A DNA stretch of 64,000 nt, from NCBI GenBank assembly GCA_964548885.1, contig CAZJSQ010000001.1:52782-116781 (forward strand), written 5' to 3'. The DNA is from an uncultured Gammaproteobacteria bacterium (lineage in GTDB: Bacteria; Patescibacteriota; Patescibacteriia; Patescibacteriales; UBA12465). Positions 1-64,000 of the stretch are shown piece by piece. The notes under the pieces are model-generated. The model worked only from the letters and a program-made list of their open reading frames with translations. It did not search any database and was not told the origin of the DNA. The translations under genes and the position numbers were made by a program. Each line of letters opens with the position of its first letter. Positions within the stretch are counted from its first letter, which is position 1.

Positions 1-86
1 ATTGAAGCGCCTTTTAAAGTCTTAGTGGAAATAATGGAAGACTGGACTAAATATGTCCGGGAGCGCCGCGATAACATATAATAATT

Positions 87-779
87 ATGGGAATTCTAAG
101 GATAGTCGCCACGCCGATAGGAAATCTTGAAGATCTGACTCACCGCGCCGAGCGGATATTGAAAGAGTCTGATTTTGTTTTATGCGAGGATACGCGCGTC
201 ACCAAAAGATTATTGGATCATTACCAGATAGTTACGCCGACCATATCTTATCATCAGCATTCCGGCGAGAATAAAACCGGAAAGATTATTGCTTTGCTGA
301 AAGAGGGTAAGAACCTGGCGCTCGTCAGTGACGCCGGTACGCCGGGCCTGTCGGATCCGGGGAGTAAGCTCGTCACCGCGGTACGCGAGGAACTAGGAGG
401 GGCGATTAAAATTGAAAGCGTTCCCGGAGTGTCCGCTCTCACGGCGGCGATTTCTATCGCCGGCATCGGTTTTGACCGTTTTTTATTTTTAGGTTTTTTA
501 CCCCATAAGAAGGGCCGGCAGACTATGTTGAAGACGATTTTTAAAAGCGAATACCCGGCAATCGCCTATGAGTCAAAACATCGCATCGTAAAATTACTAG
601 AAGAACTTATTAAAATGAGTGGGGAATTAAAGATTCCGACAGAAGTTAAAGTGGCTCGTGAATTAACTAAATTATTTGAAAGCTTCTACATTGGCGCGCC
701 GGGAAAAGTCCTAGAGGAATTACAGTCCGACCCCCATAGCTTAAAAGGAGAATTCGTCGTCTTGATAAATAAAAAATAG
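87..779 (+). CDS. rsmI: 16S rRNA (cytidine1402-2'-O)-methyltransferase RsmI (tetrapyrrole methylase fold)
   Basis: The N-terminus GILRIVATPIGNLEDLT...DFVLCEDTR and the motif LVSDAGTPGLSDPG are diagnostic of the RsmI/YraL family. Length is 230 aa. Confidence 0.9.
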   Translation: MGILRIVATPIGNLEDLTHRAERILKESDFVLCEDTRVTKRLLDHYQIVTPTISYHQHSGENKTGKIIALLKEGKNLALVSDAGTPGLSDPGSKLVTAVREELGGAIKIESVPGVSALTAAISIAGIGFDRFLFLGFLPHKKGRQTMLKTIFKSEYPAIAYESKHRIVKLLEELIKMSGELKIPTEVKVARELTKLFESFYIGAPGKVLEELQSDPHSLKGEFVVLINKK

Positions 780-870
780 AAATAATAATTTGGTCCGGAT
801 AAATAAAAAAATAGAAAACAAAAAGACGGTTATTAAATTTTAAAATAAAAAACGTCAGTCAACAGCCACT

Positions 871-2313
871 ATGCCAGATTCCAAACATTTTTACATCACC
901 ACCACCTTGCCTTATATCAATTCCGAACCGCATCTCGGTTTCGCGGCGGAAATCATCAAGGCGGATGTTATCGCCCGTTACCAGCGCCAGCGCGGGAAAA
1001 AGGTCTTTTTTAATACCGGCACGGACGAGCATGGCTTGAAAATTTATCAGAAAGCCCAGGAACTGGGGATGGATATTCAGGCTTACTGCGATGAGTATTC
1101 GGCGAAGTTCCGGCCTTTGAAAGAAAAATTGAATCTGACTTATGATAAATTCATCCGGACGACCGACGCGAGCCATGTCGCCGCCGCTCAAGCGTTCTGG
1201 AAAAAATGCGAGGCCGGCGGAGACATTTATAAAAAATCATACAAGATAAAATATTGCGTCGGCTGCGAGCTGGAAAAGACCGATTCCGATTTGGCGAGCG
1301 GCCGCTGTCCGCTCCACCCGAATCAAGAGCTGGAAATCATCGAGGAAGAGAATTATTTTTTCCGTTTTTCTAAATATCAAGAACCGCTTTTGAAATTATA
1401 TGAAACTAATCCGTCTTTTGTTTTACCGGCCAGCCGCCTGAAAGAAATAAAAACTTTCGTGGCCGGCGGTTTGCAGGATTTTAGCATTTCGCGCTTGAAA
1501 GAGAAGATGCCGCACGGCCTCGCGGTTCCGGGCGACGCGACCCAAGTGATGTATGTCTGGTTTGACGCTTTAGTAAACTATATTTCTACTCTGGGCTGGC
1601 CGAATGAAAAAGAGGATTTTAAAACGTATTGGCCGGGACGGCAAGTTTGCGGCAAGGATAATCTGCGGCCGCAGGCGGCGATGTGGCAGGCGATGCTTTT
1701 ATCGGCCGGTCTGCCTAATTCTCTCCAGGTTTTAGTTTTCGGATTTTTGACGGTCAACGGGCAAAAAATCAGCAAGAGCCTCGGCAACAGCATCAATCCT
1801 TTCGAACTGGTTGATAAATACGGAGCGGACGCGGTTCGTTATTATCTTCTGGCGGAGATTCCGCCCTTTGAAGACGGCGATTACTCGGAGGAGAAATTTA
1901 AGGAGCGCTATAACGCCGATTTGGCCAACGGCCTGGGAAACTTGGCGGCGCGCGTTTCTAATTTGCTGGAAAAGAATGAGATTAAAACTGATTTGAAAGT
2001 TAATCTGAAAGACGCGGGGATTAAGGATATGGTCCGGGATTTTGAGGCGAGTATGTCCGGCTATCGTTTTAACGAGGCTTTGCAGGTGGTCTGGAATAAG
2101 CTTCAGAGTTGCAATGAGATTATCAGCCGTCAAGCGCCTTGGAAAATGACGGACAAGAAAGAGATCGCCGCGGTCTTAAAACCTTTGGCGGCCGTTATCT
2201 TAACCAGCGCTTATCTCTTGGAGCCGTTCATACCGGCGGCGGCGATTAAAATTCAAGAACAGTTTTTGGCGCCGCAAGTTAAGAAGGGTGAAATCCTTTT
2301 TCCGCGGATTTGA
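871..2313 (+). CDS. metG: Methionyl-tRNA synthetase (short form)
   Basis: Class I aaRS with the HIGH-type motif P-HLGF near the N-terminus, the KMSKS-type motif KISKSLGN, and a CxxC-x-CPLH zinc knuckle. Length is 480 aa. Confidence 0.93.
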   Translation: MPDSKHFYITTTLPYINSEPHLGFAAEIIKADVIARYQRQRGKKVFFNTGTDEHGLKIYQKAQELGMDIQAYCDEYSAKFRPLKEKLNLTYDKFIRTTDASHVAAAQAFWKKCEAGGDIYKKSYKIKYCVGCELEKTDSDLASGRCPLHPNQELEIIEEENYFFRFSKYQEPLLKLYETNPSFVLPASRLKEIKTFVAGGLQDFSISRLKEKMPHGLAVPGDATQVMYVWFDALVNYISTLGWPNEKEDFKTYWPGRQVCGKDNLRPQAAMWQAMLLSAGLPNSLQVLVFGFLTVNGQKISKSLGNSINPFELVDKYGADAVRYYLLAEIPPFEDGDYSEEKFKERYNADLANGLGNLAARVSNLLEKNEIKTDLKVNLKDAGIKDMVRDFEASMSGYRFNEALQVVWNKLQSCNEIISRQAPWKMTDKKEIAAVLKPLAAVILTSAYLLEPFIPAAAIKIQEQFLAPQVKKGEILFPRI

Positions 2314-2346
2314 ATATTAAATAATATAATAGAACCGCTGAATCAG

Positions 2347-2370
2347 GCCATTTTTAAAATGGCTATTTTT
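2347..2370 (+). terminator. Palindrome CCATTTT(t)AAAATGG followed by a T-run; weak intrinsic terminator after metG
   Basis: Inverted repeat visible 30 nt after the metG stop, followed by TATTTTTG. Confidence 0.3.
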
Positions 2371-3004
2371 GTATAATTTTGTTAATATAAATTATATGAC
2401 AAATACTACTTATAACGAAATTATTAAAAAATCTCAAGAAAAGATTAAGGGTTTAGCAGTTAAGAATGGTTGGCTATGGTTTTATAATCTTCATCAAAAA
2501 GAAGTGGTAAATTATGCCGAGAAATTGTTAAATATTTATAAAAAAGCTGATTACAAAATTGTTATAATTTCTTGCTGGCTTCACGATATTGCTCATTATT
2601 ACGCTAAAAACGCCAAAGAAATACTAATGGTTAAAGCCAACCATCATATTAAGGGAGCGGAGAGCGCCGAAAAATTTTTAAAAAATTATAAAATTAGCCG
2701 AGAAGAAACTGAAAAAATTAAAAATTGTATTTTGTGTCATCGCAACAAAAAACCATTCATTCCTAAAACCATAGAAGAAAAAATTGTCACCGTGGCTGAT
2801 ACTATGTCTCATTTCGGCAGTATTTTTTATTTCACTTATTTTAAACTTCATCCTGATCATACTTTAGAGCAAATGGTTGCCACTGATTTAAATAAATTAA
2901 AAAGAGATCGCCGGGACATAAAACTTTTGCCCAAAGCACAAAAATTAGTGGAGAAAGAATATAAAATTATAAAAAAATTATTAAATAATTATAATAAGGT
3001 TTAG
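2369..3004 (+). CDS. HD-domain metal-dependent phosphohydrolase (first gene of the AT-rich island)
   Basis: Contains CWLHDIAH (the H..HD motif), downstream HH and a conserved Asp (VADTMSHF). The segment is AT-rich. An alternative start is the ATG at 2396 (MTNTTYNE). Confidence 0.7.
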   Translation: MYNFVNINYMTNTTYNEIIKKSQEKIKGLAVKNGWLWFYNLHQKEVVNYAEKLLNIYKKADYKIVIISCWLHDIAHYYAKNAKEILMVKANHHIKGAESAEKFLKNYKISREETEKIKNCILCHRNKKPFIPKTIEEKIVTVADTMSHFGSIFYFTYFKLHPDHTLEQMVATDLNKLKRDRRDIKLLPKAQKLVEKEYKIIKKLLNNYNKV

Positions 3005-3079
3005 TTAAAGCGCCTTGATTATTTGTTGAATTTTTGTTATTATAGAACCATAATTTATGGAATTTAATTAGGAATATAT

Positions 3080-4342
3080 ATGAATATAATAGACGTAAAT
3101 AAAATACTTAGGCGATATAGCCATTTACCGGCAGTGGCGATTTGGAAGGCAATTATTGTCAATGAAGGCGTTGATAGTTGTTTGAATAAAAAAGATTTTG
3201 AAAAAAAATTTAATAATTATAAGATTAAATACGCCGTTAAAAGCCCCATAAGTTCCGATTATAAAGTGTTAGACCGTTCCGCCGATCAAAGAGTCATTTC
3301 TTCCGAGGTAATAATAAAAGACAATGATAATAATTTATCTTTGCTGAAGTTACGTTATAACCCGCAATCCGTGATAAATTTGGCCATCACGGGAAATAAT
3401 GAAGAAAATATAAAATTTTATATCAAAAATAAGGATAAGAAAGTAATTATTCCCGTCGATATTTCATTTGTAAAAGAGAAAGGCGACTCGGTTGTCAGTT
3501 TATTGGGCAGGGACAGGCTCTCAATAAACTTGTTTGAGGGTTGCTGGAATTGGAATAGCGGCTGCCAATGCAAATTTTGCGATTTAAGCCCGAAAAGAAA
3601 GGATTATCGCAGCGTCGTCCCTTCTTTAAATGATTTAAGACCGCTTGATTTCGATTATGAGCTATGGTGGAATAAATATAAAATGGATTTTTTTAAAAGG
3701 CTTAATAAGTCATTTAAAAAAATGTACAAATTAGCCGAGCCCCACAAACATTTACTGATTATGTCCGGCGGTTTTATCGATAATGACTTTTTATGGAAAA
3801 TGATTATTGAATTAACGGAGGAATTAAATCGGATCATTCCTTTAAAAAAACTGGATAATTATATCAACGTCCCGCCGCCGACAAATAATATAAAAAAACA
3901 CTTTTTAAGATTAAAAAGCTTGGGAATCAAACAGATGCAGATTAATTTAGAAGTGGCCAATAAAAAAAAGTTTGAGAAAACCTGTCCGGGCAAGAATAAA
4001 ACCATCGGCTATGATAATTATCAGAAAGCTTTAAAAGTGGCGGTAACTGTTTTCGGCCGGGGAAAGGTCAGATCAAATTTTGTTTTTACTTCTCACGCCG
4101 CCAAAGAATTGTTAGACGAGGCCAAGCGTTTGGCGAAGTTAGGAGTCATAATGGACTATAGTATCTTTCAGCCCAAAAAAGGGACGCCGTGGTCTGAAAA
4201 GAAGGGCCCGGCCGCCGGTGAGATATTAAGTTTTACCGAAGCGCTCGCCAAAATTTATAAGAAACATAATTTTAGGGGTATTTATTGTAACTTAAGCAGT
4301 CGGTCAAGCATTATAAATGAAGTTTTGAATTATAAAGATTGA
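3080..4342 (+). CDS. Radical-SAM-like Fe-S protein with a non-canonical Cys cluster (hypothetical)
   Basis: A beta-strand-like LSINLFEG is followed by CWNWNSGCQCKFCD (Cx6CxCx2C), a Gly-rich LLIMSGGFID, and GIKQMQINLE. This resembles radical SAM core elements, but the canonical Cx3Cx2C motif is absent. Length is 420 aa and the segment is AT-rich. Confidence 0.4.
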   Translation: MNIIDVNKILRRYSHLPAVAIWKAIIVNEGVDSCLNKKDFEKKFNNYKIKYAVKSPISSDYKVLDRSADQRVISSEVIIKDNDNNLSLLKLRYNPQSVINLAITGNNEENIKFYIKNKDKKVIIPVDISFVKEKGDSVVSLLGRDRLSINLFEGCWNWNSGCQCKFCDLSPKRKDYRSVVPSLNDLRPLDFDYELWWNKYKMDFFKRLNKSFKKMYKLAEPHKHLLIMSGGFIDNDFLWKMIIELTEELNRIIPLKKLDNYINVPPPTNNIKKHFLRLKSLGIKQMQINLEVANKKKFEKTCPGKNKTIGYDNYQKALKVAVTVFGRGKVRSNFVFTSHAAKELLDEAKRLAKLGVIMDYSIFQPKKGTPWSEKKGPAAGEILSFTEALAKIYKKHNFRGIYCNLSSRSSIINEVLNYKD

Positions 4343-4392
4343 AATATTCGATATCGCCGGAAAGCAGAAAAGGCGACAAGCGTCAATAATTT

Positions 4393-5058
4393 ATGAAGAT
4401 TTCCGGAAAAAATAAAAAAATAAAGAATATTAATTTAATTTTACCGAAAAATTTTGTTAATCCGAACCTTAAAAAAAATCGGCATCTTTATTTTTTGTCC
4501 GGTCCGATCAGAGGAGCGGGGGATTGGCAAAAAAACGCCGTTAAAATGCTGGCCGATGAAGATAGGGATTGCTATATTGTTTGTCCTTGCCGTTATTCTA
4601 AACGCCATGAATTATATAATTTTTCATTATCATCAAAATATAAAAAACCATTTGGCGGATCGGGTGTAGCCGCTAAAAAATTCTCCAGTCAGACATTATG
4701 GGAAAGATATTATTTAGAGCTGGCTTCTTATTACGGATCAATTATTTTTTGGCTTCCGCTAGAATGTAAAGATAATCCCCGGCGAAAAAATGACGGCCCT
4801 TACGCCCGAGAGACGCTGGGGGAAATCGGCAGATGGAGCGTAAGAAGCGCCTATAAATTAGGTTTAGGCGCGAATAATAAAAATAAGGAAAAAGTTAACA
4901 TGATTATAGGGATACAAAGAGGTTTCTCCGGCCGGAAGACGATTAAAAGAAATTTGGACGCCGATCATGGAAAAAATTATCCGATTTACGCCTCTTTAAA
5001 GGAAACAATCAATAAAGCAATCAGTCTCGCTAAAAAATCTTCTAAAAATATTAAATAA
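4393..5058 (+). CDS. Nucleoside 2-deoxyribosyltransferase-like (SLOG/NDT-fold) protein
   Basis: An N-terminal Rossmann-like YFLSGPIRGAGDW is followed by NDGPYARETLGEIG, which matches the D-x-G-T-x-x-E-x-G catalytic-Glu motif of the NDT/DNPH1 family. Length is 221 aa. Confidence 0.55.
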   Translation: MKISGKNKKIKNINLILPKNFVNPNLKKNRHLYFLSGPIRGAGDWQKNAVKMLADEDRDCYIVCPCRYSKRHELYNFSLSSKYKKPFGGSGVAAKKFSSQTLWERYYLELASYYGSIIFWLPLECKDNPRRKNDGPYARETLGEIGRWSVRSAYKLGLGANNKNKEKVNMIIGIQRGFSGRKTIKRNLDADHGKNYPIYASLKETINKAISLAKKSSKNIK

Positions 5059-5114
5059 TCTAAATTTTCCAAGATATATTTTTTGGAGAAAAACAGACCT
5101 AAGACATCAAACAT

Positions 5115-6179
5115 ATGAGTTCACTGACAGGCAACAAAATTAATTATCTCACTCATACTCAACTTAATATTATCAAGGAAACTGGCGATTATCTTTTAGT
5201 ATATGATACCAACCATAAGAGAGAGGAATTGCTTGTTATTAGCGACAACCTCGAAGATGCGAAAAAATACCTCGATCTCGGCTGGAAAACTAAAAAAATT
5301 CTTTCCGGGATAATATTCATGGCTCCGGAAATTTGGATAGTTGATTTAGCCGACCCCTTCAAAGTTATAAAAAATGGCGGACTTCAAGAAAACTTGGCGC
5401 TCTATAATACTTTCAAATATTTTCAGAGTAACGATAAAATTTCCAGTTTAATTAATAAGACCTTGCGGAATAATGGGCTAAACGGATTAAAAGTATATTT
5501 ACTTCATGGGACATCTCTGGAAACTGAGATTAGAATGGCCGGTACGGATAAACGCGTTAACGATTTTAAACAATTATTCATTGATACGCTCCGGGAGAGT
5601 AAAGAATTTTTAAAAGAAATAGAACGGATTAAAATTAAATATGGAAAAAAGTGCCGGCGATTAGATCTGACTGAAAAATCCCCAGACAAAGCCGCCTTAA
5701 AGAAATATCAAGATATCTCCGATTATTATTCTTATATAGACCGGGATTTCTGTTTTCCTGATAATATTTATGGTTTATTTAAATTATTACCGGCGGCGGA
5801 TAATATAATTTTAATACCGCATAGCGGATTTAAATTTCTTGATGAAATTACAAAAATATTTGATTTTAAAAAAATTTCATTTTATGAAAGACATTTTAGT
5901 CGGAATGGTAATTTTTGGTTATTTAAAAGGAATTTTAAGAACAAGAAAGTTTTAATCATAGACGTAAGTTATTCCGGGGAAACATTGAATACCGTTTCAG
6001 AGATGATAAGCCGTGAAGGGGGCACCCCGATAAGAATAGCGGTGTGGCCGAAAAGTAAATTAGGTATAGCAAATTTTGAATATATTGTTTTTTTGGATAA
6101 AATAATAAAAACTCAAAATGTCCATACTGCCAATCCCGATTGGTGCGTTAATTTATATGAAAAAATCGCTTTTGAATAG
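5115..6179 (+). CDS. Protein with an uncharacterised ~260-aa N-terminal domain and a C-terminal type I phosphoribosyltransferase (PRTase) domain
   Basis: KKVLIIDVSYSGETLNTVSEMI matches the PRPP-binding motif of type I PRTases (hydrophobic x4, D, then xxTGxT). The stop overlaps the next gene's start by 1 nt. Confidence 0.55.
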   Translation: MSSLTGNKINYLTHTQLNIIKETGDYLLVYDTNHKREELLVISDNLEDAKKYLDLGWKTKKILSGIIFMAPEIWIVDLADPFKVIKNGGLQENLALYNTFKYFQSNDKISSLINKTLRNNGLNGLKVYLLHGTSLETEIRMAGTDKRVNDFKQLFIDTLRESKEFLKEIERIKIKYGKKCRRLDLTEKSPDKAALKKYQDISDYYSYIDRDFCFPDNIYGLFKLLPAADNIILIPHSGFKFLDEITKIFDFKKISFYERHFSRNGNFWLFKRNFKNKKVLIIDVSYSGETLNTVSEMISREGGTPIRIAVWPKSKLGIANFEYIVFLDKIIKTQNVHTANPDWCVNLYEKIAFE

Positions 6180-6751
6180 TGAATAAAAATATGGTTCAAG
6201 ACAATAGAGAGATTGAAATTAAAATTAAAATCACCGATATTGAAGAATTTGAGAAAAAAATATCGGCCCTAAATCCCCAAGTTATTAAGGAGGTTTTTGA
6301 AAGAACCGTACGTTTTGATACTAATAACGGGGATCTTGAAAAAAAAGGAATATTCGTCAGGATAAGATCTGGATCAAAAAACACTTGGACCGTAAAGAAA
6401 AAAATCAATGACGCGGCGCAACCAGATAAATACTTTCAAAGGAATGAATGGGAGGTGGGTATAGATGATTTAGAAACAGCCGGAGAAATGCTTAAAGTTT
6501 TAGGGTTTGAAAAAGAGTTTATTATGGAAAAATACAGAAAAAAATTTATTTTGCCAAAAGCGGAGATAACTATTGATAAGCTGCCATTCGGGACGTATGC
6601 GGAAATTGAGGCCGGTAAAGACGAGATAGATCGTCTTACTAAAATACTGGGGATTGACCAAGCAAGAAGGATAATCGGGACTTATTGGCATCTTCATGAA
6701 GAATATAATAAGATTCATGGTCTGACAGAAAAAAATATTATATTTTTATAA
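6179..6751 (+). CDS. CYTH-domain protein (class IV adenylate cyclase / triphosphate tunnel metalloenzyme family)
   Basis: The N-terminus REIEIKIKI carries the ExExK signature, and downstream acidic residues (EWEV, EIE) are typical of CYTH. The GTG start at 6179 overlaps the upstream stop; the ATG at 6191 is an alternative. Confidence 0.7.
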   Translation: MNKNMVQDNREIEIKIKITDIEEFEKKISALNPQVIKEVFERTVRFDTNNGDLEKKGIFVRIRSGSKNTWTVKKKINDAAQPDKYFQRNEWEVGIDDLETAGEMLKVLGFEKEFIMEKYRKKFILPKAEITIDKLPFGTYAEIEAGKDEIDRLTKILGIDQARRIIGTYWHLHEEYNKIHGLTEKNIIFL

Positions 6752-6827
6752 TAATACAAGGAATTTAATTTATATCACAATTATCTTTTTAGCTATTAAA
6801 TAAAAAGGAAAAAGATAAAAAAACATT

Positions 6828-7361
6828 ATGTCAACTTTTGACATCGTTCTGCTCGTCATTATCGGCGCGTTTGTCGTCAACGGTTTATTTAAGGGCCTAA
6901 TCAAGCTCTTGGGTAATATCGCCGGACTGATTATCGGCGCTTATGTCGCCAGTCATTTTTATCTGAATTTTTACGCTTGGGCGTCAACTTGGGGTTGGTT
7001 GGAAAAATGGGCGACCGATCACGAGAATTTCGCCAAAGTCTTAACCTTCATCGTTCTTTTTGTGCTGGTGGCGAAGCTGACGGCTATCTTATTTCTTATC
7101 ATTGAAAAGATTTTCAAATTTATCGCCGTTATTCCGGGCAGCAAATATATCAATAATCTGCTGGGGGCGGCTCTGGGATTACTGGAAGGATCCTTGTCCA
7201 TCGGGTTGATAATTTACGTCATTTCCCGCTATACTCTAATCAGTAATTTTTTCGGCGAGCAACTGACTAACTCCATCGTCGCGCCGCTCTTGCTAAAAGT
7301 CGTTCATATCATTTTACCGCTCTTGCCGGAAGCCCTGAAAGCGCTGCGAGCGATTATTTAG
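6828..7361 (+). CDS. cvpA: CvpA-family membrane protein (colicin V production protein-like)
   Basis: Four predicted TM helices, and MSTFDIVLLVIIGAFVVNGLFKGLIK matches the CvpA N-terminus. Length is 177 aa. Confidence 0.7.
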   Translation: MSTFDIVLLVIIGAFVVNGLFKGLIKLLGNIAGLIIGAYVASHFYLNFYAWASTWGWLEKWATDHENFAKVLTFIVLFVLVAKLTAILFLIIEKIFKFIAVIPGSKYINNLLGAALGLLEGSLSIGLIIYVISRYTLISNFFGEQLTNSIVAPLLLKVVHIILPLLPEALKALRAII

Positions 7362-7410
7362 AGAGGCAGCTTATTTAACGAAAAGTGATTATTTAAAAAT
7401 AATTCTCCGT

Positions 7411-8058
7411 TTGGAAAGTAGTTTTATCAGCCGGGTAGTTTTATCAGCCGTAATGATTTATTCTTATATTAAAAATCTTGACGTTGAGTCGTCATTAATC
7501 GCGGCGGTCGCCCGTTCCCTGAAAGAGGGACGGGTTTTAGTTTTGCCGACGGATACGATTTACGGTTTAAGCTGTCGCGCCGACGATAGGGCGGCGATTA
7601 AGAAAATTTTTCGCTTAAAAAAACGCGATCCCAAGTTTGCCTTAATGGTTTTGGTTAACAGTTTGGCGATGCTGAAAAAATATGTTTTTGTTTCGCGCCG
7701 CCAAGAAGAGCTGATCGGGCGCTACTGGCGCGCCGCTCGTCCGACAACGGTCATTTTACGCGGGCGGGGCAATTTACCCAAGGAATTAACCGGCGCTTCC
7801 GACGGTTTGGCCCTGCGTTTGCCTAAAAGCGAATTTTTGATTAAAATATTGGATAGGGTCGGCGTCCCGCTAGTCTCGACCAGTCTTAACATAAGCGGGG
7901 AAGAGCCGATTTCCGATTTAAAAAATTTGAATTTTCATTTTCCCGCCGCCGTCCGGGAGATTGATTTGGTTATCGATACCGGCCGGCCGCGGCGCCGTCA
8001 ACCCTCGCGCTTAATAGATTTGCGCGGAGCGGGACGGCCGATAATCTTAAGAAAATAA
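7411..8058 (+). CDS. tsaC: L-threonylcarbamoyladenylate synthase TsaC/YrdC (Sua5 family)
   Basis: VLVLPTDTIYGLSC...KKRDPKFALMVLV and LRLPKSEFL are YrdC-family motifs. Length is 215 aa. Confidence 0.85.
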   Translation: MESSFISRVVLSAVMIYSYIKNLDVESSLIAAVARSLKEGRVLVLPTDTIYGLSCRADDRAAIKKIFRLKKRDPKFALMVLVNSLAMLKKYVFVSRRQEELIGRYWRAARPTTVILRGRGNLPKELTGASDGLALRLPKSEFLIKILDRVGVPLVSTSLNISGEEPISDLKNLNFHFPAAVREIDLVIDTGRPRRRQPSRLIDLRGAGRPIILRK

Positions 8059-8128
8059 ACCGGTCGCGTATCTGCGTATATCGCATATATCTAGAGTCGT
8101 CCGGTTTTAAAACAAATAAATTAAAATT

Positions 8129-9397
8129 ATGTTTAACCGAATAAAAGACGCGATCAATAGATACATCTTAAAATATACTTTGAAAAAAATCGGCTTGGTT
8201 CTGATTGTCTTGGTTATTTTGGGAGGAATTTTTACCGGCGGCTACTATTTAGGAAAAGGAAAGAACATCCGTCCCGGCAAGCGGATTATCGCTTATTCGG
8301 AAGAGGCCGCTAACGCGGGCGATGAGGAGAACGGCCAAGCGATCGATTTTAATCTTTATTGGGAGGTCTGGGACAACTTAAAGACTAATTATGTCGATAG
8401 GAATATGGTCAAGGACCAGGACTTATTTTACGGTTCTTTAAAAGGTTTGACGGCGGCCGTCGGCGATCCTTATACCGTTTTTATGGACCCCAAGGAATCT
8501 AAACAGTTTTCGGATGATTTAGCCGGAACTTTCGAAGGCATCGGAGCCGAGGTCGGAATGCGTGGTGATATCACGACGATTATCTCGCCTTTGGACGGCA
8601 TGCCGGCCCAAAAGGCCGGAGTGCGAGCCGGCGATAAAGTTTATGCCGTTGACGGCGTTTCCACTTTAGGCTTGACCGTTAATGAAGTGGTCACTAAAAT
8701 CCGCGGCCCGAAAGACACGAAAGTGACCATAACTATCATCAGAGGCAAAGAAAAACCGCGCGATATCACGATTACGCGGTCGGTTATCATCGTCAAAAGT
8801 GTGAAGACGGAAATGCGCGCCGACGGCCTTTTTGTCATCAGAGTCAGTAATTTCAACGACGATACCGAAGATTTATTTAATCTGGCGGTCAATAATATCT
8901 TATTGAAAGAACCAAAAGGGATAATTTTGGATTTACGCAATAATCCGGGCGGTTATTTGGAAACCGCCGTCATGATGGCGAGCGAATGGGTGGAAGCCGG
9001 TCCGATAGTCGCGGAACAGTTTAACGGTAATCGCCGCAACGAATATCCGTCCAACGGCCGCGGCCGCTTGAAAAATATTCCGACTATAGTGCTGGTTAAC
9101 GGCGGCAGCGCTTCCGCTTCCGAAATCCTGGCCGGCGCTTTAAGAGATTATAAAAAGGCGACGATAGTCGGTGAAATGACTTATGGTAAGGGCTCAGTTC
9201 AGAGTTTGAGCGATTTATCGGGCGGCGCGGCTTTAAAGATAACAATCGCGAATTGGCTGACTCCAGCCGGCGATTTTATCAATGAAAAGGGCTTAGCTCC
9301 GAATATTGAGGTTAAATTAACGACCGCGGACGCCGATAAAGGCCTGGACCCGCAATTTGATAAAGCCGTTGAATTATTAAAAGCGAAAAAGAAATAA
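8129..9397 (+). CDS. Carboxyl-terminal processing protease (S41 family, CtpA-like) with a PDZ domain
   Basis: An N-terminal TM anchor, a PDZ segment (GDKVYAVDG), and the S41 catalytic region LVNGGSASASEILAGALRD...GKGS. Confidence 0.85.
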   Translation: MFNRIKDAINRYILKYTLKKIGLVLIVLVILGGIFTGGYYLGKGKNIRPGKRIIAYSEEAANAGDEENGQAIDFNLYWEVWDNLKTNYVDRNMVKDQDLFYGSLKGLTAAVGDPYTVFMDPKESKQFSDDLAGTFEGIGAEVGMRGDITTIISPLDGMPAQKAGVRAGDKVYAVDGVSTLGLTVNEVVTKIRGPKDTKVTITIIRGKEKPRDITITRSVIIVKSVKTEMRADGLFVIRVSNFNDDTEDLFNLAVNNILLKEPKGIILDLRNNPGGYLETAVMMASEWVEAGPIVAEQFNGNRRNEYPSNGRGRLKNIPTIVLVNGGSASASEILAGALRDYKKATIVGEMTYGKGSVQSLSDLSGGAALKITIANWLTPAGDFINEKGLAPNIEVKLTTADADKGLDPQFDKAVELLKAKKK

Positions 9398-9428
9398 AAA
9401 GTTTAAGACTAAGAATAAGACTAAGACT

Positions 9429-11072
9429 ATGACTACCAAATACATTTTTGTTGTCGGCGGAGTAATGTCCGGAGTCGGTAAGGGTGTAACCACGGCCTCA
9501 ATCGGCCAGATTTTACAGGCGCACGGCTATAAAGTGAGCGCTATCAAAATGGATCCTTATATCAACGTGGACGCCGGAACCATGAATCCGATTGAGCACG
9601 GCGAAGTTTTCGTGACCGAAGACGGCGATGAAACCGACCAAGATATCGGCAATTATGAAAGATTTTTGAATACTAATATCTATCAGGAGAATTACATGAC
9701 GACCGGCCGGGTCTATCAAAGCGTGATCGCCCGGGAGCGCAACCTGGAATATAAAGGCAAATGCGTCCAAGTCGTGCCGCATATTCCGCAAGAAATTCGG
9801 GAACGAATCGCGAAAGCGGTCGAGAAAACTAAAGCGGAAATAATGATTATTGAAATCGGCGGGACGGTCGGAGAATATGAAAATTTATTGTTCTTGGAAG
9901 CGGCCAGAGTCATGAAACTGTTTAATCCTAAAGACGTTCTGTTCGTGATGGTGTCTTATCTGCCGATACCCAGCAAGATCGGAGAGATGAAGACCAAACC
10001 GACCCAGCACGCCGTTCGCAATCTTCAAGGCGCCGGCATCCAGCTTGATTTTTTGGTGGCGCGCAGCGAGCGGCCGATTGATATGGTGCGCCGGGAAAAA
10101 TTGTCCATTAATTGTAATGTGCCGATAGAAGCGGTTATCGCCGCTCCGGACGTCGATTCTATTTACGATATCCCGCTTAATTTTGAAAAAAATGATTTAG
10201 GGAAACGGATTTTGGAAAAGTTCGGCCTGCCTCTCCGCCAGCATGATAATACGGCCTGGAAAAAAATGGTCGCCGCTTCTAAAACCAAAAAACCGTTGGT
10301 TAACATCGGCATTGTCGGCAAATATTTCGCGAGCGGTGATTTTTCTCTCGGCGATTCCTATATTTCAGTCATCGAAGCCATCAAGCATGCGGCGGCCGTT
10401 AATCATTGTAAGGTAAAGATAAATTGGCTCGGCGCCGAAGACATTGAAACTAAAGGCGTTAAAGTTTTAGCTGGAATGGACGGCATTATCGTTCCTCAAG
10501 GCTGGGGCGGACGCGGGGCGGAAGGGAAGATTAAGACTATCAAGTATTGTCGCGAAAGGGGCGTGCCTTATTTTGGCTTATGCTACGGCATGCAGATGGC
10601 GGTGATTGAGTTCGCTCGCCAGGTCGCGAAATTGAAAGACGCGAATTCAACTGAAGTCGATCCAAAAACCAAGAATCCGGTTATCCATATCATGCCGGAC
10701 CAGGAAAAATTAATTAAAGAAAAAGGTTACGGCGGAACTATCCGTCTCGGCGGTTGGCCCTGTCGGATAGTGCCGGGAACGCATCTGGCCAAGGCTTACG
10801 CCCGCTATACTAAGGCGAAGACCGTTTCCGAGCGCCATCGCCACCGTTATGAATTCAATAATGATTATCGGAGCCGGTTTGAGCAATTAGGTTTGAAAAT
10901 CGCCGGCACCTCGCCGGACGGAGAAATCGTGGAGGCGGTAGAAATCGCCGGCCATCCTTTCTTTATCGGCGTTCAATTCCATCCGGAATATATTTCCCGT
11001 CCCTTGGCGCCGCATCCTTTATTCGTCGAGTTCGTCAAGGTTTGCAAGAGTATGGGGAAAAGGAAAAAATAA
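9429..11072 (+). CDS. pyrG: CTP synthase
   Basis: YIFVVGGVMSGVGKG...DPYINVDAGTMNP is present, and the glutamine amidotransferase domain carries the GLCYGMQ catalytic Cys. Length is 547 aa. Confidence 0.95.
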   Translation: MTTKYIFVVGGVMSGVGKGVTTASIGQILQAHGYKVSAIKMDPYINVDAGTMNPIEHGEVFVTEDGDETDQDIGNYERFLNTNIYQENYMTTGRVYQSVIARERNLEYKGKCVQVVPHIPQEIRERIAKAVEKTKAEIMIIEIGGTVGEYENLLFLEAARVMKLFNPKDVLFVMVSYLPIPSKIGEMKTKPTQHAVRNLQGAGIQLDFLVARSERPIDMVRREKLSINCNVPIEAVIAAPDVDSIYDIPLNFEKNDLGKRILEKFGLPLRQHDNTAWKKMVAASKTKKPLVNIGIVGKYFASGDFSLGDSYISVIEAIKHAAAVNHCKVKINWLGAEDIETKGVKVLAGMDGIIVPQGWGGRGAEGKIKTIKYCRERGVPYFGLCYGMQMAVIEFARQVAKLKDANSTEVDPKTKNPVIHIMPDQEKLIKEKGYGGTIRLGGWPCRIVPGTHLAKAYARYTKAKTVSERHRHRYEFNNDYRSRFEQLGLKIAGTSPDGEIVEAVEIAGHPFFIGVQFHPEYISRPLAPHPLFVEFVKVCKSMGKRKK

Positions 11073-11100
11073 AAAAGGAGTTAATTATTATTTTAAAAAT

Positions 11101-11976
11101 ATGTCGACTAAAAAACTAGCCACCGCTTTAGGAGTTTTAATAGTTGTGATTATCGGCGTCGGGCTGATCGCGATTAATTTAAGACCGGTCGGCGATAAAA
11201 CCGATTTAACAGACGACCAAGCCGATTTAACGCCAGCGGACAATCTTGCCGGCGATAAGTCTGATTTGATAAAAATAAGCAATCTTATTTCCGGCCAGGT
11301 TATCCAGAGCCCCTTAACTATTGAAGGCGAAGCGCGCGGCTATTGGTTTTTTGAGGCCAGTTTTCCGGTTAAGCTTTATAACGAGAGTGGCCAACTAATC
11401 GGCACCGCCATCGCCCAGGCTAGCGCCGATTGGATGACAAATAATTTCGTGCCTTTTAAAGCGGAATTAAATTTCAATAATTCAACGAGCACCATCGGGA
11501 CGCTGGTTTTAGAAAAAGATAATCCTTCCGGTTTATCGGAAAATTCTGATGAGTTACGCTTGCCGGTGAAATTTTTGGCTGGTTCGGAAAAGATAAAGGT
11601 CAAAGTTTTCTTCAATAATAATAAATTAGACCCGGAAATAACCTGCCTTCGGGTCTTCCCGGTGGAACGAGAAATAGTTAAAACTTTATCCGTCGCTCGG
11701 GCCGCCCTAACCGAACTTCTGGCGGGGACGACACCGGCCGAAGACGCGGACGGCTTTACTACCAGCCTTAATCCCAACGTTAAGATTCAAAGCTTGACTA
11801 TTGAGGATGGGGTGGCGAAAGTTGATTTTAATGAACAGTTAGAAGCGGGCGTCGGCGGTTCTTGCCGGGTGGCGGCGATTAGCGCCCAAATAAGGGAGAC
11901 TCTTAAGCAGTTTTTAAGCGTAAAAAATGTCATCATTTCCATTAACGGGCGCATTGAAGATATTCTCCAGCCCTAA
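11101..11976 (+). CDS. GerMN-domain protein with an N-terminal TM anchor and an Ig-like (Gmad2-type) domain
   Basis: The C-terminal FPVEREI...AALTELLAG...GVAKVDFNEQL...VIISING matches the GerMN fold. A signal anchor is present. Confidence 0.65.
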   Translation: MSTKKLATALGVLIVVIIGVGLIAINLRPVGDKTDLTDDQADLTPADNLAGDKSDLIKISNLISGQVIQSPLTIEGEARGYWFFEASFPVKLYNESGQLIGTAIAQASADWMTNNFVPFKAELNFNNSTSTIGTLVLEKDNPSGLSENSDELRLPVKFLAGSEKIKVKVFFNNNKLDPEITCLRVFPVEREIVKTLSVARAALTELLAGTTPAEDADGFTTSLNPNVKIQSLTIEDGVAKVDFNEQLEAGVGGSCRVAAISAQIRETLKQFLSVKNVIISINGRIEDILQP

Positions 11977-12013
11977 AGATCAAAAATTCGGAGATAAAGA
12001 GAAACTCTCTTAA

Positions 12014-12045
12014 AAGCTTAAACATCCTTCGTTTAAGCTTTTTTA
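12014..12045 (+). terminator. Rho-independent terminator
   Basis: Perfect 10-bp inverted repeat AAGCTTAAAC / GTTTAAGCTT with a 7-nt loop, followed by TTTTT. Confidence 0.7.
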
Positions 12046-12143
12046 GCGGTAACGTGCTACACTGTAAGGGTAGGGGTTATAGAAACGATTAAAAGAGGCC
12101 ATAAGGGTGTTGCCTTTACTTAACGAAGGTATTGACAAAGATA

Positions 12144-12173
12144 TTGACAAAGATATAGCATACGTGCTATATT
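12144..12173 (+). promoter_or_regulatory. Sigma70-like promoter (TTGACA, 18-nt spacer, TATATT) with a tandem TTGACAAAGATA direct repeat
   Basis: TTGACAAAGATA occurs twice in tandem (12132-12155) with a downstream TATATT. A ~135-nt leader containing a GGATTATC...GATAATCC hairpin precedes the GT2 gene. Confidence 0.4.
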
Positions 12174-12310
12174 TTTGGTTATCCGGCACTTTAACATTTA
12201 TGTTTTTGATTAGTATTTATTGGATTATCCTAGCTTCTTTACGGGGGTTGAGATAATCCAATAAAGGATTAATCATTAACTAAAACTAAAACTAAAAAGG
12301 GAGTAATAAG

Positions 12311-13024
12311 ATGTATAATTCAAAAAAAATTATCGTTGTCTTACCGGCTTATAACGCGGTTAAGACTTTAGAAAAAACGGTTCATGATTTACCGTCGCTT
12401 GTTGACGAAATAATTTTGGTTGACGATAAGAGTAGCGACGCCACGGCGGCGCTCGCGCGTGATTTAGGCTTATTCGTCTTTAGTCACGAAAAAAACGGCG
12501 GCTATGGCGCCAATCAGAAAACTTGTTATCGCTTGGCCTTGGAACATGGGGCGGATATTATCGTAATGATCCATCCCGATTATCAATATGATCCGAAACT
12601 GGTGAAATATTTCGCCGAATTTATCGGTGATGATTGTTTCGACGTCATGCTCGGCACGCGCATCCGCTCGCGTCGGGAAACGGCGGCCGGCGGCATGCCC
12701 GGTTATAAGTATGTGGCCAATCGCGCTTTAACCATTTTTGAGAATCTCATCAGCGGCTATAATTTGTCCGAATGGCATACCGGCATGCGCGCTTATAAGC
12801 GGGAAGTTTTGGAAAAAATTGATTGGCAGAGCAATTCCGACGATTTCGTCTTTGATAGCCAAGTTTTATTTCAAATCGTCGCCCGGCGCTATCGGATCGG
12901 AGAAATTCCGGTGCCAGTCCGTTATTTTAAAGAAGCTTCGTCCATTAATTTTTGGCGGAGCCTTAAATATGGCTTGGGCACGGTCTGGACCGGCTTAAAA
13001 TATTTAGCCGGACAAATGAAATAA
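12311..13024 (+). CDS. Family 2 glycosyltransferase (dolichol-phosphate mannosyltransferase-like)
   Basis: IIVVLPAYNAVKTLEKTV...ILVDDKSSD carries the GT2 DxD-type motifs. Length is 237 aa. Confidence 0.85.
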   Translation: MYNSKKIIVVLPAYNAVKTLEKTVHDLPSLVDEIILVDDKSSDATAALARDLGLFVFSHEKNGGYGANQKTCYRLALEHGADIIVMIHPDYQYDPKLVKYFAEFIGDDCFDVMLGTRIRSRRETAAGGMPGYKYVANRALTIFENLISGYNLSEWHTGMRAYKREVLEKIDWQSNSDDFVFDSQVLFQIVARRYRIGEIPVPVRYFKEASSINFWRSLKYGLGTVWTGLKYLAGQMK

Positions 13025-13158
13025 TTTAACCGCTAGCCGTCATTTTGAGGTAACTTAATCATAGTTACCTCTTTTTTATTTTTTACTGGCGCCGGGCGTT
13101 AAAACGTGTTAAGATGATAATAGACAACAATGAGATTAGAAATTAATTTTGACTATTT

Positions 13159-13314
13159 ATGGAAAAAGCTTTAAATGATTTTGTCTCTCATGACCGGAAA
13201 ATTTTTAAATGGAAAATAGGCAAAGTGCTGGCCTCGTCCTTGTCCGGATTCATCGCCGGGATTATCGTCAGCGCTATTTTCTTCTCAACCGTCTTTGACC
13301 TGACTTTAAAATAA
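13159..13314 (+). CDS. Small hypothetical membrane protein (51 aa), not in the ORF track
   Basis: ATG at 13159 to TAA at 13312-13314. The protein MEKALNDFVSHDRKIFKWKIGKVLASSLSGFIAGIIVSAIFFSTVFDLTLK has one predicted TM helix. It lies in an otherwise empty 380-nt gap. Confidence 0.3.
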   Translation: MEKALNDFVSHDRKIFKWKIGKVLASSLSGFIAGIIVSAIFFSTVFDLTLK

Positions 13315-13402
13315 AAAAACATCGGTTTTTAACGGCGAAAAGCTAAAGGTCGACGTTTTTAGAAAACCCGAACTTTATAATATGAGCGCGTGATAAAACA
13401 AT

Positions 13403-13909
13403 ATGAAAAAATATCTTATTATAACTGTTTTAGTTTTACCGATATTATTTTTATCGGCCTGCGGTCTGAATAAAGAGGCTAATAATACCGGCTCAAAAAA
13501 CCTCATTCCTGATGAGGCGCTGGTACCGATAGCTGACGAAACGCCGGCTCCGGCGTCGGCGCCGGCCTCGGCTCCGGCCCCGGTCCCGACCCCAGCGCCG
13601 GCAGTCGATAGAACGGCGATGGTTGATTGCGGCAGCGGCGAAGACCCTTTTTGTTTCTTAAACAGGATGAATGAATGTTTGCCGGTAACCATTGAAATGA
13701 CGGGCGGCGACAAAACGACCAAAATCGCCATGACGATTCTGGGGATAGAAGACGGAAAATGTCATTTTCAAAGAAAGATAAACGACGTCATGAATCTTAA
13801 TTGTTTCTTCCCCAAAGGAACCATGAATCAGAATACCCTCGACCAGACTTTCGGAAACGATAGGGGCCTGCAAAAAGTGGTCGATGACGCCTGTAATTCG
13901 GGCTGGTAA
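13403..13909 (+). CDS. Lipoprotein with a Pro/Ala-rich linker and a Cys-rich C-terminal domain (hypothetical)
   Basis: Signal peptide with a lipobox (LSAC), an (APAS)n low-complexity linker, and 8 Cys in the mature part. Confidence 0.6.
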   Translation: MKKYLIITVLVLPILFLSACGLNKEANNTGSKNLIPDEALVPIADETPAPASAPASAPAPVPTPAPAVDRTAMVDCGSGEDPFCFLNRMNECLPVTIEMTGGDKTTKIAMTILGIEDGKCHFQRKINDVMNLNCFFPKGTMNQNTLDQTFGNDRGLQKVVDDACNSGW

Positions 13910-14153
13910 TCGGCCGGAAGGAGCGACGAGAATCGAAATCAATCCAAAAAATAAAATATTTATAATTTAAGAGCCTTTAACCGGGCCCTTTTATTTATTC
14001 TTTAGAAAAAATTTATATTTTCTTTATTTATTTGACTAAACTTAGTAGAAGTGGTTCAATATTAGGATAAAAACAAAAATATGAAAAATAATAAGATATT
14101 AAACAATCAGATTGTAAGGATTTCTTACAAATTCAAAATGTAAAATAGGAAAT

Positions 14154-16079
14154 ATGGACAATAAAATCATCTCTAAAAAAACAATCAGCTTATCCCTTCT
14201 CGTCGGCGCCCTCGGAGTTGTTTTCGGCGATATCGGCACGTCGCCGCTCTATGCTTTGAAAGTAACCTTCTTCGGACTTCATCCCTTGGCCCGCAATCCG
14301 GAGAACGTCCTCGGCGTCCTTTCCTTGGTTTTCTGGGCGCTGATGATTATCGTGACTATAAAATATATCTTGTTGATTATGCGGGCCGACAATAAAGGCG
14401 AGGGCGGAATCTTCGCTTTGCTCGCTTTGTTGCGGCAAGGGAGAGTCCGCCGGATTTTCGGTCTAAGCGTCACAGCCGTGGTTTTAGTGGGCGCGACTCT
14501 GCTTTTCGGCGACGGCGTCATCACTCCGGCCATCTCGGTCTTATCGGCGGTTGAAGGGTTTGAAATATTATCGTCGAACTTGGCGTCCTACGTGGTCCCT
14601 CTGACTATTCTTATTCTCATCGGCTTATTTTATATCCAAAAGAAGGGAACCGGGCGAGTCGGCCGGCTCTTCGGTCCGGTTATGGTTATCTGGTTTATCG
14701 CCCTTATCGTCTTGGGCTTGCCGGCGATCATTAAATATCCGCAAGTCTTAGCCGCTATCAACCCCCTGGCCGCTTATCGCTTCGTCTGCACTCACGCCTG
14801 GTCGACTTTTTTTGTTTTGAGTTCAGTCGCTTTGTGTATTACCGGCTGTGAGGCGCTTTATGCCGATATGGGTCATTTTAACCGCCGCGTCATCACCTCG
14901 GCCTGGGCGGGTTTGGTTTATCCGGCTCTTATAATTAATTATTTCGGTCAGGGCGCCCTATTATTATCCGGGCAAGAGATTGTCGGCGGCAATACTTTTT
15001 ACGCCTTAGCGCCGCAATGGGCTTTCTTGGGCGTCGTTATTTTAGCGACCGTGGCCACGATAATCGCCAGCCAAGCGCTTATCTCCGGCGTTTATTCTTT
15101 GACCAGCCAGGCCATCGCCCTGGGCTTGTTCCCGAAAATAAAAATCGTCCACACCAATCCGGCTATCGGCGGCCAGATTTATATCCCTTTTATAAATAGC
15201 GTCCTGGCGGTGAGCTGTATCGCCCTCGTCCTCGCTTTCCGCACTTCCGGCGGCTTGGCGGCGGCTTACGGCTTGGCCGTTACCGGCACGATGGTTATCA
15301 CGACTTTAGTGTTCTATGCTTTGATTCGTTATCTTTGGAAATGGCCTTTATGGATAGTTACGCCGCTCATTTCTTTCTTACTGATTATAGATTTAGCTTT
15401 CTTTTCCGGCACGCTCTTAAAATTCTGGCAGGGCGGTTTTGTGCCGGTTATAATCGCCATCGCGCTATTTATCATTATGTCCACCTGGGATTGGGGTCGA
15501 ACCCTGTCTCATATCGCTCATCTCAAACTGCCCGGCCTTTCCGTCGGAAAATTCATTGAACTGCAAGCGGAACATAAAGATAAATTGTTAAACCGTTCGG
15601 TCGTCGTTATGTCTTCACGGCCGATAACTAACCGTCATGACCGTATTCCGGCGGCCATGGATTCTTTTCTGTCCAAATGGGGTTTGTACATTCCGAAACA
15701 TATAATCTTCATGAATATCGTTTTCCTTAACAGTCCGCGGGCAAATAGAGGCAGTCGCTATCGGATTATTAATTTCCAATCCGCCGCCGCCGGCAGCAGT
15801 ATGGTTTCCGTCCAAGCTTTTTATGGGTATATGCAGACGCCGGATATTAGACACGTCTTAACGGATTTAAAAGAAAAGGGGCTGATAAAGATTCCGAGCG
15901 ACCCTAAAAAATGGTTGGTCCTTATCGCCAGGGATAATTTTATAACCAGGCCGCGCAATATCTTGCGCCGGTGGCGAATTGTCCTTCTGGATGCCATGTT
16001 GCGCTATACTAAGCCGATTACCAGCTATTACGGCCTGGGGGCTGATAATAAGGTTGATATTGAGATTATAAATATCTAA
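14154..16079 (+). CDS. kup: KUP/HAK/KT potassium uptake transporter
   Basis: GDIGTSPLYAL near the N-terminus, 12 TM helices plus a C-terminal cytoplasmic domain. Length is 641 aa. Confidence 0.9.
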   Translation: MDNKIISKKTISLSLLVGALGVVFGDIGTSPLYALKVTFFGLHPLARNPENVLGVLSLVFWALMIIVTIKYILLIMRADNKGEGGIFALLALLRQGRVRRIFGLSVTAVVLVGATLLFGDGVITPAISVLSAVEGFEILSSNLASYVVPLTILILIGLFYIQKKGTGRVGRLFGPVMVIWFIALIVLGLPAIIKYPQVLAAINPLAAYRFVCTHAWSTFFVLSSVALCITGCEALYADMGHFNRRVITSAWAGLVYPALIINYFGQGALLLSGQEIVGGNTFYALAPQWAFLGVVILATVATIIASQALISGVYSLTSQAIALGLFPKIKIVHTNPAIGGQIYIPFINSVLAVSCIALVLAFRTSGGLAAAYGLAVTGTMVITTLVFYALIRYLWKWPLWIVTPLISFLLIIDLAFFSGTLLKFWQGGFVPVIIAIALFIIMSTWDWGRTLSHIAHLKLPGLSVGKFIELQAEHKDKLLNRSVVVMSSRPITNRHDRIPAAMDSFLSKWGLYIPKHIIFMNIVFLNSPRANRGSRYRIINFQSAAAGSSMVSVQAFYGYMQTPDIRHVLTDLKEKGLIKIPSDPKKWLVLIARDNFITRPRNILRRWRIVLLDAMLRYTKPITSYYGLGADNKVDIEIINI

Positions 16080-16100
16080 TGAGCGTTTCAGCCGAAACCC

Positions 16101-16129
16101 TTGACTTATTAATTTTTACGTGGTACAGT
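16101..16129 (+). promoter_or_regulatory. Sigma70-like promoter (TTGACT, 17-nt spacer, TACAGT) for the csp gene, with a ~90-nt 5' UTR
   Basis: Good -35/-10 spacing. Long 5' UTRs are typical of cold-shock genes. Confidence 0.45.
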
Positions 16130-16219
16130 GTTTAAGCAACAATAAGTGTGTCAAAAAAGTAGTCGATTTTTAAACTCTTTATTAAATTGCAATCTTACAA
16201 ACTAAGTCTAAAATTTTTT

Positions 16220-16417
16220 ATGACTGGCACTATCAAAACTTTAACCGATAAAGGTTTCGGTTTCATTAAGGTAGAAGGTCAAGAAAAAGATTTATTCTTT
16301 CACAGCAACTCATTGGTTGGTGTCCAATACAATGAATTGCGCGAGGGCGACGCTGTTTCTTTTGAAACAGAGAACTCTCCGAAAGGAATGAACGCGGTTA
16401 ATGTTAAACGCGCTTAA
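16220..16417 (+). CDS. cspA: Cold-shock protein (CspA family)
   Basis: MTGTIKTLTDKGFGFIKVEG...DLFFH contains RNP1/RNP2-like motifs. The true start is probably the internal Met at 16220 rather than the ORF-track start at 16187. Confidence 0.85.
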   Translation: MTGTIKTLTDKGFGFIKVEGQEKDLFFHSNSLVGVQYNELREGDAVSFETENSPKGMNAVNVKRA

Positions 16418-16518
16418 TATCTCTCTTGAAATCAAGGTCCCGCCTAAGTAAAACTGGGCGGGATTTTGTTTGGGGCCCGGAGAGAATCAGAAAAAAACGG
16501 GCCGCTTATTTTTTCATT

Positions 16519-17946
16519 ATGACAGACAACACTAAACTTAATCACTCAACAAACAAGCTTAATCACTTAGCGGATGAAGCGGCTCAAGCCGCGTCGCCGG
16601 GATTTTCTGATTTAGGCGTCAGCGCTTCAATTCTGGAAATCCTCAAAAAACTTAATTTAAACACGCCGACGCCCATTCAGCGAAAAACCATCCCGATCGC
16701 TATCGCCGGTCAGGATTTGATCGGCATAGCGCAGACCGGAACCGGAAAGACTTACGCTTTCGGCATCCCGATGCTCCAGCGCCTCGGCGCCAGTAAAGGG
16801 CAGGGTCTGGTTATCGCGCCGACGCGCGAACTAGCTCTGCAAATTGAAGAAAGCTTGAAAAAATTAGGTCAGGCTTTAGGGCTCCGGACCGCTATTTTAA
16901 TTGGCGGCGAAGCTCTGGATCGTCAGCTTTTTCAGCTGCGCAAGAAACCGCATATTATCATCGCGACTCCGGGACGGTTGATTGATCATCTCAAGCGCCG
17001 GACTTTCAAGTTGGACGAGATCAAGACTCTGGTTCTTGATGAGGCGGATATGATGCTGGATTTAGGTTTTGCGCCGCAGATTCGGGAGATTTTAAAACAA
17101 GCGCCCGAGGAGCGCCAGACCCTGCTGTTTTCGGCGACTATGCCCGCGGCAATCGTTCGGATAGCGGCTAATTATATGAAACTTCCGGTCAGCATTGAAG
17201 TGGCGCCGTCGGGAACGACCGTCGCTCAAGTCGATCAGGAAATATTTATAATCAACGGCGACGAGCGTTTTGAACATTTGCAAAAAGTTCTCGCTCAATA
17301 TACCGGTTCGGTCCTGGTTTTTCTTCGGACCAAGCACACTGTTAAAGCCTTGGCCCGCAAGTTGCAATTGCTGGGTCATAAGGCCATAGAAATCCATTCT
17401 AATTTATCTTTGAATCGCCGCCGCGCCGCCTTAAATGATTTTAAATCCAAAAAAGAACGTATTTTAGTGGCGACTGACGTCGCCGCTCGCGGTTTGGATG
17501 TTCATGGCATAGAATTGGTAGTTAATTACAATCTGCCTGATAATTCTGAAGATTATGTTCATCGCATCGGGCGAACCGGACGGGCCGGACAAACCGGGAA
17601 GGCGATTACTTTCGCGACCGCCGACGAACAGAGAGAAATTCGCGATATTGAAAAATTGATCAATAAGAATATCAAACGGACGGAATTCGTGAAATTCAAT
17701 AAAGATTTTTCTTCGGCCGGCGCCGGCGAGCGGAAGAAAAAAATATTTAGGAGCAGTTCTCGGTATCACGCCGGAAAAAACTTTCAGCATGATACGCCCA
17801 GTACGCGTAGCATATCTAGTATGCGTAGCGAAGCTTCGCCTCATACGGCTGATAGACGCGGGCTGTCGCCTCTGCATCTGGCCAGTAGGCGTAAACAATC
17901 GTCTCCGCGGCGATTTTCGTACCACGGTCAGCGTCCGACTAAATAA
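16519..17946 (+). CDS. DEAD-box ATP-dependent RNA helicase with a basic Arg/Ser-rich C-terminal tail
   Basis: Q-motif TPTPIQ, Walker A AQTGTGKT, DEAD (VLDEAD), SAT, ARGLD and HRIGRTGR are all present. The start was chosen at MTDNTKL (16519); the ORF-track extension from 16426 is unlikely. Confidence 0.9.
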   Translation: MTDNTKLNHSTNKLNHLADEAAQAASPGFSDLGVSASILEILKKLNLNTPTPIQRKTIPIAIAGQDLIGIAQTGTGKTYAFGIPMLQRLGASKGQGLVIAPTRELALQIEESLKKLGQALGLRTAILIGGEALDRQLFQLRKKPHIIIATPGRLIDHLKRRTFKLDEIKTLVLDEADMMLDLGFAPQIREILKQAPEERQTLLFSATMPAAIVRIAANYMKLPVSIEVAPSGTTVAQVDQEIFIINGDERFEHLQKVLAQYTGSVLVFLRTKHTVKALARKLQLLGHKAIEIHSNLSLNRRRAALNDFKSKKERILVATDVAARGLDVHGIELVVNYNLPDNSEDYVHRIGRTGRAGQTGKAITFATADEQREIRDIEKLINKNIKRTEFVKFNKDFSSAGAGERKKKIFRSSSRYHAGKNFQHDTPSTRSISSMRSEASPHTADRRGLSPLHLASRRKQSSPRRFSYHGQRPTK

Positions 17947-17981
17947 TCTTTTCGACGTCATATTTCACTTAAAAGAAATAA

Positions 17982-18010
17982 AAAAGGGGCTGTTTTTGCA
18001 GTCCCTTTTG
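17982..18010. terminator. Bidirectional intrinsic terminator between the convergent helicase and purC genes
   Basis: AAAAGGGGCTG-TTTTT-GCAGTCCCTTTT: a GC-rich stem flanked by an A-run and a T-run. Confidence 0.6.
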
Positions 18011-18032
18011 CTTCGTATCTCCCTGAAATGAG

Positions 18033-19082
18033 CTAAACGCCCATATCGTTTTTTTTATAGTCTTCCAGACTCTGTCCGGTGAGCATTCGGAATATAGTCA
18101 GATACCGGTCGGCAGTGTCGGTGATAATTTCTTCCGGAATTTTTAAATTATGAACAAAAGCCGCATGTTCCGGATTGGCCGGGTTTAATTTATTAATCCC
18201 GGTAATCTGTCCGTTTTCGTCTTTAAACGGGGTTTCTACCGTTGCGCCCCAATCCCTGACCGGTTGCTTATCCATGAAAGAAGGATCACGTCCTCCGGCC
18301 ATGGCTTTTTCCCAGTCTTCTTTTAGAACAAACCGTGAAGAATCCGGAGTCAGGACTTCGTCAACTATTTTTGGGCCGCCGGCGACCTCAAATTTAGTAT
18401 CTAAAATTAAGATACTTTTTGTTTGAGCGTACGCGTACGCTATCGCGTATGCCTGTTCCAGCATATAAACACTTTGACGAGCCTCTACACCCAGGCCCTT
18501 TTTTGACATCTCGCTGTAAAAGTAATCAGCATCCACATTGATATCGTGGCCCACCTCCTCTTTCGTTGAGGGCGTGAAGATAGGCCATTCCAATTTCGAC
18601 CATTTCGGCAGATTGGCCGGTAGTTGCTGTCCGCCGGCTAAACCCGTTTTCTGGTAGGATTTGAAAATCGATCCGCCGATATGATGGCGAAAAATCATCT
18701 CAAAAGGATAAAGTTTCCCTTTCATATCTTCAATCACCAGGCAACGCTCAAGCGGCAGAGCATGTAGGAAATCCTCCCGCAAATCCCAGGCATCATTAAA
18801 CCCGGGGTGGGTTCCGGATTCAACTAAGTGATGGCTGAACTCATACAATATCTTAGTCAGCCAAAAGTGAGTCAGGGCAGTTAAAGTTTCACCTTTTTTT
18901 GGAACTAAGGCGTTTAAGACGAAATCAAAGATACTGATTCTGTCCGTAGCCACGACCAATAAGCTGTCATTATCAAGGCGCCAAGTATCTCTCACTTTTC
19001 CTTGAGAGACACGTTTCAGTCCGGTTCCCGACAAATATGATGACAATTTGTCGTTTTTTAGTTGTTTTGGAATCTGTGCCAT
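18033..19082 (-). CDS. purC: Phosphoribosylaminoimidazole-succinocarboxamide synthase (SAICAR synthetase, long form)
   Basis: GKVRDTW...LLVVATDRISIFDFVL matches the PurC signature. The 349-aa length is typical of the long (yeast/actinobacterial-type) form. Confidence 0.85.
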   Translation of the reverse strand: MAQIPKQLKNDKLSSYLSGTGLKRVSQGKVRDTWRLDNDSLLVVATDRISIFDFVLNALVPKKGETLTALTHFWLTKILYEFSHHLVESGTHPGFNDAWDLREDFLHALPLERCLVIEDMKGKLYPFEMIFRHHIGGSIFKSYQKTGLAGGQQLPANLPKWSKLEWPIFTPSTKEEVGHDINVDADYFYSEMSKKGLGVEARQSVYMLEQAYAIAYAYAQTKSILILDTKFEVAGGPKIVDEVLTPDSSRFVLKEDWEKAMAGGRDPSFMDKQPVRDWGATVETPFKDENGQITGINKLNPANPEHAAFVHNLKIPEEIITDTADRYLTIFRMLTGQSLEDYKKNDMGV

Positions 19083-19338
19083 TTTTAATTGATTTTTAAT
19101 GAACGTTATACATTATAATTTACGACTTCTAATTCACGAATATTATAGGTATCAAATTATATTAATACAAAAACCGGATAAATGTCAAATCAGTTTTAAA
19201 CAGTTAATTCCCGACGGCTTTTTTCAACGGCCCCTTGCCCGTTTTTTAACGTTTTTTTAATGTTTGTTTTTTAAGGCCGTTTCTGATAAAATTAGATAAT
19301 AAAATGGGGTGTCCCATTAAGATAATCAAATTTAATTT

Positions 19339-21246
19339 ATGTCCAGCAAAAAAAAGAAAGGGCTTATTATAACGGCGATTATTTTAGCTATTATCGCGTC
19401 ATTTTTTATTTTCAAAAAAAAGCCGCAAAACGAATATACGACCGTTAATCTGAAAAAGGGAACTCTTATTCAGACCGTTACCGAAGTCGGCACGGTCAAG
19501 GCCAGCCAGGAACTGGAACTTAGCTTCGCGCTTAGCGGCCAAGTTAATAAAATAACGGCCAAAGTCGGTGATCTGATCAAAAAAGACACCGTCCTGATGG
19601 AATTAGATTTGAATTCCTTGATTTTAAAAGAAAAAGAAGCGGCTTCCAGTTTTGACGTCGCCCAAGCCAACTTGAATAAATTATTAAAAGGAGCGACCGC
19701 TCAAGATATCGCTATCAGCGCCGCTCAAGAGGCCCAGGCTAAAAGCGCTTATTCCTCCGCGGAAAACGATTTGGCGAAAGCGCTGGAACTAAGCGCCGAG
19801 AATTTAAGCCAGGCGGCAAAAAAATTGGCGGATTTAGAATCGTCATCGGCCAGCGATGTTACGCCGTTAGAACAGGCGGTCGCGACCGCCCAAACTAATT
19901 TAGCTAACGCTAAAATTAGCGCCCGACAAACAATAGACAATAGCCGCGATAGCTTGCTCAATACGGCCGACGCGAAAATAAGCATCGCCAACAGCGCCTT
20001 GGATTATATTAATCGTCTCTTAAACGACGCTGACCTGAAAAATACTTTCGGCATCAAAGATTCCACCATCCTCCTGAATACTAAAAATGATTACGCTCTG
20101 GCGCTCGACGCGAAAGCTCCGGCCGCGGTCACTCTCCTAACGACTAAGGCCTTTACCACGGAAGCGAATTTAAAAAATCTGGTCAGTCTGACTTTGGCTT
20201 ATTTGGAAATAACCAATCAAACGGCCAATAATTGTTTCAAGAGTCTGGAAAATACGGTTGTCTCTTCCGTTTTGCCGCAAGCGACTTTGGACGCTTATAA
20301 AACTAATGTCAGCGCCAACTTAAACGCCGTCAGTACGGGCGTCAGCGCCATTCAAAGCGCCGATTACGCCTTCCGTAACGCGCTTCTTTCTTATGATACC
20401 GGTGTCGCGGCCGCAACTGATGCTTTAGGTTCGGCTCAAGTTAATCTTGACGACGCCTTGAAGAACGCTCGCAACACCTATAATTCCGTGAAATTAAACG
20501 GCGAGAGCCAAGTCGTCGCCGCCCAGTCTAAATTAAGCGCCGCGAAACAGGCCTGGAATATCGCCCAAAAACAATTGATCAGCATTAAGACGCCGGCGCG
20601 CTCCGAGGATATTGATTTGACCAGAGCGCAACTGGCGCAAGCCCAGGCGAATCTGGATTTGATAAAAAAACAAGAATCGGAAAGCCAAATCATCGCCCCG
20701 ATTGACGGACAAATTTCCAAGATAAATTATGAAATCGGCGAGCAAGTCTCTTCCAAGGCGGCGCTAACGATGCTCACGGAAAATAATTTTGAAATTGAAG
20801 TGGATATTTCCGAAGTGGATATTTCTAAAGTAAAACTGAACGATTCGTCCGTAATCGATTTTGACGCCTTCGGCGAAACGCGGAAATTCAGCGGTTCGGT
20901 CTATTTTATAGAACCGGCGGCGACTGTCATTTCTGGCATAACTTACTATAAAGTCAAAATAAGCCTGACCGACACGGGCGCGAATCTTCAAGATGTCAAA
21001 GCGGGCATGACCGCCAATATCACCATCACCACCAATAAGAAAGACGATGTCTGGCTGGTTCCGGCGCGGGCGGTGATTGATAAAAATGGCAGCGGGAAAA
21101 TTGTCCGCGTTTTAACCGATGGTAATAAAGTCCAAGAAATTCCGGTAACAACCGGAATATCCGGTAATGACGGCCTGATAGAAATAAACGGCGACGACCT
21201 GGCGGCCGGGCAGAAAATAATTACTTTTATTAAAGTCGTGAATTAA
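19339..21246 (+). CDS. HlyD/MacA-family periplasmic adaptor subunit with a long coiled-coil
   Basis: An N-terminal TM anchor, a biotin-lipoyl-like segment, ~300 aa of Ala/Gln-rich coiled-coil, and a C-terminal beta-barrel domain. It sits directly upstream of the ABC ATPase. Confidence 0.75.
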   Translation: MSSKKKKGLIITAIILAIIASFFIFKKKPQNEYTTVNLKKGTLIQTVTEVGTVKASQELELSFALSGQVNKITAKVGDLIKKDTVLMELDLNSLILKEKEAASSFDVAQANLNKLLKGATAQDIAISAAQEAQAKSAYSSAENDLAKALELSAENLSQAAKKLADLESSSASDVTPLEQAVATAQTNLANAKISARQTIDNSRDSLLNTADAKISIANSALDYINRLLNDADLKNTFGIKDSTILLNTKNDYALALDAKAPAAVTLLTTKAFTTEANLKNLVSLTLAYLEITNQTANNCFKSLENTVVSSVLPQATLDAYKTNVSANLNAVSTGVSAIQSADYAFRNALLSYDTGVAAATDALGSAQVNLDDALKNARNTYNSVKLNGESQVVAAQSKLSAAKQAWNIAQKQLISIKTPARSEDIDLTRAQLAQAQANLDLIKKQESESQIIAPIDGQISKINYEIGEQVSSKAALTMLTENNFEIEVDISEVDISKVKLNDSSVIDFDAFGETRKFSGSVYFIEPAATVISGITYYKVKISLTDTGANLQDVKAGMTANITITTNKKDDVWLVPARAVIDKNGSGKIVRVLTDGNKVQEIPVTTGISGNDGLIEINGDDLAAGQKIITFIKVVN

Positions 21247-21264
21247 TCGGGCTTAAACTTTCTT

Positions 21265-21999
21265 TTGTTAACCCTCCTTCTTGATATGCTCATCCGCGTT
21301 AAAAATTTAGGCAAAGATTACGGCGCCGCCGAAACCCTGACTACGGTTTTGCGCGGTCTTGATTTTGAAATTGAGGCAGGCGAATTCGTTTCTATCATGG
21401 GACCGTCGGGATCCGGCAAATCAACTTTGATGCATATCCTCGGCTTACTGGACAACCCGACCCAGGGCCAATATTTTCTGGAAGGGAAAAACGTCACGCA
21501 TCTGGACGATGACAGCTTGGCTAAATTGCGCAACAAGGAAATCGGCTTCGTTTTCCAGTCTTTTAATCTATTGCCGCGGACGACGGTGCTAGATAACGTC
21601 AAATTGCCGCTTATTTATTCCGACGAAAAAATAGATCATGACCGCCGGGCGAAAGAAGTTCTGGCCAGCGTCGGCCTCAGTCATCGCCTGCATTATTATA
21701 CCAACCAGATTTCCGGCGGCGAAAAACAGCGCGTCGCCATCGCCCGCGCCCTCGTTAATTATCCGTCGGTCATTTTCGCGGACGAACCGACCGGCAATCT
21801 TGACTCTAAATCCGGCACGCAAATAATGGCCATACTTCAGAAGCTTAACGACGAAGGCAATACCATCATTCTCGTCACTCACGAAACCTACACGGCCGAA
21901 CACGCGAAAAGAATAATCAAGATAAAAGACGGCGAGATTATCAGCGACGAAAAAATAAAATACCGCCGCCGCGCCCATGACGGCGAAATATTAAAATAA
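21265..21999 (+). CDS. ABC transporter ATP-binding protein (MacB/LolD-like)
   Basis: Walker A GPSGSGKST, ABC signature LSGGEKQR, and Walker B IIFADEPTGNLD. Confidence 0.9.
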   Translation: MLTLLLDMLIRVKNLGKDYGAAETLTTVLRGLDFEIEAGEFVSIMGPSGSGKSTLMHILGLLDNPTQGQYFLEGKNVTHLDDDSLAKLRNKEIGFVFQSFNLLPRTTVLDNVKLPLIYSDEKIDHDRRAKEVLASVGLSHRLHYYTNQISGGEKQRVAIARALVNYPSVIFADEPTGNLDSKSGTQIMAILQKLNDEGNTIILVTHETYTAEHAKRIIKIKDGEIISDEKIKYRRRAHDGEILK

Positions 22000-22025
22000 C
22001 GAATTATTAAAATAATAAAACGCTG

Positions 22026-23273
22026 ATGCGTTTTCCTTTTAAGCAATCCCTTAAGATCTCCGTCCGCGCGCTTCTAACTAATAAAGCGAGAAGCTTTTTG
22101 ACCATGCTGGGAATAATTATCGGCGTCGGCGCGGTCGTGATGATTATGTCTCTCGGCGCGGGGGCGCAGAGCTTGATAATCAGCCAGATTGAGGGTTTGG
22201 GCGGAAACCTGGTCGGAATCTTGCCCGGAAAATCAGACTCCAGCGGTCCGCCGGCTTCAGTCATGGGTATTGCGATTACGACCCTGGTAGAAAGAGATTT
22301 GGAGGCTATCCGTCGCCAAGTGCCTAACCTTGACGGCGCCGTCGGCTATTCGCGCGGTCTGGCGACCGCCAGCTGGGGACAGATGAATTATGAGACGAAC
22401 ATTAACGGTTGTTCCATAGATTATTTGAAAGTTGAAGGCGGAGAAGTGGACGCGGGCCGGTTTTTTACGGCGGAAGAAGACCGTGATATGGCTAAAGTCG
22501 CGGTGCTTGGTTTAACCGTCAAGCAAGAATTATTCGGCGATTCCGACGCCGTCGGCCGGCAGATAAAAATAAAGAAACAATCTTTTGAAGTTATCGGCGT
22601 GATGGTGCCGCGGGGCACGGTCGCTTTCGTGGATTACGACGACCAGATTAATATTCCTCTTCAGACCGCCCAGAAATTAATCAACGGCGTCAACCATTTA
22701 AGTTTTATTCGGATGAAAGCGAGTAGCGCCGCCAGCGTGGACCAAGTGATGGCCGATACGATTATTGTTTTGCGCGACCGCCATGATATCAAAGATCAAA
22801 GCGGACAGGACGATGATTTTTCCGTTCGCAGCCTGGCCCAAGCTCTCGATATGATTATCACGATTACGGACGCGCTCAAATATTTCTTAATCGCCATGGC
22901 GGCGATATCCTTAATCGTCGCCGGTATCGGCATCATGAACATCATGCTCATCAGCGTCAATGAAAGGACTAAGGAAATCGGCCTGCGTAAAGCCCTTGGC
23001 GCCAACAATCGCCATATCATCTGGCAATTTTTAATTGAAGCGATAACTTTGACTCTGATTGGCGGCGCCGGCGGAATAATCCTGGGGACTGTCGGTTCTT
23101 GGCTTATTTCTTTGATCGTCCGCCGGCTCGGCTATAATTATGAATTCATCGTTTCCGCTTCTTCAATCATTTTGGCTTTATCGGTTTCAACTTTAATCGG
23201 TCTGATTTTCGGCTTATATCCGGCGCGCCAGGCCAGCCGCCTGGAACCGGTGGAAGCTTTAAGTTATGAATAA
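22026..23273 (+). CDS. ABC transporter permease, FtsX/MacB family (large periplasmic domain)
   Basis: TM1, then a ~220-aa extracytoplasmic domain, then 3 C-terminal TMs. The conserved FtsX-like GIGIMNIMLISVNERTKEIGLRKALGA is present. Confidence 0.85.
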   Translation: MRFPFKQSLKISVRALLTNKARSFLTMLGIIIGVGAVVMIMSLGAGAQSLIISQIEGLGGNLVGILPGKSDSSGPPASVMGIAITTLVERDLEAIRRQVPNLDGAVGYSRGLATASWGQMNYETNINGCSIDYLKVEGGEVDAGRFFTAEEDRDMAKVAVLGLTVKQELFGDSDAVGRQIKIKKQSFEVIGVMVPRGTVAFVDYDDQINIPLQTAQKLINGVNHLSFIRMKASSAASVDQVMADTIIVLRDRHDIKDQSGQDDDFSVRSLAQALDMIITITDALKYFLIAMAAISLIVAGIGIMNIMLISVNERTKEIGLRKALGANNRHIIWQFLIEAITLTLIGGAGGIILGTVGSWLISLIVRRLGYNYEFIVSASSIILALSVSTLIGLIFGLYPARQASRLEPVEALSYE

Positions 23274-24525
23274 AATTTTTCCGGCGATAAAAATGGCCTT
23301 AAGATCCATGAACGCGAATAAAATGCGGACTTTTTTGACCGTGCTCGGGGTCATGATCGGCATCGCCAGCATTATCATCGTCTATTCGGCCGGCGAGGGC
23401 ATCAGGAGTTTAATGGTCGGACAGATGGAAGCTTTCGGCACCAATATCATTGAGACGGAAATAAAAGTGCCGACCGCTAAAAAGGGAACTTCGGGAGATA
23501 CGGAAAGCGCGATGGCTCTCGCTTCCGGCGTCCAAGTGACGACTTTAAACGGCGAAGATTTAAAAGATATTAATAAAATTCCTAATATCGTCGGCGGTTA
23601 CGGAGCGGTTATGGCTCAAGAAAAAATCACTTTTAAAAATGAATCGCGCGCCGCCAGTTTATTTGGAGTCAGCGCCACTTATTTGGATATTGATAAAAGT
23701 AAGATGGCGTCGGGATTTTTTTTCAGCGCCGAAGACGATCAGGCCTTAAGTCAAAGCGCGGTTTTGGGCAGTAAGATAAAAGAAACGTTGTTCGGCGATT
23801 CTGATCCGCTCGGCCAATATATTACCATCCGTAAAGCCAGATTCCGGGTTATCGGCGTGATGGCATCGCGCGGCGCGACCATGGGGATGGATCTGGATGA
23901 TTACGTTTATGTCCCGGTGCGGACGCTGCAGCAAAAAATCATGGGTATTGATTATTTTATGTATATGATTCACCAGTTTCAGGACCCGAAACTGGCGGCC
24001 GATACCGCCGAAGAGATAAAACGCGTCGTCCGCGATAATCACGATATTACCGACCCGGCCAAAGATGATTTTCGCGTGACCACCATGGAAGAAATGATGA
24101 AAATGTTGGATACTATCACCAACGCTTTGACTTGGCTTTTATTGGCGATTGTCGCTATTTCTCTGATTGTCGGCGGAGTCGGGATACTAAACATCATGTA
24201 TGTTATCGTCAGCGAAAGGACGCTGGAAATCGGCCTGCGGAAAGCGGTCGGCGCCAATTACAGCCATATTATGACGCAATTTCTCGTGGAAGCGGTCCTG
24301 ATTACTCTTCTGGGCGCCGTTATCGGCGTCATCCTCGGCGTCATCGTTTCCAAATTAATCGCGATTGGCGCCAGTTTCGCCGGTTTGGCTTGGGAATTTA
24401 GAATACCGCTAAAGGCTTTCGTCGTGTCTATCAGTTTCGTTTTTTTATTCGGCATTTTCTTCGGAGTTTATCCGGCGAAAAAAGCGGCCCAAATGAATCC
24501 GATAGATGCGCTTAGGAAAGAATAA
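23266..24525 (+). CDS. ABC transporter permease, FtsX/MacB family (paralog)
   Basis: Same architecture as the preceding gene (GVGILNIMYVIVSERTLEIGLRKAVGA). Its start overlaps the upstream stop. Confidence 0.85.
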   Translation: MNKIFPAIKMALRSMNANKMRTFLTVLGVMIGIASIIIVYSAGEGIRSLMVGQMEAFGTNIIETEIKVPTAKKGTSGDTESAMALASGVQVTTLNGEDLKDINKIPNIVGGYGAVMAQEKITFKNESRAASLFGVSATYLDIDKSKMASGFFFSAEDDQALSQSAVLGSKIKETLFGDSDPLGQYITIRKARFRVIGVMASRGATMGMDLDDYVYVPVRTLQQKIMGIDYFMYMIHQFQDPKLAADTAEEIKRVVRDNHDITDPAKDDFRVTTMEEMMKMLDTITNALTWLLLAIVAISLIVGGVGILNIMYVIVSERTLEIGLRKAVGANYSHIMTQFLVEAVLITLLGAVIGVILGVIVSKLIAIGASFAGLAWEFRIPLKAFVVSISFVFLFGIFFGVYPAKKAAQMNPIDALRKE

Positions 24526-24556
24526 AATTTTTAAGGAAAAAGATATAAAATAAAGT

Positions 24557-27286
24557 TTGCATATGAATAAGCCAAACAATAAAAATTTAGAGAATAAAAA
24601 TTTGGAAGATAAACACCCGCCAGATTTTTATGAATTGAAAACGGAAGCGGTTTTTAAAGCCGTTAACTCCTCGCCTGAAGGCCTAAGCTCCGAAGAGGCG
24701 AAAAAACGGCTGGCTCAAGACGGGCTCAATGTCTTAGTGGAAGAAGAACCCTATAGCCGCCTGAAAGTTTTTATATCCCAATTCAAGAATCCCCTGATTT
24801 ATATTCTCCTGGGCGCCGGCGTTATTTCTCTTGCCGTCGGTGAAACTATAGACGCTCAAGTAATCGCCGCCGCCGTTCTGGTCAATGTCATTATCGGCTT
24901 TATTCAGGAAGATAAGGCCAATAGCGCTTTAAGCAAACTTAAAAAAATAGTGGAGCATCAAGCTTACGTTAAAAGAAACGGGCGGGAAATAGAGATTCCG
25001 ACCGCGGCGGTCGCAAGCGGCGACGTTTTAATTTTAAAAGCCGGCCAGATAATCCCGGCCGACGCTCGCGTTTTTCAGAATTTTGATTTAGAAGTGAATG
25101 AAGCCAGTTTGACCGGGGAGTCCTTATCCGTTTCCAAAAGCATTCAACCGTGCGCGCCCTTGACCGGTTTAGCCGATCGTAAAAGTATGGTCTACGCCGG
25201 AACCAATATTATCAGCGGGCACGGACTCGCGATTACGGTCGCGACCGGAGGCAAAACCGAAGTCGGAAAAATCGCGGCCATGGTCAAGACGGCCGCAAGC
25301 GGCCCGACGCCTCTGCAGGAACGCCTAACTAGGATTTCCCGTCTTCTCGGTTTGAGCGTCGTCACCATTTGTCTGATTATTGTCATCTCCGGCGTCTTGA
25401 AGGGCTTAAGCTTCTTAAATATTCTTCTGGCCGCGATCGCGATATCGGTCGCCGCCATCCCCGAAGGCTTATCCGTCGCCGTTACCGTCATTCTCGCCAT
25501 CGGCATGAAACATATCGTCAAAAAAAAGGCTTTGACCAGAAAATTATTGGCCGCGGAAACGCTGGGGTCTATTACGGCCATTTGTTCCGATAAGACCGGG
25601 ACTTTAACCGAAGGAAAAATGCGCTTGGAAGAAATCGTTTCATATTCGGGACGCTTGGCGCCGGCGAAATTAACGGGTCCTCGCGACTTGTCAAAATTAA
25701 AAGATTTTATGCTGGCTTTAAAGACCGGCGTTTTATGCAATAACGCCGTTATTAATCCGGAGACTTTTAAGAGCTCCGGGCTGGCGCTGGAAGTGTCGTT
25801 TTTAAAAGTCGCTTTGGATTTAGGCGTGAGTCAGTCGGAATTAATGAAGGACGAACCGCGCTTAAGCGAACTGCCGTTTAACAGCATCAGGAAATTCATG
25901 ATCAGCCTGCATCAAAAAGGAAACGCTTTCAGTCTTTATGAAAAAGGCGCGGGAGAAATCGTTTTGGAAAAATGTGTTTTTCTTGAAGACGCCGGGAAAA
26001 TAAGAGCGCTGGAAAATAAAGACAAAGAAAAGATTTTGGCTCTTTATGAAGATTTGACTCGTGGCGGCCTGCGCGTTATCGCTCTCGCTTATCGTGATTT
26101 AGAAACCTTGCCTTTTAATCCGACGGCGGAAGAAAAAAATTGGAATTTAGTGGATAAGGATTTAACTTTCATCGGCTTGGCGGCTTTTAAAGATCCGCTC
26201 CGTCACGAGTCTAGAAAAACTATCGCTTTATGCCAGGGCGCCGGCATCAGGCCGATAATTATCACCGGCGACCATCCTAATACCGCCCAAGCCATTGCCG
26301 AAGAATTAAAAATGGATTTGGGCGCGGCCGGCGTTATCAGCGGTGATTTTCTGGAGAAACTCAATGAGGGCGAACTGAGAGAATTAGTGAAGACCGTCGC
26401 GGTTTACGCTCGCGTCAGTCCGGACCATAAATTGCGCATCGTGAACGCTTTAAAAAAGAACGGGGAAGTCGTGGCCATGACCGGCGACGGCTTGAACGAT
26501 TCGCCGGCCCTGAAAGCGGCCGATATCGGCATCTGCCTCGGCTCCGGCACGGAAGTCGCCAAAGAAACCGCCGACATCGTCCTGCTCGACGATAATTTCA
26601 GCGTCATCGTCAGCGCGATCAGACAAGGTCGGATTATCTTTGATAATATCCGAAAATCTTTGACTTATCTTATTTCCGACTGCTTTTCGGAAATAATTCT
26701 TATTTTAGGATCCGTTCTTTTTAATCTGCCGCTCGCCTTGCTGCCGACGCAGATCCTCTGGATAAATATTTTAAACGACGGCCTGCCCAGTTTTTCCCTA
26801 GCTTTTGAATCTAATGACGACGGCGTCATGAAACGCCGGCCGGTCAAAAGGAGCGAATCTATTTTTACGCCGGAAATGAAAGCGATTCTTTTCGGCGTCG
26901 GCCTTATAAGAGAAGTTTTATTATTCGCCGGCTTCTATTATTGCGCGACGCATCTGGCGGTCTTGGGTTGGAGCCTCAGTTATTTAAGAACATTATTAGT
27001 TGCCATTTTGATAGTCAAATCAATCACTGCTATTTTCAGTCTGCGCAGTTTCACGCTTCCGCTTCATAAAATAAAGCAGTTCACCAATCCCTATTTATTT
27101 ATGGCCCTCGGCGTTGATTTGATTCTGCTTATCGCCGCCGTTTATCTGCCGTTTTTAAATAGATTATTAAAGACCGAACCTTTATCGGCTAAGTCCTGGC
27201 TCATAGTTCTGACCGTGGCTCTGGTTAATATTTTAATGATGGAAATCGTTAAAGCGCGCTTTGCTCGCCGCGCCCAAAAAAATTAA
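24557..27286 (+). CDS. P-type ATPase (P2-type cation-transporting, Ca2+/Mg2+-ATPase-like)
   Basis: Phosphorylation motif CSDKTGTLT, TGDHPNTA and hinge GDGLNDSPALKAADIG, with 10 TM helices. Length is 909 aa. Confidence 0.9.
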   Translation: MHMNKPNNKNLENKNLEDKHPPDFYELKTEAVFKAVNSSPEGLSSEEAKKRLAQDGLNVLVEEEPYSRLKVFISQFKNPLIYILLGAGVISLAVGETIDAQVIAAAVLVNVIIGFIQEDKANSALSKLKKIVEHQAYVKRNGREIEIPTAAVASGDVLILKAGQIIPADARVFQNFDLEVNEASLTGESLSVSKSIQPCAPLTGLADRKSMVYAGTNIISGHGLAITVATGGKTEVGKIAAMVKTAASGPTPLQERLTRISRLLGLSVVTICLIIVISGVLKGLSFLNILLAAIAISVAAIPEGLSVAVTVILAIGMKHIVKKKALTRKLLAAETLGSITAICSDKTGTLTEGKMRLEEIVSYSGRLAPAKLTGPRDLSKLKDFMLALKTGVLCNNAVINPETFKSSGLALEVSFLKVALDLGVSQSELMKDEPRLSELPFNSIRKFMISLHQKGNAFSLYEKGAGEIVLEKCVFLEDAGKIRALENKDKEKILALYEDLTRGGLRVIALAYRDLETLPFNPTAEEKNWNLVDKDLTFIGLAAFKDPLRHESRKTIALCQGAGIRPIIITGDHPNTAQAIAEELKMDLGAAGVISGDFLEKLNEGELRELVKTVAVYARVSPDHKLRIVNALKKNGEVVAMTGDGLNDSPALKAADIGICLGSGTEVAKETADIVLLDDNFSVIVSAIRQGRIIFDNIRKSLTYLISDCFSEIILILGSVLFNLPLALLPTQILWINILNDGLPSFSLAFESNDDGVMKRRPVKRSESIFTPEMKAILFGVGLIREVLLFAGFYYCATHLAVLGWSLSYLRTLLVAILIVKSITAIFSLRSFTLPLHKIKQFTNPYLFMALGVDLILLIAAVYLPFLNRLLKTEPLSAKSWLIVLTVALVNILMMEIVKARFARRAQKN

Positions 27287-27334
27287 CATCGTTTGATATT
27301 TCGTTTGACTTTAACTACAAAATCTGATAATTTA

Positions 27335-27382
27335 AGATGATAATTAATTTCCTAAAAATGGAATAATTATCATCTTTTTTTG
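27335..27382 (+). terminator. Perfect 12-bp inverted repeat (AGATGATAATTA/TAATTATCATCT) followed by T7: terminator or operator between the ATPase and purL
   Basis: Visible palindrome with a 17-nt loop and a downstream TTTTTTT. The stem is AT-rich, so terminator efficiency is uncertain. Confidence 0.45.
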
Positions 27383-27432
27383 AACATTGGCAGAACATTA
27401 ACAAATTAATATACACTTAAAAAACAAGCGCC

Positions 27433-30400
27433 ATGAATGTAGAACACTTTTATCGTTTAGAAGAAAGCGACTTAGAGTATTGCTTCAATGTTGAAGTAAG
27501 TGAAGCTCTGTCGTCGGAAGAAATCAAGACTTTATCTTGGCTTCTCGCTGAAACTTTCGCGCCGAAAAAATTCGGCCGCGATTCGTTTTTAAGAAACAGC
27601 CCCTTTAAAGAAATAATTGAGATCGGGCCTTTGCTTAATTACGCGACTCCTTGGAACACCAATGCTTTGTCGATTTGCCGGGCTTGCGGTTTAACTAAAA
27701 TTACCCGCCTGGAAAGATCGACCCGGAGAATTATTGAATTCAATGATGATACGGCAAAGCTATTGGACCGGATGACTCAAGGATTCTATCTGAAACCATT
27801 AGAGTCTTTTGACACCGGCCATATTCCCGAAAAGGTTTACAGCGTTCCTTTGATCGCTGAAGGGCCGAACGCTCTCTTAAAGCTTTCAGGCTTGTCTATG
27901 GATGAAGCGGACCGCCAGTTTTATTATCACTATTTCGCGGAGATAGAACGGCGTGATCCAACCATCGTAGAGATTATGGATTTAAACAACGCCAATTCCG
28001 AGCATTGCCGTCACGGCTATTTCAAGGGTAAACAGATTATTGACGGCGTGGTTATGCCCGAAACTCTGATGGATATCGTTAAATCAACATTGGAAGCTAA
28101 TCCCGGCAACAGCCTGGTCGCTTTCAATGATAATTCCAGCGCTATCCGCGGCTACAATGTCTGGGCGTTAATTCCCGAACATCCCGGCCAATCTTCCGCT
28201 TTCGTGAAAAAGCAGATGACTTATCATTTGATTTTTACGGCGGAAACGCATAATTTCCCCACCGGTGTCGCTCCTTATCCGGGGGCAGAAACCGGAACGG
28301 GCGGACGAATCAGGGACGCTAAAGATACCGGCCGCGGCAGTTTGGTTGTCGCCGGAACGACCGGCTATTTTACCGGCAACCTTTTTATTCCCGGCTATAA
28401 ATTGCCCTGGGAAAAAGAACGGGTTTATCCCAAAAATCTGGCCAGCGGATTAGAGATTATGATTAGGGGTTCTGACGGCGCTTCTGATTACGGCAATAAA
28501 TTCGGAGAACCGGTAATTGTCGGAACGGCCGCCTCGGTGGCCATTGATTTGCCCAGTGGTGAACATCAGGAGTTTATTAAGCCGATTTTGTTCACCGGCG
28601 GAATTGGAATGATTGACGACCGGCACATCAAAAAAGATAAGGCGGAAATTGGCATGCTCATTGTCCAAGTCGGCGGTCCGGCTTATCGTATCGGTTTTGG
28701 CGGGGGCAGCGCGTCCTCCCTTAATCAAGGCGATAATAAAGAGGATCTGGATTTTAACGCCGTTCAACGCGGCGATGGCGAAATGGGTCAGAAAACCAAT
28801 CGTATCGTCAGAGCTTGCGTGGAAATGGGTGAGAATAACCCGATTGTTATTGTCCATGACCAGGGCGCCGGCGGACCGGCGAATGTCCTTAAAGAACTGG
28901 TGGAAAAATACGGCGGCAAAATCAATATCCGTAAGATAGTTTCCGGCGACCCGACTCTGTCGGTCCTGGAAATCTGGATATGTGAGTATCAGGAGAGAAG
29001 CGGATTCATCATTGATAAGAGCCGGATCGAGGAGTTTTGGACCATATGCAAGAGGGAAAAAGTGAATTGCGAAATTTTAGGCGAGGTTACCGGAGACGGT
29101 TATTTTGTCGTTTCTGACGAGGCTGACGGGTCAACGCCGGTCAACTTGGACTTGAAGCAGGTTTTAGGCAATCTGCCGCAAAAAACTTTTATTGATAAGA
29201 GCGTCACGAGAGATTTAGCCGCTCTGGAGTTGCCAAAGAATTTAGATATTCTGGAAGCTTTAAAGCGAGTATTAAGACTCGTTTCCGTCGGGTCTAAAGA
29301 TCATTTAACGGCCAAAGTCGACCGCAGCGTCACCGGTCTGGTAGCGCAACAGCAATGTTGCGGACCGCTGCAACTGCCGGTGGCTGATGTCGGAGTGATA
29401 GCTCAAAGTTATTTTCCTAACAATCTTGGAGAATATACCGGCGGAGCGACGGCTATCGGAGAGAAGCATATGGAAATGATTATTAATCCGAGAGCCGCGA
29501 CGCGCCTGGCCATAACGGAAATGCTGACCAATATGGCGTCGGTAAAAATCAATGGCTTAAAATATATCAAATGTTCAGGCAATTGGATGTGGGCGCCAAA
29601 ATTACCGGGCGAAGGCGCCAGACTTTATCGGGCCGCCCTGGCTGTACGTGAATTCATGATTGATTTAGGCGTTGCTATTGATGGCGGTAAAGACAGCTTG
29701 TCGATGGCAACGAAAGTCAAGCATCCCGACGGCCGAGTAGAAACGGTAAAATCGCCGAGTCAGTTGATAATTTCCGGTTACGCGTCCGTGCCCGATGTCA
29801 GAAAAAAAGTCACCCCCGACATCAAAAAACCGGGCGCCAGCCGATTAATGAGAATTGATTTGTCAGATGGAAAACGTCGTTTGGGCGGATCGGCCCTGGC
29901 GCAAGTTTATAATCAGCCAGGCAATGAAACGCCGGATGTTGAAGTAAAAATTGTCAAAAATGGCTTCAACGCTATGCAGAAAATGGTAAGCGGCGGTTTG
30001 ATATTAAGCGCCCACGACATCAGTAAGGGCGGATTCATCACCACTCTCCTGGAAATGTGTTTCGCCGGGAACTGCGGATTTTATCTGGAACTTGATTGCC
30101 GGCACGAGGAATTAATTCCGGAACTGTTCGCTGAAGAGGCCGGTTGGGTGATTGAATATTTGCCCGAGAACGAAGGTGTCGTCGTTTCGTTATTGAATTC
30201 GTTTTCCGTTCCTTATTATTATCTTGGGAAAACGATAAAGATTAAAGAAATCTATATCGTTAACGACGGCGACTTCCAATTTTTGGAGAGCACCGCGGTT
30301 TTGCGGCAAATCTGGGAGGAAACCAGCTACCAGTTGGAAAAATTGCAAATTAAACCAATTTGCGCGGTTAGCAAGAAGAGGAATGTCTTCAATCGGCCGG

Positions 30401-31284
30401 GAATCACTTACAAACTGGGATTCGAACCCAAAACCACTCTTCCGGAATTATTTACGGCTACTGATAAACCCAAAGTGGCTATCATCAGAGAAGAGGGTTC
30501 TAATGGAGACAGAGAAATGACCGCCGCTTTCTATTCGGCCGGATTTGAACCTTATGATGTGACCATGACTGATTTGTTAAATGACCGAGCGAATCTGCGC
30601 GCTTTTCAAATGGTCGCCTTTGTCGGCGGTTTCAGTTATGCCGACGTGCTTGATTCGGCTAAAGGCTGGGCCGGCGTGATTCGCTTTAATGAAAAATTGC
30701 GAGTTATGTTTGACGAATTCTATAACCGTCCCGATACCTTATCTTTAGGAGTTTGTAACGGTTGCCAGCTGGAAATGCTACTCGGTTGGGTTCCTTGGAA
30801 AGGACTGTCGGGTGAAGAACAGCCGCGTTTCATTAAAAACGAATCCGGCCGCTTTGAAAGTCATTTCTTAAATATCCGAATTTTAGACAGTCCGGCGGTA
30901 ATGCTGAAAGGAATGGCTGATTCAATCTTAGGGGTTTGGTCGGCGCACGGAGAGGGGAAATTACATTTTCCTAATCACCGGCTTTTAGATGGCGCCGAAG
31001 GAGTCTTGTTAAACGATTTGGCGCCCATTCGTTATGTTAACGACAACGGACAGGCAACTCGTGGTTATCCCTTTAACCCCAATGAGTCTCCTTGGGGAAT
31101 CGCCGGTTTATGCAGCCAAGATGGCCGACATTTAGCCATGATGCCGCATCCGGAAAGAACTTTCCTGAAATGGCAGTTAGGATATCTGCCGGAAGAATGG
31201 AAAGACGACGAAGTAATGCCCGTCGCTCCTTGGCTACAAATGTTCCAAAACGCCAGAAAGTGGTGCGAGGAACATAGAATCTAA
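27433..31284 (+). CDS. purL: Phosphoribosylformylglycinamidine synthase, large single-chain form (FGAM synthetase)
   Basis: A 1283-aa protein with N-terminal PurS-like, central AIR-synthase-like (FGAM synthetase) and C-terminal glutamine amidotransferase (GVCNGCQ...HPE) regions. Confidence 0.9.
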   Translation: MNVEHFYRLEESDLEYCFNVEVSEALSSEEIKTLSWLLAETFAPKKFGRDSFLRNSPFKEIIEIGPLLNYATPWNTNALSICRACGLTKITRLERSTRRIIEFNDDTAKLLDRMTQGFYLKPLESFDTGHIPEKVYSVPLIAEGPNALLKLSGLSMDEADRQFYYHYFAEIERRDPTIVEIMDLNNANSEHCRHGYFKGKQIIDGVVMPETLMDIVKSTLEANPGNSLVAFNDNSSAIRGYNVWALIPEHPGQSSAFVKKQMTYHLIFTAETHNFPTGVAPYPGAETGTGGRIRDAKDTGRGSLVVAGTTGYFTGNLFIPGYKLPWEKERVYPKNLASGLEIMIRGSDGASDYGNKFGEPVIVGTAASVAIDLPSGEHQEFIKPILFTGGIGMIDDRHIKKDKAEIGMLIVQVGGPAYRIGFGGGSASSLNQGDNKEDLDFNAVQRGDGEMGQKTNRIVRACVEMGENNPIVIVHDQGAGGPANVLKELVEKYGGKINIRKIVSGDPTLSVLEIWICEYQERSGFIIDKSRIEEFWTICKREKVNCEILGEVTGDGYFVVSDEADGSTPVNLDLKQVLGNLPQKTFIDKSVTRDLAALELPKNLDILEALKRVLRLVSVGSKDHLTAKVDRSVTGLVAQQQCCGPLQLPVADVGVIAQSYFPNNLGEYTGGATAIGEKHMEMIINPRAATRLAITEMLTNMASVKINGLKYIKCSGNWMWAPKLPGEGARLYRAALAVREFMIDLGVAIDGGKDSLSMATKVKHPDGRVETVKSPSQLIISGYASVPDVRKKVTPDIKKPGASRLMRIDLSDGKRRLGGSALAQVYNQPGNETPDVEVKIVKNGFNAMQKMVSGGLILSAHDISKGGFITTLLEMCFAGNCGFYLELDCRHEELIPELFAEEAGWVIEYLPENEGVVVSLLNSFSVPYYYLGKTIKIKEIYIVNDGDFQFLESTAVLRQIWEETSYQLEKLQIKPICAVSKKRNVFNRPGITYKLGFEPKTTLPELFTATDKPKVAIIREEGSNGDREMTAAFYSAGFEPYDVTMTDLLNDRANLRAFQMVAFVGGFSYADVLDSAKGWAGVIRFNEKLRVMFDEFYNRPDTLSLGVCNGCQLEMLLGWVPWKGLSGEEQPRFIKNESGRFESHFLNIRILDSPAVMLKGMADSILGVWSAHGEGKLHFPNHRLLDGAEGVLLNDLAPIRYVNDNGQATRGYPFNPNESPWGIAGLCSQDGRHLAMMPHPERTFLKWQLGYLPEEWKDDEVMPVAPWLQMFQNARKWCEEHRI

Positions 31285-31318
31285 ATAATTCTTTATAATT
31301 CTTTAAGAATTGTTTTAT

Positions 31319-31362
31319 AACCCTTGTTAATTTGATAAATATCAAATTTAGCGAGGGTTTTT
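31319..31362 (+). terminator. Intrinsic terminator after purL (nested hairpin ACCCT...AGGGT plus TTTTT)
   Basis: AACCCTTG...TTGATAAATATCAA...CGAGGGTTTTT. A further palindrome AATTCTTTA/TAAGAATT lies just upstream at 31287-31311. Confidence 0.5.
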
Positions 31363-31492
31363 AATTTACTTGGTTTAAGGTTTAATTATTTTATTTGACA
31401 AATCAGCGGGGAAGATGATACTCTAAGGAGAATATCTGTTATTTAAAAACTAAATATTACTTATAAACTAAATAAGAAATGGAGGAAAAAGC

Positions 31493-32470
31493 ATGAAAAT
31501 TAAGAACATTGAATTTAACGTTAATGCCGCTTCCGGCGCCCTAGGCTGGTTCGGAGAAGGGTATTGGTATCATAAATGGTATGAGAGCTTTTTTCCGTCG
31601 TTCGCTAAAACAGCGGGCGATATGAGCTTTGTAGCCAAAACAATAACTACAGATCTTCGAATCGGGAATCTCCCTTTAGACGAAAATTATGCGCCTAAAG
31701 ACCTCTTCCCGAGATGCATAAAAGTGTATCCGCTGAGGGGTTTTATGCTTAACGCCGTTGACTCAAGCGGCCCGGGGTTTAAGAAATTATTAGCTACCGG
31801 GAAATGGCAAAACATTATCCGTCCGGCTTTGGGAATTTCCTTTATGCCCGTCGGCAATACTTTAGAAGAAATGCTTCGTGAAACCAGCTGGTTCAGGTAC
31901 GAACTTATTAAAGTCATTGAATATAATGATTTCGCATCGCCTATCTGGATTCAGATAAATGTTTCCTGCCCGAATACCGAGCCGGAAAATCATCAACTGG
32001 TTTTGGATAACGTTACTGAAATTTTAAAACAATTTCAGTACCTAAGATCTTATCTCCTCGTTATTGATCTGAAAGTTAATCTTCTAATGCCGAATAAAGT
32101 CATAAAAGAGATCTGGCAAAAAGGTCTCTGTGATTTAATAACCATTTCTAACACCATAAAATATGGTACGGAAGGATTTGGGATTAACTGGAAGAAATTA
32201 TTTTGGTGGCGGAAAACTTCTCCGCTGGCAAAATTCGGCGGCGGCGGATTATCAGGCAAACCCTTGTTTAAGCCGTTGTGCGAAAAAATTATGAGTGTGA
32301 GGCGGGATTGTATCCAGATACCCATAAAAGCTGGCGGCGGAATATTTTCCGTTAGCAACATCAGAACGCTAAGAGCCTACGGCGCGAACGCCATCGAACT
32401 CGGGACAGTTATCAGCTTGCGTCCTTGGCGTATTCGTCGCATGGTTGAAGAGGCAAAAAGACTTTTCTAA
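31493..32470 (+). CDS. Dihydroorotate dehydrogenase-family TIM-barrel flavoenzyme (PyrD-like)
   Basis: NAASGALG, NVSCPN (the active-site Cys motif of class 1 DHODH), GGGLSGKPL, and AGGGI...GANAIELGT. A strong RBS (GGAGG) is present. Confidence 0.6.
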   Translation: MKIKNIEFNVNAASGALGWFGEGYWYHKWYESFFPSFAKTAGDMSFVAKTITTDLRIGNLPLDENYAPKDLFPRCIKVYPLRGFMLNAVDSSGPGFKKLLATGKWQNIIRPALGISFMPVGNTLEEMLRETSWFRYELIKVIEYNDFASPIWIQINVSCPNTEPENHQLVLDNVTEILKQFQYLRSYLLVIDLKVNLLMPNKVIKEIWQKGLCDLITISNTIKYGTEGFGINWKKLFWWRKTSPLAKFGGGGLSGKPLFKPLCEKIMSVRRDCIQIPIKAGGGIFSVSNIRTLRAYGANAIELGTVISLRPWRIRRMVEEAKRLF

Positions 32471-32505
32471 TTAATTGAGTTAGTCAAAAATTCATCCAAC
32501 GCTAT

Positions 32506-32531
32506 AGCCTCATAAAATGAGGCTTTTTTAT
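32506..32531 (+). terminator. Rho-independent terminator
   Basis: Perfect 8-bp stem AGCCTCAT / ATGAGGCT with an AAA loop, followed by TTTTTT. Confidence 0.75.
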
Positions 32532-32671
32532 ATCAATCCAGCTTTAAACTCGGTCAATTATATGCTACGATATATTTACAATTACTTAATTTTATTATAA
32601 AATCTAAATTCGCCTTTCGTTAAAGTGAGGCTTATATTTTTATAAAATTACCCGCCTATTTCCTAAATTAA

Positions 32672-34507
32672 ATGGAAAAAATATTTAAATTAAAATCAAG
32701 TTTTAAGCCGGCCGGAGACCAACCGGAGGCCATAAAAAAACTCGTCGCGGGACTGAAGAAGGGTTTTAATCACCAGACGCTTCTGGGCGTCACCGGGTCG
32801 GGAAAAACTTTTACCGTCGCTAATGTCATCAAGGAATTAGATTCGCCGGTGTTAGTTATGGCGCCGAATAAAGCTCTGGCCGCCCAGCTTTATCGCGAAT
32901 ACAAGAATTTTTTTCCGGAAAACGCCGTCCATTACTTTGTTTCTTATTATGACTATTACCAGCCGGAGGCCTACCTCCCGATAACCGACACTTATATTGA
33001 TAAAGAAGCGATGATTAATCAGGAAATCGACCGCTTGCGCCACGGCGCGACCTCGGCTTTGGTTTCCCGTCGTGATGTGATTATCGTGGCTTCGGTTTCT
33101 TGTATTTACAATCTCGGCGTGCCGTCCAGTTACTTGGAAGCGAAATTAGTCTTGGAAAAAGGCAAACCGATGGTCCGGATTGATTTGATAAAGCAATTAA
33201 TCAAGATTCAATTTGAGCGGACGAGCGGAGAAATTGAGCGCGGCCAGTTCCGTGTCCGGGGCGATGTCTTTGAAATCCGGCCAAAATCGGAAAATATTGT
33301 TTATCGCCTTGAGCTTAACGGTCAAGCTATCAGCGACTTATGTATTATCAATAATACGACCAAAAATATTATCGGCGACTTGGAGGAAATCGTTATTTTT
33401 CCGCCGAAACATTTTGTTTCCACCGCGCCTCAAATAGAAGCGGCCATTAAGAACATTCAAGAGGAATTAAAAGAGCGTTTAGCCTATTTTAAAAAAGCCG
33501 GATTGCTCCTGGAAGCGGAACGTTTGGAAAGGCGGACGAAATATGATATGGAAATGCTTCGGACTTTAGGTTATTGCCATGGCATTGAAAATTATTCGCG
33601 CCATCTGACCGGCAAGCTGGCCGGCGAAGCGCCCGATGCCTTACTCGCTTATTTTCCCTGGAAAGACGGTCAGCCGGATTTCCTGACGATTATCGACGAA
33701 TCCCATATCGGCGTTCCCCAAATCAGGGGCATGTATAACGGCGACCAAGCGCGCAAGAAAACCCTGATCCAATACGGTTGGCGCTTGCCTTCGGCGCTTG
33801 ATAATCGTCCTTTAAAATTCAACGAGTTTGAGGCGCGCGTCGGCCAGATGATTTTTACGACCGCGACGCCGGGAGAGTTCGAGTTAAAACATTCAGAGCA
33901 AATCGCCGAGCAAGTCATCCGTCCGACCGGTTTGGTTGATCCGGAAATTGAAGTCCGCCCGGTTTTTAACAAACGAGAGAATTACAGCCAAATAAATGAC
34001 GTCATGGCGGAAGTTAAAAAAATCGCCGCGCTGGGCGAACGGGCGATAATCAATACTCTGACCAAGAAGCAAGCCGAAGACTTAAATACTTATTTAAATA
34101 GCCGAGGCTTCAAGTCTAATTATCTTCATTCCGATATCAAAACCTTTGAACGCACGGAAATACTAAAAAATTTCCGGGAAGGGAAGTTTGATGTTCTGGT
34201 CGGCGTGAACTTATTGCGCGAAGGTCTGGACTTGCCGGAAGTGACTTTGGTCGCGATTTTAAACGCCGACCGCGAAGGCTTTCTGCGCAGCGAAACTTCG
34301 CTCATGCAGATTATGGGCCGCGCCGCGCGCAATGTTAAGGGTAAGATTATTCTTTACGCCGACAAGAAAACCGTTTCCATAAAAAAAGCGATCAAAGAAG
34401 CCGAGCGCCGCCGCGTCAAGCAATTGGAATATAATAAGAAACATAAAATTACGCCAATAAATATTTCTAAACCGATTGAGGATTTTTTAGATGCCGTGGA
34501 GAAATGA
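32672..34507 (+). CDS. uvrB: Excinuclease ABC subunit B (short form lacking the C-terminal UvrC-binding domain)
   Basis: FKPAGDQPEAI...GVTGSGKTF, helicase motifs and the beta-hairpin region are present. At 611 aa it ends before the C-terminal coiled-coil domain found in ~660-670-aa UvrB proteins. Confidence 0.9.
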   Translation: MEKIFKLKSSFKPAGDQPEAIKKLVAGLKKGFNHQTLLGVTGSGKTFTVANVIKELDSPVLVMAPNKALAAQLYREYKNFFPENAVHYFVSYYDYYQPEAYLPITDTYIDKEAMINQEIDRLRHGATSALVSRRDVIIVASVSCIYNLGVPSSYLEAKLVLEKGKPMVRIDLIKQLIKIQFERTSGEIERGQFRVRGDVFEIRPKSENIVYRLELNGQAISDLCIINNTTKNIIGDLEEIVIFPPKHFVSTAPQIEAAIKNIQEELKERLAYFKKAGLLLEAERLERRTKYDMEMLRTLGYCHGIENYSRHLTGKLAGEAPDALLAYFPWKDGQPDFLTIIDESHIGVPQIRGMYNGDQARKKTLIQYGWRLPSALDNRPLKFNEFEARVGQMIFTTATPGEFELKHSEQIAEQVIRPTGLVDPEIEVRPVFNKRENYSQINDVMAEVKKIAALGERAIINTLTKKQAEDLNTYLNSRGFKSNYLHSDIKTFERTEILKNFREGKFDVLVGVNLLREGLDLPEVTLVAILNADREGFLRSETSLMQIMGRAARNVKGKIILYADKKTVSIKKAIKEAERRRVKQLEYNKKHKITPINISKPIEDFLDAVEK

Positions 34508-34867
34508 AAAAGCTCCCTGTAAAAGAGAGCTTATAAGATTGCTAAAGGAATCGCCGGGGGGAATGATTATTCCTCCCAACCAAATCCCAAGGATGCAGGC
34601 CAAGAAAAATCCCACAGCCGTGATGAACACGAGGATTATTACTTTTAAATAATCCCTGGAGCTTTTTTCTATCACCAGGTCAAAGGTGATTAATATAGCC
34701 GCCGTGGCTATAATAATCAAACCCCAGATAACCACGCTCTGGAGGCTGAAATCGGCCAACGAAACCCGCAGACAGGCGCCGATCATCAGTCCGATAATCA
34801 GCCCGACGGCCGCGAAAATTCTAGTGCTACCTTTCGTGATAGCATAATTAAATAATTTTTTAATCAT
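34487..34867 (-). CDS. Small hypothetical membrane protein (3-4 TM helices)
   Basis: A hydrophobic 126-aa ORF that overlaps the uvrB 3' end by 21 nt on the opposite strand. No recognisable motifs. Confidence 0.45.
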   Translation of the reverse strand: MIKKLFNYAITKGSTRIFAAVGLIIGLMIGACLRVSLADFSLQSVVIWGLIIIATAAILITFDLVIEKSSRDYLKVIILVFITAVGFFLACILGIWLGGIIIPPGDSFSNLISSLLQGAFSFLHGI

Positions 34868-34989
34868 TGTTAATTTTTTTTGTTAAAATACTAGAGTCAA
34901 CTAAGAATATTATGGTAGAAATATAATTATTTGTCAACTGGTCATAAAAAAGGCGAATCTTAAATTTTATAAACATAAATTATGAAAAT

Positions 34990-35568
34990 ATGGATATTGA
35001 AATTGAATACGAAGCGACTTTCCTAAATATTAATAAAGACGAAATCCGCACCCGTCTTAAAAAAGCCGGAGCGGCTTTAATAAAGCCGGAATTCTTAATG
35101 AAAAGAATTGTCTTTGAATTGCCGGCCGGCCATGAAATCAAAGGCGGTTGGTTAAGAGTGCGCGACGAGGGCGACAAAATAACTATGAGCTTGAAAATAG
35201 TCGACGGCGACAAAATAGAAAATCAGAAAGAAATTTGCCTTAAGATCGATAATTTCAATGAGGGGGTTAAGTTTTTAGAGGCTATCGGCGCCAAACAGAA
35301 AGCCTATCAGGAAAGCCGCCGCGAACTTTGGACTTTAAATGATGTGGAAATAACTCTTGATGAATGGCCATATTTAGAACCTTATGTTGAAATAGAAGGG
35401 AAGTCTGAAACAGAAGTTAAAAACATTAGCGAGAAATTAGGTTTTGATTACGCCCTGGCCTTATTCTGTTCGGCGGATGTTTTATATAATAAAAAGTACG
35501 GCGTGCCTTTTAAAGTCATAAATAAAACCAGACGCATAACTTTTACGGATCCTAATCCATTTATATAA
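34990..35568 (+). CDS. CYTH-domain protein (CyaB/class IV adenylate cyclase-like), paralog of the island CYTH gene
   Basis: The N-terminus IEIEYEATF (ExExK-type) and the C-terminal half align with the ORF at 6179. Same ~190-aa architecture. Confidence 0.65.
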   Translation: MDIEIEYEATFLNINKDEIRTRLKKAGAALIKPEFLMKRIVFELPAGHEIKGGWLRVRDEGDKITMSLKIVDGDKIENQKEICLKIDNFNEGVKFLEAIGAKQKAYQESRRELWTLNDVEITLDEWPYLEPYVEIEGKSETEVKNISEKLGFDYALALFCSADVLYNKKYGVPFKVINKTRRITFTDPNPFI

Positions 35569-35595
35569 CCGGAAAATAAAAAAGTAATCAGAAAA

Positions 35596-35637
35596 TAAAA
35601 AAGCCTCTTCTGTCAAGAAAGAGGCTTTAAAAAAAAT
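35596..35637. terminator. Strong hairpin (11-bp perfect stem AAGCCTCTTTC/GAAAGAGGCTT) between convergent genes, with a T-run on the minus-strand side
   Basis: Inverted repeat with a 6-nt loop, flanked by A-runs on the + strand (read as T-runs for the minus-strand gene ending at 35659). Confidence 0.7.
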
Positions 35638-35658
35638 GATTTGTCACAACTCCGGTTA

Positions 35659-36468
35659 CTAAAGTTCCAGTATCACGCCAGCCGAGGAGCAAAATTGCTT
35701 TGACTCAAAATTTCGGCCCGAGATAGCTCTTATTTTCACATTTTGCAAGCATGGCCGCGGCTTGATTCTGAAATCATATTCGGCAAACAGACCGGTGGCC
35801 AGAAACCTCTCGGAAATTATTCCCGCTTTTAAATTCTTGTCAAAAGAATAAGAAAGAAAGAACTTATACCAACTGTTAGGGTCAAATCCCCGAATGTAAA
35901 CCGGGTCGCCGTACCCGCCGAATTTTTCAAGGTCCTCTTCGGAATACTCGGATTTATAAGCGGTTGTCAGCGAGTAGACTCCCAGCGCTCGCAAAGACCA
36001 ATTTCCTTTGTCGATATACACTCCGACAAGCGGCCCGAAACATGACTTTACCAAATCAAGGCCGGCGCCGGCGAATAATTTGACCTTGCCAAAAGTATAA
36101 CTGTCAAAGTCGTAACTTAATCCCAGCTTAGCGCTGATACCGAAATTTTTGTTTAAGTCATATCCCTTTTGGATCCATTTCTGATAGACAATCGGTTGCG
36201 AGTATTCTCCCAGCCCCCAGAGTCCCCAGCCGGAACGGTAAACCGAGTATCCTTCAATGGAAAATCGGGGATAATACTCTGCGCCCAGCTGGTAAATGCT
36301 GGCCTCAAAAACATTTTTTTGATACTGAAGACCTTCCAAATAAAGGTCATCTCTTTCAATTTGCGCCTGGACGCTAAGGCTAAATAATAAGCAAGCAAAA
36401 ATTAATAAATAATAAACTTTTTTCATTGCGTAGGACCCCCTTGCCCTTTTGTTATTTTTAATGTTCAA
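35659..36468 (-). CDS. Secreted hypothetical protein, Tyr/Gly/Ser-rich, possible beta-barrel fold
   Basis: Signal peptide (LLIFACLLFSLSVQAQ) and alternating aromatic/small residues. No known motif recognised. Confidence 0.5.
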   Translation of the reverse strand: MNIKNNKRARGSYAMKKVYYLLIFACLLFSLSVQAQIERDDLYLEGLQYQKNVFEASIYQLGAEYYPRFSIEGYSVYRSGWGLWGLGEYSQPIVYQKWIQKGYDLNKNFGISAKLGLSYDFDSYTFGKVKLFAGAGLDLVKSCFGPLVGVYIDKGNWSLRALGVYSLTTAYKSEYSEEDLEKFGGYGDPVYIRGFDPNSWYKFFLSYSFDKNLKAGIISERFLATGLFAEYDFRIKPRPCLQNVKIRAISGRNFESKQFCSSAGVILEL

Positions 36469-36524
36469 ATTAATATTAATCTAGTATAATAATATTATTA
36501 GCATAATCAATAAATATTGTCAAT

Positions 36525-39032
36525 ATGTCAGAAAAATTGATTATCCGCGGAGCGCGGACGCACAACCTAAAGAATATCGACCTGGAAATACCGCATAATA
36601 AATTGACGGTCATTACCGGCGTCTCCGGTTCGGGGAAATCGTCGCTGGCATATGACACGATTTTTGCCGAAGGCCAGAGACAATACGTCGAGTCTTTATC
36701 GCCTTATATGCGCCAATTCCTGGGCCAGAAAAAACCGGCCGATGTTGATGAAATGATCGGCTTGGCGCCCTCTATTTCTATTGATCAGAAAGCCCTCTCG
36801 CATAACCCGCGTTCAACGGTCGGGACGCTGACCGATATTTATGACTACTTGCGTGTCTTATACGCTCGCGTCGGCGAAGTCTATTGCCCGGTCTGCGGCG
36901 TGAAAATTGAAAAGCTCACCGTGGAAGAAATGGTTGATATTTTAATTAATCGCGGCGCTGATTTGAAAGAAGAATGCGTGACCGTCCTGTCGCCGGTCGT
37001 CCGTGATCGCCAGGGTGAATATTATCAACTCTTATATAATTACCTATCGCTCGGCTATAGCGAATCCCGCATTGACGGGAAAATTCATTCTTTGCGCGAA
37101 CAGGTAAAACTGGCGCCCAAGCAAAAGCATGATATTGAAATCGTGATTGATAAAGTGATGTTAAACGATGAGACGCGCCTTTTTGAAGCGGTTGAAAATT
37201 CACTGGAATACAGCAAGGGGCTTCTGATCGCGAAGTATAAAGACCAAGAATTTTTATTGTCCGCGAACTGGACCTGTCCGAACGATAATTTTTCTTTTCC
37301 GGAAGTGGAACCGCGGCTTTTTTCTTTTAATTCGCCCCACGGCGCCTGTCCGGAATGTAGCGGGCTTGGTCGAATCGATTTTTTCAGCGAAGAAAAATGC
37401 CCGGCCTGCCAGGGGAAACGTCTGCGGCCGGAAGCTTTATCGGTCAGAATTAACAATAAAAACATCGCCGAAGTGGCGACTTTACCGATTAAGCGCGCTC
37501 TGGATTTTTTTAATCATTATTACGAAAAAATGACGAAGCGCCAGCGCGCCATCGCCGAGAATGTCGTCGTCCAAATTATCAGCCGTCTGGAATTCTTGTT
37601 AAAAGTCGGCTTGAATTATCTGTCACTGGAACGCGAAGCCCATACCTTGTCCGGCGGCGAAGCCCAGCGCATCCGCTTATCTTCGCAAATCGGTTCGCAT
37701 TTATCCCGGACTCTATATGTTTTGGACGAACCGACTATCGGCCTGCATGAACGCGACACCGACCGCCTGATAAGTACGCTTAAAGCTTTGCGCGACAAGA
37801 ATAATACGGTTATTATCGTGGAACACGATGAAAAAACTATTTTAGAATCCGATTATCTTGTCGATCTCGGCCCCTTGGCCGGCGTTCACGGCGGGGAAGT
37901 CGTCGCGATTGGCAGTACTAAAGACTTACTGAACGAAGCCAAAAATAAAACGGCGCTAAAAAAGTCTTTAACCTTGCAATATCTTATCGGCCAGCGGGAA
38001 ATTTCCTTGCCGGATAAACGTCGCGAGCAGAATCATGGCGCTTTAAAAATTCGCGGCGCTTACGCCAACAACCTCAAGAACTTGAACGTTGATATGCCGC
38101 TCGGCCGCCTCGTCGGCATCAGCGGCGTTTCCGGTTCAGGCAAATCTTCGCTGTTATACGATGTGATTTATAAGAACGTCACTCAAATAAAAAATCGTCC
38201 GGGTAAAGCGAAGTTGGAACAGGTTAAAGAGGTTAAAGGAGCGGAATATATCAATAAAGTCGTGGTCATTAATCAATCGCCGATCGGTCGGACCCCGCGC
38301 TCCAACCCCGCGACTTATACCGGCATTTTTACTCCGATTCGCGATTTTTTCGCCTCTCTCCCGGAATCCCGCGCCCGCGGCTATATAATCGGCCGTTTCT
38401 CCTTTAATCGCCCGGGCGGGCGCTGTGAAGCCTGCGAGGGCGCCGGGGCGAACCTGATTGAAATGCATTTCCTGCCGCCGGTTCTCGTTGAATGCGAGGT
38501 TTGCCGCGGCCGGCGTTTTAATCGGGAAACTTTACAGGTTAAATATAAAAGCAAGAACATCGCCGAAATTTTGGATTTGACCATTGAGGAGGCGATTGAA
38601 CATTTTGCCGGTAATTATTTTATTACCGATAAACTGAAAGTTCTGGAGTCTGTCGGCCTCGGCTATCTGAAAATCGGTCAGAGCGCGACGACTTTATCGG
38701 GCGGCGAAGCCCAGCGCATCAAAATCGCTAAAGAGCTGACTCATACTTTAGGGAAACGCACCCTTTATCTTTTAGACGAGCCCACGACCGGTTTGCATTA
38801 TTATGATATCGGCAGACTCTTATCGGTCTTAAATAAACTGGTGGAGAAAGGAAATTCCGTTTTAGTGATCGAGCACAATATGCACATGCTTAAATCAATG
38901 GATTATATCGTTGATCTCGGACCGGAAGGCGGAGAAGAAGGCGGACGTTTGGTCGCCGCCGGCGCTCCGGAAGATATCGTCCGCGAACCGGAAAGTCTGA
39001 CCGGGAAGTATTTAAAAAAGTATTTGAAATAA
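36525..39032 (+). CDS. uvrA: Excinuclease ABC subunit A (short form lacking the insertion domain)
   Basis: Two ABC modules (GVSGSGKSS x2, LSGGEAQR x2) and Zn-finger Cys pairs. By my alignment to the canonical ~940-aa UvrA, CPECSGLG joins directly to CPACQGKRL, so the ~105-aa insertion domain is absent. Length is 835 aa. Confidence 0.9.
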
Positions 39033-39118
39033 AAAAAGCCGAAAAGAGATTTTAAGTTGGTCCTTTTATACGCTTGGGAGTTACTTAAAATTCTTCTCGG
39101 CCGGTTGACCGCAATTTT

Positions 39119-40363
39119 ATGAATTTTAGTCATAATCTTAAAAACAAATTAAAAACCATTCCTAAAAAGCCCGGGATTTATTTCTGGCTGGATAAAACCG
39201 GAAAAATTTTATATGTCGGCCGGGCGACGAGTTTGAAAAATCGCCTCAGTCAATATTTCCAAAAGAACATCGATTCGCGCATCGCCGAAATGGTTGCGAG
39301 CGCGGCTAATATTAAATATGAAGTTACGGAAACGCTTCTGGAAGCGATTATCCTGGAAGCGAAAAATATTAAAAAATATTGGCCGAAGTATAACGTTAGA
39401 GATCGTGATGACCGTTCCTTTATTTATGTTATTATTCCGAAAGCCGATTTTTCCAAGCCCCTCATCGTTCGCGGCACGGACTTAAAGAAATTCTCCGGCT
39501 CTTCTATCGTTGGTAAAAAGCGAACAACGGGCCGCGCCAAAATCTTCGGGCCCTATCAATCTTTTCATCTTATCCAGAGCGCCTTGCGCCTGATTCGTCG
39601 CGTCTTTCCGTATGGAACCTGCGCGCCGGCCGGTGTCGCGGGTAACCCCGAAGGCCGAGCCTGTTTTGATTATCAGATTGGGTTATGTCCGGGCGCTTGC
39701 GTCGGAATCATTTCGCCTGAAGATTATCAGAAAAATATTAATAATATTATTCTTCTCCTTTCCGGCGAGAAGAAACGCCTCGTCAATAAATTAAAAAAAT
39801 CCAATCCCGATAAGATAAAAGCTTTAAAACATCTCCAGGATGTCGCGCTTCTTACCCGTGAAGACGATTTGGGAGAATATAAGATTAGTCGCCTGGAAGG
39901 CTATGATATTTCGCATCATGCCGGCAAAGAAAGTTACGGCGCTATGGTTGTTTTTGAGAGTGGAGAAGCGGCTAAAAATGAATACCGATTATTTAAAATA
40001 AAAGAAGCGCCGGCCGGCGACGACGAGCGCGCTTTAAGCGAGATGCTTCTGCGCCGTTTCAAACATAGCGAGTGGCCGATGCCGGATTTAATAATGGTTG
40101 ACGGCGGAGCGCCGCAAATAAGTTTTCTTGCCCGCGTCTTCAAAGCCAATAATATAAATATCCCGCTGGTCGGTATTTCTAAATTCGGCGGCGATAAGCT
40201 CGTTTTCACCCCGGAAACCAAAGGACCCCTGCGCGGCCTGGCGGAAAATATCAAACCGACTTTATTGAAATTGAGAGAAGAGGCGCATCGTTTCGCCAAT
40301 CGGGGACGAACGCTCAAAAAGATAAATTGGCAAACTAGCCCAAAAAATCGTAATCGGCTATAA
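39119..40363 (+). CDS. uvrC: Excinuclease ABC subunit C, truncated form (GIY-YIG nuclease plus partial RNase H-like region, no (HhH)2)
   Basis: GIY-YIG: PGIYFWLDKTGKILYVGRATSLKNRLSQY. The central part ends with DLIMVDGGAPQ...IPLVGISK. At 414 aa (versus ~600) it lacks the C-terminal HhH domain. Confidence 0.8.
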   Translation: MNFSHNLKNKLKTIPKKPGIYFWLDKTGKILYVGRATSLKNRLSQYFQKNIDSRIAEMVASAANIKYEVTETLLEAIILEAKNIKKYWPKYNVRDRDDRSFIYVIIPKADFSKPLIVRGTDLKKFSGSSIVGKKRTTGRAKIFGPYQSFHLIQSALRLIRRVFPYGTCAPAGVAGNPEGRACFDYQIGLCPGACVGIISPEDYQKNINNIILLLSGEKKRLVNKLKKSNPDKIKALKHLQDVALLTREDDLGEYKISRLEGYDISHHAGKESYGAMVVFESGEAAKNEYRLFKIKEAPAGDDERALSEMLLRRFKHSEWPMPDLIMVDGGAPQISFLARVFKANNINIPLVGISKFGGDKLVFTPETKGPLRGLAENIKPTLLKLREEAHRFANRGRTLKKINWQTSPKNRNRL

Positions 40364-40401
40364 TAGAAGTAAGTCTAATTAATTTAAAAATAAAAAACTA
40401 T

Positions 40402-41139
40402 ATGAAAAAAACCTATGTTTTTCTAGTAACTTTGGGCGTCCTGGCGGTAACCGCCATCGTCATCGTCGCCCTCGTTATGGCGGACAACGTCAATAACCAA
40501 GATCGTTTCTCGGTCACCGGATCCGGTACAGTTTATGCCAAGGCCGATATCGCTAACTTAGAAGTCGGATTAAAGACCGGCACTAAAAAAACCGCGGTCG
40601 AAGCGACTACTGACAGCACCGGCAAGATGAACGCGATTATTGAAGCGGTCAAAGCTTTGGGTATTGAAGAAAAAGACATTAAGACCAGCGGTTATTCTTT
40701 GAACCCGGTCTATAACTGGACCGAAGGCAGGGGCCAGGAATTAATCGGTTATGAAGTCAGCCAGAATGTGAATTTAAAAATCCGCGACTTGAATAAAATC
40801 GGCGACATTATTGCCAAGACGACCGAGAAAGGCGCGAATCAAATCGGCAATATCAGTTTCACCATTGACGACGAATATGAGTTGAGGAACCAAGCCAGGG
40901 AATTAGCTATTGCCAAAGCCAAAGAGAAGGCGCTGATGATTGCCGAACAATCCGGTATGAAATTGGGTAAAATCAAGAGCGTTTATGAGAACGCCGAACC
41001 GGTAATCAGCCCAGTCATGTACTCCAACGCTAAATTAGATATGGGCGCCGGCCGCGCCGCCGAATTGTCCGCTCCTTCCATCCAATCCGGCCAGAATGAA
41101 ATCAAGGTGGAAGCCACTTTAGTTTACGAAGTGAAATAG
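40402..41139 (+). CDS. SIMPL-domain protein (DUF541; BP26/OMP28-like)
   Basis: A signal anchor, then SVTGSGTVYAKADIANLEVGL...GYEVSQNVNLKIRD...ISFTI, the typical SIMPL pattern. Confidence 0.75.
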   Translation: MKKTYVFLVTLGVLAVTAIVIVALVMADNVNNQDRFSVTGSGTVYAKADIANLEVGLKTGTKKTAVEATTDSTGKMNAIIEAVKALGIEEKDIKTSGYSLNPVYNWTEGRGQELIGYEVSQNVNLKIRDLNKIGDIIAKTTEKGANQIGNISFTIDDEYELRNQARELAIAKAKEKALMIAEQSGMKLGKIKSVYENAEPVISPVMYSNAKLDMGAGRAAELSAPSIQSGQNEIKVEATLVYEVK

Positions 41140-41187
41140 TCAACGATTTGAACGATTCTAAACACCTCCCAAACAAATTCCGTCAAT

Positions 41188-41220
41188 AAAAAACCGCCTG
41201 TTAATAGGGGCGGTTTTGTT
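41188..41220. terminator. Bidirectional intrinsic terminator
   Basis: AAAAAACCGCC-TGTTAATAGG-GGCGGTTTTGTTTT between the convergent SIMPL and HAD genes. Confidence 0.7.
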
Positions 41221-41232
41221 TTGAAGAAATTT

Positions 41233-41958
41233 TTACATTTTTTTTTGCTTTTTTTCCATCTTTGCCTGGATAAGCCGACTCAGGTAAAACGATAGAGACT
41301 CATGATTAGGGATAATTTCGGTTTCTTCCAAACCGGCATCTCGGAACTCTTCGTAGGTATTGATTCCGGAACAGACGCCGACAAATTTGATCGGCCGGCC
41401 TTGAAGGCGGGCATTTTTAACGGCTCGATAATCATATTTAATCGTATCACCGAAATAAACGATATTTTCAGCTGTCAGGCCGCCGCCAAGATCACGCGCC
41501 CAATTAATAAGTGGTACGAAGACGTAACCACTCGGCTTACAGCTGTGGTAGTCGTCCACCGTCTGGATATAATGGAATATATTCAGACTCAAATCGATTT
41601 TTCGGGTATATTTTTTCAAGTCCGCCTCTCCTCGGCTGGTTATTATCGCCGTCAGAAACCCGAATTGCGGGAGAGCAACCAGGACTCTAAATAAGCTCCG
41701 ATCGAAAGTATAACTCGGGTGGATTTCTTTTTCTCGCTTTTTAAAGCAAGCGGTTTGTTCTTCATTCGCTCCTTGAAGTTGGCAAATAAGAGCGGCCAAA
41801 TCATCCATCTTTTTACCCCAGTGTTCTCTTAAAAAATCTGGGGATACCGGCGGCAGCTTAAGTTCAGTTAAGATTTGATTGACTTTTTGAAAGCCGAGAA
41901 GGGTATTATTGACAACAACTCCATCGAAGTCAAAACACAAAATCATTCGATTCTTCAT
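41233..41958 (-). CDS. HAD-superfamily hydrolase
   Basis: Motif I CFDFDGVVV, and a GD motif (YFGDTIKYD) near the C-terminus. Length is 241 aa. Confidence 0.7.
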   Translation of the reverse strand: MKNRMILCFDFDGVVVNNTLLGFQKVNQILTELKLPPVSPDFLREHWGKKMDDLAALICQLQGANEEQTACFKKREKEIHPSYTFDRSLFRVLVALPQFGFLTAIITSRGEADLKKYTRKIDLSLNIFHYIQTVDDYHSCKPSGYVFVPLINWARDLGGGLTAENIVYFGDTIKYDYRAVKNARLQGRPIKFVGVCSGINTYEEFRDAGLEETEIIPNHESLSFYLSRLIQAKMEKKQKKM

Positions 41959-42103
41959 TATTTATTCTTTTTGGTTAGTATTTAATTTTTAAAGAAATTT
42001 TCTTGCCTAATTTTTATCTAAATTAGTCATCTAAAAATTACTACAAAAAATAGTAATAGTCAAGCCCGCAGATTAACTATCCGGATAAAACTAATACAAA
42101 CTC

Positions 42104-42131
42104 TTGACAAACTCTAACAATTTGCTAATAT
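42104..42131 (+). promoter_or_regulatory. Sigma70-like promoter (TTGACA, 16-nt spacer, TAATAT) for the rplJL operon
   Basis: Consensus -35 and a good -10 lie ~160 nt upstream of rplJ. Confidence 0.5.
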
Positions 42132-42290
42132 ATCAACATAACAAAATATTGCCAGAGACAGCCAGCATTTCGGAACGGATTAAGGCTCCGGCCGATTATA
42201 AGACTCGCCGAGGTACAGATACTTTATTTTTAAGTATTTCTGCCAGGACGTCTGTGGTGAAACACGGATTTTTTATTATCTAAGATATAT
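42132..42290 (+). promoter_or_regulatory. rplJ 5' leader (candidate L10(L12)4 autoregulatory leader)
   Basis: A ~160-nt untranslated leader between the promoter and rplJ. Bacterial rplJL operons commonly carry a structured L10-binding leader. The structure was not verified. Confidence 0.3.
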
Positions 42291-42830
42291 ATGCCAAAGA
42301 ATAAAATTCAAAAAGGAGAGATTTTTCGCGATTTAAACGAAAGAATCAAGAAATCCAAGTCTCTGGTGTTCGCGGGCTTTAACGCTTTCGGCGTTAAAGA
42401 TAACGAAGATTTGCGCGACAAATTAAGGAAAGCGGGCGGCGAATATTATGTCGCCAAGAAAACCTTGATGAACCTGGCCTTGAAAGAGAATAATTTAAAC
42501 GTCAACGTCAAAGATTTCGAAGGTAAAGTCGCGGTCATCTTTTCTTATGAGGACGAAGTCGCTCCGGCCAAGATTTTGGGAAATTTCCGCAAGGAGAGAG
42601 ATAAGGATAAAGATAAAGCCGGAGGCATTTTCTTTTTGGGAGGCGTCCTGGAAGGGAAGCTTCTTTCTAGAAAAGAAGTCGAAGCTCTGTCCGAATTGCC
42701 GAGCAAGATTGAATTATACGCGCGGCTCGTCGGTTCCATCAACGCGCCTATTTCCGGTTTTGTGGGCGTGCTCGCCGGTAATCTGCGCGGTTTAGTCGCC
42801 GTTTTGAAAGCGATCGAAGCCAAAAAATAA
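42291..42830 (+). CDS. rplJ: 50S ribosomal protein L10
   Basis: VFAGFNAFGVKDNEDLRDKLRKAGGEYYVAKKTL. Length is 179 aa, directly upstream of rplL. Confidence 0.9.
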   Translation: MPKNKIQKGEIFRDLNERIKKSKSLVFAGFNAFGVKDNEDLRDKLRKAGGEYYVAKKTLMNLALKENNLNVNVKDFEGKVAVIFSYEDEVAPAKILGNFRKERDKDKDKAGGIFFLGGVLEGKLLSRKEVEALSELPSKIELYARLVGSINAPISGFVGVLAGNLRGLVAVLKAIEAKK

Positions 42831-42866
42831 TTAATTAACATAAATAATAAATTTAATTTTAAACGT

Positions 42867-43259
42867 ATGGAAGAGAAAAATGTAGTCGTTCCGGCGAAAT
42901 TTGAAAAATTAGTCGGCGAAATCGAGAAGATGAGCGTTTTAGACTTAGCGGAACTCGTTAAGATTTTAGAAAAAAAATTCGGCGTGAGCGCGTCCGCTCC
43001 GGCCATGATGATGGCTCCGGCCGCGGCCGCCGCCGTAGTCGAAGAGAAAGAAAGTTTTGACGTGGAGATCACCGATAGCGGCGCCAGCAAAATCAACGTC
43101 ATTAAAGCGGTTCGCGAGTTGACTGAAATGGGCTTAAAGGAAGCCAAGGACTTGGTTGACGGCGCCCCGAAAGTTTTAAAGGAAGGAGTTAAGAAAGTTG
43201 AGGCGGAAGCGATGAAGAAGAGACTGGAAGAAGCCGGCGCTAAAGTCACTTTGAAATAA
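42867..43259 (+). CDS. rplL: 50S ribosomal protein L7/L12
   Basis: An Ala-rich hinge, then the C-terminal domain [28 protein letters not shown]...[16 protein letters not shown]. Confidence 0.95.
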
Positions 43260-43278
43260 TCTACTTTTTCCGCTCTAT

Positions 43279-43309
43279 AAAAACCGACTCTTAAAGGTCG
43301 GTTTTTTGT
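43279..43309. terminator. Bidirectional intrinsic terminator after rplL
   Basis: AAAAACCGAC-TCTTAAAG-GTCGGTTTTTTG. Confidence 0.7.
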
Positions 43310-43336
43310 TATGGAAAATTAATATTATAAAATAAT

Positions 43337-45616
43337 TTACTGATTCAATCCGACCTTATAAATCGCATCTCCATCCAAAAAGTAAGCGGTCCTTCCGACT
43401 TCATCAACCGTTACGTCTTTAATCTGGTTGAGCGATTCTATAACATACTGATTGGCCAAAAGACCTTTCTCTTTAGATAAAACCGCCAAACGCTTAGAGG
43501 TCGCTTCAAAAATATATAAATACTTCGCGCCGACAATAAGTTTATTGGCGCCGGTCATAGCCGGAGACAAGGCCGCTGCGTCATATTTCTCCGCTTCACC
43601 GCCGGAGAACCGCAAGACCGCGCCGTCAGCTTTTAAGACATAAATATCGTTGTCAATCCCTAGATCAACCGCTTGACTTAAATCAGCGTTCTCTTTAAGC
43701 CAATCAAACTTCGTACTAAAACCTTTATTAGATTTTGGATAGACATAAATCTGATTTTTATCCTTAGCGAGAGAATATAAAGCAGTAGAATATAACTTGG
43801 AATTATAAATTTTAAAACCGATCAGGCTGGAAGCTAATTCCAGATTAGCGGTGCTGATAAGACTGCCGGTCTTATTCTTGAAATCAAGCTTAACGATATT
43901 TCCGGCGTCCCAATAATAAATATTGTTACTATAGTAATGAGGATCGCTTAAATTACTCGCGCCTTTTATTTCTATCCTGGAAGAAGAGGCGCTACCGGGC
44001 GTCAGGGCGTAGACCGTTGAACCGCCGGCGGCGTAAATTTTTCCGGCGGCAAAAGTTAGATTGCTCACGTTTAAGCCGATCAAATCATTAATCTTATCGG
44101 CCGAAGTTATCCGGACTATCTTTTGGAGCTTTTCGGCCGCGGCCGCCAATTTAACGGATAACTCCTGATAAGCGGCTTCCTGCTTATCATTCTCTCGCGG
44201 CAGGGAAGCTAAAAGAGCCTGCGCTTCCGTTAATATTCCGGTCGCGCCGGCTTCATCTTTATATAAGAGATGATTATTGATTTCAGTTTCTTTGTCGTTA
44301 ATGGCGATAATCAGATTATTAAAATTTTCTTCCGCGACGGTGCGCTGGTGATGCCGACTCGTCGCGAGAACGCTCACGATCAAAACTATAACCGCTAAAC
44401 TTAAGCCGACGAAAAGCCAGCGCTTCTTTTTATTAAGCGACATCAGCCCCGACCGAAAATGGCCGCCCAGCCCCGACCAAAAATGGCCGCCGAACAAACC
44501 GGCCAAGACGGATTTAAAATTTCTGAACCAAGAACCGACAGCCCCGGTCCTTTTTTTGAAAAAAATCTTATCCGGTTTTAAGAAGGAACCGGAGCCGGCC
44601 ATATTCAGGCTCTTGACCATTCCTAAATCCAAAGGCGGCTGAACAACCTGTTCTTCTTCGGTTCGGATATATTTCTGACGCGGCCGAGACGGTTTGAACC
44701 GCCAACTCTTAACCGCATTTTTCAATCCCTTTAGCATTCCAGCCAGGTTGATCAAACCGGCCGGAGCGAGCATGCGCTCGGTTTTTTGTTCCGTATAATT
44801 TAACGAAGAAATAGAACTGTGGGCCGAAAATTCTTCCAAATCTTCTTTAGAGTCCGCCGGCGCCAAACCCGTGGTATTTTTAATGATTATTCCCAGGAAT
44901 GGGATATAAGTATTTACTTTTAATAAAACATTCTTGATTTGTTCGGCGGCGGCCAGAGGCGGGAGTTTCGTGATAATGCCGATCATCTCCTGGCCGGACA
45001 GATATTCCGGCAGAGCTTCGTTGCCAAGCACAAAATAAGAAGCCAAGGGGATCTCGCCGCTGATAACCGAGGAAAATAGTTTAGGCGCGCGCGACGGCGC
45101 CGCTTCGGCCTCGCCGGTATCCGCCAGCGCTTCGGCGGCGTTGGCTTCAACATTGATTATTTCATATTCTTCGCCGCGGCGGAAAACCAGCAAGGAACGA
45201 TTGCGGCCGAAATTGGCGAAGTGGATCTTATTCTCATAAACGACGCCGATAGTCAGGTTAATGGCCGCCGGATTAAGCCTAATCTTCTCATTGACTAAAA
45301 AATCGGCCAAATCACGATTAGTCTTAGTCACGGCCGCCTCAAAAATATTTTCAATCTTCAGCCCCGGGATCTTATCCTTGAATAAGATCTTTTCGTCGTT
45401 ATAATAATTATCGCTTAAGGCCATTATCAAAAAATCAAGAAACTTCCGGCTTTCGATTTTTTTGCCGCCGATTTCCGCCAGCACAAAAATCTTGCCGGCC
45501 TGGCTTTCTTTAAGCGTATCCGGTTGAGCGACAAAAACATCGCTTAAGCCCATGGCCTTGGCGGAGTTTAAAATAATTGAAGAAATCTTATTATACATAA
45601 GAAAAAAGGGGATCAA
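43337..45616 (-). CDS. Large hypothetical membrane protein: a cytoplasmic N-terminal domain, one TM, and an extracellular beta-rich C-terminal domain
   Basis: A 759-aa ORF with a central TM (WLFVGLSLAVIVLIVSVLA). It contains the tandem repeat GGHFWSGLGGHFRSGL. No confident family assignment. Confidence 0.55.
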   Translation of the reverse strand: MIPFFLMYNKISSIILNSAKAMGLSDVFVAQPDTLKESQAGKIFVLAEIGGKKIESRKFLDFLIMALSDNYYNDEKILFKDKIPGLKIENIFEAAVTKTNRDLADFLVNEKIRLNPAAINLTIGVVYENKIHFANFGRNRSLLVFRRGEEYEIINVEANAAEALADTGEAEAAPSRAPKLFSSVISGEIPLASYFVLGNEALPEYLSGQEMIGIITKLPPLAAAEQIKNVLLKVNTYIPFLGIIIKNTTGLAPADSKEDLEEFSAHSSISSLNYTEQKTERMLAPAGLINLAGMLKGLKNAVKSWRFKPSRPRQKYIRTEEEQVVQPPLDLGMVKSLNMAGSGSFLKPDKIFFKKRTGAVGSWFRNFKSVLAGLFGGHFWSGLGGHFRSGLMSLNKKKRWLFVGLSLAVIVLIVSVLATSRHHQRTVAEENFNNLIIAINDKETEINNHLLYKDEAGATGILTEAQALLASLPRENDKQEAAYQELSVKLAAAAEKLQKIVRITSADKINDLIGLNVSNLTFAAGKIYAAGGSTVYALTPGSASSSRIEIKGASNLSDPHYYSNNIYYWDAGNIVKLDFKNKTGSLISTANLELASSLIGFKIYNSKLYSTALYSLAKDKNQIYVYPKSNKGFSTKFDWLKENADLSQAVDLGIDNDIYVLKADGAVLRFSGGEAEKYDAAALSPAMTGANKLIVGAKYLYIFEATSKRLAVLSKEKGLLANQYVIESLNQIKDVTVDEVGRTAYFLDGDAIYKVGLNQ
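44444..44491. repeat. 24-nt tandem duplication (2 copies, 1 mismatch) inside the coding sequence
   Basis: CAGCCCCGACCGAAAATGGCCGCC / CAGCCCCGACCAAAAATGGCCGCC. Confidence 0.8.
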
Positions 45617-45679
45617 ACCTATTTTTTAGTTTGACTGTTTCTTGTGAATATTATACTATAAATTCATAAATAAAGGAAT

Positions 45680-46255
45680 ATGCTTAACGAGCTTTTTGGT
45701 TCCGAGGCTAGGGTCAAGATTATCAATCTTTTTTTTCTATACCCCGACAAAAAATATTCGTCCGCGCAGATAGCCCAGACGCTAAATCGGCCGCTTAATT
45801 CTTTGCGGCGGGAAACGAATAATCTTCTTAAGACCGGAGTTATCAGAGAAGCCAAGCCCGAGACCGGCGCCACGAAAAAATATTTCAGCGTTAACCCCGA
45901 TTTTATCCTTTTTCCGGAAGTAAGCGCTTTATGCGCCAAGACGCAAATCCTCTTCAGCCAAAATTTTATCGTCAAACTCCAAAAAATCTGCCAGCCGAAA
46001 CTTTTGATCCTGGCCGGTTTTTTTGTGAATTGTCCCGATGCCAAGACTGATTTACTGCTTGTCGGCGCCGTGCGCCGCGCCGCCTTCTTAAAGCTCGTCA
46101 AGGAACTGGAAAAAGAATTGGGTCGGGAAATTAATTTTACTATCCTAAAAGAGCGCGAATATCGTTATCGCCGCGAAGTTATGGATATATTCCTCTATAA
46201 TATCCTGGAAGGGAAAAAACTGGTCTTGATAAATACTCTGAATAAACAAGAATAA
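45680..46255 (+). CDS. Hypothetical protein with an N-terminal winged-helix-like DNA-binding region
   Basis: YSSAQIAQTLNRPLNSLRRETNNLLKTGVIRE resembles an ArsR/MarR-type recognition helix. The C-terminal half is uncharacterised. Confidence 0.5.
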   Translation: MLNELFGSEARVKIINLFFLYPDKKYSSAQIAQTLNRPLNSLRRETNNLLKTGVIREAKPETGATKKYFSVNPDFILFPEVSALCAKTQILFSQNFIVKLQKICQPKLLILAGFFVNCPDAKTDLLLVGAVRRAAFLKLVKELEKELGREINFTILKEREYRYRREVMDIFLYNILEGKKLVLINTLNKQE

Positions 46256-46286
46256 AGATAATATAAATAAGGATCATGAAAAGATT

Positions 46287-48176
46287 ATGAACAGATATTT
46301 AGCTCATTCATTTAGCATCTTCTGGTTTATTTTGAAATACGCCCTGATTATTCTTATCGCCGGTCTTATTCTTCTGATCATCGCGCTTGGCGGCGCCTAT
46401 AAGGATTTGCGAATCGCCGGCGAACAAGGCTTGGCCGGAAAAAACGATATCACCGCCGCCGTGGGCGCGATCAAGAATCAAGATTGGGAAACGGCTTTAA
46501 CCTTAACGGTCAAAGCCCGTTCCGAATTCGGCGACGCTTTGGCCAGCCTCGACGCCACCCGTTCCAATCCGGCCATCAAAAATTTCGGTCCTGTTCGCGT
46601 CCAAATCAATGATTTAGAATATCTCCTTAAAACCGCCGATATCCTTAGCCGTTCCTTGGAACGCGGTATTTCTATCGCCGGCGAATTGAGGAAAATCAGC
46701 GCCGCCGCCGGCAATCAGAATTTTATTGATTTTCCGGCGGCGGATAAAACCCGCTTCTTGAAATTTATCTACGAATCAGAGCCGGAATTAAACGGACTGA
46801 AAGCTAATCTTGATTTAGCCCTGCTTAATCTAAGCAAGATCCATAAGATTGGCGTCCTCTGGCCGGTGTATAGCCAGATAAGCGACATTAAACAAGAATT
46901 AATCCAGGTTTCCGAATTACTAAACAAAACCACGCCGCTCATAAAACTTCTTCCGGCCTTAGCCGGCTATCCGGTCGCGAGCCGTTTCTTGATTGTCCTT
47001 CAAAATAACGACGAACTGCGCCCGACCGGCGGCTTCATCGGCGTCTATGGGATAATGGAAAGCCGGAACGGTGAAATAATTTCTATTAATACCGATGACA
47101 GTTATCATCTGGATATGCCGGCTTCTTTATCGGATAAATGGAAAATGGAAGCGCCGAGCCCTATAAAAAAATATCTGAAAGTTGAAAAATGGTATTTGCG
47201 CGATTCTAATTGGTCGCCGGATTGGCCGACCGCCGCCGTCAAGGTCATGGAAATATACCATGGTGAAAATGCCGCCGCCGGCACCAGCACGCTTCCTTTT
47301 ACCGGCGTGGTCGCGCTTACGCCGGATTTTATCGGCGATCTGCTGCGTCTCGTCGGACCGATAGTCGTGCGCTCCGAAACTTATGACGCCAATAATTTTC
47401 AGCCCCTTCTGCAATATAACGTGGAAGTCGCTTATAAGGATCAAGATATCTCCCCTTGGGATCGCAAGGATATCGTCAATGAGTTAATGGGCGAGATTAA
47501 GAGCCGCTTATTTAAATTAGGCGCGGATAAATGGAGCGAGCTCATCAAGATCGCCGATAGTAATATCACCGAGAAAAATATCCAGGCTTATTTTCCTAAC
47601 GCCAGCTGGCAAAGTGTCGCTAAAGAAATGGGCGTAAGCGGAGAAATCAAAAAACCGATGAGTGATTATTTAATGGTCGTGGACGCCAATCTCGGCGCCT
47701 TTAAGAGCGATGCCGTCGTTAAAAAGGATATTTCTTATGCTCTAAATCAGAGCGCGGACGGGCTAAACGCCACGGTTCGGCTGGATTATCGCCATGAGGG
47801 CGGTTTTGACTGGCGGACGACCCGTTATCGCAGTTATACGCGCGTCTACGCGCCCTTAGGCAGTCATTTCATCAGTCTTAAGGGGATAAACGAGTCTACC
47901 GCCGATATCAGCGTCACGGACGATACTGGCCTTAATAAGACTGTTTTTGGCTTCTTTTGGACGATTGAGCCGGGAAGCGCCGGAAGCGCTATTTTAAGCT
48001 ATAGTTTGCCCGATAGAATAAATGTCCAAATGAAGGCCGGCGCTTACGAGCTCCTGATTCAGAGACAGGCCGGTTCCCGCATTAATTCCTTAAAAGCCAT
48101 TTTCAAGCCTCTCTCCGGTAAAACCAGGGAACGGAGCGGCGACCTGAATACCGATAAATATTTTACTTTTAATTAA
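46287..48176 (+). CDS. Membrane-anchored extracytoplasmic protein (DUF4012-like; hypothetical)
   Basis: An N-terminal TM (ALIILIAGLILLIIALGGA) and a 580-aa extracellular part. The family assignment is from memory of DUF4012 architecture and is unverified. Confidence 0.5.
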   Translation: MNRYLAHSFSIFWFILKYALIILIAGLILLIIALGGAYKDLRIAGEQGLAGKNDITAAVGAIKNQDWETALTLTVKARSEFGDALASLDATRSNPAIKNFGPVRVQINDLEYLLKTADILSRSLERGISIAGELRKISAAAGNQNFIDFPAADKTRFLKFIYESEPELNGLKANLDLALLNLSKIHKIGVLWPVYSQISDIKQELIQVSELLNKTTPLIKLLPALAGYPVASRFLIVLQNNDELRPTGGFIGVYGIMESRNGEIISINTDDSYHLDMPASLSDKWKMEAPSPIKKYLKVEKWYLRDSNWSPDWPTAAVKVMEIYHGENAAAGTSTLPFTGVVALTPDFIGDLLRLVGPIVVRSETYDANNFQPLLQYNVEVAYKDQDISPWDRKDIVNELMGEIKSRLFKLGADKWSELIKIADSNITEKNIQAYFPNASWQSVAKEMGVSGEIKKPMSDYLMVVDANLGAFKSDAVVKKDISYALNQSADGLNATVRLDYRHEGGFDWRTTRYRSYTRVYAPLGSHFISLKGINESTADISVTDDTGLNKTVFGFFWTIEPGSAGSAILSYSLPDRINVQMKAGAYELLIQRQAGSRINSLKAIFKPLSGKTRERSGDLNTDKYFTFN

Positions 48177-48218
48177 TATCTCTCCTAGATTGATATCTCG
48201 CCGGTTTTCGACTTAATA

Positions 48219-48256
48219 AAAAAGAACCGCGATTTAATCTCGCGGTTCTTTTTATA
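48219..48256. terminator. Bidirectional intrinsic terminator (9-bp perfect stem GAACCGCGA/TCGCGGTTC)
   Basis: AAAAAAGAACCGCGA-TTTAATC-TCGCGGTTCTTTTTAT between convergent genes. Confidence 0.8.
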
Positions 48257-48312
48257 TTCAAATTATCTTTTTAAGGCGTTGACTTTCGTAGACCTAATTA
48301 ATAGCTCGCGCT

Positions 48313-49617
48313 TTATTTAACCTCGAAGTTGGTGCTATAAGTTAAGCCGGAATTAAGACCCTTGACCTTGATATCCTGTTTCTCCTTCCTAACGTCGGGG
48401 ATGGTCAGGGAAGTATCAAAGCGGCCGTTTTTATCGGCGTTAGTAATCTTGATTCCAGTTGAGCCGATAAAGATTTGGAGCTGATCGTTAGCCCAGAAGC
48501 CGCCGCCGGTCAGGTTAACGACGCCGCCGACAGTCGCGGAATTATGATTCGCATTAAGATATAGGCTTTCTTGCGGTTTTTCGTCCATGTCTTCAATCGC
48601 TTTGACGGAAGCGATCTTATCTAATTTGCCGTCCAATAAAATAATATTGGAACTATTGAAGACGACTAAGATATCGCCTTTATCGGTATTGACCAGTTTT
48701 AAACCGATGGCCCAGCCCTGCGGTCCGCCGGACATAGTCGTATAGGCGAAATCGGCCACGGTGAATTTGTCTTTATTTAATTTAACGACGCCCAAGCCAT
48801 TGGAAAAATAAACGTAATCGTTACCGATAGTGCTTTCCATTCCATATCCGGCCGCGTCGAGATGTCTGAAAGAAGCCAGTAATTGGCCGGTCGTGGCGTC
48901 AAATTTCTTGGCGTAATAATCATCGATCGCGTAGATTTTGTTGTTTAAGACATCGAGATAGGCTTTATGATTCTTATTATCGGAAGCGAAGTTAAGAGAG
49001 ATTTCTTTAGTCACTTGGCGGCTGGAGCGATTAAAAATTTTAATTTTGGAATCCCCGATAGCTAAAATCTTATCGTTAGCGCCGTTACTGGTAACGCTGT
49101 AAGGTTCCACGCCGGTAAAATTATAAGAATCGATCACGTCTAAATTGCTATTGATGATCTTAACGCCCTTATCGCTGATCAAAGTTAAACTGTCGCCCAA
49201 CTTTTCTATCTCTTTATACCACTCCCAATAATTATTTTTTACCTTATTGACGAGCGTCAGGGAGTTGAGTTCAGAAAAATCATACTTAAAGACAGTATAT
49301 TGGGAAATCGCGTAGACATAGAGACTGCCGTTCTCAGACGCGAATCTTAGGTCGGAATAATCGTTATAGGAATTGAAAGTCGGATTATAGTCTTTCACCT
49401 TCACTAAAAGATCCACATCATTGCCGTTTAACTTGAAAATTTCCAAGTAACCGGAATTGGCGGTACCGAAAATAAGCTGGCCGCGATAACTAATCGCGTC
49501 GCCGGAATAATACGGCTGGATTTTAGTGCTCCCGGAATTGATGAAAACCAAGGGAGTGAGAATAATCGCCGCCGAGAAAATCAGGGCGATTCGTTTGAAT
49601 AATTTTTTCTTAATCAT
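48313..49617 (-). CDS. Secreted hypothetical protein, probable beta-propeller or repeat fold
   Basis: Signal peptide (ALIFSAAIILTPLVFINS). A 434-aa protein rich in Y/N/S/G beta-strand repeats. Confidence 0.55.
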   Translation of the reverse strand: MIKKKLFKRIALIFSAAIILTPLVFINSGSTKIQPYYSGDAISYRGQLIFGTANSGYLEIFKLNGNDVDLLVKVKDYNPTFNSYNDYSDLRFASENGSLYVYAISQYTVFKYDFSELNSLTLVNKVKNNYWEWYKEIEKLGDSLTLISDKGVKIINSNLDVIDSYNFTGVEPYSVTSNGANDKILAIGDSKIKIFNRSSRQVTKEISLNFASDNKNHKAYLDVLNNKIYAIDDYYAKKFDATTGQLLASFRHLDAAGYGMESTIGNDYVYFSNGLGVVKLNKDKFTVADFAYTTMSGGPQGWAIGLKLVNTDKGDILVVFNSSNIILLDGKLDKIASVKAIEDMDEKPQESLYLNANHNSATVGGVVNLTGGGFWANDQLQIFIGSTGIKITNADKNGRFDTSLTIPDVRKEKQDIKVKGLNSGLTYSTNFEVK

Positions 49618-49774
49618 ATATGACTTATATTTGAATAAAATTTTAAATACTGGTCTATTCTAAAACCGGTATTTCTTGGCTTTTTAATTATTTTTTTATG
49701 TAATCTAAAGAGTTTATCACTTTTTAAATAAACAGTCAAGAGTAAAAGATTGGCTGCATTTTAAAATTAAAAGA

Positions 49775-49803
49775 TTGACACATATTAAGATAAATGATAT
49801 TAT
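49775..49803 (+). promoter_or_regulatory. Sigma70-like promoter (TTGACA, 17-nt spacer, TATTAT)
   Basis: Consensus elements lie ~85 nt upstream of the gene at 49889. Confidence 0.45.
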
Positions 49804-49888
49804 AAAAGATTCTAAATATTATTAAGAGAAATTTTAAGAAATTTGGACAAAAATAGAACTTTAAAAACTTAACTAATACTGATACATA

Positions 49889-50989
49889 ATGAAAAAAGTA
49901 ATTTTTCTTATTTTATTATTAGGCGCTTTTTGCGTTAACAATTTGCGAGCGCAAAAATTGCAGGCGCCCTGGTATCTTCCGACGATGAGCCTGGAAGAAG
50001 CCAGGCAGCTTAAGGGCTACGATTGGGTCATAGTCGATCCGGAAATTATCTTCAATAGTAGAGCATCTTTAGATGCTCTGCGCGCGGATAATCCTAATAT
50101 TAAAATCTACTGCTACTTTAATGTGGCAGAATGGTTTTTCCCAATGTGGGATGATAAGCCTTGGTCCAAAAACATTGTCTCTTTCTTAGATAAGAAAGAG
50201 GAATGGTTCCTACACGGTAAAGACGGGAAAAGGTTGAATTTCTGGACGGACGAAAAAACCGGGAAGAAAATGCTGACTATGAATTGTCGCATAGACTGTC
50301 CAAAATTACCGGTCTATTCGATTAACGAAAAAATGAGTTATATCGAATTCATTACCGATCGTTTTGTTCAGGATATTCTTAGAACTTATCCATTTGACGG
50401 CGTATTAATGGATAATCTTTGGTATCGTATTACCTGGTTAGGCAAATACGGAACCAACAAAAGTGGTTTTGACTACGGGTTCATACAAAATAACGATTCA
50501 GTATCGTTGAATCTGCTTTGGAAACAGGGGATGGATTACTGTCTGAATACGCTGAAAAATTTTGGCGGTCCGGACTTTATTCTTGTCGGCAATCCTGGTC
50601 ACTTGAGCTACCCGCAGTGTTCAGGAAAGATGTTTGAAAACTTTCCTGAGATCTATCTAAATAAAAAAGATACGCTCTATGAAGCGTGGTATGAAAATCT
50701 CAACAATGCCGCGACTTTCGCGCCAGGTCCTTGCATCTTCAACGCCCGAGCCGACAATTATTTTTTTACTCTTTGCTCGGCCATGCTTCTTGATAATGTT
50801 TATTTTTCATATTTACAAAATCAAAAATATGAAAGTAAATATAATCTGGAACTGGGCAAGCCGCTGGGGCCCGCGCAAGCAGGTAACAGCATTCATAGCC
50901 GAGTTTACGAGAACGGAACAGTTTTCGTTAATCCTCTATTCGAGAAAGCTTGGATAACCTACAACGACGGACGGGAACGAAAAGAATAA
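49889..50989 (+). CDS. Secreted hypothetical protein, possibly a glycoside-hydrolase-like TIM barrel
   Basis: Signal peptide (LLLGAFCVNNLRAQ) and a Trp/Tyr-rich 366-aa protein. The GH-like call is weak and from memory of DUF4015-type proteins. Confidence 0.45.
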   Translation: MKKVIFLILLLGAFCVNNLRAQKLQAPWYLPTMSLEEARQLKGYDWVIVDPEIIFNSRASLDALRADNPNIKIYCYFNVAEWFFPMWDDKPWSKNIVSFLDKKEEWFLHGKDGKRLNFWTDEKTGKKMLTMNCRIDCPKLPVYSINEKMSYIEFITDRFVQDILRTYPFDGVLMDNLWYRITWLGKYGTNKSGFDYGFIQNNDSVSLNLLWKQGMDYCLNTLKNFGGPDFILVGNPGHLSYPQCSGKMFENFPEIYLNKKDTLYEAWYENLNNAATFAPGPCIFNARADNYFFTLCSAMLLDNVYFSYLQNQKYESKYNLELGKPLGPAQAGNSIHSRVYENGTVFVNPLFEKAWITYNDGRERKE

Positions 50990-51026
50990 TCCGCTAAAGG
51001 ATTAAGAACAAAAAGAATTTAAAATC

Positions 51027-51070
51027 AAAAAAACCGCTTATTCGCAAGGAGAAAGCGGTTTTATTTTTGC
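51027..51070. terminator. Bidirectional intrinsic terminator
   Basis: AAAAAAACCGCTT-ATTCGCAAGGAGA-AAGCGGTTTTATTTTTG. Confidence 0.65.
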
Positions 51071-51146
51071 TCGGTTATCTTTTAAGCGAAACGGTCTAAT
51101 GAGCCGAAATTACCGATGGACCTAAACTATTAATAAGCCTAAACCG

Positions 51147-52496
51147 TTAAACAACCAGATCATCTTTATCTCGTTTACTCTCCAAATAAGCGAACATCAG
51201 CGCGCCATTAAGCGCCCAGAAGCTCCACTGCAGGGAGGAATCTTTTAAAATATTGTCGCCCGCGCTGAAAAGATAGAGGGAAACAAAAAAGACGAACATA
51301 AACAGAAACAATAATTTCCGCCGCGGCCATTGCTCGTTCCTAAAACCCTGAACCAAGCGCGCTAAGAGATTAATGATCAAAGCGAGATAGGCGGCCAGAC
51401 CGATGGCACCGGTTTCCAAGAGAACTTTTATATAATCATTGTGCGGCTCGCTGGAACCTAAAATAGCGGACCGGTTATTGCCGATGACTATCGGGGCGGT
51501 TCCCGGACCGTAGCCTAATAGAGGTCGACTTTGAGCGTAACCGAGCGCGTCGCGCCATAAATCCAGACGCCAGACGGTTGAATCTGTCGCCGAGAAAGAA
51601 ACCAGACTGTTCACCCTTTCCTGGAAAGGGATGAAGATAATGTAAAAAACAATAATCAGGCCTAAACCGGCCAATAAGAAAGCCCGGAAGCGAGTCAGGC
51701 CGATTAAGAAAAAAATAATGAACAGGCAGAGCCAAGCGCCGCGGGTATAGGTTAAAACTAAAACAACCAAGAAAGGCGCCGCCAAGACAAGATATAAATA
51801 TCTTTCCACCGCCTGTTTTTTTAAAGATAAAAAAATGAAACAAGCGAGAGTGATGACGAAGACCAAATAGAAGGCGAGCATATTCGGATGGACGAAAGTC
51901 CCGTTCAAGCGCCAGCGCTCGCCGTCAAATACGCCCTGTCTATTAAGCGCCTGCCAGACGGCTACGGCTGTCGGAATAAGAGAAGAGGCGATAAGTATCC
52001 TGATAAGACTCGTTAAGCGCTTGCTGCCCCTAAAAAGATAGAAGCCGAGAACAAATAAGGCGAAGAAGCTCAACCAGCGCAAGAATTCCACCAGGCTCGC
52101 GCTCAAGCTGATGGAATTAAAAGATAGAGCGGCGGCCAAGACCAAAAATAATATCCAAGAACCGGCTAAAGGCATCTTTTTCCGCCAGCCCTTATTTTTG
52201 ATAAAAACCGCGGCCGCGAAAATAAGAACGATAACGCCCATGAGCGAAGTGAAGTTGACGCCCAGCTCGCCAAGGGAAAAGATATTCCGGTCGGTCAAAA
52301 AATCGGACGCCGTCCGCATAATAATAAGAACCGCGAAAGCGACGCGAGGATAAAAGAAAGAAGCGGTGAAAGCGCCGAGCGCCAGAATCGTTAGTAATAA
52401 CAAGCCCGGGCTTTGCGTCCAAAATATCGCGATCAAAAAAGAGACCGCCAGGAAAACGGCCGCGGCGAGAGTGAATGAACGCTTAGTCTTTTCCAT
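51147..52496 (-). CDS. O-antigen ligase / polymerase family membrane protein (Wzy_C-like)
   Basis: About 12 TM helices with a large periplasmic loop; the size and topology are typical of the O-antigen ligase family. The start is trimmed to the internal Met (MEKTKRS) because the ORF-track N-terminus (to 52691) overlaps the divergent GT4 gene by 95 nt. Confidence 0.6.
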   Translation of the reverse strand: MEKTKRSFTLAAAVFLAVSFLIAIFWTQSPGLLLLTILALGAFTASFFYPRVAFAVLIIMRTASDFLTDRNIFSLGELGVNFTSLMGVIVLIFAAAVFIKNKGWRKKMPLAGSWILFLVLAAALSFNSISLSASLVEFLRWLSFFALFVLGFYLFRGSKRLTSLIRILIASSLIPTAVAVWQALNRQGVFDGERWRLNGTFVHPNMLAFYLVFVITLACFIFLSLKKQAVERYLYLVLAAPFLVVLVLTYTRGAWLCLFIIFFLIGLTRFRAFLLAGLGLIIVFYIIFIPFQERVNSLVSFSATDSTVWRLDLWRDALGYAQSRPLLGYGPGTAPIVIGNNRSAILGSSEPHNDYIKVLLETGAIGLAAYLALIINLLARLVQGFRNEQWPRRKLLFLFMFVFFVSLYLFSAGDNILKDSSLQWSFWALNGALMFAYLESKRDKDDLVV

Positions 52497-52595
52497 AAGA
52501 AATGCTATAATTATACATATTTCAATTTTATCAATAAAAGCTGGAAAGTCAAAGTGCGCCGCTAAAAAGCCAAGCGCCGCAATCAAAAAACTAAA

Positions 52596-53879
52596 ATGCG
52601 CATTCTCCAAGTTAATAAATTTTATTACCCCAAGGGCGGGGCGGATAAATACTTCCTCGACCTGACTAAAGCCTTGAACGCGGCCGGACACGAGACCGCG
52701 GTTTTCGCTATGGCCGATCCGCGCAATTTAAAATCACCCTATTCCAAATATTTCGCGGCGGCGGCGGAGTTTAACGGCGGCGGTTTAAAAGATAAATTGA
52801 AAATTCCGGGGCGGATGATTTATAGCCGAACCGCTCAACGTAAATTCGCGCGCGAGCTTGATGATTTCAAGCCCGATATCGTCCATGTCCATAATATCTA
52901 TCATCAGCTTTCGCCGTCAATTTTAGAAGCGGCCAAAGCCAGAGGAATTCCGGTCGTGACGCATCTTCATGACTATAAGTTAGTTTGTCCGAATTATCGC
53001 TTATTCACGAAAGGACATATTTGCCGAAAATGCTTGGATAGGAAAAGCTACTTACCCTGTTTAGCCAATAACTGTTATGAGTCTTATTCACGAAGCTTTT
53101 TGGCGACATTAGAAATGACTATCCATCATAAATGGCTTCATATCTATGAGAAGAATATTAATTTATTAATCGCCCCCAGCGAATTCATGCGGCGCTTGAT
53201 GATTGAGGGCGGTTGGCCGGAAGAGAAAATTATCACGGTTTATAATCCGGCGCCAAGAGTTTCCGAGGCGCTTTTAAACACGGAAGACGGCCTATTGAAA
53301 AATGATTATCAAAATAATTACCCGGAAGAAGATTATTTATTATACTTCGGACGCCTGGCGCCGGAAAAGGGAATCAGTGATTTAGCCAAGGCCGTAAGAT
53401 CCGCCGGCCGGCACAGCGGTCAAAAGTTACATATTGTCGGCGAGGGTTCGGAAGAAAAAAACATTCGGACGGAGTTCGGCCCGGAAATAAAAAGCGGGCA
53501 GATAAAATTATTGGGTCAGCTCTCCGGTCAATCTTTAAACGATGAAATCGCCCAAGCGCGCGCGGTTATCTTTCCGTCAATCTGGCCGGAGAATATGCCG
53601 CTCGCCCTTCTTGAGTCTTTAGCCCAAGGGAAAATAGTCATCGCCAGCCGCGTCGGCGGCTTGCCGGAAATAATCAAAGATAAAGAAAACGGCTTCCTGT
53701 TCAAAGCCGGCGATATCAAGGAACTGGAGGCGGTAATTAGAGCGGTTTGCGAGCTTAAATTTGAAGCTAAAAGAAATATAGAACTTAAGGCCAGAGAGAG
53801 TGCCCGGATACTTAACCCTGATAGCCATCTGGTCAAGATACTACAAATATACTCAAAGTTAGCCAAAAAATCGGGGTAA
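52596..53879 (+). CDS. Family 4 glycosyltransferase (GT4; Glycos_transf_1)
   Basis: The C-terminal domain FPSIWPENMPLALLESLAQGKIVIASRVGGLPEII matches the GT4 E-x7-E region. Length is 427 aa. Confidence 0.85.
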   Translation: MRILQVNKFYYPKGGADKYFLDLTKALNAAGHETAVFAMADPRNLKSPYSKYFAAAAEFNGGGLKDKLKIPGRMIYSRTAQRKFARELDDFKPDIVHVHNIYHQLSPSILEAAKARGIPVVTHLHDYKLVCPNYRLFTKGHICRKCLDRKSYLPCLANNCYESYSRSFLATLEMTIHHKWLHIYEKNINLLIAPSEFMRRLMIEGGWPEEKIITVYNPAPRVSEALLNTEDGLLKNDYQNNYPEEDYLLYFGRLAPEKGISDLAKAVRSAGRHSGQKLHIVGEGSEEKNIRTEFGPEIKSGQIKLLGQLSGQSLNDEIAQARAVIFPSIWPENMPLALLESLAQGKIVIASRVGGLPEIIKDKENGFLFKAGDIKELEAVIRAVCELKFEAKRNIELKARESARILNPDSHLVKILQIYSKLAKKSG

Positions 53880-53949
53880 ACCCGATTTTCCTTTACCCAT
53901 TGACTAAAAAAATATAATATGTTATTGTGATAAGTCATCGAATAAATCT

Positions 53950-54597
53950 ATGGAAATTACAAGTTTTCTAAAAATAATTAAAAAACGTCAAGGGGCGATT
54001 ATTGCTTCTGTTTTGATTTTTCTGGCGATTGCTATGGTGATAACCTTCAGCCAACCGTTGAAATATCGGGTTAGCTCCCGCTTACTGATTATCTCCGACG
54101 GGGCTATTTCCGATCCTTATACCATCGCAAAATCCAATCAATATCTAAGCTCCTTATTGTCCGAGGCGGTTTATTCCGGTTCTTTCTTCCAGCTTTTAAC
54201 CGCTTCCAATTATGATATCAACTGGAATTATTTCAGCGGCGATTACAAGAAGCAGATTAAAATATGGAAGAAAAGCATTATGACCCGCAGCGTCAACGAT
54301 ACCGGCGTTCTGGAAGTGGAAGTCTATCATCCGGATCCTTACCAGGCGAGGCAAATAGCTTATGCCGTCAATAACGCTTTAATCACCCAAAATAATGTTT
54401 ATCAAGGTTCGGCGACCGGTTTAAGAGTCAAGGTCATTGACGAACCGACGGTCTCTTCTTATCCGGTCAAACCGAACCTGCCTTTGAACGCCGGCGCGGC
54501 CATTATTTTCGGCGGCGCTTTCGGCTTGGCGTATATCTATTATTTTCCGATCAGCCGCAAGGAAAGACGTTTGACCATTTTGAAAAATTTACGATAA
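53950..54597 (+). CDS. Wzz-like polysaccharide chain-length determinant / LPS biosynthesis protein (short form)
   Basis: An N-terminal TM, a periplasmic domain, and a C-terminal TM with a Gly-rich AGAAIIFGGAFGLAYIYYF. It sits within the glycan cluster. Confidence 0.5.
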   Translation: MEITSFLKIIKKRQGAIIASVLIFLAIAMVITFSQPLKYRVSSRLLIISDGAISDPYTIAKSNQYLSSLLSEAVYSGSFFQLLTASNYDINWNYFSGDYKKQIKIWKKSIMTRSVNDTGVLEVEVYHPDPYQARQIAYAVNNALITQNNVYQGSATGLRVKVIDEPTVSSYPVKPNLPLNAGAAIIFGGAFGLAYIYYFPISRKERRLTILKNLR

Positions 54598-54617
54598 CGG
54601 CGGTGCTATAGCCGAGA

Positions 54618-54681
54618 GGGAATCAGATAATTAATTCCCCTTGGACTTGAAGGCCCGAAAAATATTCGGTCCTTAAAGTCC
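54618..54681 (+). other. Two consecutive stable hairpins in the intergenic region (GGGAAT...ATTCCC; GGACTTGAAGGCCCGAA...TTCGGTCCTTAAAGTCC)
   Basis: Inverted repeats seen directly. The second has a 17-bp stem with 2 mismatches, and no T-run follows. Confidence 0.4.
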
Positions 54682-54726
54682 AAGATGACCTTTAAAAATT
54701 GAATATAAAAATAACTAATACTTGTT

Positions 54727-55605
54727 GTGATGAAAAAGAAAATTTTGCTGATTATTTTTCTTCTTCTTTTAGCGTTACTAACGCTAGGAGAAAAAGCTCA
54801 AGCTCAAGAACTTATAGGCCTGGCGGGAGCGGGATTATTCCGCACCATACCAACCGCCGAAAGAACTATCGGCGACTTCGAGTTCATTGAAGGCCGACTG
54901 ATGTTTGGTAATAAGATCAGGTTCGGCCCGATGGCCAACTATACCTGGGCTTACGCCAGAATGAGTGAAGAAGACCCTTTCTATTACAAAGGGCGATTCT
55001 ATACTCTAGGCTTATCGTTTGATACCTGGGGTAAAGCTCTCGGATTGCACTATTACTCATGGCTCAATTCCGGCATCCGCTGGAGTTATGACCGGGGCGC
55101 CTCTACTGTTTACAATTCTTGGCAAAGAGATAAGCTCTTCCTGATTCAGGGAGGTTTGAGATTGACCAAGATTGAAAGTAAATGGTTCAGCAATAGCCTA
55201 TTTATGGGTGAACTGCTAGAGCCGATTGAAAACGGTGAAAACCGTTACAGCACTATTCCCGATATAGTCGTTGCCGGGACTCCTTATAAGAAAGGCGGAT
55301 ACCGTCTCACTTATGAAACAGGAATAAAAAAATTTGCGTTTTCCGTTAGGGAACGGGAAATCAGGTTTGAACCTATCGCCCATCTCGGGTATGGCTCGGA
55401 GAAAGCTTATAACCGCCAGTATATTGAATACGGCGGCGGATTTGCCTTTAGCTATTTTAAGGAATGGCAGAGGGAATTATTCAAGATTAAAGCATTTCAG
55501 CACCAAGATCTTGATGGGTATAACCCGCAAAGTAATGACGGCTCTCAACCGCCACGATTGCAGGTCGAAATTGTAATTAACCTGCTTAACTGGAAAATTA
55601 ACTAG
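54727..55605 (+). CDS. Secreted hypothetical protein (aromatic/Gly-rich, possible beta-barrel)
   Basis: Signal peptide (LLIIFLLLLALLTLGEKAQAQ). Length is 292 aa. Confidence 0.55.
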   Translation: MMKKKILLIIFLLLLALLTLGEKAQAQELIGLAGAGLFRTIPTAERTIGDFEFIEGRLMFGNKIRFGPMANYTWAYARMSEEDPFYYKGRFYTLGLSFDTWGKALGLHYYSWLNSGIRWSYDRGASTVYNSWQRDKLFLIQGGLRLTKIESKWFSNSLFMGELLEPIENGENRYSTIPDIVVAGTPYKKGGYRLTYETGIKKFAFSVREREIRFEPIAHLGYGSEKAYNRQYIEYGGGFAFSYFKEWQRELFKIKAFQHQDLDGYNPQSNDGSQPPRLQVEIVINLLNWKIN

Positions 55606-55647
55606 AATGAAAAAAATTATCACAAATTAAAAAAGGAGAAATTAATC

Positions 55648-56630
55648 ATGGAAACGAAAAAACCGAATGTCACAGGAAAAAAAGCAAATTCTATCCGTTT
55701 CGATGGATAATAGTAGGAATACTTTTACTGTTATTAGTTGGAGCCTTAGTTGCGAGCTATATTTGCTCTCATCACAGACAAGTCAAGAATATCAACTGGG
55801 TCGAAATTGACTCAACTTATCTGGCAAATCTTAAGAAAGACTCGCAGAGTTTATTGGATTTAAGAGGAGAATTCGAAAGCACTAAGTCTGCTCTGAAAAT
55901 GAGTACGGATCAGACGATAATACTGCAGTATGAACTGGATAAATGCCTGGGAGTAAAGAAGACGGTCGTGAAAAATACGACTTCGACCGCGAAGAAATTA
56001 TTGCCGCCACCTCCTCCACCTCCTCCTAAACCAAAAGCTGCAGCCGTTAGTTCGACTGATTTAGTTGCTAAAGAAACCTTCAAGCCGCCAGCCGAGAAAC
56101 CAAAGATGGAATCAACCTACAAAACTTCTCTGGATGGAACAAAATTTATTGGCCTGAAGGACGGAGATTTTTACATCACCATTTCCGACGGCGGTTATCT
56201 GCAGTATGTTTTCGCTAAAAGATTGTACGACGAAGCCGGTGGTAAAGGAATGCCGGAATTAAATTCTAAGGGGAGTGGTAAGTTGTTTGAGTTAGATGGC
56301 GATTTCTATATTTATATAGATAAAACAGCGCCGGCGACCGGAGTTGCCCTAACGCACACTTACTTATGGACTGTGTACATAGGCGATAGAGATGGTTACA
56401 GCGCATACTTGCCGCATGAACTCATTAAGCCGGATATAATTCGGGCTAGAGGGGAATTGGCAGGTACTATCAGCCCGGAAGACGTGATAAAAATCGGAGA
56501 ATCAGTCTCCGAAATTCAAAATGGTCGAATAAAGCCTAATAAAATTACGGCTATTGGTGATTACGACGGTTTGAAATATGAAGGGTGGCATTTCTGCACC
56601 CCCGTTATGTATAAAACCATGCAGGAGTAG
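55648..56630 (+). CDS. Hypothetical membrane-anchored proline-rich protein whose reading frame is interrupted in an A7 tract (frameshift or homopolymer error); the in-frame ORF-track segment is 55854..56630
   Basis: A strong RBS (AAAAGGAG) precedes the ATG at 55648, which gives the 20-aa METKKPNVTGKKANSIRFDG. One extra A in the A7 run at 55677-55683 would join this to the frame encoding the TM helix WIIVGILLLLLVGALVASYIC and the 258-aa ORF. That frame has no start codon of its own before 55854. Confidence 0.45.
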
Positions 56631-56645
56631 TTCTCTACAAAAATA

Positions 56646-56677
56646 CAAAGGGTCTGACTAAAACAGACCCTTTTTTA
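56646..56677 (+). terminator. Rho-independent terminator
   Basis: AAAGGGTCTG-ACTAAAA-CAGACCCTTTTTTTAT (8-bp perfect stem plus T7). Confidence 0.8.
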
Positions 56678-56699
56678 TATACTTTAGTTTTTTATTTTC

Positions 56700-56728
56700 C
56701 TTGACAAAAATATAAAAATATTATACAA
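56700..56728 (+). promoter_or_regulatory. Sigma70-like promoter (TTGACA, 17-nt spacer, TACAAT)
   Basis: Near-consensus elements lie ~40 nt upstream of the GT4 gene at 56770. Confidence 0.55.
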
Positions 56729-56769
56729 TGTATTTACAAATGTCCAAAAACATTATATAATAATTTGTT

Positions 56770-57885
56770 ATGAGAATCGCATTTATCGGACAAAAAGGCG
56801 TGCCGACTCAAAACGGCGGCGTCGAAAGATACGTAGAAAGCCTGGCCCTTGACCTGGTAAACAGAGGGGTGGAGGTTTTAGTATATTCTCGTCGCTATTA
56901 TAGCCGGGGCATTAAGGAATATAAAGGCATTAAAGTCATTTCCTTGCCCAGTATCAAAAGTAAAAACCTGGAAGCGATTTTCAATACTTTTTTAGCCTGT
57001 TTTGACGTTGCTCGGCGTAAAGTTGACGCGATTAATTTTCAAGCCATCGGCCCGGCTTCTTTAATCTGGCTGGTTAAAATATTTAAACCGAAGACGCCGA
57101 TAATCTTCACTTTTCATTGTCGAGACTATTATCATAAAAAATGGGGGTTCTTCGCGCGGTTCTATCTGAAATTCGGAGAAAGGATCGGCTGCCGCTGTGC
57201 GGATAAAGTCGTGGTCACTTCTCGAGTCTTGAAAGAATACGTTAAAAAAACGTATGGCTTTGATCCTATTTATATTCCTTACGGCGCTTATGCTCAAGAA
57301 ATTATTCCGGTTAGAGACATCAGACGCTGGGGCTTGGAAGAAAAAAATTATCTGGCCTATATCGGCCGTCTAGTCCGTCATAAGAATGTCCACCTCTTGA
57401 TTGCCGCTTTCAAACAGATAAAAACCGATAAAAAATTAGTCATCGTCGGCGGTTCTTCTTATACCGATAATTATGTCAGGGAATTAATGGACTTGGCTAA
57501 AGATGACGAGCGGATTATCTTTACCGATAATCAGTCCGGACATATCTTAAATGAATTATTCGCCAATACTTATGTCTTCGTCCAGCCGTCCGAATATGAA
57601 GGCCTGTCGGTCGCGCTTCTGGAAGCTATGGGCTGGGGCTTAGCCTGCCTGGTCAGCGATATCGACCAAAATCTCGAAGGGATTGAGGGTACCGGCCTGA
57701 GCTTCAAAGAGGGCGATGTTCAAGATTTGAAAGAGAGGCTGGAATATTTATTGGCTAATCCGGCTGAAGCAGAACGCTTAGGTCGAGCGGCTAGAGAGAG
57801 AATTAAAAATGAATATAATTGGCCCGGAGTCGCTTCCCAATTGGAAACCGTCTACCGCGAGGCCATTGCCGGCCGGAAGAAATAA
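56770..57885 (+). CDS. Family 4 glycosyltransferase (GT4)
   Basis: YVFVQPSEYEGLSVALLEAMGWGLACLVSDI matches the GT4 EX7E motif. Length is 371 aa. Confidence 0.85.
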   Translation: MRIAFIGQKGVPTQNGGVERYVESLALDLVNRGVEVLVYSRRYYSRGIKEYKGIKVISLPSIKSKNLEAIFNTFLACFDVARRKVDAINFQAIGPASLIWLVKIFKPKTPIIFTFHCRDYYHKKWGFFARFYLKFGERIGCRCADKVVVTSRVLKEYVKKTYGFDPIYIPYGAYAQEIIPVRDIRRWGLEEKNYLAYIGRLVRHKNVHLLIAAFKQIKTDKKLVIVGGSSYTDNYVRELMDLAKDDERIIFTDNQSGHILNELFANTYVFVQPSEYEGLSVALLEAMGWGLACLVSDIDQNLEGIEGTGLSFKEGDVQDLKERLEYLLANPAEAERLGRAARERIKNEYNWPGVASQLETVYREAIAGRKK

Positions 57886-58004
57886 AAATCTTCCGCCTTG
57901 CCGCCGGGTGATTTATAAAAAAAATCGTTCGGCGAGAAGGAATGGTCCTTTTAAAATTGAATAGTAAAAATTAATAGCAATAACCAATACAAAAGAATCA
58001 TGCC

Positions 58005-58559
58005 ATGCAAAGATTAATTAATGTTTTGTCGAAAATGGAAAGACAAGTCAGAATTTCCAAACGGCTCCTATGGAGTAGCTATTTCCTCGTTCTCTGCGCA
58101 ATTGTGTTGTTCTTCACTTCCTGTGAACAAAATTGGCCGGAATTAACCCCGACCACCCCAATCATACCCGAAGTGCCCGTCGATGAGTGCATTATAAGTT
58201 TATACCATGCGATAACAACGGATGGTAAATCCCAGGATACTCTCGGGATAAATATCGCGTACGTCGAAAAGGCGTTTAGCCCAGGAAAATGGTTTATGAG
58301 CGGAGATTATAATGCTTGGCCAACTCCGGTTAACGCTCCGGCTATTACCAAAACAACAATTATAAACGGTAAGACCTACCTGATTTGGGGGTCAATCGGT
58401 CAAATCGGGTTAGAGAAATGTAATGGCGGAAAATATCTGGCAGATGGATCTAGCAGTTGGTTTTTCGCGCCGAAATCTATCTATTGGCACGTCAATCCTG
58501 CCGGTGGAGGTGAATTCTGGTTCTATCGTAAAACGGCCGGAGTCTCTAATAATCCATAA
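58005..58559 (+). CDS. Hypothetical lipoprotein / secreted protein
   Basis: A TM/signal region with a possible lipobox (FFTSC). No known motifs. Length is 184 aa. Confidence 0.45.
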   Translation: MQRLINVLSKMERQVRISKRLLWSSYFLVLCAIVLFFTSCEQNWPELTPTTPIIPEVPVDECIISLYHAITTDGKSQDTLGINIAYVEKAFSPGKWFMSGDYNAWPTPVNAPAITKTTIINGKTYLIWGSIGQIGLEKCNGGKYLADGSSSWFFAPKSIYWHVNPAGGGEFWFYRKTAGVSNNP

Positions 58560-58584
58560 ATACCCTACCAGGTACAAAAAGAAT

Positions 58585-58615
58585 AAAGCCCCAGCTTAAC
58601 GCCGAGGCTTTTTTA
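58585..58615. terminator. Bidirectional intrinsic terminator (imperfect stem AGCCCCAGC/GCCGAGGCT plus a T-run)
   Basis: Sits between the convergent lipoprotein and corA genes. Confidence 0.5.
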
Positions 58616-58636
58616 TTTCTCTCGTAAAATTTTTAT

Positions 58637-59596
58637 TTAAATCCATTTCTTGCTCTTAAAAAACATCAGCATCCCGATGGAACAAAAACCCATTATACCC
58701 AAAATCGTCCAGAAACCCAAAGGATGTTCAACAAAGGGCATATATTTGGCGTTCATCCCGAAAATCCCCGCGAGTAATGTCAGAGGAAAAACAATAACCG
58801 AGAATATGGTCAGAGTTTTCATGATATCGGTCATCCGGTCGTTTAAAATAGATTCATTGGTGCTGTTTAGAACCTCAATCATCTCTTTTTGGTTATCCAG
58901 CATTTCCCAGATACGTTTTGAATTCTCCACCAAGACGGAATAATATTTTTTTATCGCCGTTTTTTCAACCAGGCTGCTTTCCATTTCCATCAGACTCTGG
59001 AGGATATTCTTGTGATTCTGCATGATTTTTCGGATATTGATAATATTGCGCCGGAAGGTCATAATCTTCTCCACGGCCTTTTTCTGCTGCCTCGCGAAAA
59101 TCAATTCTTCTATCTCGTTTATCTTCAAACTACTGTCATCAAGCAATTGGAAACAGTCGTCCAAGAGATGCCCCAAGACTTCATAAAGGAGTATGGCCGA
59201 TGATTCCAGAGAATAAGAAAGCAGGGAATCCGGACTTTTTTTCCCCAAGGAAAAGAAATGCGTCAAGGCTTTTAAAGTATTATTATGGACGGTTATCAGA
59301 TACCCGTGGCCGATAAAAAAATCAACTTCGCCGGCGACTATATTCTCGCCTTTAAGAGTCGGGAAGTGCAGAACCAGACAAATATAGTCATCGCCCTTAA
59401 AAATCATCGGGCGCTGGAAAGAAACCGAAGAGGCCGCCGCCTTTAAATGGGCCAGATTAAAATTATAATTCCGGCGCAAGTAATCGATCTCATCTTTGCC
59501 GGCGTTGACGATGTTTACCCATTTGACGACCGGCACCGTCCGAGGATTGTCGATTTTAAGTTCCTCAATCCTGTCGGTCAGTCTTTTATAAGCCAT
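58637..59596 (-). CDS. corA: Magnesium/cobalt transporter CorA family
   Basis: Two C-terminal TMs with a GMN motif (AGIFGMNAKYMP) and an acidic cytoplasmic N-terminal domain. Length is 319 aa. Confidence 0.8.
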   Translation of the reverse strand: MAYKRLTDRIEELKIDNPRTVPVVKWVNIVNAGKDEIDYLRRNYNFNLAHLKAAASSVSFQRPMIFKGDDYICLVLHFPTLKGENIVAGEVDFFIGHGYLITVHNNTLKALTHFFSLGKKSPDSLLSYSLESSAILLYEVLGHLLDDCFQLLDDSSLKINEIEELIFARQQKKAVEKIMTFRRNIINIRKIMQNHKNILQSLMEMESSLVEKTAIKKYYSVLVENSKRIWEMLDNQKEMIEVLNSTNESILNDRMTDIMKTLTIFSVIVFPLTLLAGIFGMNAKYMPFVEHPLGFWTILGIMGFCSIGMLMFFKSKKWI

Positions 59597-59653
59597 AAAA
59601 ATTAAAAAATAAGAAAAATAAAACTTTGACTAAAGCTAATATTTATAATAAAA

Positions 59654-59690
59654 TTAGGGTGTCATTATGAAGAATTTAGGGTGTCATTAT
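59654..59690 (+). repeat. Direct repeat TTAGGGTGTCATTAT x2 (7-nt spacer) in the promoter region
   Basis: Two perfect 15-nt copies lie 9 nt upstream of the ATG at 59699. A related ATGGGGTGTCCCAT sits upstream of the HlyD operon at 19304-19317. Confidence 0.7.
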
Positions 59691-59698
59691 TATAACAT

Positions 59699-60892
59699 AT
59701 GGTCAATATTTTGGGAATAAATTTAAGCGCTTTGAACCGCGGCGCCGCTCTCCAAAAGATCGGGGAATTTTTAAGCGACGGCCGCCAGCATTATCTCGTC
59801 ACTCCGAATCCGGAAATAATCCTTAAATCGCATCAAGACGAAGAGCTTTTTTATATTTTAAATAAAGCCGATTTATCTTTAGCCGACGGTTTCGGCATCA
59901 AGCTGGCGGGGCTTATCGCCGGTAAAAAAATTCCTCGTCTGACCGGCGCCGACTTGACTTTAGACTTACTGGCGCTCGCGCGCGAAAAGAAATTAAGAGT
60001 CGCGGTCTTAAATCGGGAGGGAGGACTTTCCCAACAAACGGCCATCTATGACGCCTTGGCGAAAAAATATCCCGGCTTGGAAACATTAGTTATTGATCAT
60101 CATCGCCATCAGCCGCTTAGCCATGAACTGCTGGAAAAGATAAACGCCTTCGCGCCCGTGTTTTTTTTTAATACTTTCGGTTCGCCTTATCAGGAGAAAA
60201 TAATTTACCACAATCTTGACAAGATGCCGAGCGTTAAAATCGCTCTCGGCGTCGGCGGCGCTTTTGATTTCATCACCGAAAAAATAAAACGAGCGCCGAA
60301 AGCGATGAGAATTATCGGTTTGGAATGGCTCTGGCGCTTAGCGCAGCAACCAAAAAGGATTAAGCGTATTTACAACGCTACTGTCGTCTTTACCGTAACT
60401 TTATTTCGCTCCAAATTCAATCATTTCTTTTATCGTCCTTGCGTCGCCTGTTTCTTATATAAAAAAGGCAATGGCGAAACAGAGGTTTTAATAGTCGAAA
60501 GAGAAGACGACCGCGGTCATTGGCAGTTGCCGCAAGGCGGAACCGACGGCGAGGCTTTGGCAGAGGCCGGCGCTCGAGAATTAAGAGAAGAGCTTAATAC
60601 CGATAAATTCGTCATGGAAGCGGTTTTTAAGAAAACTTATAGTTATCTGTTCCCGCCGGTCAGCCAGCAGAGCCCCTTATCCCTGCAGCGTCGTTTTATC
60701 TTTGATTATAAAGGCCAACGTCAAGGACTGTTCATCGCCGAATTCTTCGGGCGCAATGAAGATATTAAGGTTAATTTTTGGGATCATGCCGGCTGGCGCT
60801 GGGTCGATATCCATGATTTAGTCGCCAGTGTTCATGAGTGCCGCCGCGAAGCCACTCGAATATTCTTAGCTAAATTCAAGTCTTTAAAGTAA
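59699..60892 (+). CDS. Fusion protein: WecB/TagA/CpsF-family glycosyltransferase (GT26) N-terminal domain plus a C-terminal NUDIX hydrolase domain
   Basis: GT26: ILGINLSAL...VTPNPEII...ADGFGIKLAG...GVGGAFDFITEKIKRAPKAMRIIGLEWLWRL. Nudix box: PQGGTDGEALAEAGARELREELN (the E-x7-REUxEEL pattern). Confidence 0.75.
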   Translation: MVNILGINLSALNRGAALQKIGEFLSDGRQHYLVTPNPEIILKSHQDEELFYILNKADLSLADGFGIKLAGLIAGKKIPRLTGADLTLDLLALAREKKLRVAVLNREGGLSQQTAIYDALAKKYPGLETLVIDHHRHQPLSHELLEKINAFAPVFFFNTFGSPYQEKIIYHNLDKMPSVKIALGVGGAFDFITEKIKRAPKAMRIIGLEWLWRLAQQPKRIKRIYNATVVFTVTLFRSKFNHFFYRPCVACFLYKKGNGETEVLIVEREDDRGHWQLPQGGTDGEALAEAGARELREELNTDKFVMEAVFKKTYSYLFPPVSQQSPLSLQRRFIFDYKGQRQGLFIAEFFGRNEDIKVNFWDHAGWRWVDIHDLVASVHECRREATRIFLAKFKSLK

Positions 60893-60912
60893 TAAGTCTT
60901 GATTATTAATAA

Positions 60913-62397
60913 GTGTTAATTAATACATATATGTTTTCTTTCTTATTCGGCCATAAAAGTACAAAACCCCGCCTGCGCTTCGCCCCCTCTCCGACCGGTT
61001 TTTTGCATATCGGTAATTTTCGCACCGCTTTATTCGGCTATCTGCTCGCTAAAAGCCAAGGCGGTGATTTAATATTACGGATTGAAGATACCGACCAAAA
61101 AAGAGAAGTGACCGGCGCGACCGAGAGTTTAATCAAGGTTTTGAAAATTATGGGCCTAGAATTTGACGAAGGCCCGCATATCGGCGGTAAATACGGCCCT
61201 TATATTCAAACTCAACGCTTGGATATTTATCATGAATACTCCGATAAATTATTGGCCGAGAATAAGGTCTATCGTTGTTTTTGCAGCGAAGAGAGATTAA
61301 CGGAAATGCGCGCCGCCCAGGAAGCGAAAAAAGAAGCGCCGCGCTATGATAGGCGCTGCCGCGATTTAGACGCCGGCGAAGCGGAAGCGAAAATCAAGGC
61401 CGGAGCCAAATTCGTTATCCGCCAGAAGATGCCGCTTAACGGGGAAGTGAAAGTCTATGACGAACTTCGCGGCGAGATAATTTTCAAAGCGGCCGATCTG
61501 GACGACCAAGTTTTGATAAAATCCAACGGCATCCCGACTTACCAGTTCGCTAATATCGTTGACGATCATTTGATGGCGATAACGCAGGTGACGCGCGGAG
61601 ACGAATGGCTCGGGTCATTTCCCAAAAATATCTTATTATACCGCGACTTCGGTTGGACCCCGCCAAAATTCATCCACATGCCCTTGATTTTAAATAAAGT
61701 CGGCGGCGGAAAATTGAGCAAGCGCAAAGGCGATGTCTTCGTGGAAGATTATCTGGCCAAAGGCTATCTGCCGGAAGCGCTGATTAATTTTTGCGTCCTC
61801 CTGGGCTGGCATCCGAAAAGCGATCAAGAAATTTGGACACTGGCGGAACTGAAAAAAGAATTTTCGCTGGCCGGTATGGGCGCGAGTCCGGCGATTTTTG
61901 ATACGGCCAAATTGGATTATTATAATAGTTATTACCTGCGCCAAAAATCCGTCGCCGAACTGACTAAGCTCTGCCTGCCGTATTTGGAGAAAGCCGGCCG
62001 CGATATCGGCGACTTAGAAAGAACAGAAAAATTCACAGCCCTGGCGCAAGACCGCTTGAAGATTCTAAGCGAAATCGCAGCGGCGACCGATTTCTTATTT
62101 GAACTGCCCGCTTACGCGCCGGAATTATTGCGCTGGAAAAACTTGACCCCCGAAGAAGCAAAAACTAATCTGGCGCGTTTGAAACCGGAACTGGAAAAAA
62201 TTAATGAGGGTAATTGGACTAAGGACTATTTAGAAATGACTATAATAGACTGGATAAAGGCGGTCGGCGGCAAAAACGGCGATTATCTGTGGCCCCTGCG
62301 CGTCGCTCTGACCGGACTAAAAAATAGCCCGAGCCCGTTTGAAGTCGCGGACGCTTTGGGCCGAGAAGAGAGCTTAAGGCGCCTAAAATTAGCCTAA
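60913..62397 (+). CDS. gltX: Glutamyl-tRNA synthetase
   Basis: RFAPSPTGFLHIGNFRTALF (HIGH region) and KLSKRKG (KMSKS). Length is 494 aa. Confidence 0.92.
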   Translation: MLINTYMFSFLFGHKSTKPRLRFAPSPTGFLHIGNFRTALFGYLLAKSQGGDLILRIEDTDQKREVTGATESLIKVLKIMGLEFDEGPHIGGKYGPYIQTQRLDIYHEYSDKLLAENKVYRCFCSEERLTEMRAAQEAKKEAPRYDRRCRDLDAGEAEAKIKAGAKFVIRQKMPLNGEVKVYDELRGEIIFKAADLDDQVLIKSNGIPTYQFANIVDDHLMAITQVTRGDEWLGSFPKNILLYRDFGWTPPKFIHMPLILNKVGGGKLSKRKGDVFVEDYLAKGYLPEALINFCVLLGWHPKSDQEIWTLAELKKEFSLAGMGASPAIFDTAKLDYYNSYYLRQKSVAELTKLCLPYLEKAGRDIGDLERTEKFTALAQDRLKILSEIAAATDFLFELPAYAPELLRWKNLTPEEAKTNLARLKPELEKINEGNWTKDYLEMTIIDWIKAVGGKNGDYLWPLRVALTGLKNSPSPFEVADALGREESLRRLKLA

Positions 62398-62444
62398 ATA
62401 ATAATATTTACAGAAGATAGAAAACGTGGTATAATTAAAGGACT

Positions 62445-63683
62445 ATGAAAATCTTAAAAACTCATCTTCTAAAAATCGGTCTCTTACTGGCGATTTTTAT
62501 CGGCCTGATTTGCGTCGCGCCTTTGACATTCAGCCAATACGGAAGTTTGGATGATGAAATAAATGCTTTAAATCTAAAAATCCTGAACCAAAAAAAACAG
62601 TTGGAAACTCTGCAAGAGCGCCAGCAGGAATATCAAGTCCAGATAGAATTAAAACGAAAAGATAAAATAAATCTTAGCAATCAGTTATCTATATTAGAAA
62701 ACCGTTTAGCCAAGGCGCAACTGGACATTGAGAGCGTTAATATTGAAATAGACAAAACAGGACTGGAGATAAAAAAAATTGAGATTGACAGCGATAATTT
62801 GGATCAGGCGATTGAAAAACAGAAAACCCACATCGCCAATCTTTTACGCTCCATGTACAGGCAGGATCAGATTTCCACTCTGGAGATTTTGCTTTTAAAC
62901 GATTCCTTGTCGGACTTCTTAGACCAAGCCCAATATTTAGCCGACACTAATAAAAAAATCGGAGAAAGCTTAAAAGGCTTAAGAGCCGATAAAAGCCGCT
63001 TGGAACAAAATAAGGCGGCGCTCGACGGGAAAAATACGGAACTGGTCGGCTTAAAAGACAAACTGGAAGAAAAGAAAGATAATTTGTCTTATGAACAGGA
63101 GAATAAAACTTATATTTTAGAAGAGACCCAATCTTCGGAAAAGGAATATCAAGCCTTACTGCAGCAGGCGAAAAGGGAACAGCAACAGGCGGAAGCGGAA
63201 ATTGCCAGCGCCGAACAGCTTATCCGCCAAAAAATGTCTCAGAAAGACAAGACCAGGCTCAACAACGGCAATAATACGATTGCTTGGCCGGTACCGGTCA
63301 ATACCATCGTCGCCACTTTCCACGATCCTGATTACCCGTATCGTAATATTATCGGGGAACATTCGGCGGTTGATATTCGCGCCAAACAGGGAACGGCGAT
63401 TACGGCCGCGGCCGACGGCTATGTCGCTAAAGTTAAGTTTAACGGCGACAGAAGCTACGCCTATATCATGCTTATCCACGGCAACGGCTTAGCCACGGTT
63501 TACGGCCATGTTTCCGCGGTTTATGTCATGACCGATCAATACGTTACGCAGGGACAGGCGATAGGCCGCACCGGCGGTACTCCGGGCGGCATCGGCACCG
63601 GCGGTTTTTCCACCGGACCGCATCTTCATTTCGAAGTCCGTTTGAACGGTTTGCCGGTCAATCCGCAAGAGTATTTGCCGTAA
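62445..63683 (+). CDS. M23-family metalloendopeptidase with an N-terminal coiled-coil (EnvC-like murein hydrolase activator/peptidase)
   Basis: Signal anchor, a ~230-aa coiled-coil, and the C-terminal M23 motifs HSAVDI...YGH...GPHLHFEV. Confidence 0.85.
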   Translation: MKILKTHLLKIGLLLAIFIGLICVAPLTFSQYGSLDDEINALNLKILNQKKQLETLQERQQEYQVQIELKRKDKINLSNQLSILENRLAKAQLDIESVNIEIDKTGLEIKKIEIDSDNLDQAIEKQKTHIANLLRSMYRQDQISTLEILLLNDSLSDFLDQAQYLADTNKKIGESLKGLRADKSRLEQNKAALDGKNTELVGLKDKLEEKKDNLSYEQENKTYILEETQSSEKEYQALLQQAKREQQQAEAEIASAEQLIRQKMSQKDKTRLNNGNNTIAWPVPVNTIVATFHDPDYPYRNIIGEHSAVDIRAKQGTAITAAADGYVAKVKFNGDRSYAYIMLIHGNGLATVYGHVSAVYVMTDQYVTQGQAIGRTGGTPGGIGTGGFSTGPHLHFEVRLNGLPVNPQEYLP

Positions 63684-63712
63684 AATTTACGACTGTCAGC
63701 GCTTAAAAATAA

Positions 63713-63740
63713 AAACCCGATTATAGAAACCGGGTTTTTT
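63713..63740. terminator. Bidirectional intrinsic terminator
   Basis: AAAAACCCG-ATTATAGAAA-CCGGGTTTTTTG. Confidence 0.6.
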
Positions 63741-63759
63741 GAAAAATATCGAATTAATT

Positions 63760-64000
63760 TTAATCTTTCAGCGGATGAAACTTCTTTTGCACTCCTTGGG
63801 CGTAAAGATCGGAGGCGTGGACATAGCGCGTCGTGGTGTCGAGCGATTCATGGCCGAGTAAGACCTGGATCGCGGCCGGATTGGCGCCGGCTTCGGCTAA
63901 ATAAGTGGCAAAACCATGGCGCAAAGAGTGCGCCGAAGTCGGGACGTTAATTCCTAAAATTTCCCGATATTTTTTTATCTTGGCTTGCAAATAATTGGTG
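63760..64000 (-). CDS. Tyrosine recombinase / integrase (XerC/D-like), C-terminal catalytic portion; the gene continues beyond the window edge
   Basis: HSLRHGFATYLAEAGANPAAIQVLLGHESLDTTTRYVHA carries the R...HxxR...Y catalytic signature of tyrosine recombinases. It is truncated by the window end. Confidence 0.8.
   Translation of the reverse strand, partial: TNYLQAKIKKYREILGINVPTSAHSLRHGFATYLAEAGANPAAIQVLLGHESLDTTTRYVHASDLYAQGVQKKFHPLKD

What the first reader, a model, noticed from the sequence alone, without database searches (positions are those of the whole stretch)
2340..6760. AT-rich five-gene nucleotide-centric operon (HD, radical-SAM-like, NDT/SLOG-like, PRTase, CYTH) inserted between metG and cvpA: candidate undescribed system
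Five co-directional, tightly spaced genes (gaps of 75, 50, 56 and 0 nt) between the metG stop and the cvpA start. This stretch is conspicuously more AT-rich than both flanks (by eye roughly low-30s % GC against mid/high-40s; not computed) and has AAA/AAT/ATA-rich codon usage, which suggests horizontal acquisition. Every product carries a domain that acts on nucleotides or nucleotide-like metabolites. The HD domain is a phosphohydrolase. The radical-SAM-like protein is a candidate base or sugar modifier. The NDT/SLOG fold suggests N-glycosidic bond exchange or hydrolysis. The PRTase domain handles PRPP-dependent base attachment. CYTH is a triphosphate tunnel metalloenzyme or cyclase. From established knowledge, these domain families recur in two contexts: nucleoside-analog or hypermodified-base biosynthesis, and nucleotide-centric biological-conflict (anti-phage) systems. 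I do not recognise this particular five-gene combination. There is no integrase, tRNA or direct repeat at the borders.
Basis: partly seen in the sequence, partly recalled or inferred. Interest (0 to 1): 0.85.

Follow-up and report, generated by a model that had tools for sequence, protein, structure and literature searches.

The report
Mobile nucleotide-tailoring radical-SAM gene cassette
A 4.5-kb AT-rich block of five nucleotide-handling genes has been inserted between two housekeeping genes; its three-gene core (an unusual radical-SAM enzyme, a phosphoribosyltransferase-like protein and a CYTH triphosphate enzyme) recurs as a rare, mobile and so far undescribed cassette in distant bacteria and archaea, and most likely makes a modified nucleotide.

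Summary
Five co-directional genes lie between metG and cvpA: HD, variant radical SAM (rSAM), NDT-like, PRTase-like and CYTH. This block has 33% GC against 45% for the rest of the window, the lowest of any 4.4-kb stretch. About 40 related contigs keep metG and cvpA 12-40 nt apart and none carries these genes, so the block is an insertion. Only three genes form a conserved unit. rSAM, the PRTase-like protein and CYTH are adjacent in about 23 of 27 genome loci, from Patescibacteria, Clostridia, Bacilli, Gammaproteobacteria, Bacteroidota, Berkelbacteria and Nanoarchaeota. HD and the NDT-like gene are interchangeable accessories; other loci carry NUDIX, a nucleoside hydrolase or NMP kinases instead. 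In five Firmicutes loci a viperin/MoaA-like rSAM sits next to the triad. In seven mostly candidate-phyla loci a Gre-factor-like gene does. The PRTase-like family is tiny: 123 clusters among 1.84 billion representative proteins. No PADLOC, Pfam, NCBIfam or literature entry describes the cassette. The validated Ophion system (rSAM+PHP+PRTase) has similar logic but no detectable homology. My best reading is a mobile pathway that makes a modified nucleotide or nucleoside for conflict (antiviral or antimetabolite). The chemistry and the biological role are inferred, not shown.

The parts
2314..6827 (+). Inserted block of about 4.5 kb. It occupies the position of a 12-40 nt metG-cvpA spacer.
   Evidence: About 40 related contigs (metG 60-86% identical) keep the order rsmI-metG-cvpA-sua5-S41-pyrG with metG and cvpA adjacent. 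None of the 80 loci encodes any of the five genes. In L038 the spacer is 'atatttaatttt' (compare). GC is 33% against 45%.
2346..2364 (+). Terminator-like hairpin followed by a T-run, just after the metG stop and ahead of the first cassette gene.
   Evidence: Consensus scan. This is a pattern match only; function was not tested.
2396..3004 (+). HD-domain phosphohydrolase (202 aa from ATG 2396; a TTG at 2369 would give 211 aa). Variable accessory gene.
   Evidence: PF01966, 6.9e-10. HDIG and YedJ-like matches. Public gene calls use the 202-aa form. An HD gene lies next to the triad only in L015, L017 and L028.
3080..4342 (+). Variant radical-SAM enzyme (420 aa): an N-terminal beta-rich domain (about residues 1-150) followed by a TIM barrel. 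Core gene.
4393..5058 (+). Protein resembling nucleoside 2-deoxyribosyltransferase (NDT; PF15891-type), 221 aa. Variable accessory gene.
   Evidence: Homologues lie next to the triad in L001, L011, L013 and L017. The L013 homologue hits PF15891 at 36.4 bits against a cut-off of 30. The profile hits PDB 4mcj at 9e-5. The public record for L123 also lists PF15891 (weak).
5115..6179 (+). Two-part protein (354 aa): an N-terminal region (about residues 1-210) with no match among solved structures, plus a C-terminal domain like a type I phosphoribosyltransferase (PRTase). Core gene.
6191..6751 (+). CYTH (triphosphate tunnel) enzyme, 186 aa from ATG 6191 (a GTG at 6179 would give 190 aa). Core gene.
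   Evidence: PF01928, 8.3e-18. Match to cyaB TIGR00318 at 51 bits, just under the cut-off. The nearest solved structure is the Yersinia class IV adenylyl cyclase, 1e-6. The ExExK motif is present, and K11, R57, K69, K114, R116 and E138 are invariant in 20 homologues.
871..2313 (+). metG, the upstream housekeeping flank (not part of the cassette).
   Evidence: PF09334, 1.2e-94. The synteny is conserved without the cassette.
6828..7361 (+). cvpA, the downstream housekeeping flank (not part of the cassette).
   Evidence: PF02674, 6.4e-19. It is adjacent to metG in relatives.

Best explanation
The block is a horizontally acquired cassette that encodes a short pathway for tailoring a nucleotide. 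Its conserved engine has three parts: a divergent radical-SAM enzyme with a LipA/BioB/HydG-type barrel and a Cx8CxxC cluster motif; a partner protein whose N-terminal domain has no structural match and whose C-terminal domain keeps a PRTase-type ribose-5-phosphate loop; and a CYTH enzyme that acts on a triphosphate.

Proposed mechanism (inferred). A phosphorylated ribosyl substrate (an NTP or NMP, or PRPP plus a base) is held or built by the PRTase-like protein. The rSAM enzyme modifies it by radical chemistry. CYTH processes the triphosphate, by hydrolysis or cyclisation. The variable accessories adjust the phosphorylation state (HD here, NUDIX elsewhere; NMP kinases in other loci) and the N-glycosidic bond (the NDT-like protein here, a nucleoside hydrolase in L012).

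The product is most likely a nucleotide or nucleoside analogue used in conflict, either antiviral in the manner of viperin or Ophion, or a secreted antimetabolite.

Shown: the insertion, the conserved triad, the domain identities, and the mobility and rarity of the cassette. Inferred: the substrate, the order of steps, the product and the biological role.
For: The insertion is shown by empty sites and by composition.

The triad is adjacent in about 23 of 27 genome loci from at least seven phylum-level groups, including an archaeon, and in further metagenome loci.

A census of 146 neighbouring genes within 3 kb in 28 loci is dominated by nucleotide enzymes: NUDIX 17, cytidylate kinase 7, guanylate kinase 3, AAA_28/Tmk-like 3-5, extra CYTH 4 and a second rSAM 5. 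The five second rSAMs match the PADLOC pVip (prokaryotic viperin) models (best 9e-45) and the kinases match the pVip-kinase models. One second rSAM is viperin-like by NCBIfam (5e-42) and another is MoaA-like (8e-41). Both of those enzyme types act on NTPs (established knowledge).

Mobility: serine recombinases lie nearby in 4 loci. In L119-L121 the cassette sits inside a split Zip gene, and the PRTase-like gene is frameshifted in some copies. Cassette GC is below the flanks in 15 of 18 loci. The window's copy is chimeric: the rSAM is 70% identical to L001 but the PRTase-like gene only 27%, while the PRTase-like gene is 72% identical to L036 but the rSAM only 38%.

Many invariant Lys and Arg residues in the rSAM and CYTH proteins fit a phosphorylated substrate.

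A validated defence system, Ophion, uses the same logic of rSAM plus PRTase plus phosphoesterase (bioRxiv 10.1101/2025.09.30.679545).
Against: No experiment or metabolite links the cassette to any product. None of the five proteins hits a PADLOC defence model. Apart from the pVip adjacency, only scattered neighbours match defence models, and in the window the neighbours are housekeeping genes.

LysR regulators sit next to the cassette in 4 loci, which suggests metabolite-responsive regulation typical of metabolism. The PRTase-like domain retains only one of the two usual acidic residues, scores below Pfam's threshold and may bind rather than catalyse. The rSAM is closest to sulphur-inserting and amino-acid-cleaving enzymes, not to known nucleotide-acting rSAMs. 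No homologue was found in viral contigs or phage genomes, which is neutral for a defence role.
Confidence: 0.5

Rival explanations
1. The cassette is an accessory salvage or detoxification module. Nucleotide-auxotrophic, reduced-genome bacteria would use it to recover bases and ribose phosphate from an unusual or damaged nucleotide. The NDT-like, HD or NUDIX enzymes would break the nucleotide down, the PRTase-like protein would rebuild it, the rSAM would repair or demodify it, and CYTH would remove triphosphate.
For: HD, NUDIX, NDT-like, nucleoside-hydrolase, PRTase and NMP-kinase genes are classic salvage activities. Many hosts are Patescibacteria or DPANN archaea. LysR regulators are present in Firmicutes loci. 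In the window the neighbours are housekeeping genes.
Against: The cassette is absent from all of about 40 closest relatives at the same locus and from all 80 related contigs. It is very rare overall, mobile and sometimes pseudogenised. No protein reaches an equivalog model of a known salvage enzyme. The link to viperin-like rSAMs is not expected for salvage.
Confidence: 0.15
2. The cassette is a signalling system. CYTH would act as a class-IV-type nucleotide cyclase and the rSAM and PRTase-like pair would generate or modify a regulatory nucleotide. That nucleotide would act on RNA polymerase through the Gre-factor-like protein encoded next to the cassette in many loci.
For: The nearest solved structures to the CYTH protein are class IV adenylyl cyclases, and its cyaB score is just below the cut-off. 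A Gre-like gene with an unusual [ST]-[WY]-H-D-[NE] tip motif is adjacent in 7 distinct loci.
Against: No Gre-like gene occurs in the window or in Firmicutes loci. No receptor or effector gene is conserved. CYTH sequence similarity does not separate cyclases from triphosphatases (established knowledge). The Gre link fits equally well with self-protection of RNA polymerase against a chain-terminating analogue.
Confidence: 0.1
3. The cassette modifies RNA or tRNA, or builds a cofactor. The rSAM would act on a macromolecule or a cofactor precursor. The PRTase-like protein would be an RNA- or nucleotide-binding subunit (as with PyrR). CYTH would act as an RNA 5'-triphosphatase and NUDIX as a decapping enzyme.
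For: The best NCBIfam hits of the NUDIX accessory include RNA pyrophosphohydrolases. Some CYTH members are RNA triphosphatases and some PRTase-fold proteins bind RNA (established knowledge). The window's cassette is next to metG and sua5, and the L001 cassette is next to trmD. The fold neighbours LipA and BioB build cofactors.
Against: The translation-related neighbours are not conserved between loci. NMP kinases and N-glycosidases imply free nucleotides. The sporadic, mobile distribution is atypical for a core RNA-modification or cofactor pathway. The nearest solved relative of the NUDIX domain is ADP-sugar pyrophosphatase.
Confidence: 0.1

Closest known systems
Prokaryotic viperins (pVip) with associated nucleotide kinases
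   Same: Both use a radical-SAM enzyme together with NMP kinases in mobile, sporadically distributed loci, with NTPs as the likely substrates. In five Firmicutes loci, rSAMs that match the pVip models sit directly next to the triad.
Ophion anti-jumbo-phage system (OpnA rSAM, OpnB PHP, OpnC PRTase; bioRxiv 10.1101/2025.09.30.679545)
   Same: The three-part logic is the same: rSAM, a PRTase-domain protein of about 350-375 aa, and a metal-dependent phosphoesterase. Ophion is experimentally protective, with the rSAM and PRTase residues essential.
   Different: There is no detectable homology. hhalign of the PRTase-like profile against OphC gives E 0.63, and the rSAM profile against OphA gives E 0.064, confined to the Cys motif. 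The third component is CYTH rather than PHP. The host range is different.
Deazapurine nucleoside antibiotic pathways (tubercidin, toyocamycin: QueE-type rSAM, PRTase, Nudix or HAD phosphatase)
   Same: Both follow the scheme of a rSAM-made or rSAM-modified base, PRPP-dependent attachment by a PRTase, and then trimming by a phosphohydrolase (established knowledge of TubE/TubG and ToyH/ToyI).
MSMEG_0568-family radical SAM proteins (TIGR04043)
   Same: This is the nearest annotated sequence relative of the rSAM (1.5e-15 over the C-terminal third; 20-25% identity to copies on Acetobacteraceae and Klebsiella plasmids).
   Different: It has a different gene neighbourhood and is itself uncharacterised. 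No paper was found.
PRTase effectors of defence systems (ShosT, type III retron, PsyrT)
   Different: ShosT is a weak, low-ranking match. There is no toxin-antitoxin arrangement. Here the PRTase-like protein is always paired with the rSAM.

Membership tests
Radical SAM superfamily | Three-cysteine motif for the SAM-binding 4Fe-4S cluster, classically CxxxCxxC | tested here: inconclusive
   The canonical spacing is absent. C155-x8-C164-x2-C167 is invariant in 76 homologues. Pfam PF04055 scores only 16.7 bits against a cut-off of 29.5.
Radical SAM superfamily | Curated family model above its cut-off, and a (beta/alpha) barrel fold | tested here: met
Prokaryotic viperin (pVip) | The rSAM matches viperin-family models | tested here: not met
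Ophion | Homology of the rSAM to OpnA and of the PRTase to OpnC, and presence of a PHP-domain OpnB | tested here: not met
   hhalign gives E 0.064 and 0.63. No PHP gene is present in the window's cassette.
Type I phosphoribosyltransferase | PRPP-binding loop (two acidic residues, then xxx-T/S-G-x-T) and the PRTase fold | tested here: inconclusive
CYTH / triphosphate tunnel metalloenzymes | Pfam model above its cut-off, the N-terminal ExExK motif, and the conserved basic and acidic tunnel residues | tested here: met
   PF01928 scores 65.3 bits against a cut-off of 23.2. The EIEIK motif is visible in the sequence. K11, R57, K69, K114, R116 and E138 are invariant. Whether it is a cyclase or a triphosphatase cannot be told from sequence.
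Nucleoside 2-deoxyribosyltransferase-like (PF15891) | Match to the family model | tested here: inconclusive
   The window protein itself has no Pfam hit. Its homologue in L013 (phmmer 5e-18) scores 36.4 bits against a cut-off of 30. The five-sequence profile hits PDB 4mcj at 9e-5.
HD phosphohydrolase | Pfam HD model above its cut-off | tested here: met
   PF01966 scores 39.7 bits against a cut-off of 22.
Housekeeping queuosine, thiamin or molybdopterin pathways | Equivalog-level matches to QueE, QueC, Tgt, ThiC, ThiE, MoaA and similar | tested here: not met
Known anti-phage defence systems (PADLOC 2.0) | Any component matching a defence-system model | tested here: not met
   The only matches are marginal HD-to-Cas3-HD (0.0036) and Cas11f (0.0019) hits.

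The most novel reading that the evidence does not exclude
The triad defines a previously unrecognised class of radical-SAM nucleotide-analogue synthase system. A LipA/BioB-like enzyme, possibly with an auxiliary cluster (conserved C302, C403, H222/H224 and a C-terminal SSRSS motif reminiscent of the RSSY motif in LipA), would perform new chemistry on a ribonucleotide held by a new PRTase-derived partner. That chemistry could be, for example, sulphur insertion or a carbon-skeleton change. The product would poison viral or competitor polymerases. The dedicated Gre-like factors encoded next to the cassette in candidate-phyla bacteria would protect the host's own RNA polymerase by excising the analogue.
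Probability: 0.25. Interest if true: 0.85.

Novelty: new variant of a known kind. Interest (0 to 1): 0.72.

Why it matters
Radical-SAM enzymes that rewrite nucleotides (viperin and, probably, Ophion) are a source of natural antiviral chain terminators and of new enzymology. This cassette offers a third, non-homologous solution with the same parts list. It contains an rSAM family with no characterised member, a PRTase-derived protein whose N-terminal domain has no structural match, and a CYTH enzyme in a new role. It moves between bacteria and archaea, including ultra-small Patescibacteria and DPANN archaea, whose defence and chemical ecology are poorly known. Identifying its product could yield a new nucleoside analogue. 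The recurrent Gre-factor neighbour suggests a testable self-immunity mechanism at RNA polymerase.

Tried and rejected
1. Known defence systems. PADLOC found nothing for the five proteins. A scan of large neighbouring proteins found only scattered weak hits.

2. Phage origin. No relative was found in IMG/VR. The single hit in the 'phages' collection is an unverified, bacterial-looking contig that carries a different rSAM family and no partner genes.

3. Plasmid relatives. Only distant MSMEG_0568-family proteins turned up. A literature search for that name found nothing.

4. Riboswitch or other RNA clue to the ligand. There is no Rfam hit in the window, in the cassette at a permissive threshold, or in nine Firmicutes loci, apart from one group II intron.

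5. Homology to Ophion. Rejected by hhalign.

6. Border repeats, tRNA or integrase at the window's insertion. None found.

7. Literature. Searches combining radical SAM, CYTH, PRTase, Nudix, kinase and anti-phage terms found no description. The GreA query was useless because 'grea' also matches 'great'.

8. A second homologue search with a profile of the PRTase-like protein added only one sequence.

9. The afdb50 fold library was unavailable.

10. The N-terminal domains of the rSAM and of the PRTase-like protein found no structural match.


Full report
**Observation.** All lie on the + strand, between metG (871-2313) and cvpA (6828-7361). The gaps of 75, 50 and 56 nt are exact. The last junction is a 1-nt overlap or an 11-nt gap, depending on the start codon; public gene calls use ATG 2396 and ATG 6191. 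The compositional claim is correct and can be quantified. The block has 33.1% GC against 44.6% for the rest of the window. It is the lowest of all 4.4-kb windows in the 64 kb, about 4 sd below the mean. GC3 is 0.25-0.40, against 0.524 +/- 0.038 for 32 other genes. There is no tRNA, Rfam family or meaningful border repeat.

**It is an insertion.** A metagenome scan with MetG returned 80 related contigs. In about 40 of them (MetG 60-86% identical) the order rsmI-metG-cvpA-sua5-S41 protease-pyrG is kept, with metG and cvpA only 12-40 nt apart. None of the 80 encodes any of the five proteins. In the closest relative, L038, the spacer is 'atatttaatttt'. In the window about 4.5 kb (2314-6827) takes that place. 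A few relatives carry other cargo at the same spot, mainly pilin-like genes, so the site tolerates insertions.

**Domain identities.**
- HD and CYTH pass Pfam's thresholds.
- The 221-aa protein is NDT-like by transitive evidence. Its homologue in L013 passes PF15891, and the family profile hits PDB 4mcj at 9e-5.

**What is conserved.** A scan of one genome per species found 27 loci that encode a relative of the rSAM. In about 23 of them the PRTase-like gene and a CYTH gene follow it on the same strand. The hosts are Patescibacteria (including Paceibacterota), Berkelbacteria, Clostridia, Bacilli, Gammaproteobacteria, Muribaculaceae and a Nanoarchaeota archaeon. Further metagenome loci show the same triad.

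HD and the NDT-like gene are not fixed parts. An HD gene accompanies the triad in L015, L017 and L028, and an NDT-like gene in L001, L011, L013 and L017. In most Firmicutes loci the fourth gene is a NUDIX hydrolase, sometimes fused to the rSAM. L012 has an inosine-uridine nucleoside hydrolase between the PRTase-like and CYTH genes.

A census of 146 genes within 3 kb of the triad in 28 loci gives:
- NUDIX 17
- cytidylate kinase 7
- Gre-factor C-terminal domain 7
- second rSAM 5
- serine recombinase 4
- LysR regulator 4
- extra CYTH 4
- guanylate kinase 3
- AAA_28/thymidylate-kinase-like 3-5

The five second rSAMs match PADLOC's pVip (prokaryotic viperin) models (best 9e-45), and the kinases match the pVip-kinase models. 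By NCBIfam one of these rSAMs is viperin-like (5e-42) and another MoaA-like (8e-41), both below the equivalog cut-offs.

In Paenibacillus the rSAM pairs with a thymidylate-kinase-like gene and with a protein homologous only to the N-terminal domain of the PRTase-like protein (hhalign E 5e-5). This suggests that the N-terminal domain, not the PRTase domain, is the rSAM's obligate partner.

**Rarity, mobility and annotation.** A profile of the PRTase-like protein finds only 123 clusters (at 50% identity) among 1.84 billion representative proteins, 61 of them at E <= 1e-30, and nearly all have a single architecture. Public records call the proteins 'hypothetical', 'radical SAM protein' or 'phosphoribosyltransferase'.

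In a common gut Clostridia element (L119-L121) a serine recombinase, a CYTH gene, a viperin-like rSAM, the triad and NUDIX sit inside a split Zip transporter gene. The PRTase-like gene is broken in some copies. Cassette GC is below the flanks in 15 of 18 loci, by 8-12 points in four including the window.

The window's cassette is a mosaic. Its rSAM and NDT-like genes are 70% and 60% identical to L001, while its PRTase-like gene is only 27% identical. Conversely, its PRTase-like and CYTH genes are 72% and 69% identical to L036, whose rSAM is only 38% identical. No relative exists in IMG/VR or in phage genomes. Plasmids carry only the distant and equally uncharacterised MSMEG_0568 family.

**Interpretation.** Every recurrent neighbour acts on free nucleotides: it phosphorylates them (NMP kinases), dephosphorylates them (HD, NUDIX, HAD), or makes or breaks the N-glycosidic bond (PRTase-like, NDT-like, nucleoside hydrolase). 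The partner rSAMs in Firmicutes belong to the NTP-acting viperin/MoaA group. The rSAM and CYTH proteins are rich in invariant Lys and Arg residues.

I therefore read the triad as the engine of a nucleotide-tailoring pathway. The PRTase-like protein holds or assembles a ribose-5-phosphate-bearing substrate. The rSAM modifies it. CYTH handles a triphosphate. The accessories set the final phosphorylation and glycosylation state.

The sporadic cross-domain distribution, the mobility, the decay in some genomes, the absence from close relatives and the physical link to viperin-type genes all point to a conflict function rather than core metabolism. That function could be an antiviral nucleotide analogue or a secreted antimetabolite. 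This is inference. No step has been shown, and the order of steps is unknown.

Several points argue for caution. There is no PADLOC match. Apart from the pVip adjacency, few neighbours match defence models. LysR regulators are present. The PRTase motif is degenerate. The rSAM's fold neighbours are sulphur-insertion and amino-acid-lyase enzymes rather than nucleotide-acting ones.

**The Gre-like neighbour.** In seven distinct loci, mostly from candidate phyla (L001, L009, L011, L012, L017/L123, L036, L122), a 154-214-aa Gre-factor-like gene lies directly beside the triad, on either side and in either orientation, while the other neighbours differ. These proteins share a [ST]-[WY]-H-D-[NE] motif at the position where GreA carries its catalytic acidic tip (read from the sequences). 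Gre factors enter the RNA polymerase secondary channel and stimulate removal of the transcript's 3' end (established knowledge). This would fit self-protection against a chain-terminating analogue, or alternatively a regulatory nucleotide that acts with a secondary-channel factor. The window has no such gene, so this bears on the family and not directly on this locus.

**Comparison with known systems.** The nearest in logic is Ophion, a three-gene system (rSAM OpnA, PHP OpnB, PRTase OpnC) shown in 2025 to block jumbo phages, with the rSAM and PRTase residues essential (bioRxiv 10.1101/2025.09.30.679545). I took the OphA and OphC sequences from its Table S1 and found no homology to the present rSAM or PRTase-like profiles (E 0.064 and 0.63). 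The resemblance is therefore convergent architecture, not membership.

pVip plus kinase is the other analogue. The window's rSAM fails every viperin test. Deazapurine antibiotic pathways share the scheme of rSAM, then PRTase, then Nudix, but their FolE, QueD, QueC and QueE genes are absent here. Housekeeping queuosine, thiamin and molybdopterin assignments are rejected. Five literature searches found no description of this gene combination.

**Verdict.** Two refinements apply: the core has three genes, and the insertion is now proven directly. Relative to known systems it is a new variant of the rSAM-based nucleotide-modifying kind, built from non-homologous parts and with unknown chemistry. 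Interest is high but capped, because the function rests entirely on genomic inference.

Noticed in passing
L001:11660-12304(-), L009:2489-2965, L011:617-1201, L012:11860-12435(-), L017:11673-12146, L036:9716-10180(-), L122:11692-12201(-): A Gre-factor-like gene (PF01272) with an unusual [ST]-[WY]-H-D-[NE] coiled-coil-tip motif lies directly beside the triad in seven distinct loci, mostly from candidate phyla. It occurs on either side and in either orientation. The window and the 80 metG loci have none.
   Followed up: partly
L016:9275-10117 (and 14 other loci): The NUDIX accessory protein is a NUDIX domain inserted into a fragment derived from the C-terminal part of the LeuRS CP1/editing region. 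Residues 65-92 and 247-277 align to consecutive segments of Aquifex LeuRS (PDB 3pz5). The NUDIX core is nearest to the ADP-sugar pyrophosphatase NUDT5.
   Followed up: partly
L119:3077-12081 (also L120, L121): In a gut Clostridia element found in many samples, a serine recombinase, a CYTH gene, a viperin-like rSAM, a LysR fragment, the triad and NUDIX sit between the two halves of a Zip transporter gene. The PRTase-like gene is frameshifted in two of the three copies and the NUDIX gene is truncated in two.
   Followed up: partly
window 3080-6751 compared with L001 and L036: The window's cassette is mosaic. Its rSAM (70%) and NDT-like gene (60%) are closest to L001. Its PRTase-like gene (72%) and CYTH gene (69%) are closest to L036, whose rSAM is only 38% identical. 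This implies recombination between cassette lineages.
   Followed up: partly
L018:7968-10415 and L033:4768-8636: In a Paenibacillus variant the rSAM is accompanied by a thymidylate-kinase-like gene and by a protein homologous only to the N-terminal domain of the PRTase-like protein (hhalign E 5e-5). There is no CYTH gene.
   Followed up: partly
L062:6894-7961, L066:4018-5424, L069:6169-7728, L081:5632-7059: In some relatives the same metG-cvpA spacer holds other inserted genes (type IV pilin-like and surface proteins), so the site is a recurrent insertion point.
   Followed up: partly
L073:1187-5404: One relative has a separate insertion between rsmI and metG. It carries a NUDIX gene, a deoxynucleoside-kinase-like gene, a flavodoxin-like gene, what looks like a HigB/HigA-type toxin-antitoxin pair and a SET-like gene. 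These labels come from reading the sequences only; no domain scan was run.
   Followed up: no
L005:11491-16150: In Lacrimispora the triad (with the rSAM fused to NUDIX) is followed by a divergent thymidylate-synthase-family gene, an APH-type kinase, an alpha/beta hydrolase and a GT2 glycosyltransferase, resembling a nucleoside natural-product cluster. A group II intron (RF00029) and a serine recombinase lie upstream.
   Followed up: partly
window 49889-50989: This gene has the lowest GC (40.4%; GC3 0.444) among the 32 background genes of the window. It was not examined.
   Followed up: no
window 3080-4342 (protein residues 222-224, 302, 403-410): The rSAM family conserves H222, H224, C302, C403 and a C-terminal SSRSS motif, in addition to the SAM-cluster cysteines. 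This recalls the RSSY serine ligand of the auxiliary cluster in LipA.
   Followed up: no

What the first reader, a model, noticed from the sequence alone, without database searches (positions are those of the whole stretch)
3080..4342. Radical-SAM-like protein with a non-canonical Cx6CxCx2C cluster
The region LSINLFEG-CWNWNSGCQCKFC-DLSP sits where radical SAM enzymes carry Cx3Cx2C, and a GGF/Gly-rich motif (IMSGGFID) follows where the SAM-binding GGE motif would be. However, the Cys spacing is atypical: four Cys in 13 residues. Either this is a divergent radical SAM or a different Fe-S or Zn fold. Its position in the nucleotide-enzyme operon makes a nucleoside-modifying radical enzyme (viperin- or QueE-like chemistry) an attractive hypothesis.
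Basis: partly seen in the sequence, partly recalled or inferred. Interest (0 to 1): 0.6.

Follow-up and report, generated by a model that had tools for sequence, protein, structure and literature searches.

The report
Variant radical SAM enzyme in nucleotide cassette
The gene encodes a genuine but divergent radical SAM enzyme whose iron-sulfur site uses a stretched three-cysteine motif (Cx8Cx2C, not four cysteines), and it heads a rare, horizontally mobile gene cassette of nucleotide-handling enzymes whose product is unknown and which may act like the antiviral viperin systems.

Summary
ORF 3080-4342(+) encodes 420 aa with CWNWNSGCQCKFC (C155/C162/C164/C167) and MSGG at the GGE position. The "divergent radical SAM" reading is supported. 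The protein passes the curated NCBIfam model NF045502 "variant_rSAM" (137 bits, cut-off 125). A confident AlphaFold model (pLDDT 94.8) matches only radical SAM barrels in the PDB. The four-Cys idea is not supported: C155, C164 and C167 are invariant in 121 close and about 96 distant homologues (Cx8Cx2C), while C162 occurs in 7 of 121. The family is rare, with 42 clusters at E<=1e-30 among 1.84 billion representatives, and has no characterised member. In 30 non-redundant loci from Patescibacteria, Clostridia, Bacilli, Gammaproteobacteria, Bacteroidota and Nanoarchaeota, the gene is followed by a PRT-fold protein (27/30) and a CYTH protein (25/30). NUDIX (17/30) and NMP-kinase-like genes (about 15/30) are frequent; NDT-like, nucleoside hydrolase or HD genes are occasional. 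A true viperin lies two genes away in one locus. Fusions to a PRTase domain occur beside type III CRISPR-Cas. In the window the cassette is a low-GC island. Best reading: a nucleotide-modifying radical enzyme in a mobile, possibly antiviral cassette. The substrate, product and biological role are inferred, not shown.

The parts
3080..4342 (+). Variant radical SAM protein (vRSAM), 420 aa; the finding itself
   Evidence: ORF. NF045502 variant_rSAM at 137.4 bits against a cut-off of 125. AlphaFold pLDDT 94.8. Foldseek top hits are all radical SAM enzymes.
3080..3514 (+). N-terminal beta-rich domain (residues 1-145), conserved in the family (K50, E76 and K90 invariant), with no matched fold
   Evidence: Secondary structure. 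Invariant columns. PDB matches cover only about 260 columns of the C-terminal barrel.
3515..4279 (+). Radical SAM (beta/alpha)6 core (residues 146-400)
   Evidence: Strands 146-150, 224-228, 259-263, 285-287, 330-336 and 356-362 alternate with helices. Foldseek matches to BioB 8vdw, LipA 5exi, NifB 6y1x, HydE 5few and PylB 3t7v have E-values of 3e-6 to 7e-5.
3542..3580 (+). Cluster loop CWNWNSGCQCKFC. C155, C164 and C167 (Cx8Cx2C) are the inferred [4Fe-4S] ligands. C162 is a clade-specific extra. S160 occupies the canonical first-Cys position.
   Evidence: Translation. Conservation. Pfam register: HMM positions 7/11/14 correspond to residues 160/164/167.
3761..3772 (+). MSGG at the end of strand 2, equivalent to the GGE SAM-binding motif. 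G230 is nearly invariant (38/40 core and 83/84 distant representatives).
3944..3994 (+). NLE...CPGK motif on and after strand 4. E291 and K305 are invariant across the wider superfamily. C302 is conserved in 121/121 close homologues and 75/95 distant ones.
4286..4321 (+). C-terminal tail motif C-x3-SSRSS-x3-NE. R408 is invariant and C403 is present in 120/121. It is a candidate substrate (phosphate) binding lid; this role is inferred.
2369..3004 (+). HD-domain phosphohydrolase, first gene of the low-GC island. It is present only in this locus among the 30 compared. An HD gene also follows the vRSAM-PRTase fusion in L040.
   Evidence: Pfam HD at 6.9e-10..
4393..5058 (+). Nucleoside 2-deoxyribosyltransferase-like protein (P221), an accessory gene found in 5/30 loci
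   Evidence: Three of five family members hit PF15891 (best 6.8e-9). The profile hits PDB 4mcj at 8.9e-5. Locus counts.
5115..6179 (+). P345: a conserved partner (27/30 loci). The C-terminal domain has a type I phosphoribosyltransferase fold with a conserved D283..Y286-S-G288-x-T290 loop. The N-terminal ~210 aa has no matched fold.
   Evidence: AlphaFold pLDDT 87.8. Foldseek matches to HGXPRT 5bqp, OPRT and purine PRT 1vdm. 16/19 members hit PF00156 weakly. Conservation.
6179..6751 (+). CYTH (triphosphate tunnel metalloenzyme) protein, a conserved partner (25/30 loci). The EIEIK signature is intact here.
   Evidence: Pfam CYTH at 8.3e-18. TIGR00318 cyaB at 51 bits, below its cut-off of 57.95..

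Best explanation
ORF 3080-4342 encodes a true radical SAM enzyme of the uncharacterised 'variant_rSAM' family (NCBIfam NF045502). It has an N-terminal beta-rich domain, a (beta/alpha)6 radical SAM core and a conserved C-terminal SSRSS tail. The [4Fe-4S] cluster is most likely held by C155, C164 and C167. The first ligand sits five residues upstream of its canonical place, giving Cx8Cx2C. C162 is a lineage-specific spare cysteine. The enzyme would cleave SAM reductively to a 5'-deoxyadenosyl radical. It is the lead gene of a conserved, horizontally mobile cassette: vRSAM, a PRT-fold protein and CYTH, often with NUDIX and an NMP kinase, and sometimes with NDT-like, nucleoside hydrolase or HD genes. 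I infer that the enzyme performs radical chemistry on a nucleotide, probably an NTP supplied by the kinase. Cytidylate-kinase-like genes are the commonest, which points to a pyrimidine. CYTH, NUDIX and HD would trim or cyclise the phosphate tail, and the PRT-fold protein would make or bind the 5-phosphoribosyl compound. The output would be a modified nucleotide used in conflict (antiviral or antibiotic), by analogy with prokaryotic viperin plus kinase and with Ophion. Shown: the fold, family membership, the pattern of Cys conservation and the gene linkage. Inferred: which Cys ligate the cluster, SAM cleavage, the nucleotide substrate and the defence role.
For: Family and fold: NF045502 at 137.4 bits against 125. 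The AlphaFold model has pLDDT 94.8 and pTM 0.92. All Foldseek PDB hits with E<=1e-3 are radical SAM enzymes.

Cysteines: C155, C164 and C167 are present in 121/121 close homologues, in 34/34 core representatives and in 62-64/64 distant representatives. C162 is in 7/121 and C160 in 61/121. G230, N289, E291, K305 and R408 are conserved.

Cassette: in 30 non-redundant loci, P345 occurs in 27, CYTH in 25, NUDIX in 15 adjacent plus 2 fused, and the NDT-like gene in 5. NMP-kinase-like genes occur in 14-15 loci, and an IU-nucleoside hydrolase lies inside one operon. NUDIX-vRSAM fusions appear and vRSAM-PRTase-CE fusions. P345 has a PRT fold.

Mobility and conflict context: the island has GC 0.33-0.35 against 0.46 in the flanks. 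Flanking genes differ between genomes. The taxonomic spread is patchy. The cassette is chimeric. The family is rare, with 42 clusters at E<=1e-30. A true viperin lies two genes upstream in L023. Flanking kinases match the PADLOC pVip-kinase and VakA models. One fusion protein sits beside type III CRISPR-Cas. Ophion (rSAM+PHP+PRTase) is a validated defence system with analogous content (bioRxiv 10.1101/2025.09.30.679545).
Against: No biochemistry exists for any family member. My literature searches found nothing on this family or cassette. None of the five window proteins hits a PADLOC model significantly. The Pfam Radical_SAM score is below threshold (16.7 against 29.5). PDB sequence and profile searches find nothing. 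I could not read model coordinates, so convergence of the three Cys on one site was not measured. In half of the close homologues a canonical Cx3Cx2C is nested in the loop, so the identity of the first ligand is ambiguous there. In Clostridia the cassette sits under a LysR regulator next to kinases, which also fits ordinary metabolism. Many triad CYTH proteins have Q in place of the metal-binding E of ExExK. The matches to the pVip-kinase model may only reflect generic cytidylate kinases. There is no close homologue in phage or plasmid collections.
Confidence: 0.6

Rival explanations
1. All four clustered cysteines form one site, either a Cys4 [4Fe-4S] or a Zn site. The protein would then be a non-SAM Fe-S or Zn protein rather than a radical SAM enzyme.
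For: Four Cys lie within 13 residues in this sequence. The Pfam Radical_SAM score is below threshold.
Against: C162 is present in only 7/121 homologues, while the other three are invariant. The fold matches only radical SAM barrels. The GGE-like G230 and the strand-4 N289/E291 are conserved. A site-differentiated three-Cys cluster is what SAM binding requires (established knowledge of the superfamily).
Confidence: 0.03
2. It is a radical SAM enzyme, but in this clade the ligands are C162/C164/C167 (CxCx2C). In the Clostridial clade they would be the nested canonical C160/C164/C167. C155 would have another conserved role, such as a catalytic thiol or a second metal site together with C302 and C403.
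For: By the Pfam register, position 160 is the canonical first-Cys position, and it is Cys in 61/121 homologues. The window clade lost C160 and gained C162, which looks like compensation. Two further conserved Cys (C302 and C403) exist.
Against: Most 50%-identity cluster representatives have no Cys at 160 or 162 (30/34 core, all distant ones), yet they keep C155. For them C155 is the only possible third ligand. Cx8Cx2C groups are catalogued in RadicalSAM.org (PMC9477430).
Confidence: 0.1
3. The cassette is ordinary metabolism, not conflict. It would be a nucleotide salvage or cofactor pathway, for example recycling or repair of a damaged nucleotide, or making a modified base for the cell's own RNA or DNA. 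Such a pathway could be useful to reduced-genome Patescibacteria and gut Firmicutes.
For: All partners are salvage-type enzymes: PRT, NDT-like, nucleoside hydrolase, kinases, NUDIX and HD. A LysR regulator and MoaA-like paralogues occur in Clostridial loci. The window proteins have no PADLOC hit. The window island sits among housekeeping genes.
Against: The family is very rare and patchily distributed. Here it forms a low-GC island. Modules are shuffled between cassettes. There are links to a viperin, to defence genes and to type III CRISPR-Cas. A core salvage pathway would be expected to be more widespread and vertically inherited.
Confidence: 0.25
4. The enzyme modifies a peptide or protein (RiPP-type maturase) or a tRNA/RNA, rather than a free nucleotide.
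For: In Paenibacillus loci the gene lacks the triad and follows a PqqD-like gene and ABC transporters. The partner NUDIX carries a LeuRS-editing-domain-like segment (PF13603, 5e-11). GreA-like genes are adjacent in 5 loci.
Against: No precursor peptide or SPASM/twitch domain is present. The PqqD context is limited to 2 of 30 loci, which also carry a thymidylate kinase. The dominant partners act on small phosphorylated nucleosides.
Confidence: 0.07

Closest known systems
NCBIfam NF045502 'variant_rSAM' (radical SAM protein; domain-level model)
   Same: The window protein scores 137.4 bits against a cut-off of 125. The Lacrimispora homologue, the PRTase fusions and a distant gut-contig homologue also pass. 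All share Cx8Cx2C, NLE..CPGK and the C-terminal R/E motifs.
   Different: The model only names a superfamily-level group and assigns no function. The triad-associated clade (42 clusters at E<=1e-30) is a small subset with its own N-terminal domain and gene context.
TIGR04043 MSMEG_0568 family radical SAM protein (common on Klebsiella, Acetobacter and Komagataeibacter plasmids)
   Same: It is the nearest named subfamily. Identity is 20-25% over the barrel (residues ~138-400), and it shares the stretched Cys loop and the CPGK motif.
   Different: The score is 57 bits against a cut-off of 303.7, so the window protein is not a member. It has a different N-terminus and a different gene context. It is also uncharacterised; no paper was found.
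Prokaryotic viperins (pVip) with associated nucleotide kinases
   Same: Both are a radical SAM enzyme encoded next to CMP-, dTMP- or GMP-kinase-like genes. Both are patchy and mobile. A real viperin sits two genes from the cassette in L023. The flanking kinases match the PADLOC pVip-kinase and VakA models.
   Different: There is no sequence-level relationship: no PADLOC pVip hit, and mouse viperin is only Foldseek rank 29 at E 1.5e-3. The Cys motif differs (Cx8Cx2C against Cx3Cx2C). This family has an extra N-terminal domain and obligatory PRT-fold and CYTH partners that viperins lack.
Ophion defence system (OpnA rSAM + OpnB PHP + OpnC PRTase), bioRxiv 10.1101/2025.09.30.679545
   Same: Both are three-gene systems combining a radical SAM enzyme, a phosphoesterase and a PRTase-fold protein. 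Ophion is proposed to act through modified nucleotides and is experimentally anti-phage.
   Different: OpnA has a canonical CGIGCAFC motif and no detectable similarity to vRSAM (BLASTP E 27). OpnC is unrelated to P345 by profile comparison (probability 0.1%). The phosphoesterase is PHP rather than CYTH. Ophion is found in Gammaproteobacteria.
BioB/HydE/PylB/HydG/ThiH/NosL and LipA/NifB radical SAM structures
   Same: They are the best structural matches over about 260 columns (E 3e-6 to 1e-3, TM 0.45-0.64 normalised to the target). RadicalSAM.org places its Cx8Cx2C groups (Megacluster-4-6-x) inside the megacluster that holds the biotin/thiazole-synthase-like enzymes (PMC9477430).
   Different: Identity is 12-17%, and no sequence or profile hit to any PDB chain was found. 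The barrel has six strands and there are no auxiliary-cluster motifs. Membership of Megacluster-4-6 was not checked.

Membership tests
Radical SAM superfamily | Three-Cys motif in the loop after barrel strand 1 that binds a site-differentiated [4Fe-4S] cluster | tested here: met
   C155, C164 and C167 are invariant in 121/121 close and all informative distant homologues. The motif lies right after strand E146-150. The spacing is the variant Cx8Cx2C, not Cx3Cx2C. Metal binding itself was not tested.
Radical SAM superfamily | Partial or full (beta/alpha) TIM barrel | tested here: met
   AlphaFold pLDDT 94.8 with six alternating strand/helix units. All 25 PDB matches with E<=1e-3 are radical SAM enzymes.
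Radical SAM superfamily | SAM-binding motifs (GGE-like after strand 2, ribose motif on strand 4) | tested here: inconclusive
   MSGG with G230 conserved (38/40 and 83/84). N289 and E291 on strand 4 are conserved. Their assignment to SAM contacts rests on position only, because no coordinates or ligand model were available.
Radical SAM superfamily | Pfam PF04055 gathering threshold | tested here: not met
   16.7 bits against 29.5. Only some homologues carry a precomputed PF04055 hit. This reflects divergence, and the curated NF045502 model covers the gap.
Radical SAM superfamily | Reductive cleavage of SAM to a 5'-deoxyadenosyl radical | not testable with these tools
   Requires anaerobic enzymology.
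NCBIfam NF045502 variant_rSAM | Whole-protein score at or above the curated cut-off (125 bits) | tested here: met
   137.4 bits, E 5.7e-40, residues 89-395.
TIGR04043 MSMEG_0568 family | Score at or above the curated cut-off (303.7 bits) | tested here: not met
   57 bits, C-terminal third only.
Viperin / pVip | Match to viperin models; canonical CxxxCxxC; sequence similarity to solved viperins | tested here: not met
   No PADLOC pVip hit. No PDB sequence hit. Viperin 6q2p is found only at Foldseek E 1.5e-3. As a positive control, the neighbouring L023 gene does match viperins at 1e-15 to 3e-17.
QueE (7-carboxy-7-deazaguanine synthase) | Match to QueE family models | tested here: not met
   No QueE model appears among the NCBIfam or Pfam hits at E<=1.
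Ophion defence system | Homologues of OpnA, OpnB (PHP) and OpnC in one operon | tested here: not met
   OpnA against vRSAM gives BLASTP E 27. OpnC against the P345 profile gives probability 0.1%. There is no PHP gene in the window island.

The most novel reading that the evidence does not exclude
The vRSAM, PRT-fold and CYTH triad (with NUDIX and kinase add-ons) is a previously undescribed anti-phage or antibiotic system. It would make a new kind of modified nucleotide by radical chemistry unrelated to viperin's, in a family whose cluster-binding motif is itself non-canonical. Its spread into Patescibacteria and Nanoarchaeota would make it one of the few enzymatic 'chemical defence' systems known in ultra-small episymbionts.
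Probability: 0.3. Interest if true: 0.8.

Novelty: new member of a known kind. Interest (0 to 1): 0.5.

Why it matters
The protein is a member of a curated family, so annotation pipelines already call it a 'radical SAM protein', and Cx8Cx2C variants are already catalogued. What is not described anywhere I could search is the family's function or its tight linkage to a PRT-fold protein, a CYTH enzyme, NUDIX and nucleotide kinases. If the cassette makes a modified nucleotide, it would add a second, evolutionarily independent radical SAM route to antiviral or antibiotic nucleotide analogues. It would also give a first function to the variant_rSAM/MSMEG_0568 superfamily, which is common on clinical Klebsiella plasmids. 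Finally, it would offer a natural test case for how far the first cluster ligand can move in a radical SAM loop.

Tried and rejected

**Searches that found nothing useful**
- PDB sequence searches with the single protein and with a 71-sequence profile found nothing.
- PADLOC and PHROGs gave no meaningful hits for the window proteins.
- The phage collection gave one weak hit, in an unverified contig. It is a distant MSMEG_0568-like homologue without the triad.
- Plasmid hits are all MSMEG_0568-family at 20-25% identity.
- The BFVD viral fold search gave only generic radical SAM matches.
- Literature searches found nothing on this family: NF045502, MSMEG_0568, PRTase-CE, radical SAM plus CYTH, triphosphate tunnel and VakA.
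- The eLife 2020 conflict-systems paper does not describe it.

**Ideas rejected**
- Ophion homology.
- Homology between P345 and the PRTase-CE domain of the fusion proteins (hhalign probability 0.2%).
- An N-terminal CYTH-like ExExR motif in P345. It is conserved only among close relatives.
- Flanking direct repeats or att sites around the island. Only AT-rich chance matches were found.
- The promoter and terminator scan was uninformative beyond a terminator-like hairpin after metG at 2346-2364.
Full report
**1. Observation**

The ORF at 3080-4342 (+) starts with ATG and encodes 420 aa. Nucleotides 3542-3580 translate to CWNWNSGCQCKFC. IMSGGFID follows at residues 227-234. The protein has only seven cysteines. 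Four of seven falling within 13 residues happens in about 0.2% of random placements.

**2. Fold and family**

Pfam gives only a sub-threshold Radical_SAM hit (16.7 bits against 29.5). The curated NCBIfam model NF045502 'variant_rSAM' is passed (137.4 bits against 125). The nearest named subfamily, TIGR04043 MSMEG_0568, is not passed (57 against 303.7).

An AlphaFold model built on 71 homologues is confident (pLDDT 94.8, pTM 0.92). It shows a beta-rich N-terminal domain (about residues 1-145) followed by six alternating strand/helix units (146-400) and a short C-terminal tail. The Cys loop directly follows the first barrel strand, and MSGG ends the second strand.

Foldseek against the PDB returns only radical SAM enzymes among the hits with E<=1e-3. 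These include BioB, LipA, NifB, MgmA, HydE, PylB, BlsE, HydG, RlmN, DesII and ThiH, each over about 260 columns. Mouse viperin appears at rank 29. No PDB chain is detectable by sequence, even with a 71-sequence profile. The family is therefore very divergent from every solved member.

**3. Which cysteines matter**

In 121 close homologues, C155, C164, C167 and C302 are present in 121/121 and C403 in 120/121. C162 is present in only 7/121, namely the window's own clade plus one other sequence. C160 is Cys in 61/121, giving C-YNWI-C-GKQ-C-KF-C with a nested canonical Cx3Cx2C.

In an exhaustive HMMER search of 1.84 billion cluster representatives, C155/C164/C167 are present in 34/34 informative core sequences and 62-64/64 more distant ones. 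Cys at 160 occurs in 4/34 core sequences and is not among the common residues at that position in the distant set.

The register of the Pfam model can be calibrated on a canonical neighbour enzyme. There, residues 15/19/22 correspond to HMM positions 7/11/14. On the window protein the same register places C164 and C167 at the second and third canonical positions and S160 at the first. The conserved motif is therefore Cx8Cx2C, with the first ligand displaced five residues upstream. C162 is a lineage-specific extra.

Cx8Cx2C groups are already listed in RadicalSAM.org as Megaclusters 4-6-1/-3/-5/-6, within the megacluster that holds the biotin/thiazole-synthase-like enzymes (PMC9477430). This agrees with the best structural matches. 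I did not verify that this family is one of those groups.

Other conserved positions are G230, N289/E291, K305 (in the CPGK motif), R331 in the core clade, and R408/E414 in the C-terminal SSRSS..NE tail. I could not read model coordinates, so convergence of the three sulfurs on one site is inferred and not measured.

**4. Size and spread of the family**

Only 42 clusters (at 50% identity) reach E<=1e-30, 136 reach 1e-10 and 556 reach 1e-3. Species-representative genomes carrying a relative are scattered. They include Paceibacterota, Berkelbacteria and other Patescibacteria, Clostridia, Bacilli, Paenibacillus, Lacrimispora, Gammaproteobacteria, a Muribaculaceae MAG and a Nanoarchaeota MAG. No close homologue is found in the phage or plasmid collections. 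Plasmid hits are MSMEG_0568-family proteins at 20-25% identity.

**5. Gene context**

Context was scored in 30 non-redundant loci.

| Partner | Loci |
|---|---|
| ~345-aa protein (P345; window 5115-6179) | 27/30 |
| CYTH protein (window 6179-6751) | 25/30 |
| NUDIX hydrolase | 15 adjacent + 2 fused |
| NMP-kinase-like gene | 14-15/30 |
| NDT-like protein (window 4393-5058) | 5/30 |
| MoaA-like radical SAM plus a second CYTH | 4/30 |
| IU-nucleoside hydrolase inside the operon | 1/30 |

Three of the loci lacking partners are truncated contigs or the Paenibacillus variant.

- **NUDIX.** It is also fused to vRSAM in several ~700-aa proteins from the homologue search. It carries an N-terminal LeuRS-editing-domain-like segment.
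- **Kinases.** Cytidylate-kinase-like genes are the commonest (9 loci). Thymidylate-kinase-like and guanylate kinase genes also occur.
- **MoaA-like pair.** Identified.
- **NDT-like protein.** Three of five family members hit PF15891, and the profile hits PDB 4mcj.
- **P345.** The model (pLDDT 87.8) has a C-terminal type I phosphoribosyltransferase fold matching HGXPRT, OPRT and purine PRT. The D283/Y286/G288/T290 loop is fully conserved. Its N-terminal ~210 residues match nothing.
- **CYTH.** The window protein keeps the EIEIK signature. Many Clostridial and Bacilli versions have Q in place of the glutamates.
- **Fusions.** Two giant proteins fuse vRSAM to a Pfam 'PRTase-CE' domain and a long helical tail. 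This PRT domain is unrelated in sequence to P345, so vRSAM has become linked to a PRT fold twice independently.

**6. Mobility and conflict signals**

- The island 2369-6751 has GC 0.33-0.35 against about 0.46 in the flanks, which encode RsmI, MetRS, CvpA, TsaC, an S41 peptidase and CTP synthase.
- The flanking genes differ in every genome examined.
- The cassette is chimeric. Relative to the window, L001 has vRSAM/P345/CYTH identities of 70/29/39%, while L036 has 37/72/70%.
- A PADLOC census of 146 flanking genes found 8 VakA, 7 pVip-kinase and 2 pVip matches, plus MADS, AriA, RmrA and candidate-system genes.
- One of those flanking genes, L023:6052-6855, is a bona fide viperin-like enzyme two genes upstream of vRSAM. 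It matches solved viperins at 1e-15 to 3e-17.
- One vRSAM-PRTase fusion lies immediately after a type III CRISPR-Cas cassette and before GTPase and TPR giant proteins. The other is followed by an HD protein, as the window vRSAM is preceded by one.
- Against a defence role: none of the window proteins matches a PADLOC model. The kinase hits may be generic. Clostridial loci carry a LysR regulator, which is typical of metabolic operons.

**7. Mechanism**

*Shown:*
- the radical SAM fold
- family membership
- the three-Cys conservation pattern
- tight linkage to PRT-fold, CYTH, NUDIX and kinase genes
- the patchy, mobile and chimeric distribution

*Inferred:*
- C155/C164/C167 bind a [4Fe-4S] cluster that cleaves SAM.
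- The substrate is a phosphorylated nucleoside, most likely an NTP produced by the associated kinase. The dominance of cytidylate-kinase-like genes hints at a pyrimidine.
- CYTH, NUDIX and HD act on the phosphate tail of the substrate or product.
- The PRT-fold protein makes or binds the 5-phosphoribosyl compound.
- Module exchange between cassettes suggests the enzymes communicate through diffusible intermediates rather than an obligate complex.
- The product is a modified nucleotide used in conflict.

I put about 0.9 on 'true radical SAM with Cx8Cx2C-type ligation', about 0.6 on a nucleotide substrate and about 0.3-0.35 on a defence or antibiotic role.

**8. Comparison with known systems**

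The protein is a member of NF045502. It is not a member of the MSMEG_0568, viperin or QueE families.

The nearest functional analogues are prokaryotic viperins with kinases and the recently reported Ophion system, rSAM + PHP + PRTase (bioRxiv 10.1101/2025.09.30.679545). Ophion's proteins show no detectable similarity to vRSAM or P345. Its radical SAM enzyme has a canonical Cys motif.

No paper on this family or cassette was found.

**9. Verdict**

The enzyme is a new member of a catalogued but uncharacterised family. The conserved nucleotide cassette around it is the more interesting part and appears undescribed. Interest is 0.5.

Noticed in passing
window 2369-6751: The five genes (HD, vRSAM, NDT-like, PRT-fold, CYTH) form a low-GC island. 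GC is 0.33-0.35 against about 0.46 in the housekeeping flanks (rsmI, metG, cvpA, tsaC, S41 peptidase, pyrG). No flanking repeats, integrase or tRNA were seen.
   Followed up: partly
window 3080-6751 compared with L001:8001-11580 and L036:6733-9645: The cassette is chimeric. vRSAM/P345/CYTH identities to the window are 70/29/39% in L001 but 37/72/70% in L036. The NDT-like gene sits at the junction in the window but after CYTH in L001. The modules are swapped between cassettes.
   Followed up: partly
L039:8001-11801; L040:2542-5967: Giant fusion proteins (1266 and 1141 aa) combine vRSAM, the Pfam PRTase-CE domain and a helical tail. One lies directly after a type III CRISPR-Cas cassette (RAMPs, Cas6) and before GTPase and TPR giant proteins. 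The other lies between a ThiF-like gene and an HD gene.
   Followed up: partly
L023:6052-6855: A bona fide viperin-like radical SAM gene lies two genes upstream of the vRSAM cassette. It matches solved viperins at E 1e-15 to 3e-17. In four other Clostridial loci the equivalent upstream position holds a MoaA-like radical SAM plus a second CYTH gene.
   Followed up: partly
L001:11660-12304(-), L009:2489-2965, L011:617-1201, L017:11673-12146, L036:9716-10180(-): A GreA/GreB-like gene lies next to the cassette in five loci with otherwise different flanks. It could be synteny in Patescibacteria or a functional link such as rescue of stalled RNA polymerase. This was not tested.
   Followed up: no
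window 6179-6751 and the CYTH genes of L004, L019-L029, L035: The CYTH ExExK signature is intact (EIEIK) in the window and in Patescibacteria-type loci. It reads D/Q-x-Q-x-K in many Clostridia and Bacilli loci, so those versions may bind rather than hydrolyse triphosphates.
   Followed up: partly
L004:10807-11673 and the fused forms P0041, P0049, P0092: The partner NUDIX hydrolase carries an N-terminal segment matching the LeuRS editing domain (PF13603, E 5e-11). This two-domain unit is fused to the N-terminus of vRSAM in several ~700-aa proteins.
   Followed up: partly
L008:7661-10445 and L033: Paenibacillus loci lack the PRT-fold and CYTH partners. There vRSAM follows a PqqD-like gene and ABC transporter genes, and precedes a thymidylate kinase and a 142-aa protein of unknown function, next to an IS element.
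   Followed up: no
window 4393-5058: The window's NDT-like protein carries two insertions (about residues 66-100 and 150-165) relative to the shorter (~165 aa) homologues in L011, L013 and L017. It gives no Pfam hit itself, although three relatives hit PF15891.
   Followed up: partly
P0267 (4141 aa): A 4141-aa protein matched the C-terminal 50 residues of vRSAM (367-417) in seven separate stretches. It was not examined.
   Followed up: no
Klebsiella, E. coli, Acetobacter and Komagataeibacter plasmids: The distant MSMEG_0568-family relatives of this enzyme occur on 460+ plasmids, including 366 Klebsiella plasmids. They are also functionally uncharacterised.
   Followed up: no

Follow-up and report, generated by a model that had tools for sequence, protein, structure and literature searches.

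Nudix hydrolases are known in connection with surface-polysaccharide synthesis from the GDP-mannose mannosyl hydrolase (WcaH/NudD) of the colanic-acid cluster, which is encoded by a separate gene and belongs to another Nudix subfamily than the domain described here, and some Nudix enzymes act on diphosphates that are not nucleotides. The usual targets of the RppH/Ap4A hydrolases are the 5' ends of RNA or dinucleotide alarmones and not sugar nucleotides. In E. coli RppH (NudH), an RNA pyrophosphohydrolase that also removes Np4 caps, metal and phosphates are bound by R8, Q37, E53, E56, E57, Y77, Q95, E120 and K140 (PMC7144940). E. coli RppH is reported to be paired with and stimulated by DapF, an envelope-precursor enzyme (PMC6061855, PMC6061791, PMC4227774). 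The Ap4A hydrolase of Lupinus angustifolius (1f3y) is stand-alone and soluble and has the canonical GX5E loop. Nudix domains have also been found fused to nucleotide-using enzymes, as in NadM-Nudix (2qjt) and in the plant FAD synthetase-FAD pyrophosphatase (PMC9678776 for the latter), and in these the substrate of the Nudix domain lies in the pathway of its partner. Among the GT26 glycosyltransferases, the family to which WecG of enterobacterial common antigen synthesis also belongs, TagA/TarA, the N-acetylglucosaminyldiphosphoundecaprenol beta-ManNAc transferase, is represented by solved structures from T. italicus (7mpk, 7n41, 5wb4). In TagA, D65 is the proposed general base, N39 and Q167 contact ManNAc, D191 binds ribose, and a C-terminal tail (CTT) shuts over UDP-ManNAc and binds the membrane, its arginines holding the diphosphates of the lipid and of UDP (PMC8784642). 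TagA ends with this tail.

The gene that we describe here lies in the window, that is, in the whole 64-kb stretch of DNA that was analysed, and it joins a TagA/WecG-type GT26 glycosyltransferase to a NudH-type Nudix hydrolase (Table 1). Pfam places PF03808 (Glyco_tran_WecG) at aa 57-225 of its product (E 7.1e-38; 130.5 bits against a cut-off of 27.4) and PF00293 (NUDIX) at aa 245-381 (E 9.9e-12; 45.5 bits against 21.1), so that the fusion proposed earlier by a sequence-only reading of this DNA is borne out in one reading frame. The continuity of that frame between the two domains, which had been left to be checked, held, as the ORF has no stop inside it, and an identical full-length layout is present in the best 120 protein clusters (54-100% identity to the window protein) and in the best 80 GTDB species loci (45-94% identity). 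The whole fusion is encoded in 78 of these 80 loci; in one of the 80 the gene stops at the contig end at residue 324 (L063), and another has a full-length tblastn match that was hidden from the simple gene caller by an antisense ORF (L048). About 90 of the top 150 representatives at 50% identity also have the fusion layout, at identities as low as 33%. The notion that a frameshift from sequencing or assembly joined two neighbouring genes has next to no chance of being right and was ruled out by the recurrence of the uninterrupted layout in independent assemblies of no fewer than 80 species and in some 200 of the protein clusters sampled. The GT26-Nudix fusion is a genuine and widely conserved gene of Patescibacteria, and where the sources give names to its homologues these are Falkowbacteria or Patescibacteria. 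Many GTDB record titles, among them 'uncultured Gammaproteobacteria' and 'Methanosarcinaceae archaeon', disagree with the Patescibacteria labels on near-identical sequences and were regarded as unreliable.

Table 1. Features of the fusion gene and its surroundings (positions counted from the first nucleotide of the window)
Feature	Positions	Strand	Basis and remarks
GT4 glycosyltransferase with DUF1972, final gene of the glycopolymer cluster (46287-57885)	56770..57885	+	Pfam
corA, divergent upstream neighbour	58637..59596	-	Pfam CorA, E 1.7e-50; upstream in 37/71 loci
Upstream region: promoter-like TTGACT-17-TAAAAT (59626-59654), then two exact TTAGGGTGTCATTAT copies	59626..59690	+	Sequence
Whole fusion gene	59699..60892	+	397 aa + stop; ATG at 59699, TAA at 60892, one continuous frame with no stop inside; two Pfam domains; full-length homologues in at least 80 species
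GT26 (TagA/WecG) core domain, aa 1-194	59699..60280	+	TagA 7mpk match, Foldseek, residue mapping
TagA-type C-terminal tail (CTT), doubling as linker, aa 195-243	60281..60427	+	Residue mapping, AF2 helices
NudH-type (RppH / Ap4A-hydrolase-like) Nudix domain, aa 244-397	60428..60889	+	Family profile against PDB, Foldseek, NCBIfam
Nudix box, aa 280-301 (GGTDGEALAEAGARELREELNT)	60536..60601	+	Residue conservation
Variable loop in Nudix domain, aa 318-337	60650..60709	+	Length varies in alignment; pLDDT <50 at residues 322-333
gltX (glutamyl-tRNA synthetase)	60913..62397	+	Pfam tRNA-synt_1c; directly downstream of the fusion in 54/70 loci
M23 peptidase, 3' of gltX	62445..63683	+	Pfam Peptidase_M23; gene family 2, in 56 loci

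The architecture is thus common in databases, and in this respect the earlier proviso that it might turn out to be a common annotated family came true; the annotation, however, goes by the glycosyltransferase half and the fusion is functionally uncharacterised. The current pipeline name, 'WecB/TagA/CpsF family glycosyltransferase', covers the GT26 half alone and ignores the Nudix half, and it needs correcting. A literature search on the GT26-Nudix fusion, and on Patescibacteria in connection with Nudix or teichoic acid, found nothing relevant and no paper that describes the fusion, in agreement with the earlier remark that it was not known to be characterised. Some database entries of the fusion are fragments that end at contig ends. 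Conservation was counted over 198 fusion proteins, namely a close set of 121 and 77 distant fusions. In the family alignment the GT26 core had a mean pairwise identity of 0.59, the CTT one of 0.58 and the Nudix domain one of 0.58-0.61, values that point to equal purifying selection on both halves, and, as detailed below, both halves look catalytically intact by residue conservation.

Among solved GT26 enzymes, TagA of T. italicus (7mpk) matches at E 5.6e-38, with about 33% identity across aa 3-225. The AF2 model of the fusion protein has a pLDDT of 87 and a pTM of 0.70, and Foldseek matched the fold of the GT26 half to 7n41, 5wfg and 5wb4 with TM 0.86-0.89 and rmsd 2.1-2.4 A (TM 0.88 to 7n41 and 5wfg). 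N37, D63, Q165 and D190 of the window protein correspond to N39, D65, Q167 and D191 of TagA; the first three are invariant in the 198 fusion proteins and D190 is an aspartate in 195 of them. The whole CTT is present as well, in the model as helices 201-206, 209-216 and 218-238, and its residues E209, W210, R213, R220 and R223, the counterparts of TagA E210, W211, R214, R221 and R224, are kept in 198/198 proteins, except R220, which is kept in 196. Hallmark GT26 blocks had been claimed for this half; the tested catalytic and donor-binding residues of TagA are there, the one exception being the uracil-stacking Y137 of TagA, which is H137 in the window protein. The match to TIGR00696 (99 bits against a cut-off of 69) places the protein within GT26, but it falls far below the TarA equivalog NF041710 (100.7 bits against 350) and below the WecG model PRK03692 (86.9 bits against an equivalog cut-off of 323), and a ManNAc donor is a prediction here. 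Sequence and predicted fold together identify residues 1-243 as a complete TagA-type GT26 enzyme with predicted activity, to which, unlike in TagA, a 154-aa Nudix domain has been added.

When a family profile of the Nudix half was compared with the PDB, the top-scoring solved relative was the lupin Ap4A hydrolase 1f3y (2.6e-34, 121 bits), followed by E. coli RppH (about 8e-28, 100 bits), whereas the next best Nudix type after the NudH enzymes was NudI (3e-12, 49.5 bits), a gap of about 50 bits; dihydroneopterin triphosphate and diphosphoinositol phosphate hydrolases were among the weaker matches. Foldseek gave a probability of 1.00 to many Nudix structures, and its top Nudix match was E. coli RppH with RNA (4s2y, TM 0.76). 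Five NCBIfam RppH models matched all 34 members sampled with the best E-values (5e-20 to 3.8e-30), while the NudE model matched 18 of the 34 (best 8.5e-7) and the GDP-mannose mannosyl hydrolase model matched 8 of them weakly (best 2e-6). The nearest stand-alone Nudix relatives carry the names (di)nucleoside polyphosphate hydrolase or RNA pyrophosphohydrolase. Shared with RppH are the YRPNV N-terminal strand, WQxPQGG, REUxEE, GQxQ and the equivalents of Y77, E120 and K140, and common with the lupin enzyme are the motifs WQMPQGG, Y.FPP and DWKGQAQ. The assignment of the Nudix half to the NudH class (Ap4A hydrolase/RppH) by sequence and modelled fold is firm, although identity to RppH is only about 25% and the best score of the window protein against the RppH equivalog PRK00714 was 73.2 bits, below the cut-off of 116. 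Neither the PDB profile nor the comparison of the 34 members with NCBIfam revealed a specific likeness to sugar-nucleotide or lipid-PP hydrolases beyond the superfamily level. Resemblance to a subfamily, however, predicts the specificity of Nudix enzymes poorly.

A Nudix box had also been claimed, and the string quoted for it, GGTDGEALAEAGARELREEL, corresponds to aa 280-299 (nt 60536-60595). Its catalytic core is intact: the REUXEE core consists of R293, E294, L295, R296, E297 and E298, of which R293, E294, E297 and E298 do not vary within the close set, and over all 198 fusion proteins E294 is found in 196, E297 in 195 (with D in 2 more) and E298 in 197. The canonical GX5EX7REUXEEXGU differs from the window protein, which has GX4E, one residue short, and N for G at position 22. 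The shortening is specific to a sub-clade, being present in 120 of the 121 close relatives, while 59 of the 77 distant fusions have canonical spacing; a sister sub-clade has K or H for R15 and L or M for E7 of the box. These departures in the two sub-clades are what would speak for the Nudix fold being a non-catalytic module, that is, a nucleotide-binding regulatory domain or an oligomerisation domain for the transferase. We regard this as very improbable, because the catalytic residues and phosphate ligands are kept in 187-197 of the 198 fusion proteins, which is the pattern expected for an active enzyme. The residues R8, Q37, E53, E56, E57, Y77, Q95, E120 and K140 of RppH correspond to R246, Q279, E294, E297, E298, Y316, Q340, D362 and R382; besides the glutamates of the box, R246, Y316 and Q340 are each conserved in 196 proteins and Q279 in 193, position 362 is D or E in 187, and position 382 is R or K in 190. 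Judged by sequence and predicted fold, residues 244-397 thus make up a competent Nudix hydrolase of the NudH class whose activity is predicted. What is not kept is the cleft for the base of the second nucleotide, where R27, S32, V137 and F139 of RppH are replaced by E269 (variable), H274, H379 and C381 (variable); an invariant R268 adjoins the position aligned to R27. Since the base-recognition residues of RppH are not kept, the substrate may differ substantially from that of RppH.

The start of gltX lies 20-38 nt downstream of the fusion gene on the same strand, and no terminator-like site was found between the two; the arrangement of the sequence suggests that they are probably co-transcribed. 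Upstream in the window there is a glycopolymer cluster with Wzy_C-like, Wzz-like and GT4 genes (Pfam), which resembles a Wzy-dependent pathway. The GT4/DUF1972 gene family occurs in 40 of 81 sequences (80 loci and the window), mostly two or three genes 5' of the fusion. No genes for TagO/WecA, the MnaA/WecB epimerase or an LCP ligase were found within the 64-kb window, and wecA, wecB and wecC were not seen in it. The two TTAGGGTGTCATTAT copies form a 15-bp direct repeat (59654-59668 and 59676-59690), which was considered as a conserved regulatory site and rejected; it is absent from all 85 related loci and so does not belong to what is conserved in the system.

At two related loci (L084 and L085) the GT26 gene has no Nudix domain and stands in the same corA, GT26, gltX and M23 synteny as at the fusion loci, and the non-fused orthologues terminate just past the CTT segment. 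The existence of these syntenic orthologues means that the transferase reaction does not need the Nudix domain. In the flanking sequence examined around the non-fused GT26 loci (L081-L085) there is no Nudix gene of the NudH type, and neither the window nor the 80 fusion loci, which were covered for up to 8 kb to each side, showed a second gene of this type. A split version, with a GT26 gene beside a Nudix gene, was found neither among L081-L085 nor at three stand-alone NudH relatives that were examined; none of these three has a called GT26 gene adjoining, and two of them are on contigs of less than 3 kb. A neighbour-joining tree of the GT26 domains intersperses fused with non-fused forms; because of its star-like shape the conclusion is limited to a repeated change of state, whether by one gain and many losses or by many gains.

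These orthologues bear on the earlier suggestion that the Nudix half hydrolyses the UDP-sugar donor or the by-product, or trims the lipid-PP carrier, as a proofreading or recycling activity, for which we found no specific support, as the Nudix half is of the NudH class and GT26 orthologues do without it. Cleavage of a UDP-sugar or of polyprenyl-PP by the Nudix half appears less likely than that of 5'-polyphosphorylated nucleotides. The Nudix half could nevertheless hydrolyse the UDP released by GT26 to UMP and Pi, or surplus or incorrect UDP-HexNAc; at the membrane this would lessen inhibition by the product or edit the pool of donors. We hold this to be unlikely, though with a chance that should be taken seriously. 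Chemically, UDP belongs to the 5'-diphosphorylated nucleotides. NDPs and NTPs are ligands of E. coli RppH, which hydrolyses them slowly, but mononucleotides bind there with their phosphates out of reach of the catalytic site (PMC7144940). The arginines that hold the UDP diphosphate are in the CTT, directly behind which the Nudix domain starts, the base cleft of this domain, being unlike that of RppH, leaves room for mononucleotide specificity, and the fusion is kept as far as 33% identity. Nudix domains are moreover usually fused to an enzyme of the same pathway, as in the two fusions named at the outset, which favours a TagA-linked substrate; here, unlike in those, the Nudix subfamily does not match the substrates of the partner. 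Against such a clean-up also stand the syntenic GT26 orthologues that have neither a Nudix domain nor a NudH-type gene in the flanking sequence examined, the three stand-alone relatives without an adjoining called GT26 gene, and the likeness to sugar-nucleotide Nudix enzymes, which is at the superfamily level and, for GDP-mannose mannosyl hydrolase, weak and confined to 8 of 34 members.

Cutting of polyprenyl-PP or of a polyprenyl-PP-glycan, for recycling of the carrier or for aborting dead-end intermediates, seems to us hardly credible. The position of the Nudix domain beside the membrane-binding CTT would bring it near the membrane, and hydrolases of non-nucleotide diphosphates are among the weaker PDB matches; yet sequence and fold all indicate the nucleotide-polyphosphate NudH class, a hydrophobic substrate groove cannot be inferred, and the domain is dispensable in the orthologues L084 and L085.

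The reading that we prefer, and consider reasonably probable, is that the gene encodes a bifunctional peripheral-membrane protein of Falkowbacteria and related Patescibacteria, in which a TagA-type GT26 enzyme is joined to a NudH-class hydrolase of 5'-polyphosphorylated nucleotides. The GT26 half would use a UDP donor to add a ManNAc-type sugar to GlcNAc-PP-polyprenol at the cytoplasmic face of the membrane, and the product would feed a Wzy/Wzz-type surface glycopolymer pathway resembling that encoded by the cluster just upstream. The Nudix half would cut the pyrophosphate bond of a 5'-polyphosphorylated nucleotide, candidates being dinucleoside polyphosphates and 5'-tri/diphosphorylated or Np4-capped RNA ends; in the base that it prefers it would differ from E. 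coli RppH. Since there are orthologues that have no Nudix domain, the two chemistries can be separated, and a probable effect of the fusion is that it hangs the hydrolase on the membrane-binding, substrate-gated CTT. The two halves may in this way be expressed together and held at the membrane, and they might even be coupled allosterically, much as DapF stimulates E. coli RppH. What counts against this bifunctional reading is that the window protein stays below the TarA and RppH equivalog cut-offs, that the base-recognition residues of RppH are not kept, and that the 64-kb window showed none of the pathway partners TagO/WecA, MnaA and LCP.

The reported pairing of RppH with DapF is the closest conceptual parallel to the fusion, since there too an RppH is physically paired with an enzyme of cell-wall precursor synthesis; in the fusion, however, the two are linked covalently, and a membrane glycosyltransferase takes the place of the epimerase. 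If the analogy is carried further, the GT26 domain may be to an RppH-type enzyme what DapF is to RppH, but built in and bound to the membrane, for which we see a slim chance. As the Nudix domain hangs directly on the CTT, its activity would then depend on the state of envelope-glycopolymer synthesis: the CTT would close over UDP-ManNAc and dock on the membrane, and Nudix activity, or access of RNA or Np4N to it, would track the synthesis of the glycopolymer.

Patescibacteria are ultra-small, abundant and mostly uncultured, and experiments have so far revealed little about their envelope and their RNA metabolism. The fusion is one of the conserved, lineage-specific inventions of these bacteria, in which the catalytic residues of both halves are intact. 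If UDP or UDP-sugar is what the Nudix half clears, it would be the first module for product removal built into a GT26 enzyme, and a NudH fold would have been retargeted to a mononucleotide. If the Nudix half is the RppH/Ap4A hydrolase of the cell, the turnover of RNA 5' ends or alarmones would be placed at the membrane and tied to the first committed enzyme of a surface polymer, which together with RppH-DapF of E. coli would suggest that mRNA decay is quite generally coupled to the synthesis of the envelope. Should the GT26 domain act as DapF does, a link between the turnover of RNA 5' ends or alarmones and an envelope enzyme would be recurrent, non-covalent in E. coli and covalent in Patescibacteria.

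The fusion gene was translated from the window as a single open reading frame of 397 aa with no interruption, in which both Pfam domains score above their cut-offs (Table), and the GT26-Nudix fusion put forward by the sequence-only reading is thus real. Both domains were present in 120 out of 120 of the best protein clusters (54-100% identity, full coverage, 393-429 aa), and those that a source names are listed as 'WecB/TagA/CpsF family glycosyltransferase', with Candidatus Falkowbacteria or the Patescibacteria group as the organism. A GTDB scan with one genome per species gave 299 relatives, and when the best 80 of the 299 loci were retained the whole fusion was encoded in 78 of them at 45-94% identity. 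In locus L063 the contig end interrupts the fusion at residue 324, and in locus L048 the tblastn match is full-length and a longer antisense reading frame had masked the fusion in a simple gene caller. Among 50%-identity representatives of about 15 billion proteins, GT26-Nudix fusions made up about 90 of the top 150 matches, the lowest at 33% identity. The identical architecture in these clusters, loci and representatives rules out an artefact or a one-off, and the best 120 clusters and 78 of the best 80 GTDB loci bear out the continuity of the frame. The Nudix-box string of the sequence-only reading was located as well, and its remark that the fusion is not characterised holds in that no paper on a GT26-Nudix fusion was found in full-text literature searches. 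Both domains belong to well-studied families, and in databases the only name for their combination is an automatic one with no mention of the Nudix half. Among the matches listed, the closest named relative is from a Falkowbacteria MAG (94% identity), and the G+C content of the window (43.8%) and its gene content fit a Falkowbacteria origin. Many GTDB records with this Patescibacteria-type gene have the title 'uncultured Gammaproteobacteria bacterium' (L002, L005, L011 and others), and one has 'Methanosarcinaceae archaeon' (L068); these titles look like placeholders or mis-binned contigs because near-identical sequences are labelled Patescibacteria or Falkowbacteria.

The best solved relative of the GT26 half is Thermoanaerobacter italicus TagA (7mpk, E 5.6e-38 over aa 3-225), and the AlphaFold2 model of the fusion protein (mean pLDDT 87.3, pTM 0.70) matched TagA/TarA structures in Foldseek with TM 0.86-0.89. 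When the TagA residues shown or proposed to act in catalysis and substrate binding (PMC8784642) were transferred through a HMMER alignment with 7mpk, the mapped positions were kept in 195-198 of 198 fusion proteins, the sole exception being the uracil-stacking Y137, which is H137 in the fusion protein. The 49-residue C-terminal tail of TagA is needed for activity and directs the enzyme to the membrane (PMC8784642), and the Nudix domain begins right after the equivalent of this tail, at 244-245. The nearest NCBIfam models are TarA (100.7 bits) and WecG (86.9 bits), yet both are far under their equivalog cut-offs, and therefore the GT26 half is, judged from its sequence, a bona fide TagA-type GT26 enzyme with a putative ManNAc-type donor and a putative surface polymer as product.

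In a single-sequence comparison the Nudix half matched lupin Ap4A hydrolase (1f3y) with E 3e-10 and E. coli RppH with about 1e-4. When a family profile of 34 diverse fusion-protein Nudix domains was run against PDB, the matches were 1f3y (E 2.6e-34, 121 bits), E. coli RppH (about 8e-28, 100 bits) and, as the next Nudix type, NudI (3e-12, 49.5 bits), which puts the NudH class 50 bits ahead of every other type. The best Foldseek match of the modelled Nudix half is RNA-bound E. coli RppH (TM 0.76), and five NCBIfam RppH models match 34 of 34 sampled members and rank first among the models by E-value (best values 5e-20 to 3.8e-30), the window protein being below the cut-off (73 vs 116 bits). Compared to the canonical Nudix box, the G-to-E loop of the window protein is one residue shorter, which among the 198 fusion proteins is limited to its own sub-clade, and position 22 is N instead of G. 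The RppH residues that bind metals and 5' phosphates (PMC7144940) are, apart from N10, kept or conservatively replaced (Table), whereas R27, S32, V137 and F139 of its second-nucleotide base cleft are replaced by E269 (variable), H274, H379 and C381 (variable), and for this reason the Nudix half is apparently a NudH-class hydrolase, predicted to be active, with a changed base pocket. That this domain instead trims the lipid-PP carrier is very improbable, and that it is purely regulatory is equally so; both are less likely than the removal of UDP considered below.

In one sub-clade of relatives (P0121, P0122, P0125, P0126, P0127, P0131, P0132, P0133, P0138) K or H stands in for the Arg of REUXEE, and most K/H members also have a non-acidic residue (L, M, R or A) in place of the Glu at box position 7, with E kept in P0174; the two positions look like they change in a largely correlated way with the catalytic glutamates unchanged. 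In L035, L037, L058, L060 and L080 the Nudix profile matches in two pieces and the stop-to-stop frames are 438-486 aa, which indicates that about 20-40 residues have been inserted or partly repeated where the domain begins or slightly inside it.

Non-fused relatives also exist. P0184 (242 aa) is 47% identical to the GT26 half and lies in the order GT4/DUF1972, corA(-), GT26, gltX, M23 (L084), and P0181 (263 aa) in the order GT26, gltX, M23 (L085); both stop shortly past the tail, and a six-frame search found no fusion-type Nudix sequence in either locus. The GT26 transferase apparently does not need the Nudix domain. Fused and non-fused forms are mixed in a neighbour-joining tree of 132 GT26 domains, and since this tree is star-like only a repeated change of state, and no definite order of events, can be read from it. 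The fused Nudix domains share the NudH-class motifs YRxNV, WQxPQGG, REUxEE and GQxQ, and so the simplest reading would be a single old fusion followed by several losses. Non-fused P0148 (255 aa) ends in ...SVYYRNNQCAN, a sequence similar to FYRPNV of the first Nudix strand that may be left over from a lost Nudix domain; the next gene overlaps P0148. Close relatives P0151, P0165 and P0194 (about 480-500 aa) and P0269 (715 aa) show other architectures, namely tandem GT26-GT26 and a GT2-GT26 fusion. Among 36 family members the mean pairwise identity is 0.59 in the GT26 core, 0.58 in the tail and 0.58 in the Nudix domain (0.61 without the variable loop 318-337), and by this measure of sequence the two halves are under similar constraint.

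The main rival explanation, which we regard as rather unlikely, is that the Nudix domain serves the transferase by removing UDP or UDP-sugars. UDP counts among the 5'-diphosphorylated nucleotides, NDPs are slowly hydrolysed by RppH (PMC7144940), the base cleft is altered relative to RppH, and other Nudix fusions are usually pathway-linked. However, the NudH-class identity and the Nudix-less orthologues speak against it, and likewise against the hydrolysis of UDP-sugar donor or by-product suggested by the sequence-only reading. Nor was GT26-Nudix gene linkage found outside the fusion: the nearest stand-alone relatives of the Nudix domain of a distant fusion are 153-184 aa and named '(di)nucleoside polyphosphate hydrolase' or 'RNA pyrophosphohydrolase', and a called GT26 gene was beside none of the three examined, two of which are on contigs under 3 kb.

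Neighbourhoods were counted in 81 sequences, the window and 80 loci. Directly 3' of the fusion gene on the same strand is gltX in 54 of 70 cases with a visible neighbour, followed by an M23 peptidase gene; a divergent corA is 5' in 37 of 71 cases, and GT4/DUF1972 glycosyltransferases are found in 40 of the 81, in many loci two or three genes 5'. In the window gltX starts 20-38 nt past the fusion stop codon, with no terminator-like site found between them. The upstream cluster (Table) is consistent with the GT26 enzyme acting in the synthesis of a Wzy-dependent surface polymer. Within the 64-kb window, genes for TagO/WecA, UDP-GlcNAc 2-epimerase, an LCP ligase or another Nudix enzyme were not found. 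Between a promoter-like site and the fusion start codon the 15-mer TTAGGGTGTCATTAT occurs twice without mismatch, at a spacing of 22 bp, where about 0.03 chance matches are expected; with an out-of-frame ATG at its end, the first copy starts an overlapping uORF of 17 codons, and the motif was not found in any of 85 related loci. In several fused and non-fused loci a LigT/2',5'-RNA-ligase-family (RNA 2',3'-cyclic phosphodiesterase) gene is immediately 5' of GT26 on the same strand, a second RNA-end enzyme recurring beside the transferase. The window, from a small genome, also has two CYTH-domain (triphosphate tunnel metalloenzyme) proteins, likewise enzymes for polyphosphate or nucleotide substrates.

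Table. Positions of features in the fusion protein (aa), the window and related loci
Feature	Position	Details
Fusion gene	59699-60892 (+)	ATG 59699, TAA 60892
PF03808 (Glyco_tran_WecG)	aa 57-225	E 7.1e-38, 130.5 bits (cut-off 27.4)
PF00293 (NUDIX)	aa 245-381	E 9.9e-12, 45.5 bits (cut-off 21.1)
TagA tail equivalent	aa 195-243	
Nudix-box string	aa 280-299	contains REUXEE
Catalytic REUXEE	R293, E294, E297, E298	in Nudix box
TagA N39	N37	
TagA D65	D63	
TagA Q167	Q165	
TagA D191	D190	
TagA E210/W211	E209/W210	
TagA R214	R213	
TagA R221	R220	
TagA R224	R223	
RppH R8	R246	196/198
RppH N10	248	N in 170/198; C in window protein
RppH Q37	Q279	193/198
RppH E53	E294	196/198
RppH E56	E297	195/198 plus 2 D
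RppH E57	E298	197/198
RppH Y77	Y316	196/198
RppH Q95	Q340	196/198
RppH E120	D362	D or E in 187/198
RppH K140	R382	R or K in 190/198
Glycopolymer cluster	46287-57885	DUF4012, GHL15, Wzy_C/O-antigen-ligase-like, short Wzz/GNVR-like, two GT4 (one with DUF1972), no-match ORFs
434-aa ORF	48313-49617 (-)	no family match; within cluster
ORF	54727-55605	no family match; within cluster
ORF	55854-56630	no family match; within cluster
Promoter-like site	59626-59654	
15-mer, first copy	59654-59668	out-of-frame ATG at 59667
15-mer, second copy	59676-59690	
CYTH-domain protein	6179-6751	
CYTH-domain protein	34990-35568	
LigT-family gene	L082 5459-5998	of the fusion loci, about 8 carry gene family 16
LigT-family gene	L083 4151-4690	gene family 16
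P0148, non-fused GT26	L081 91-858	

The sequence thus shows that a complete TagA-type enzyme is followed, directly after its tail, by a complete NudH-type hydrolase in one polypeptide. In the reading that we prefer, the N-terminal part would take a ManNAc-type sugar from its UDP donor and add it to GlcNAc-PP-polyprenol on the cytoplasmic side of the membrane, and the C-terminal part would cleave a pyrophosphate bond in nucleotides with a 5' polyphosphate (NpnN, or the ppp-, pp- or Np4-ends of RNA) and would differ from E. coli RppH in the base that it prefers; the two chemistries would be separable. E. coli RppH binds the peptidoglycan-precursor enzyme DapF and is stimulated by it (PMC6061855, PMC6061791, PMC4227774), and this is the nearest precedent for pairing a NudH hydrolase with an envelope enzyme. 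What the fusion would give the organism is co-expression of the two activities and proximity to the membrane, and perhaps allosteric coupling through the tail.
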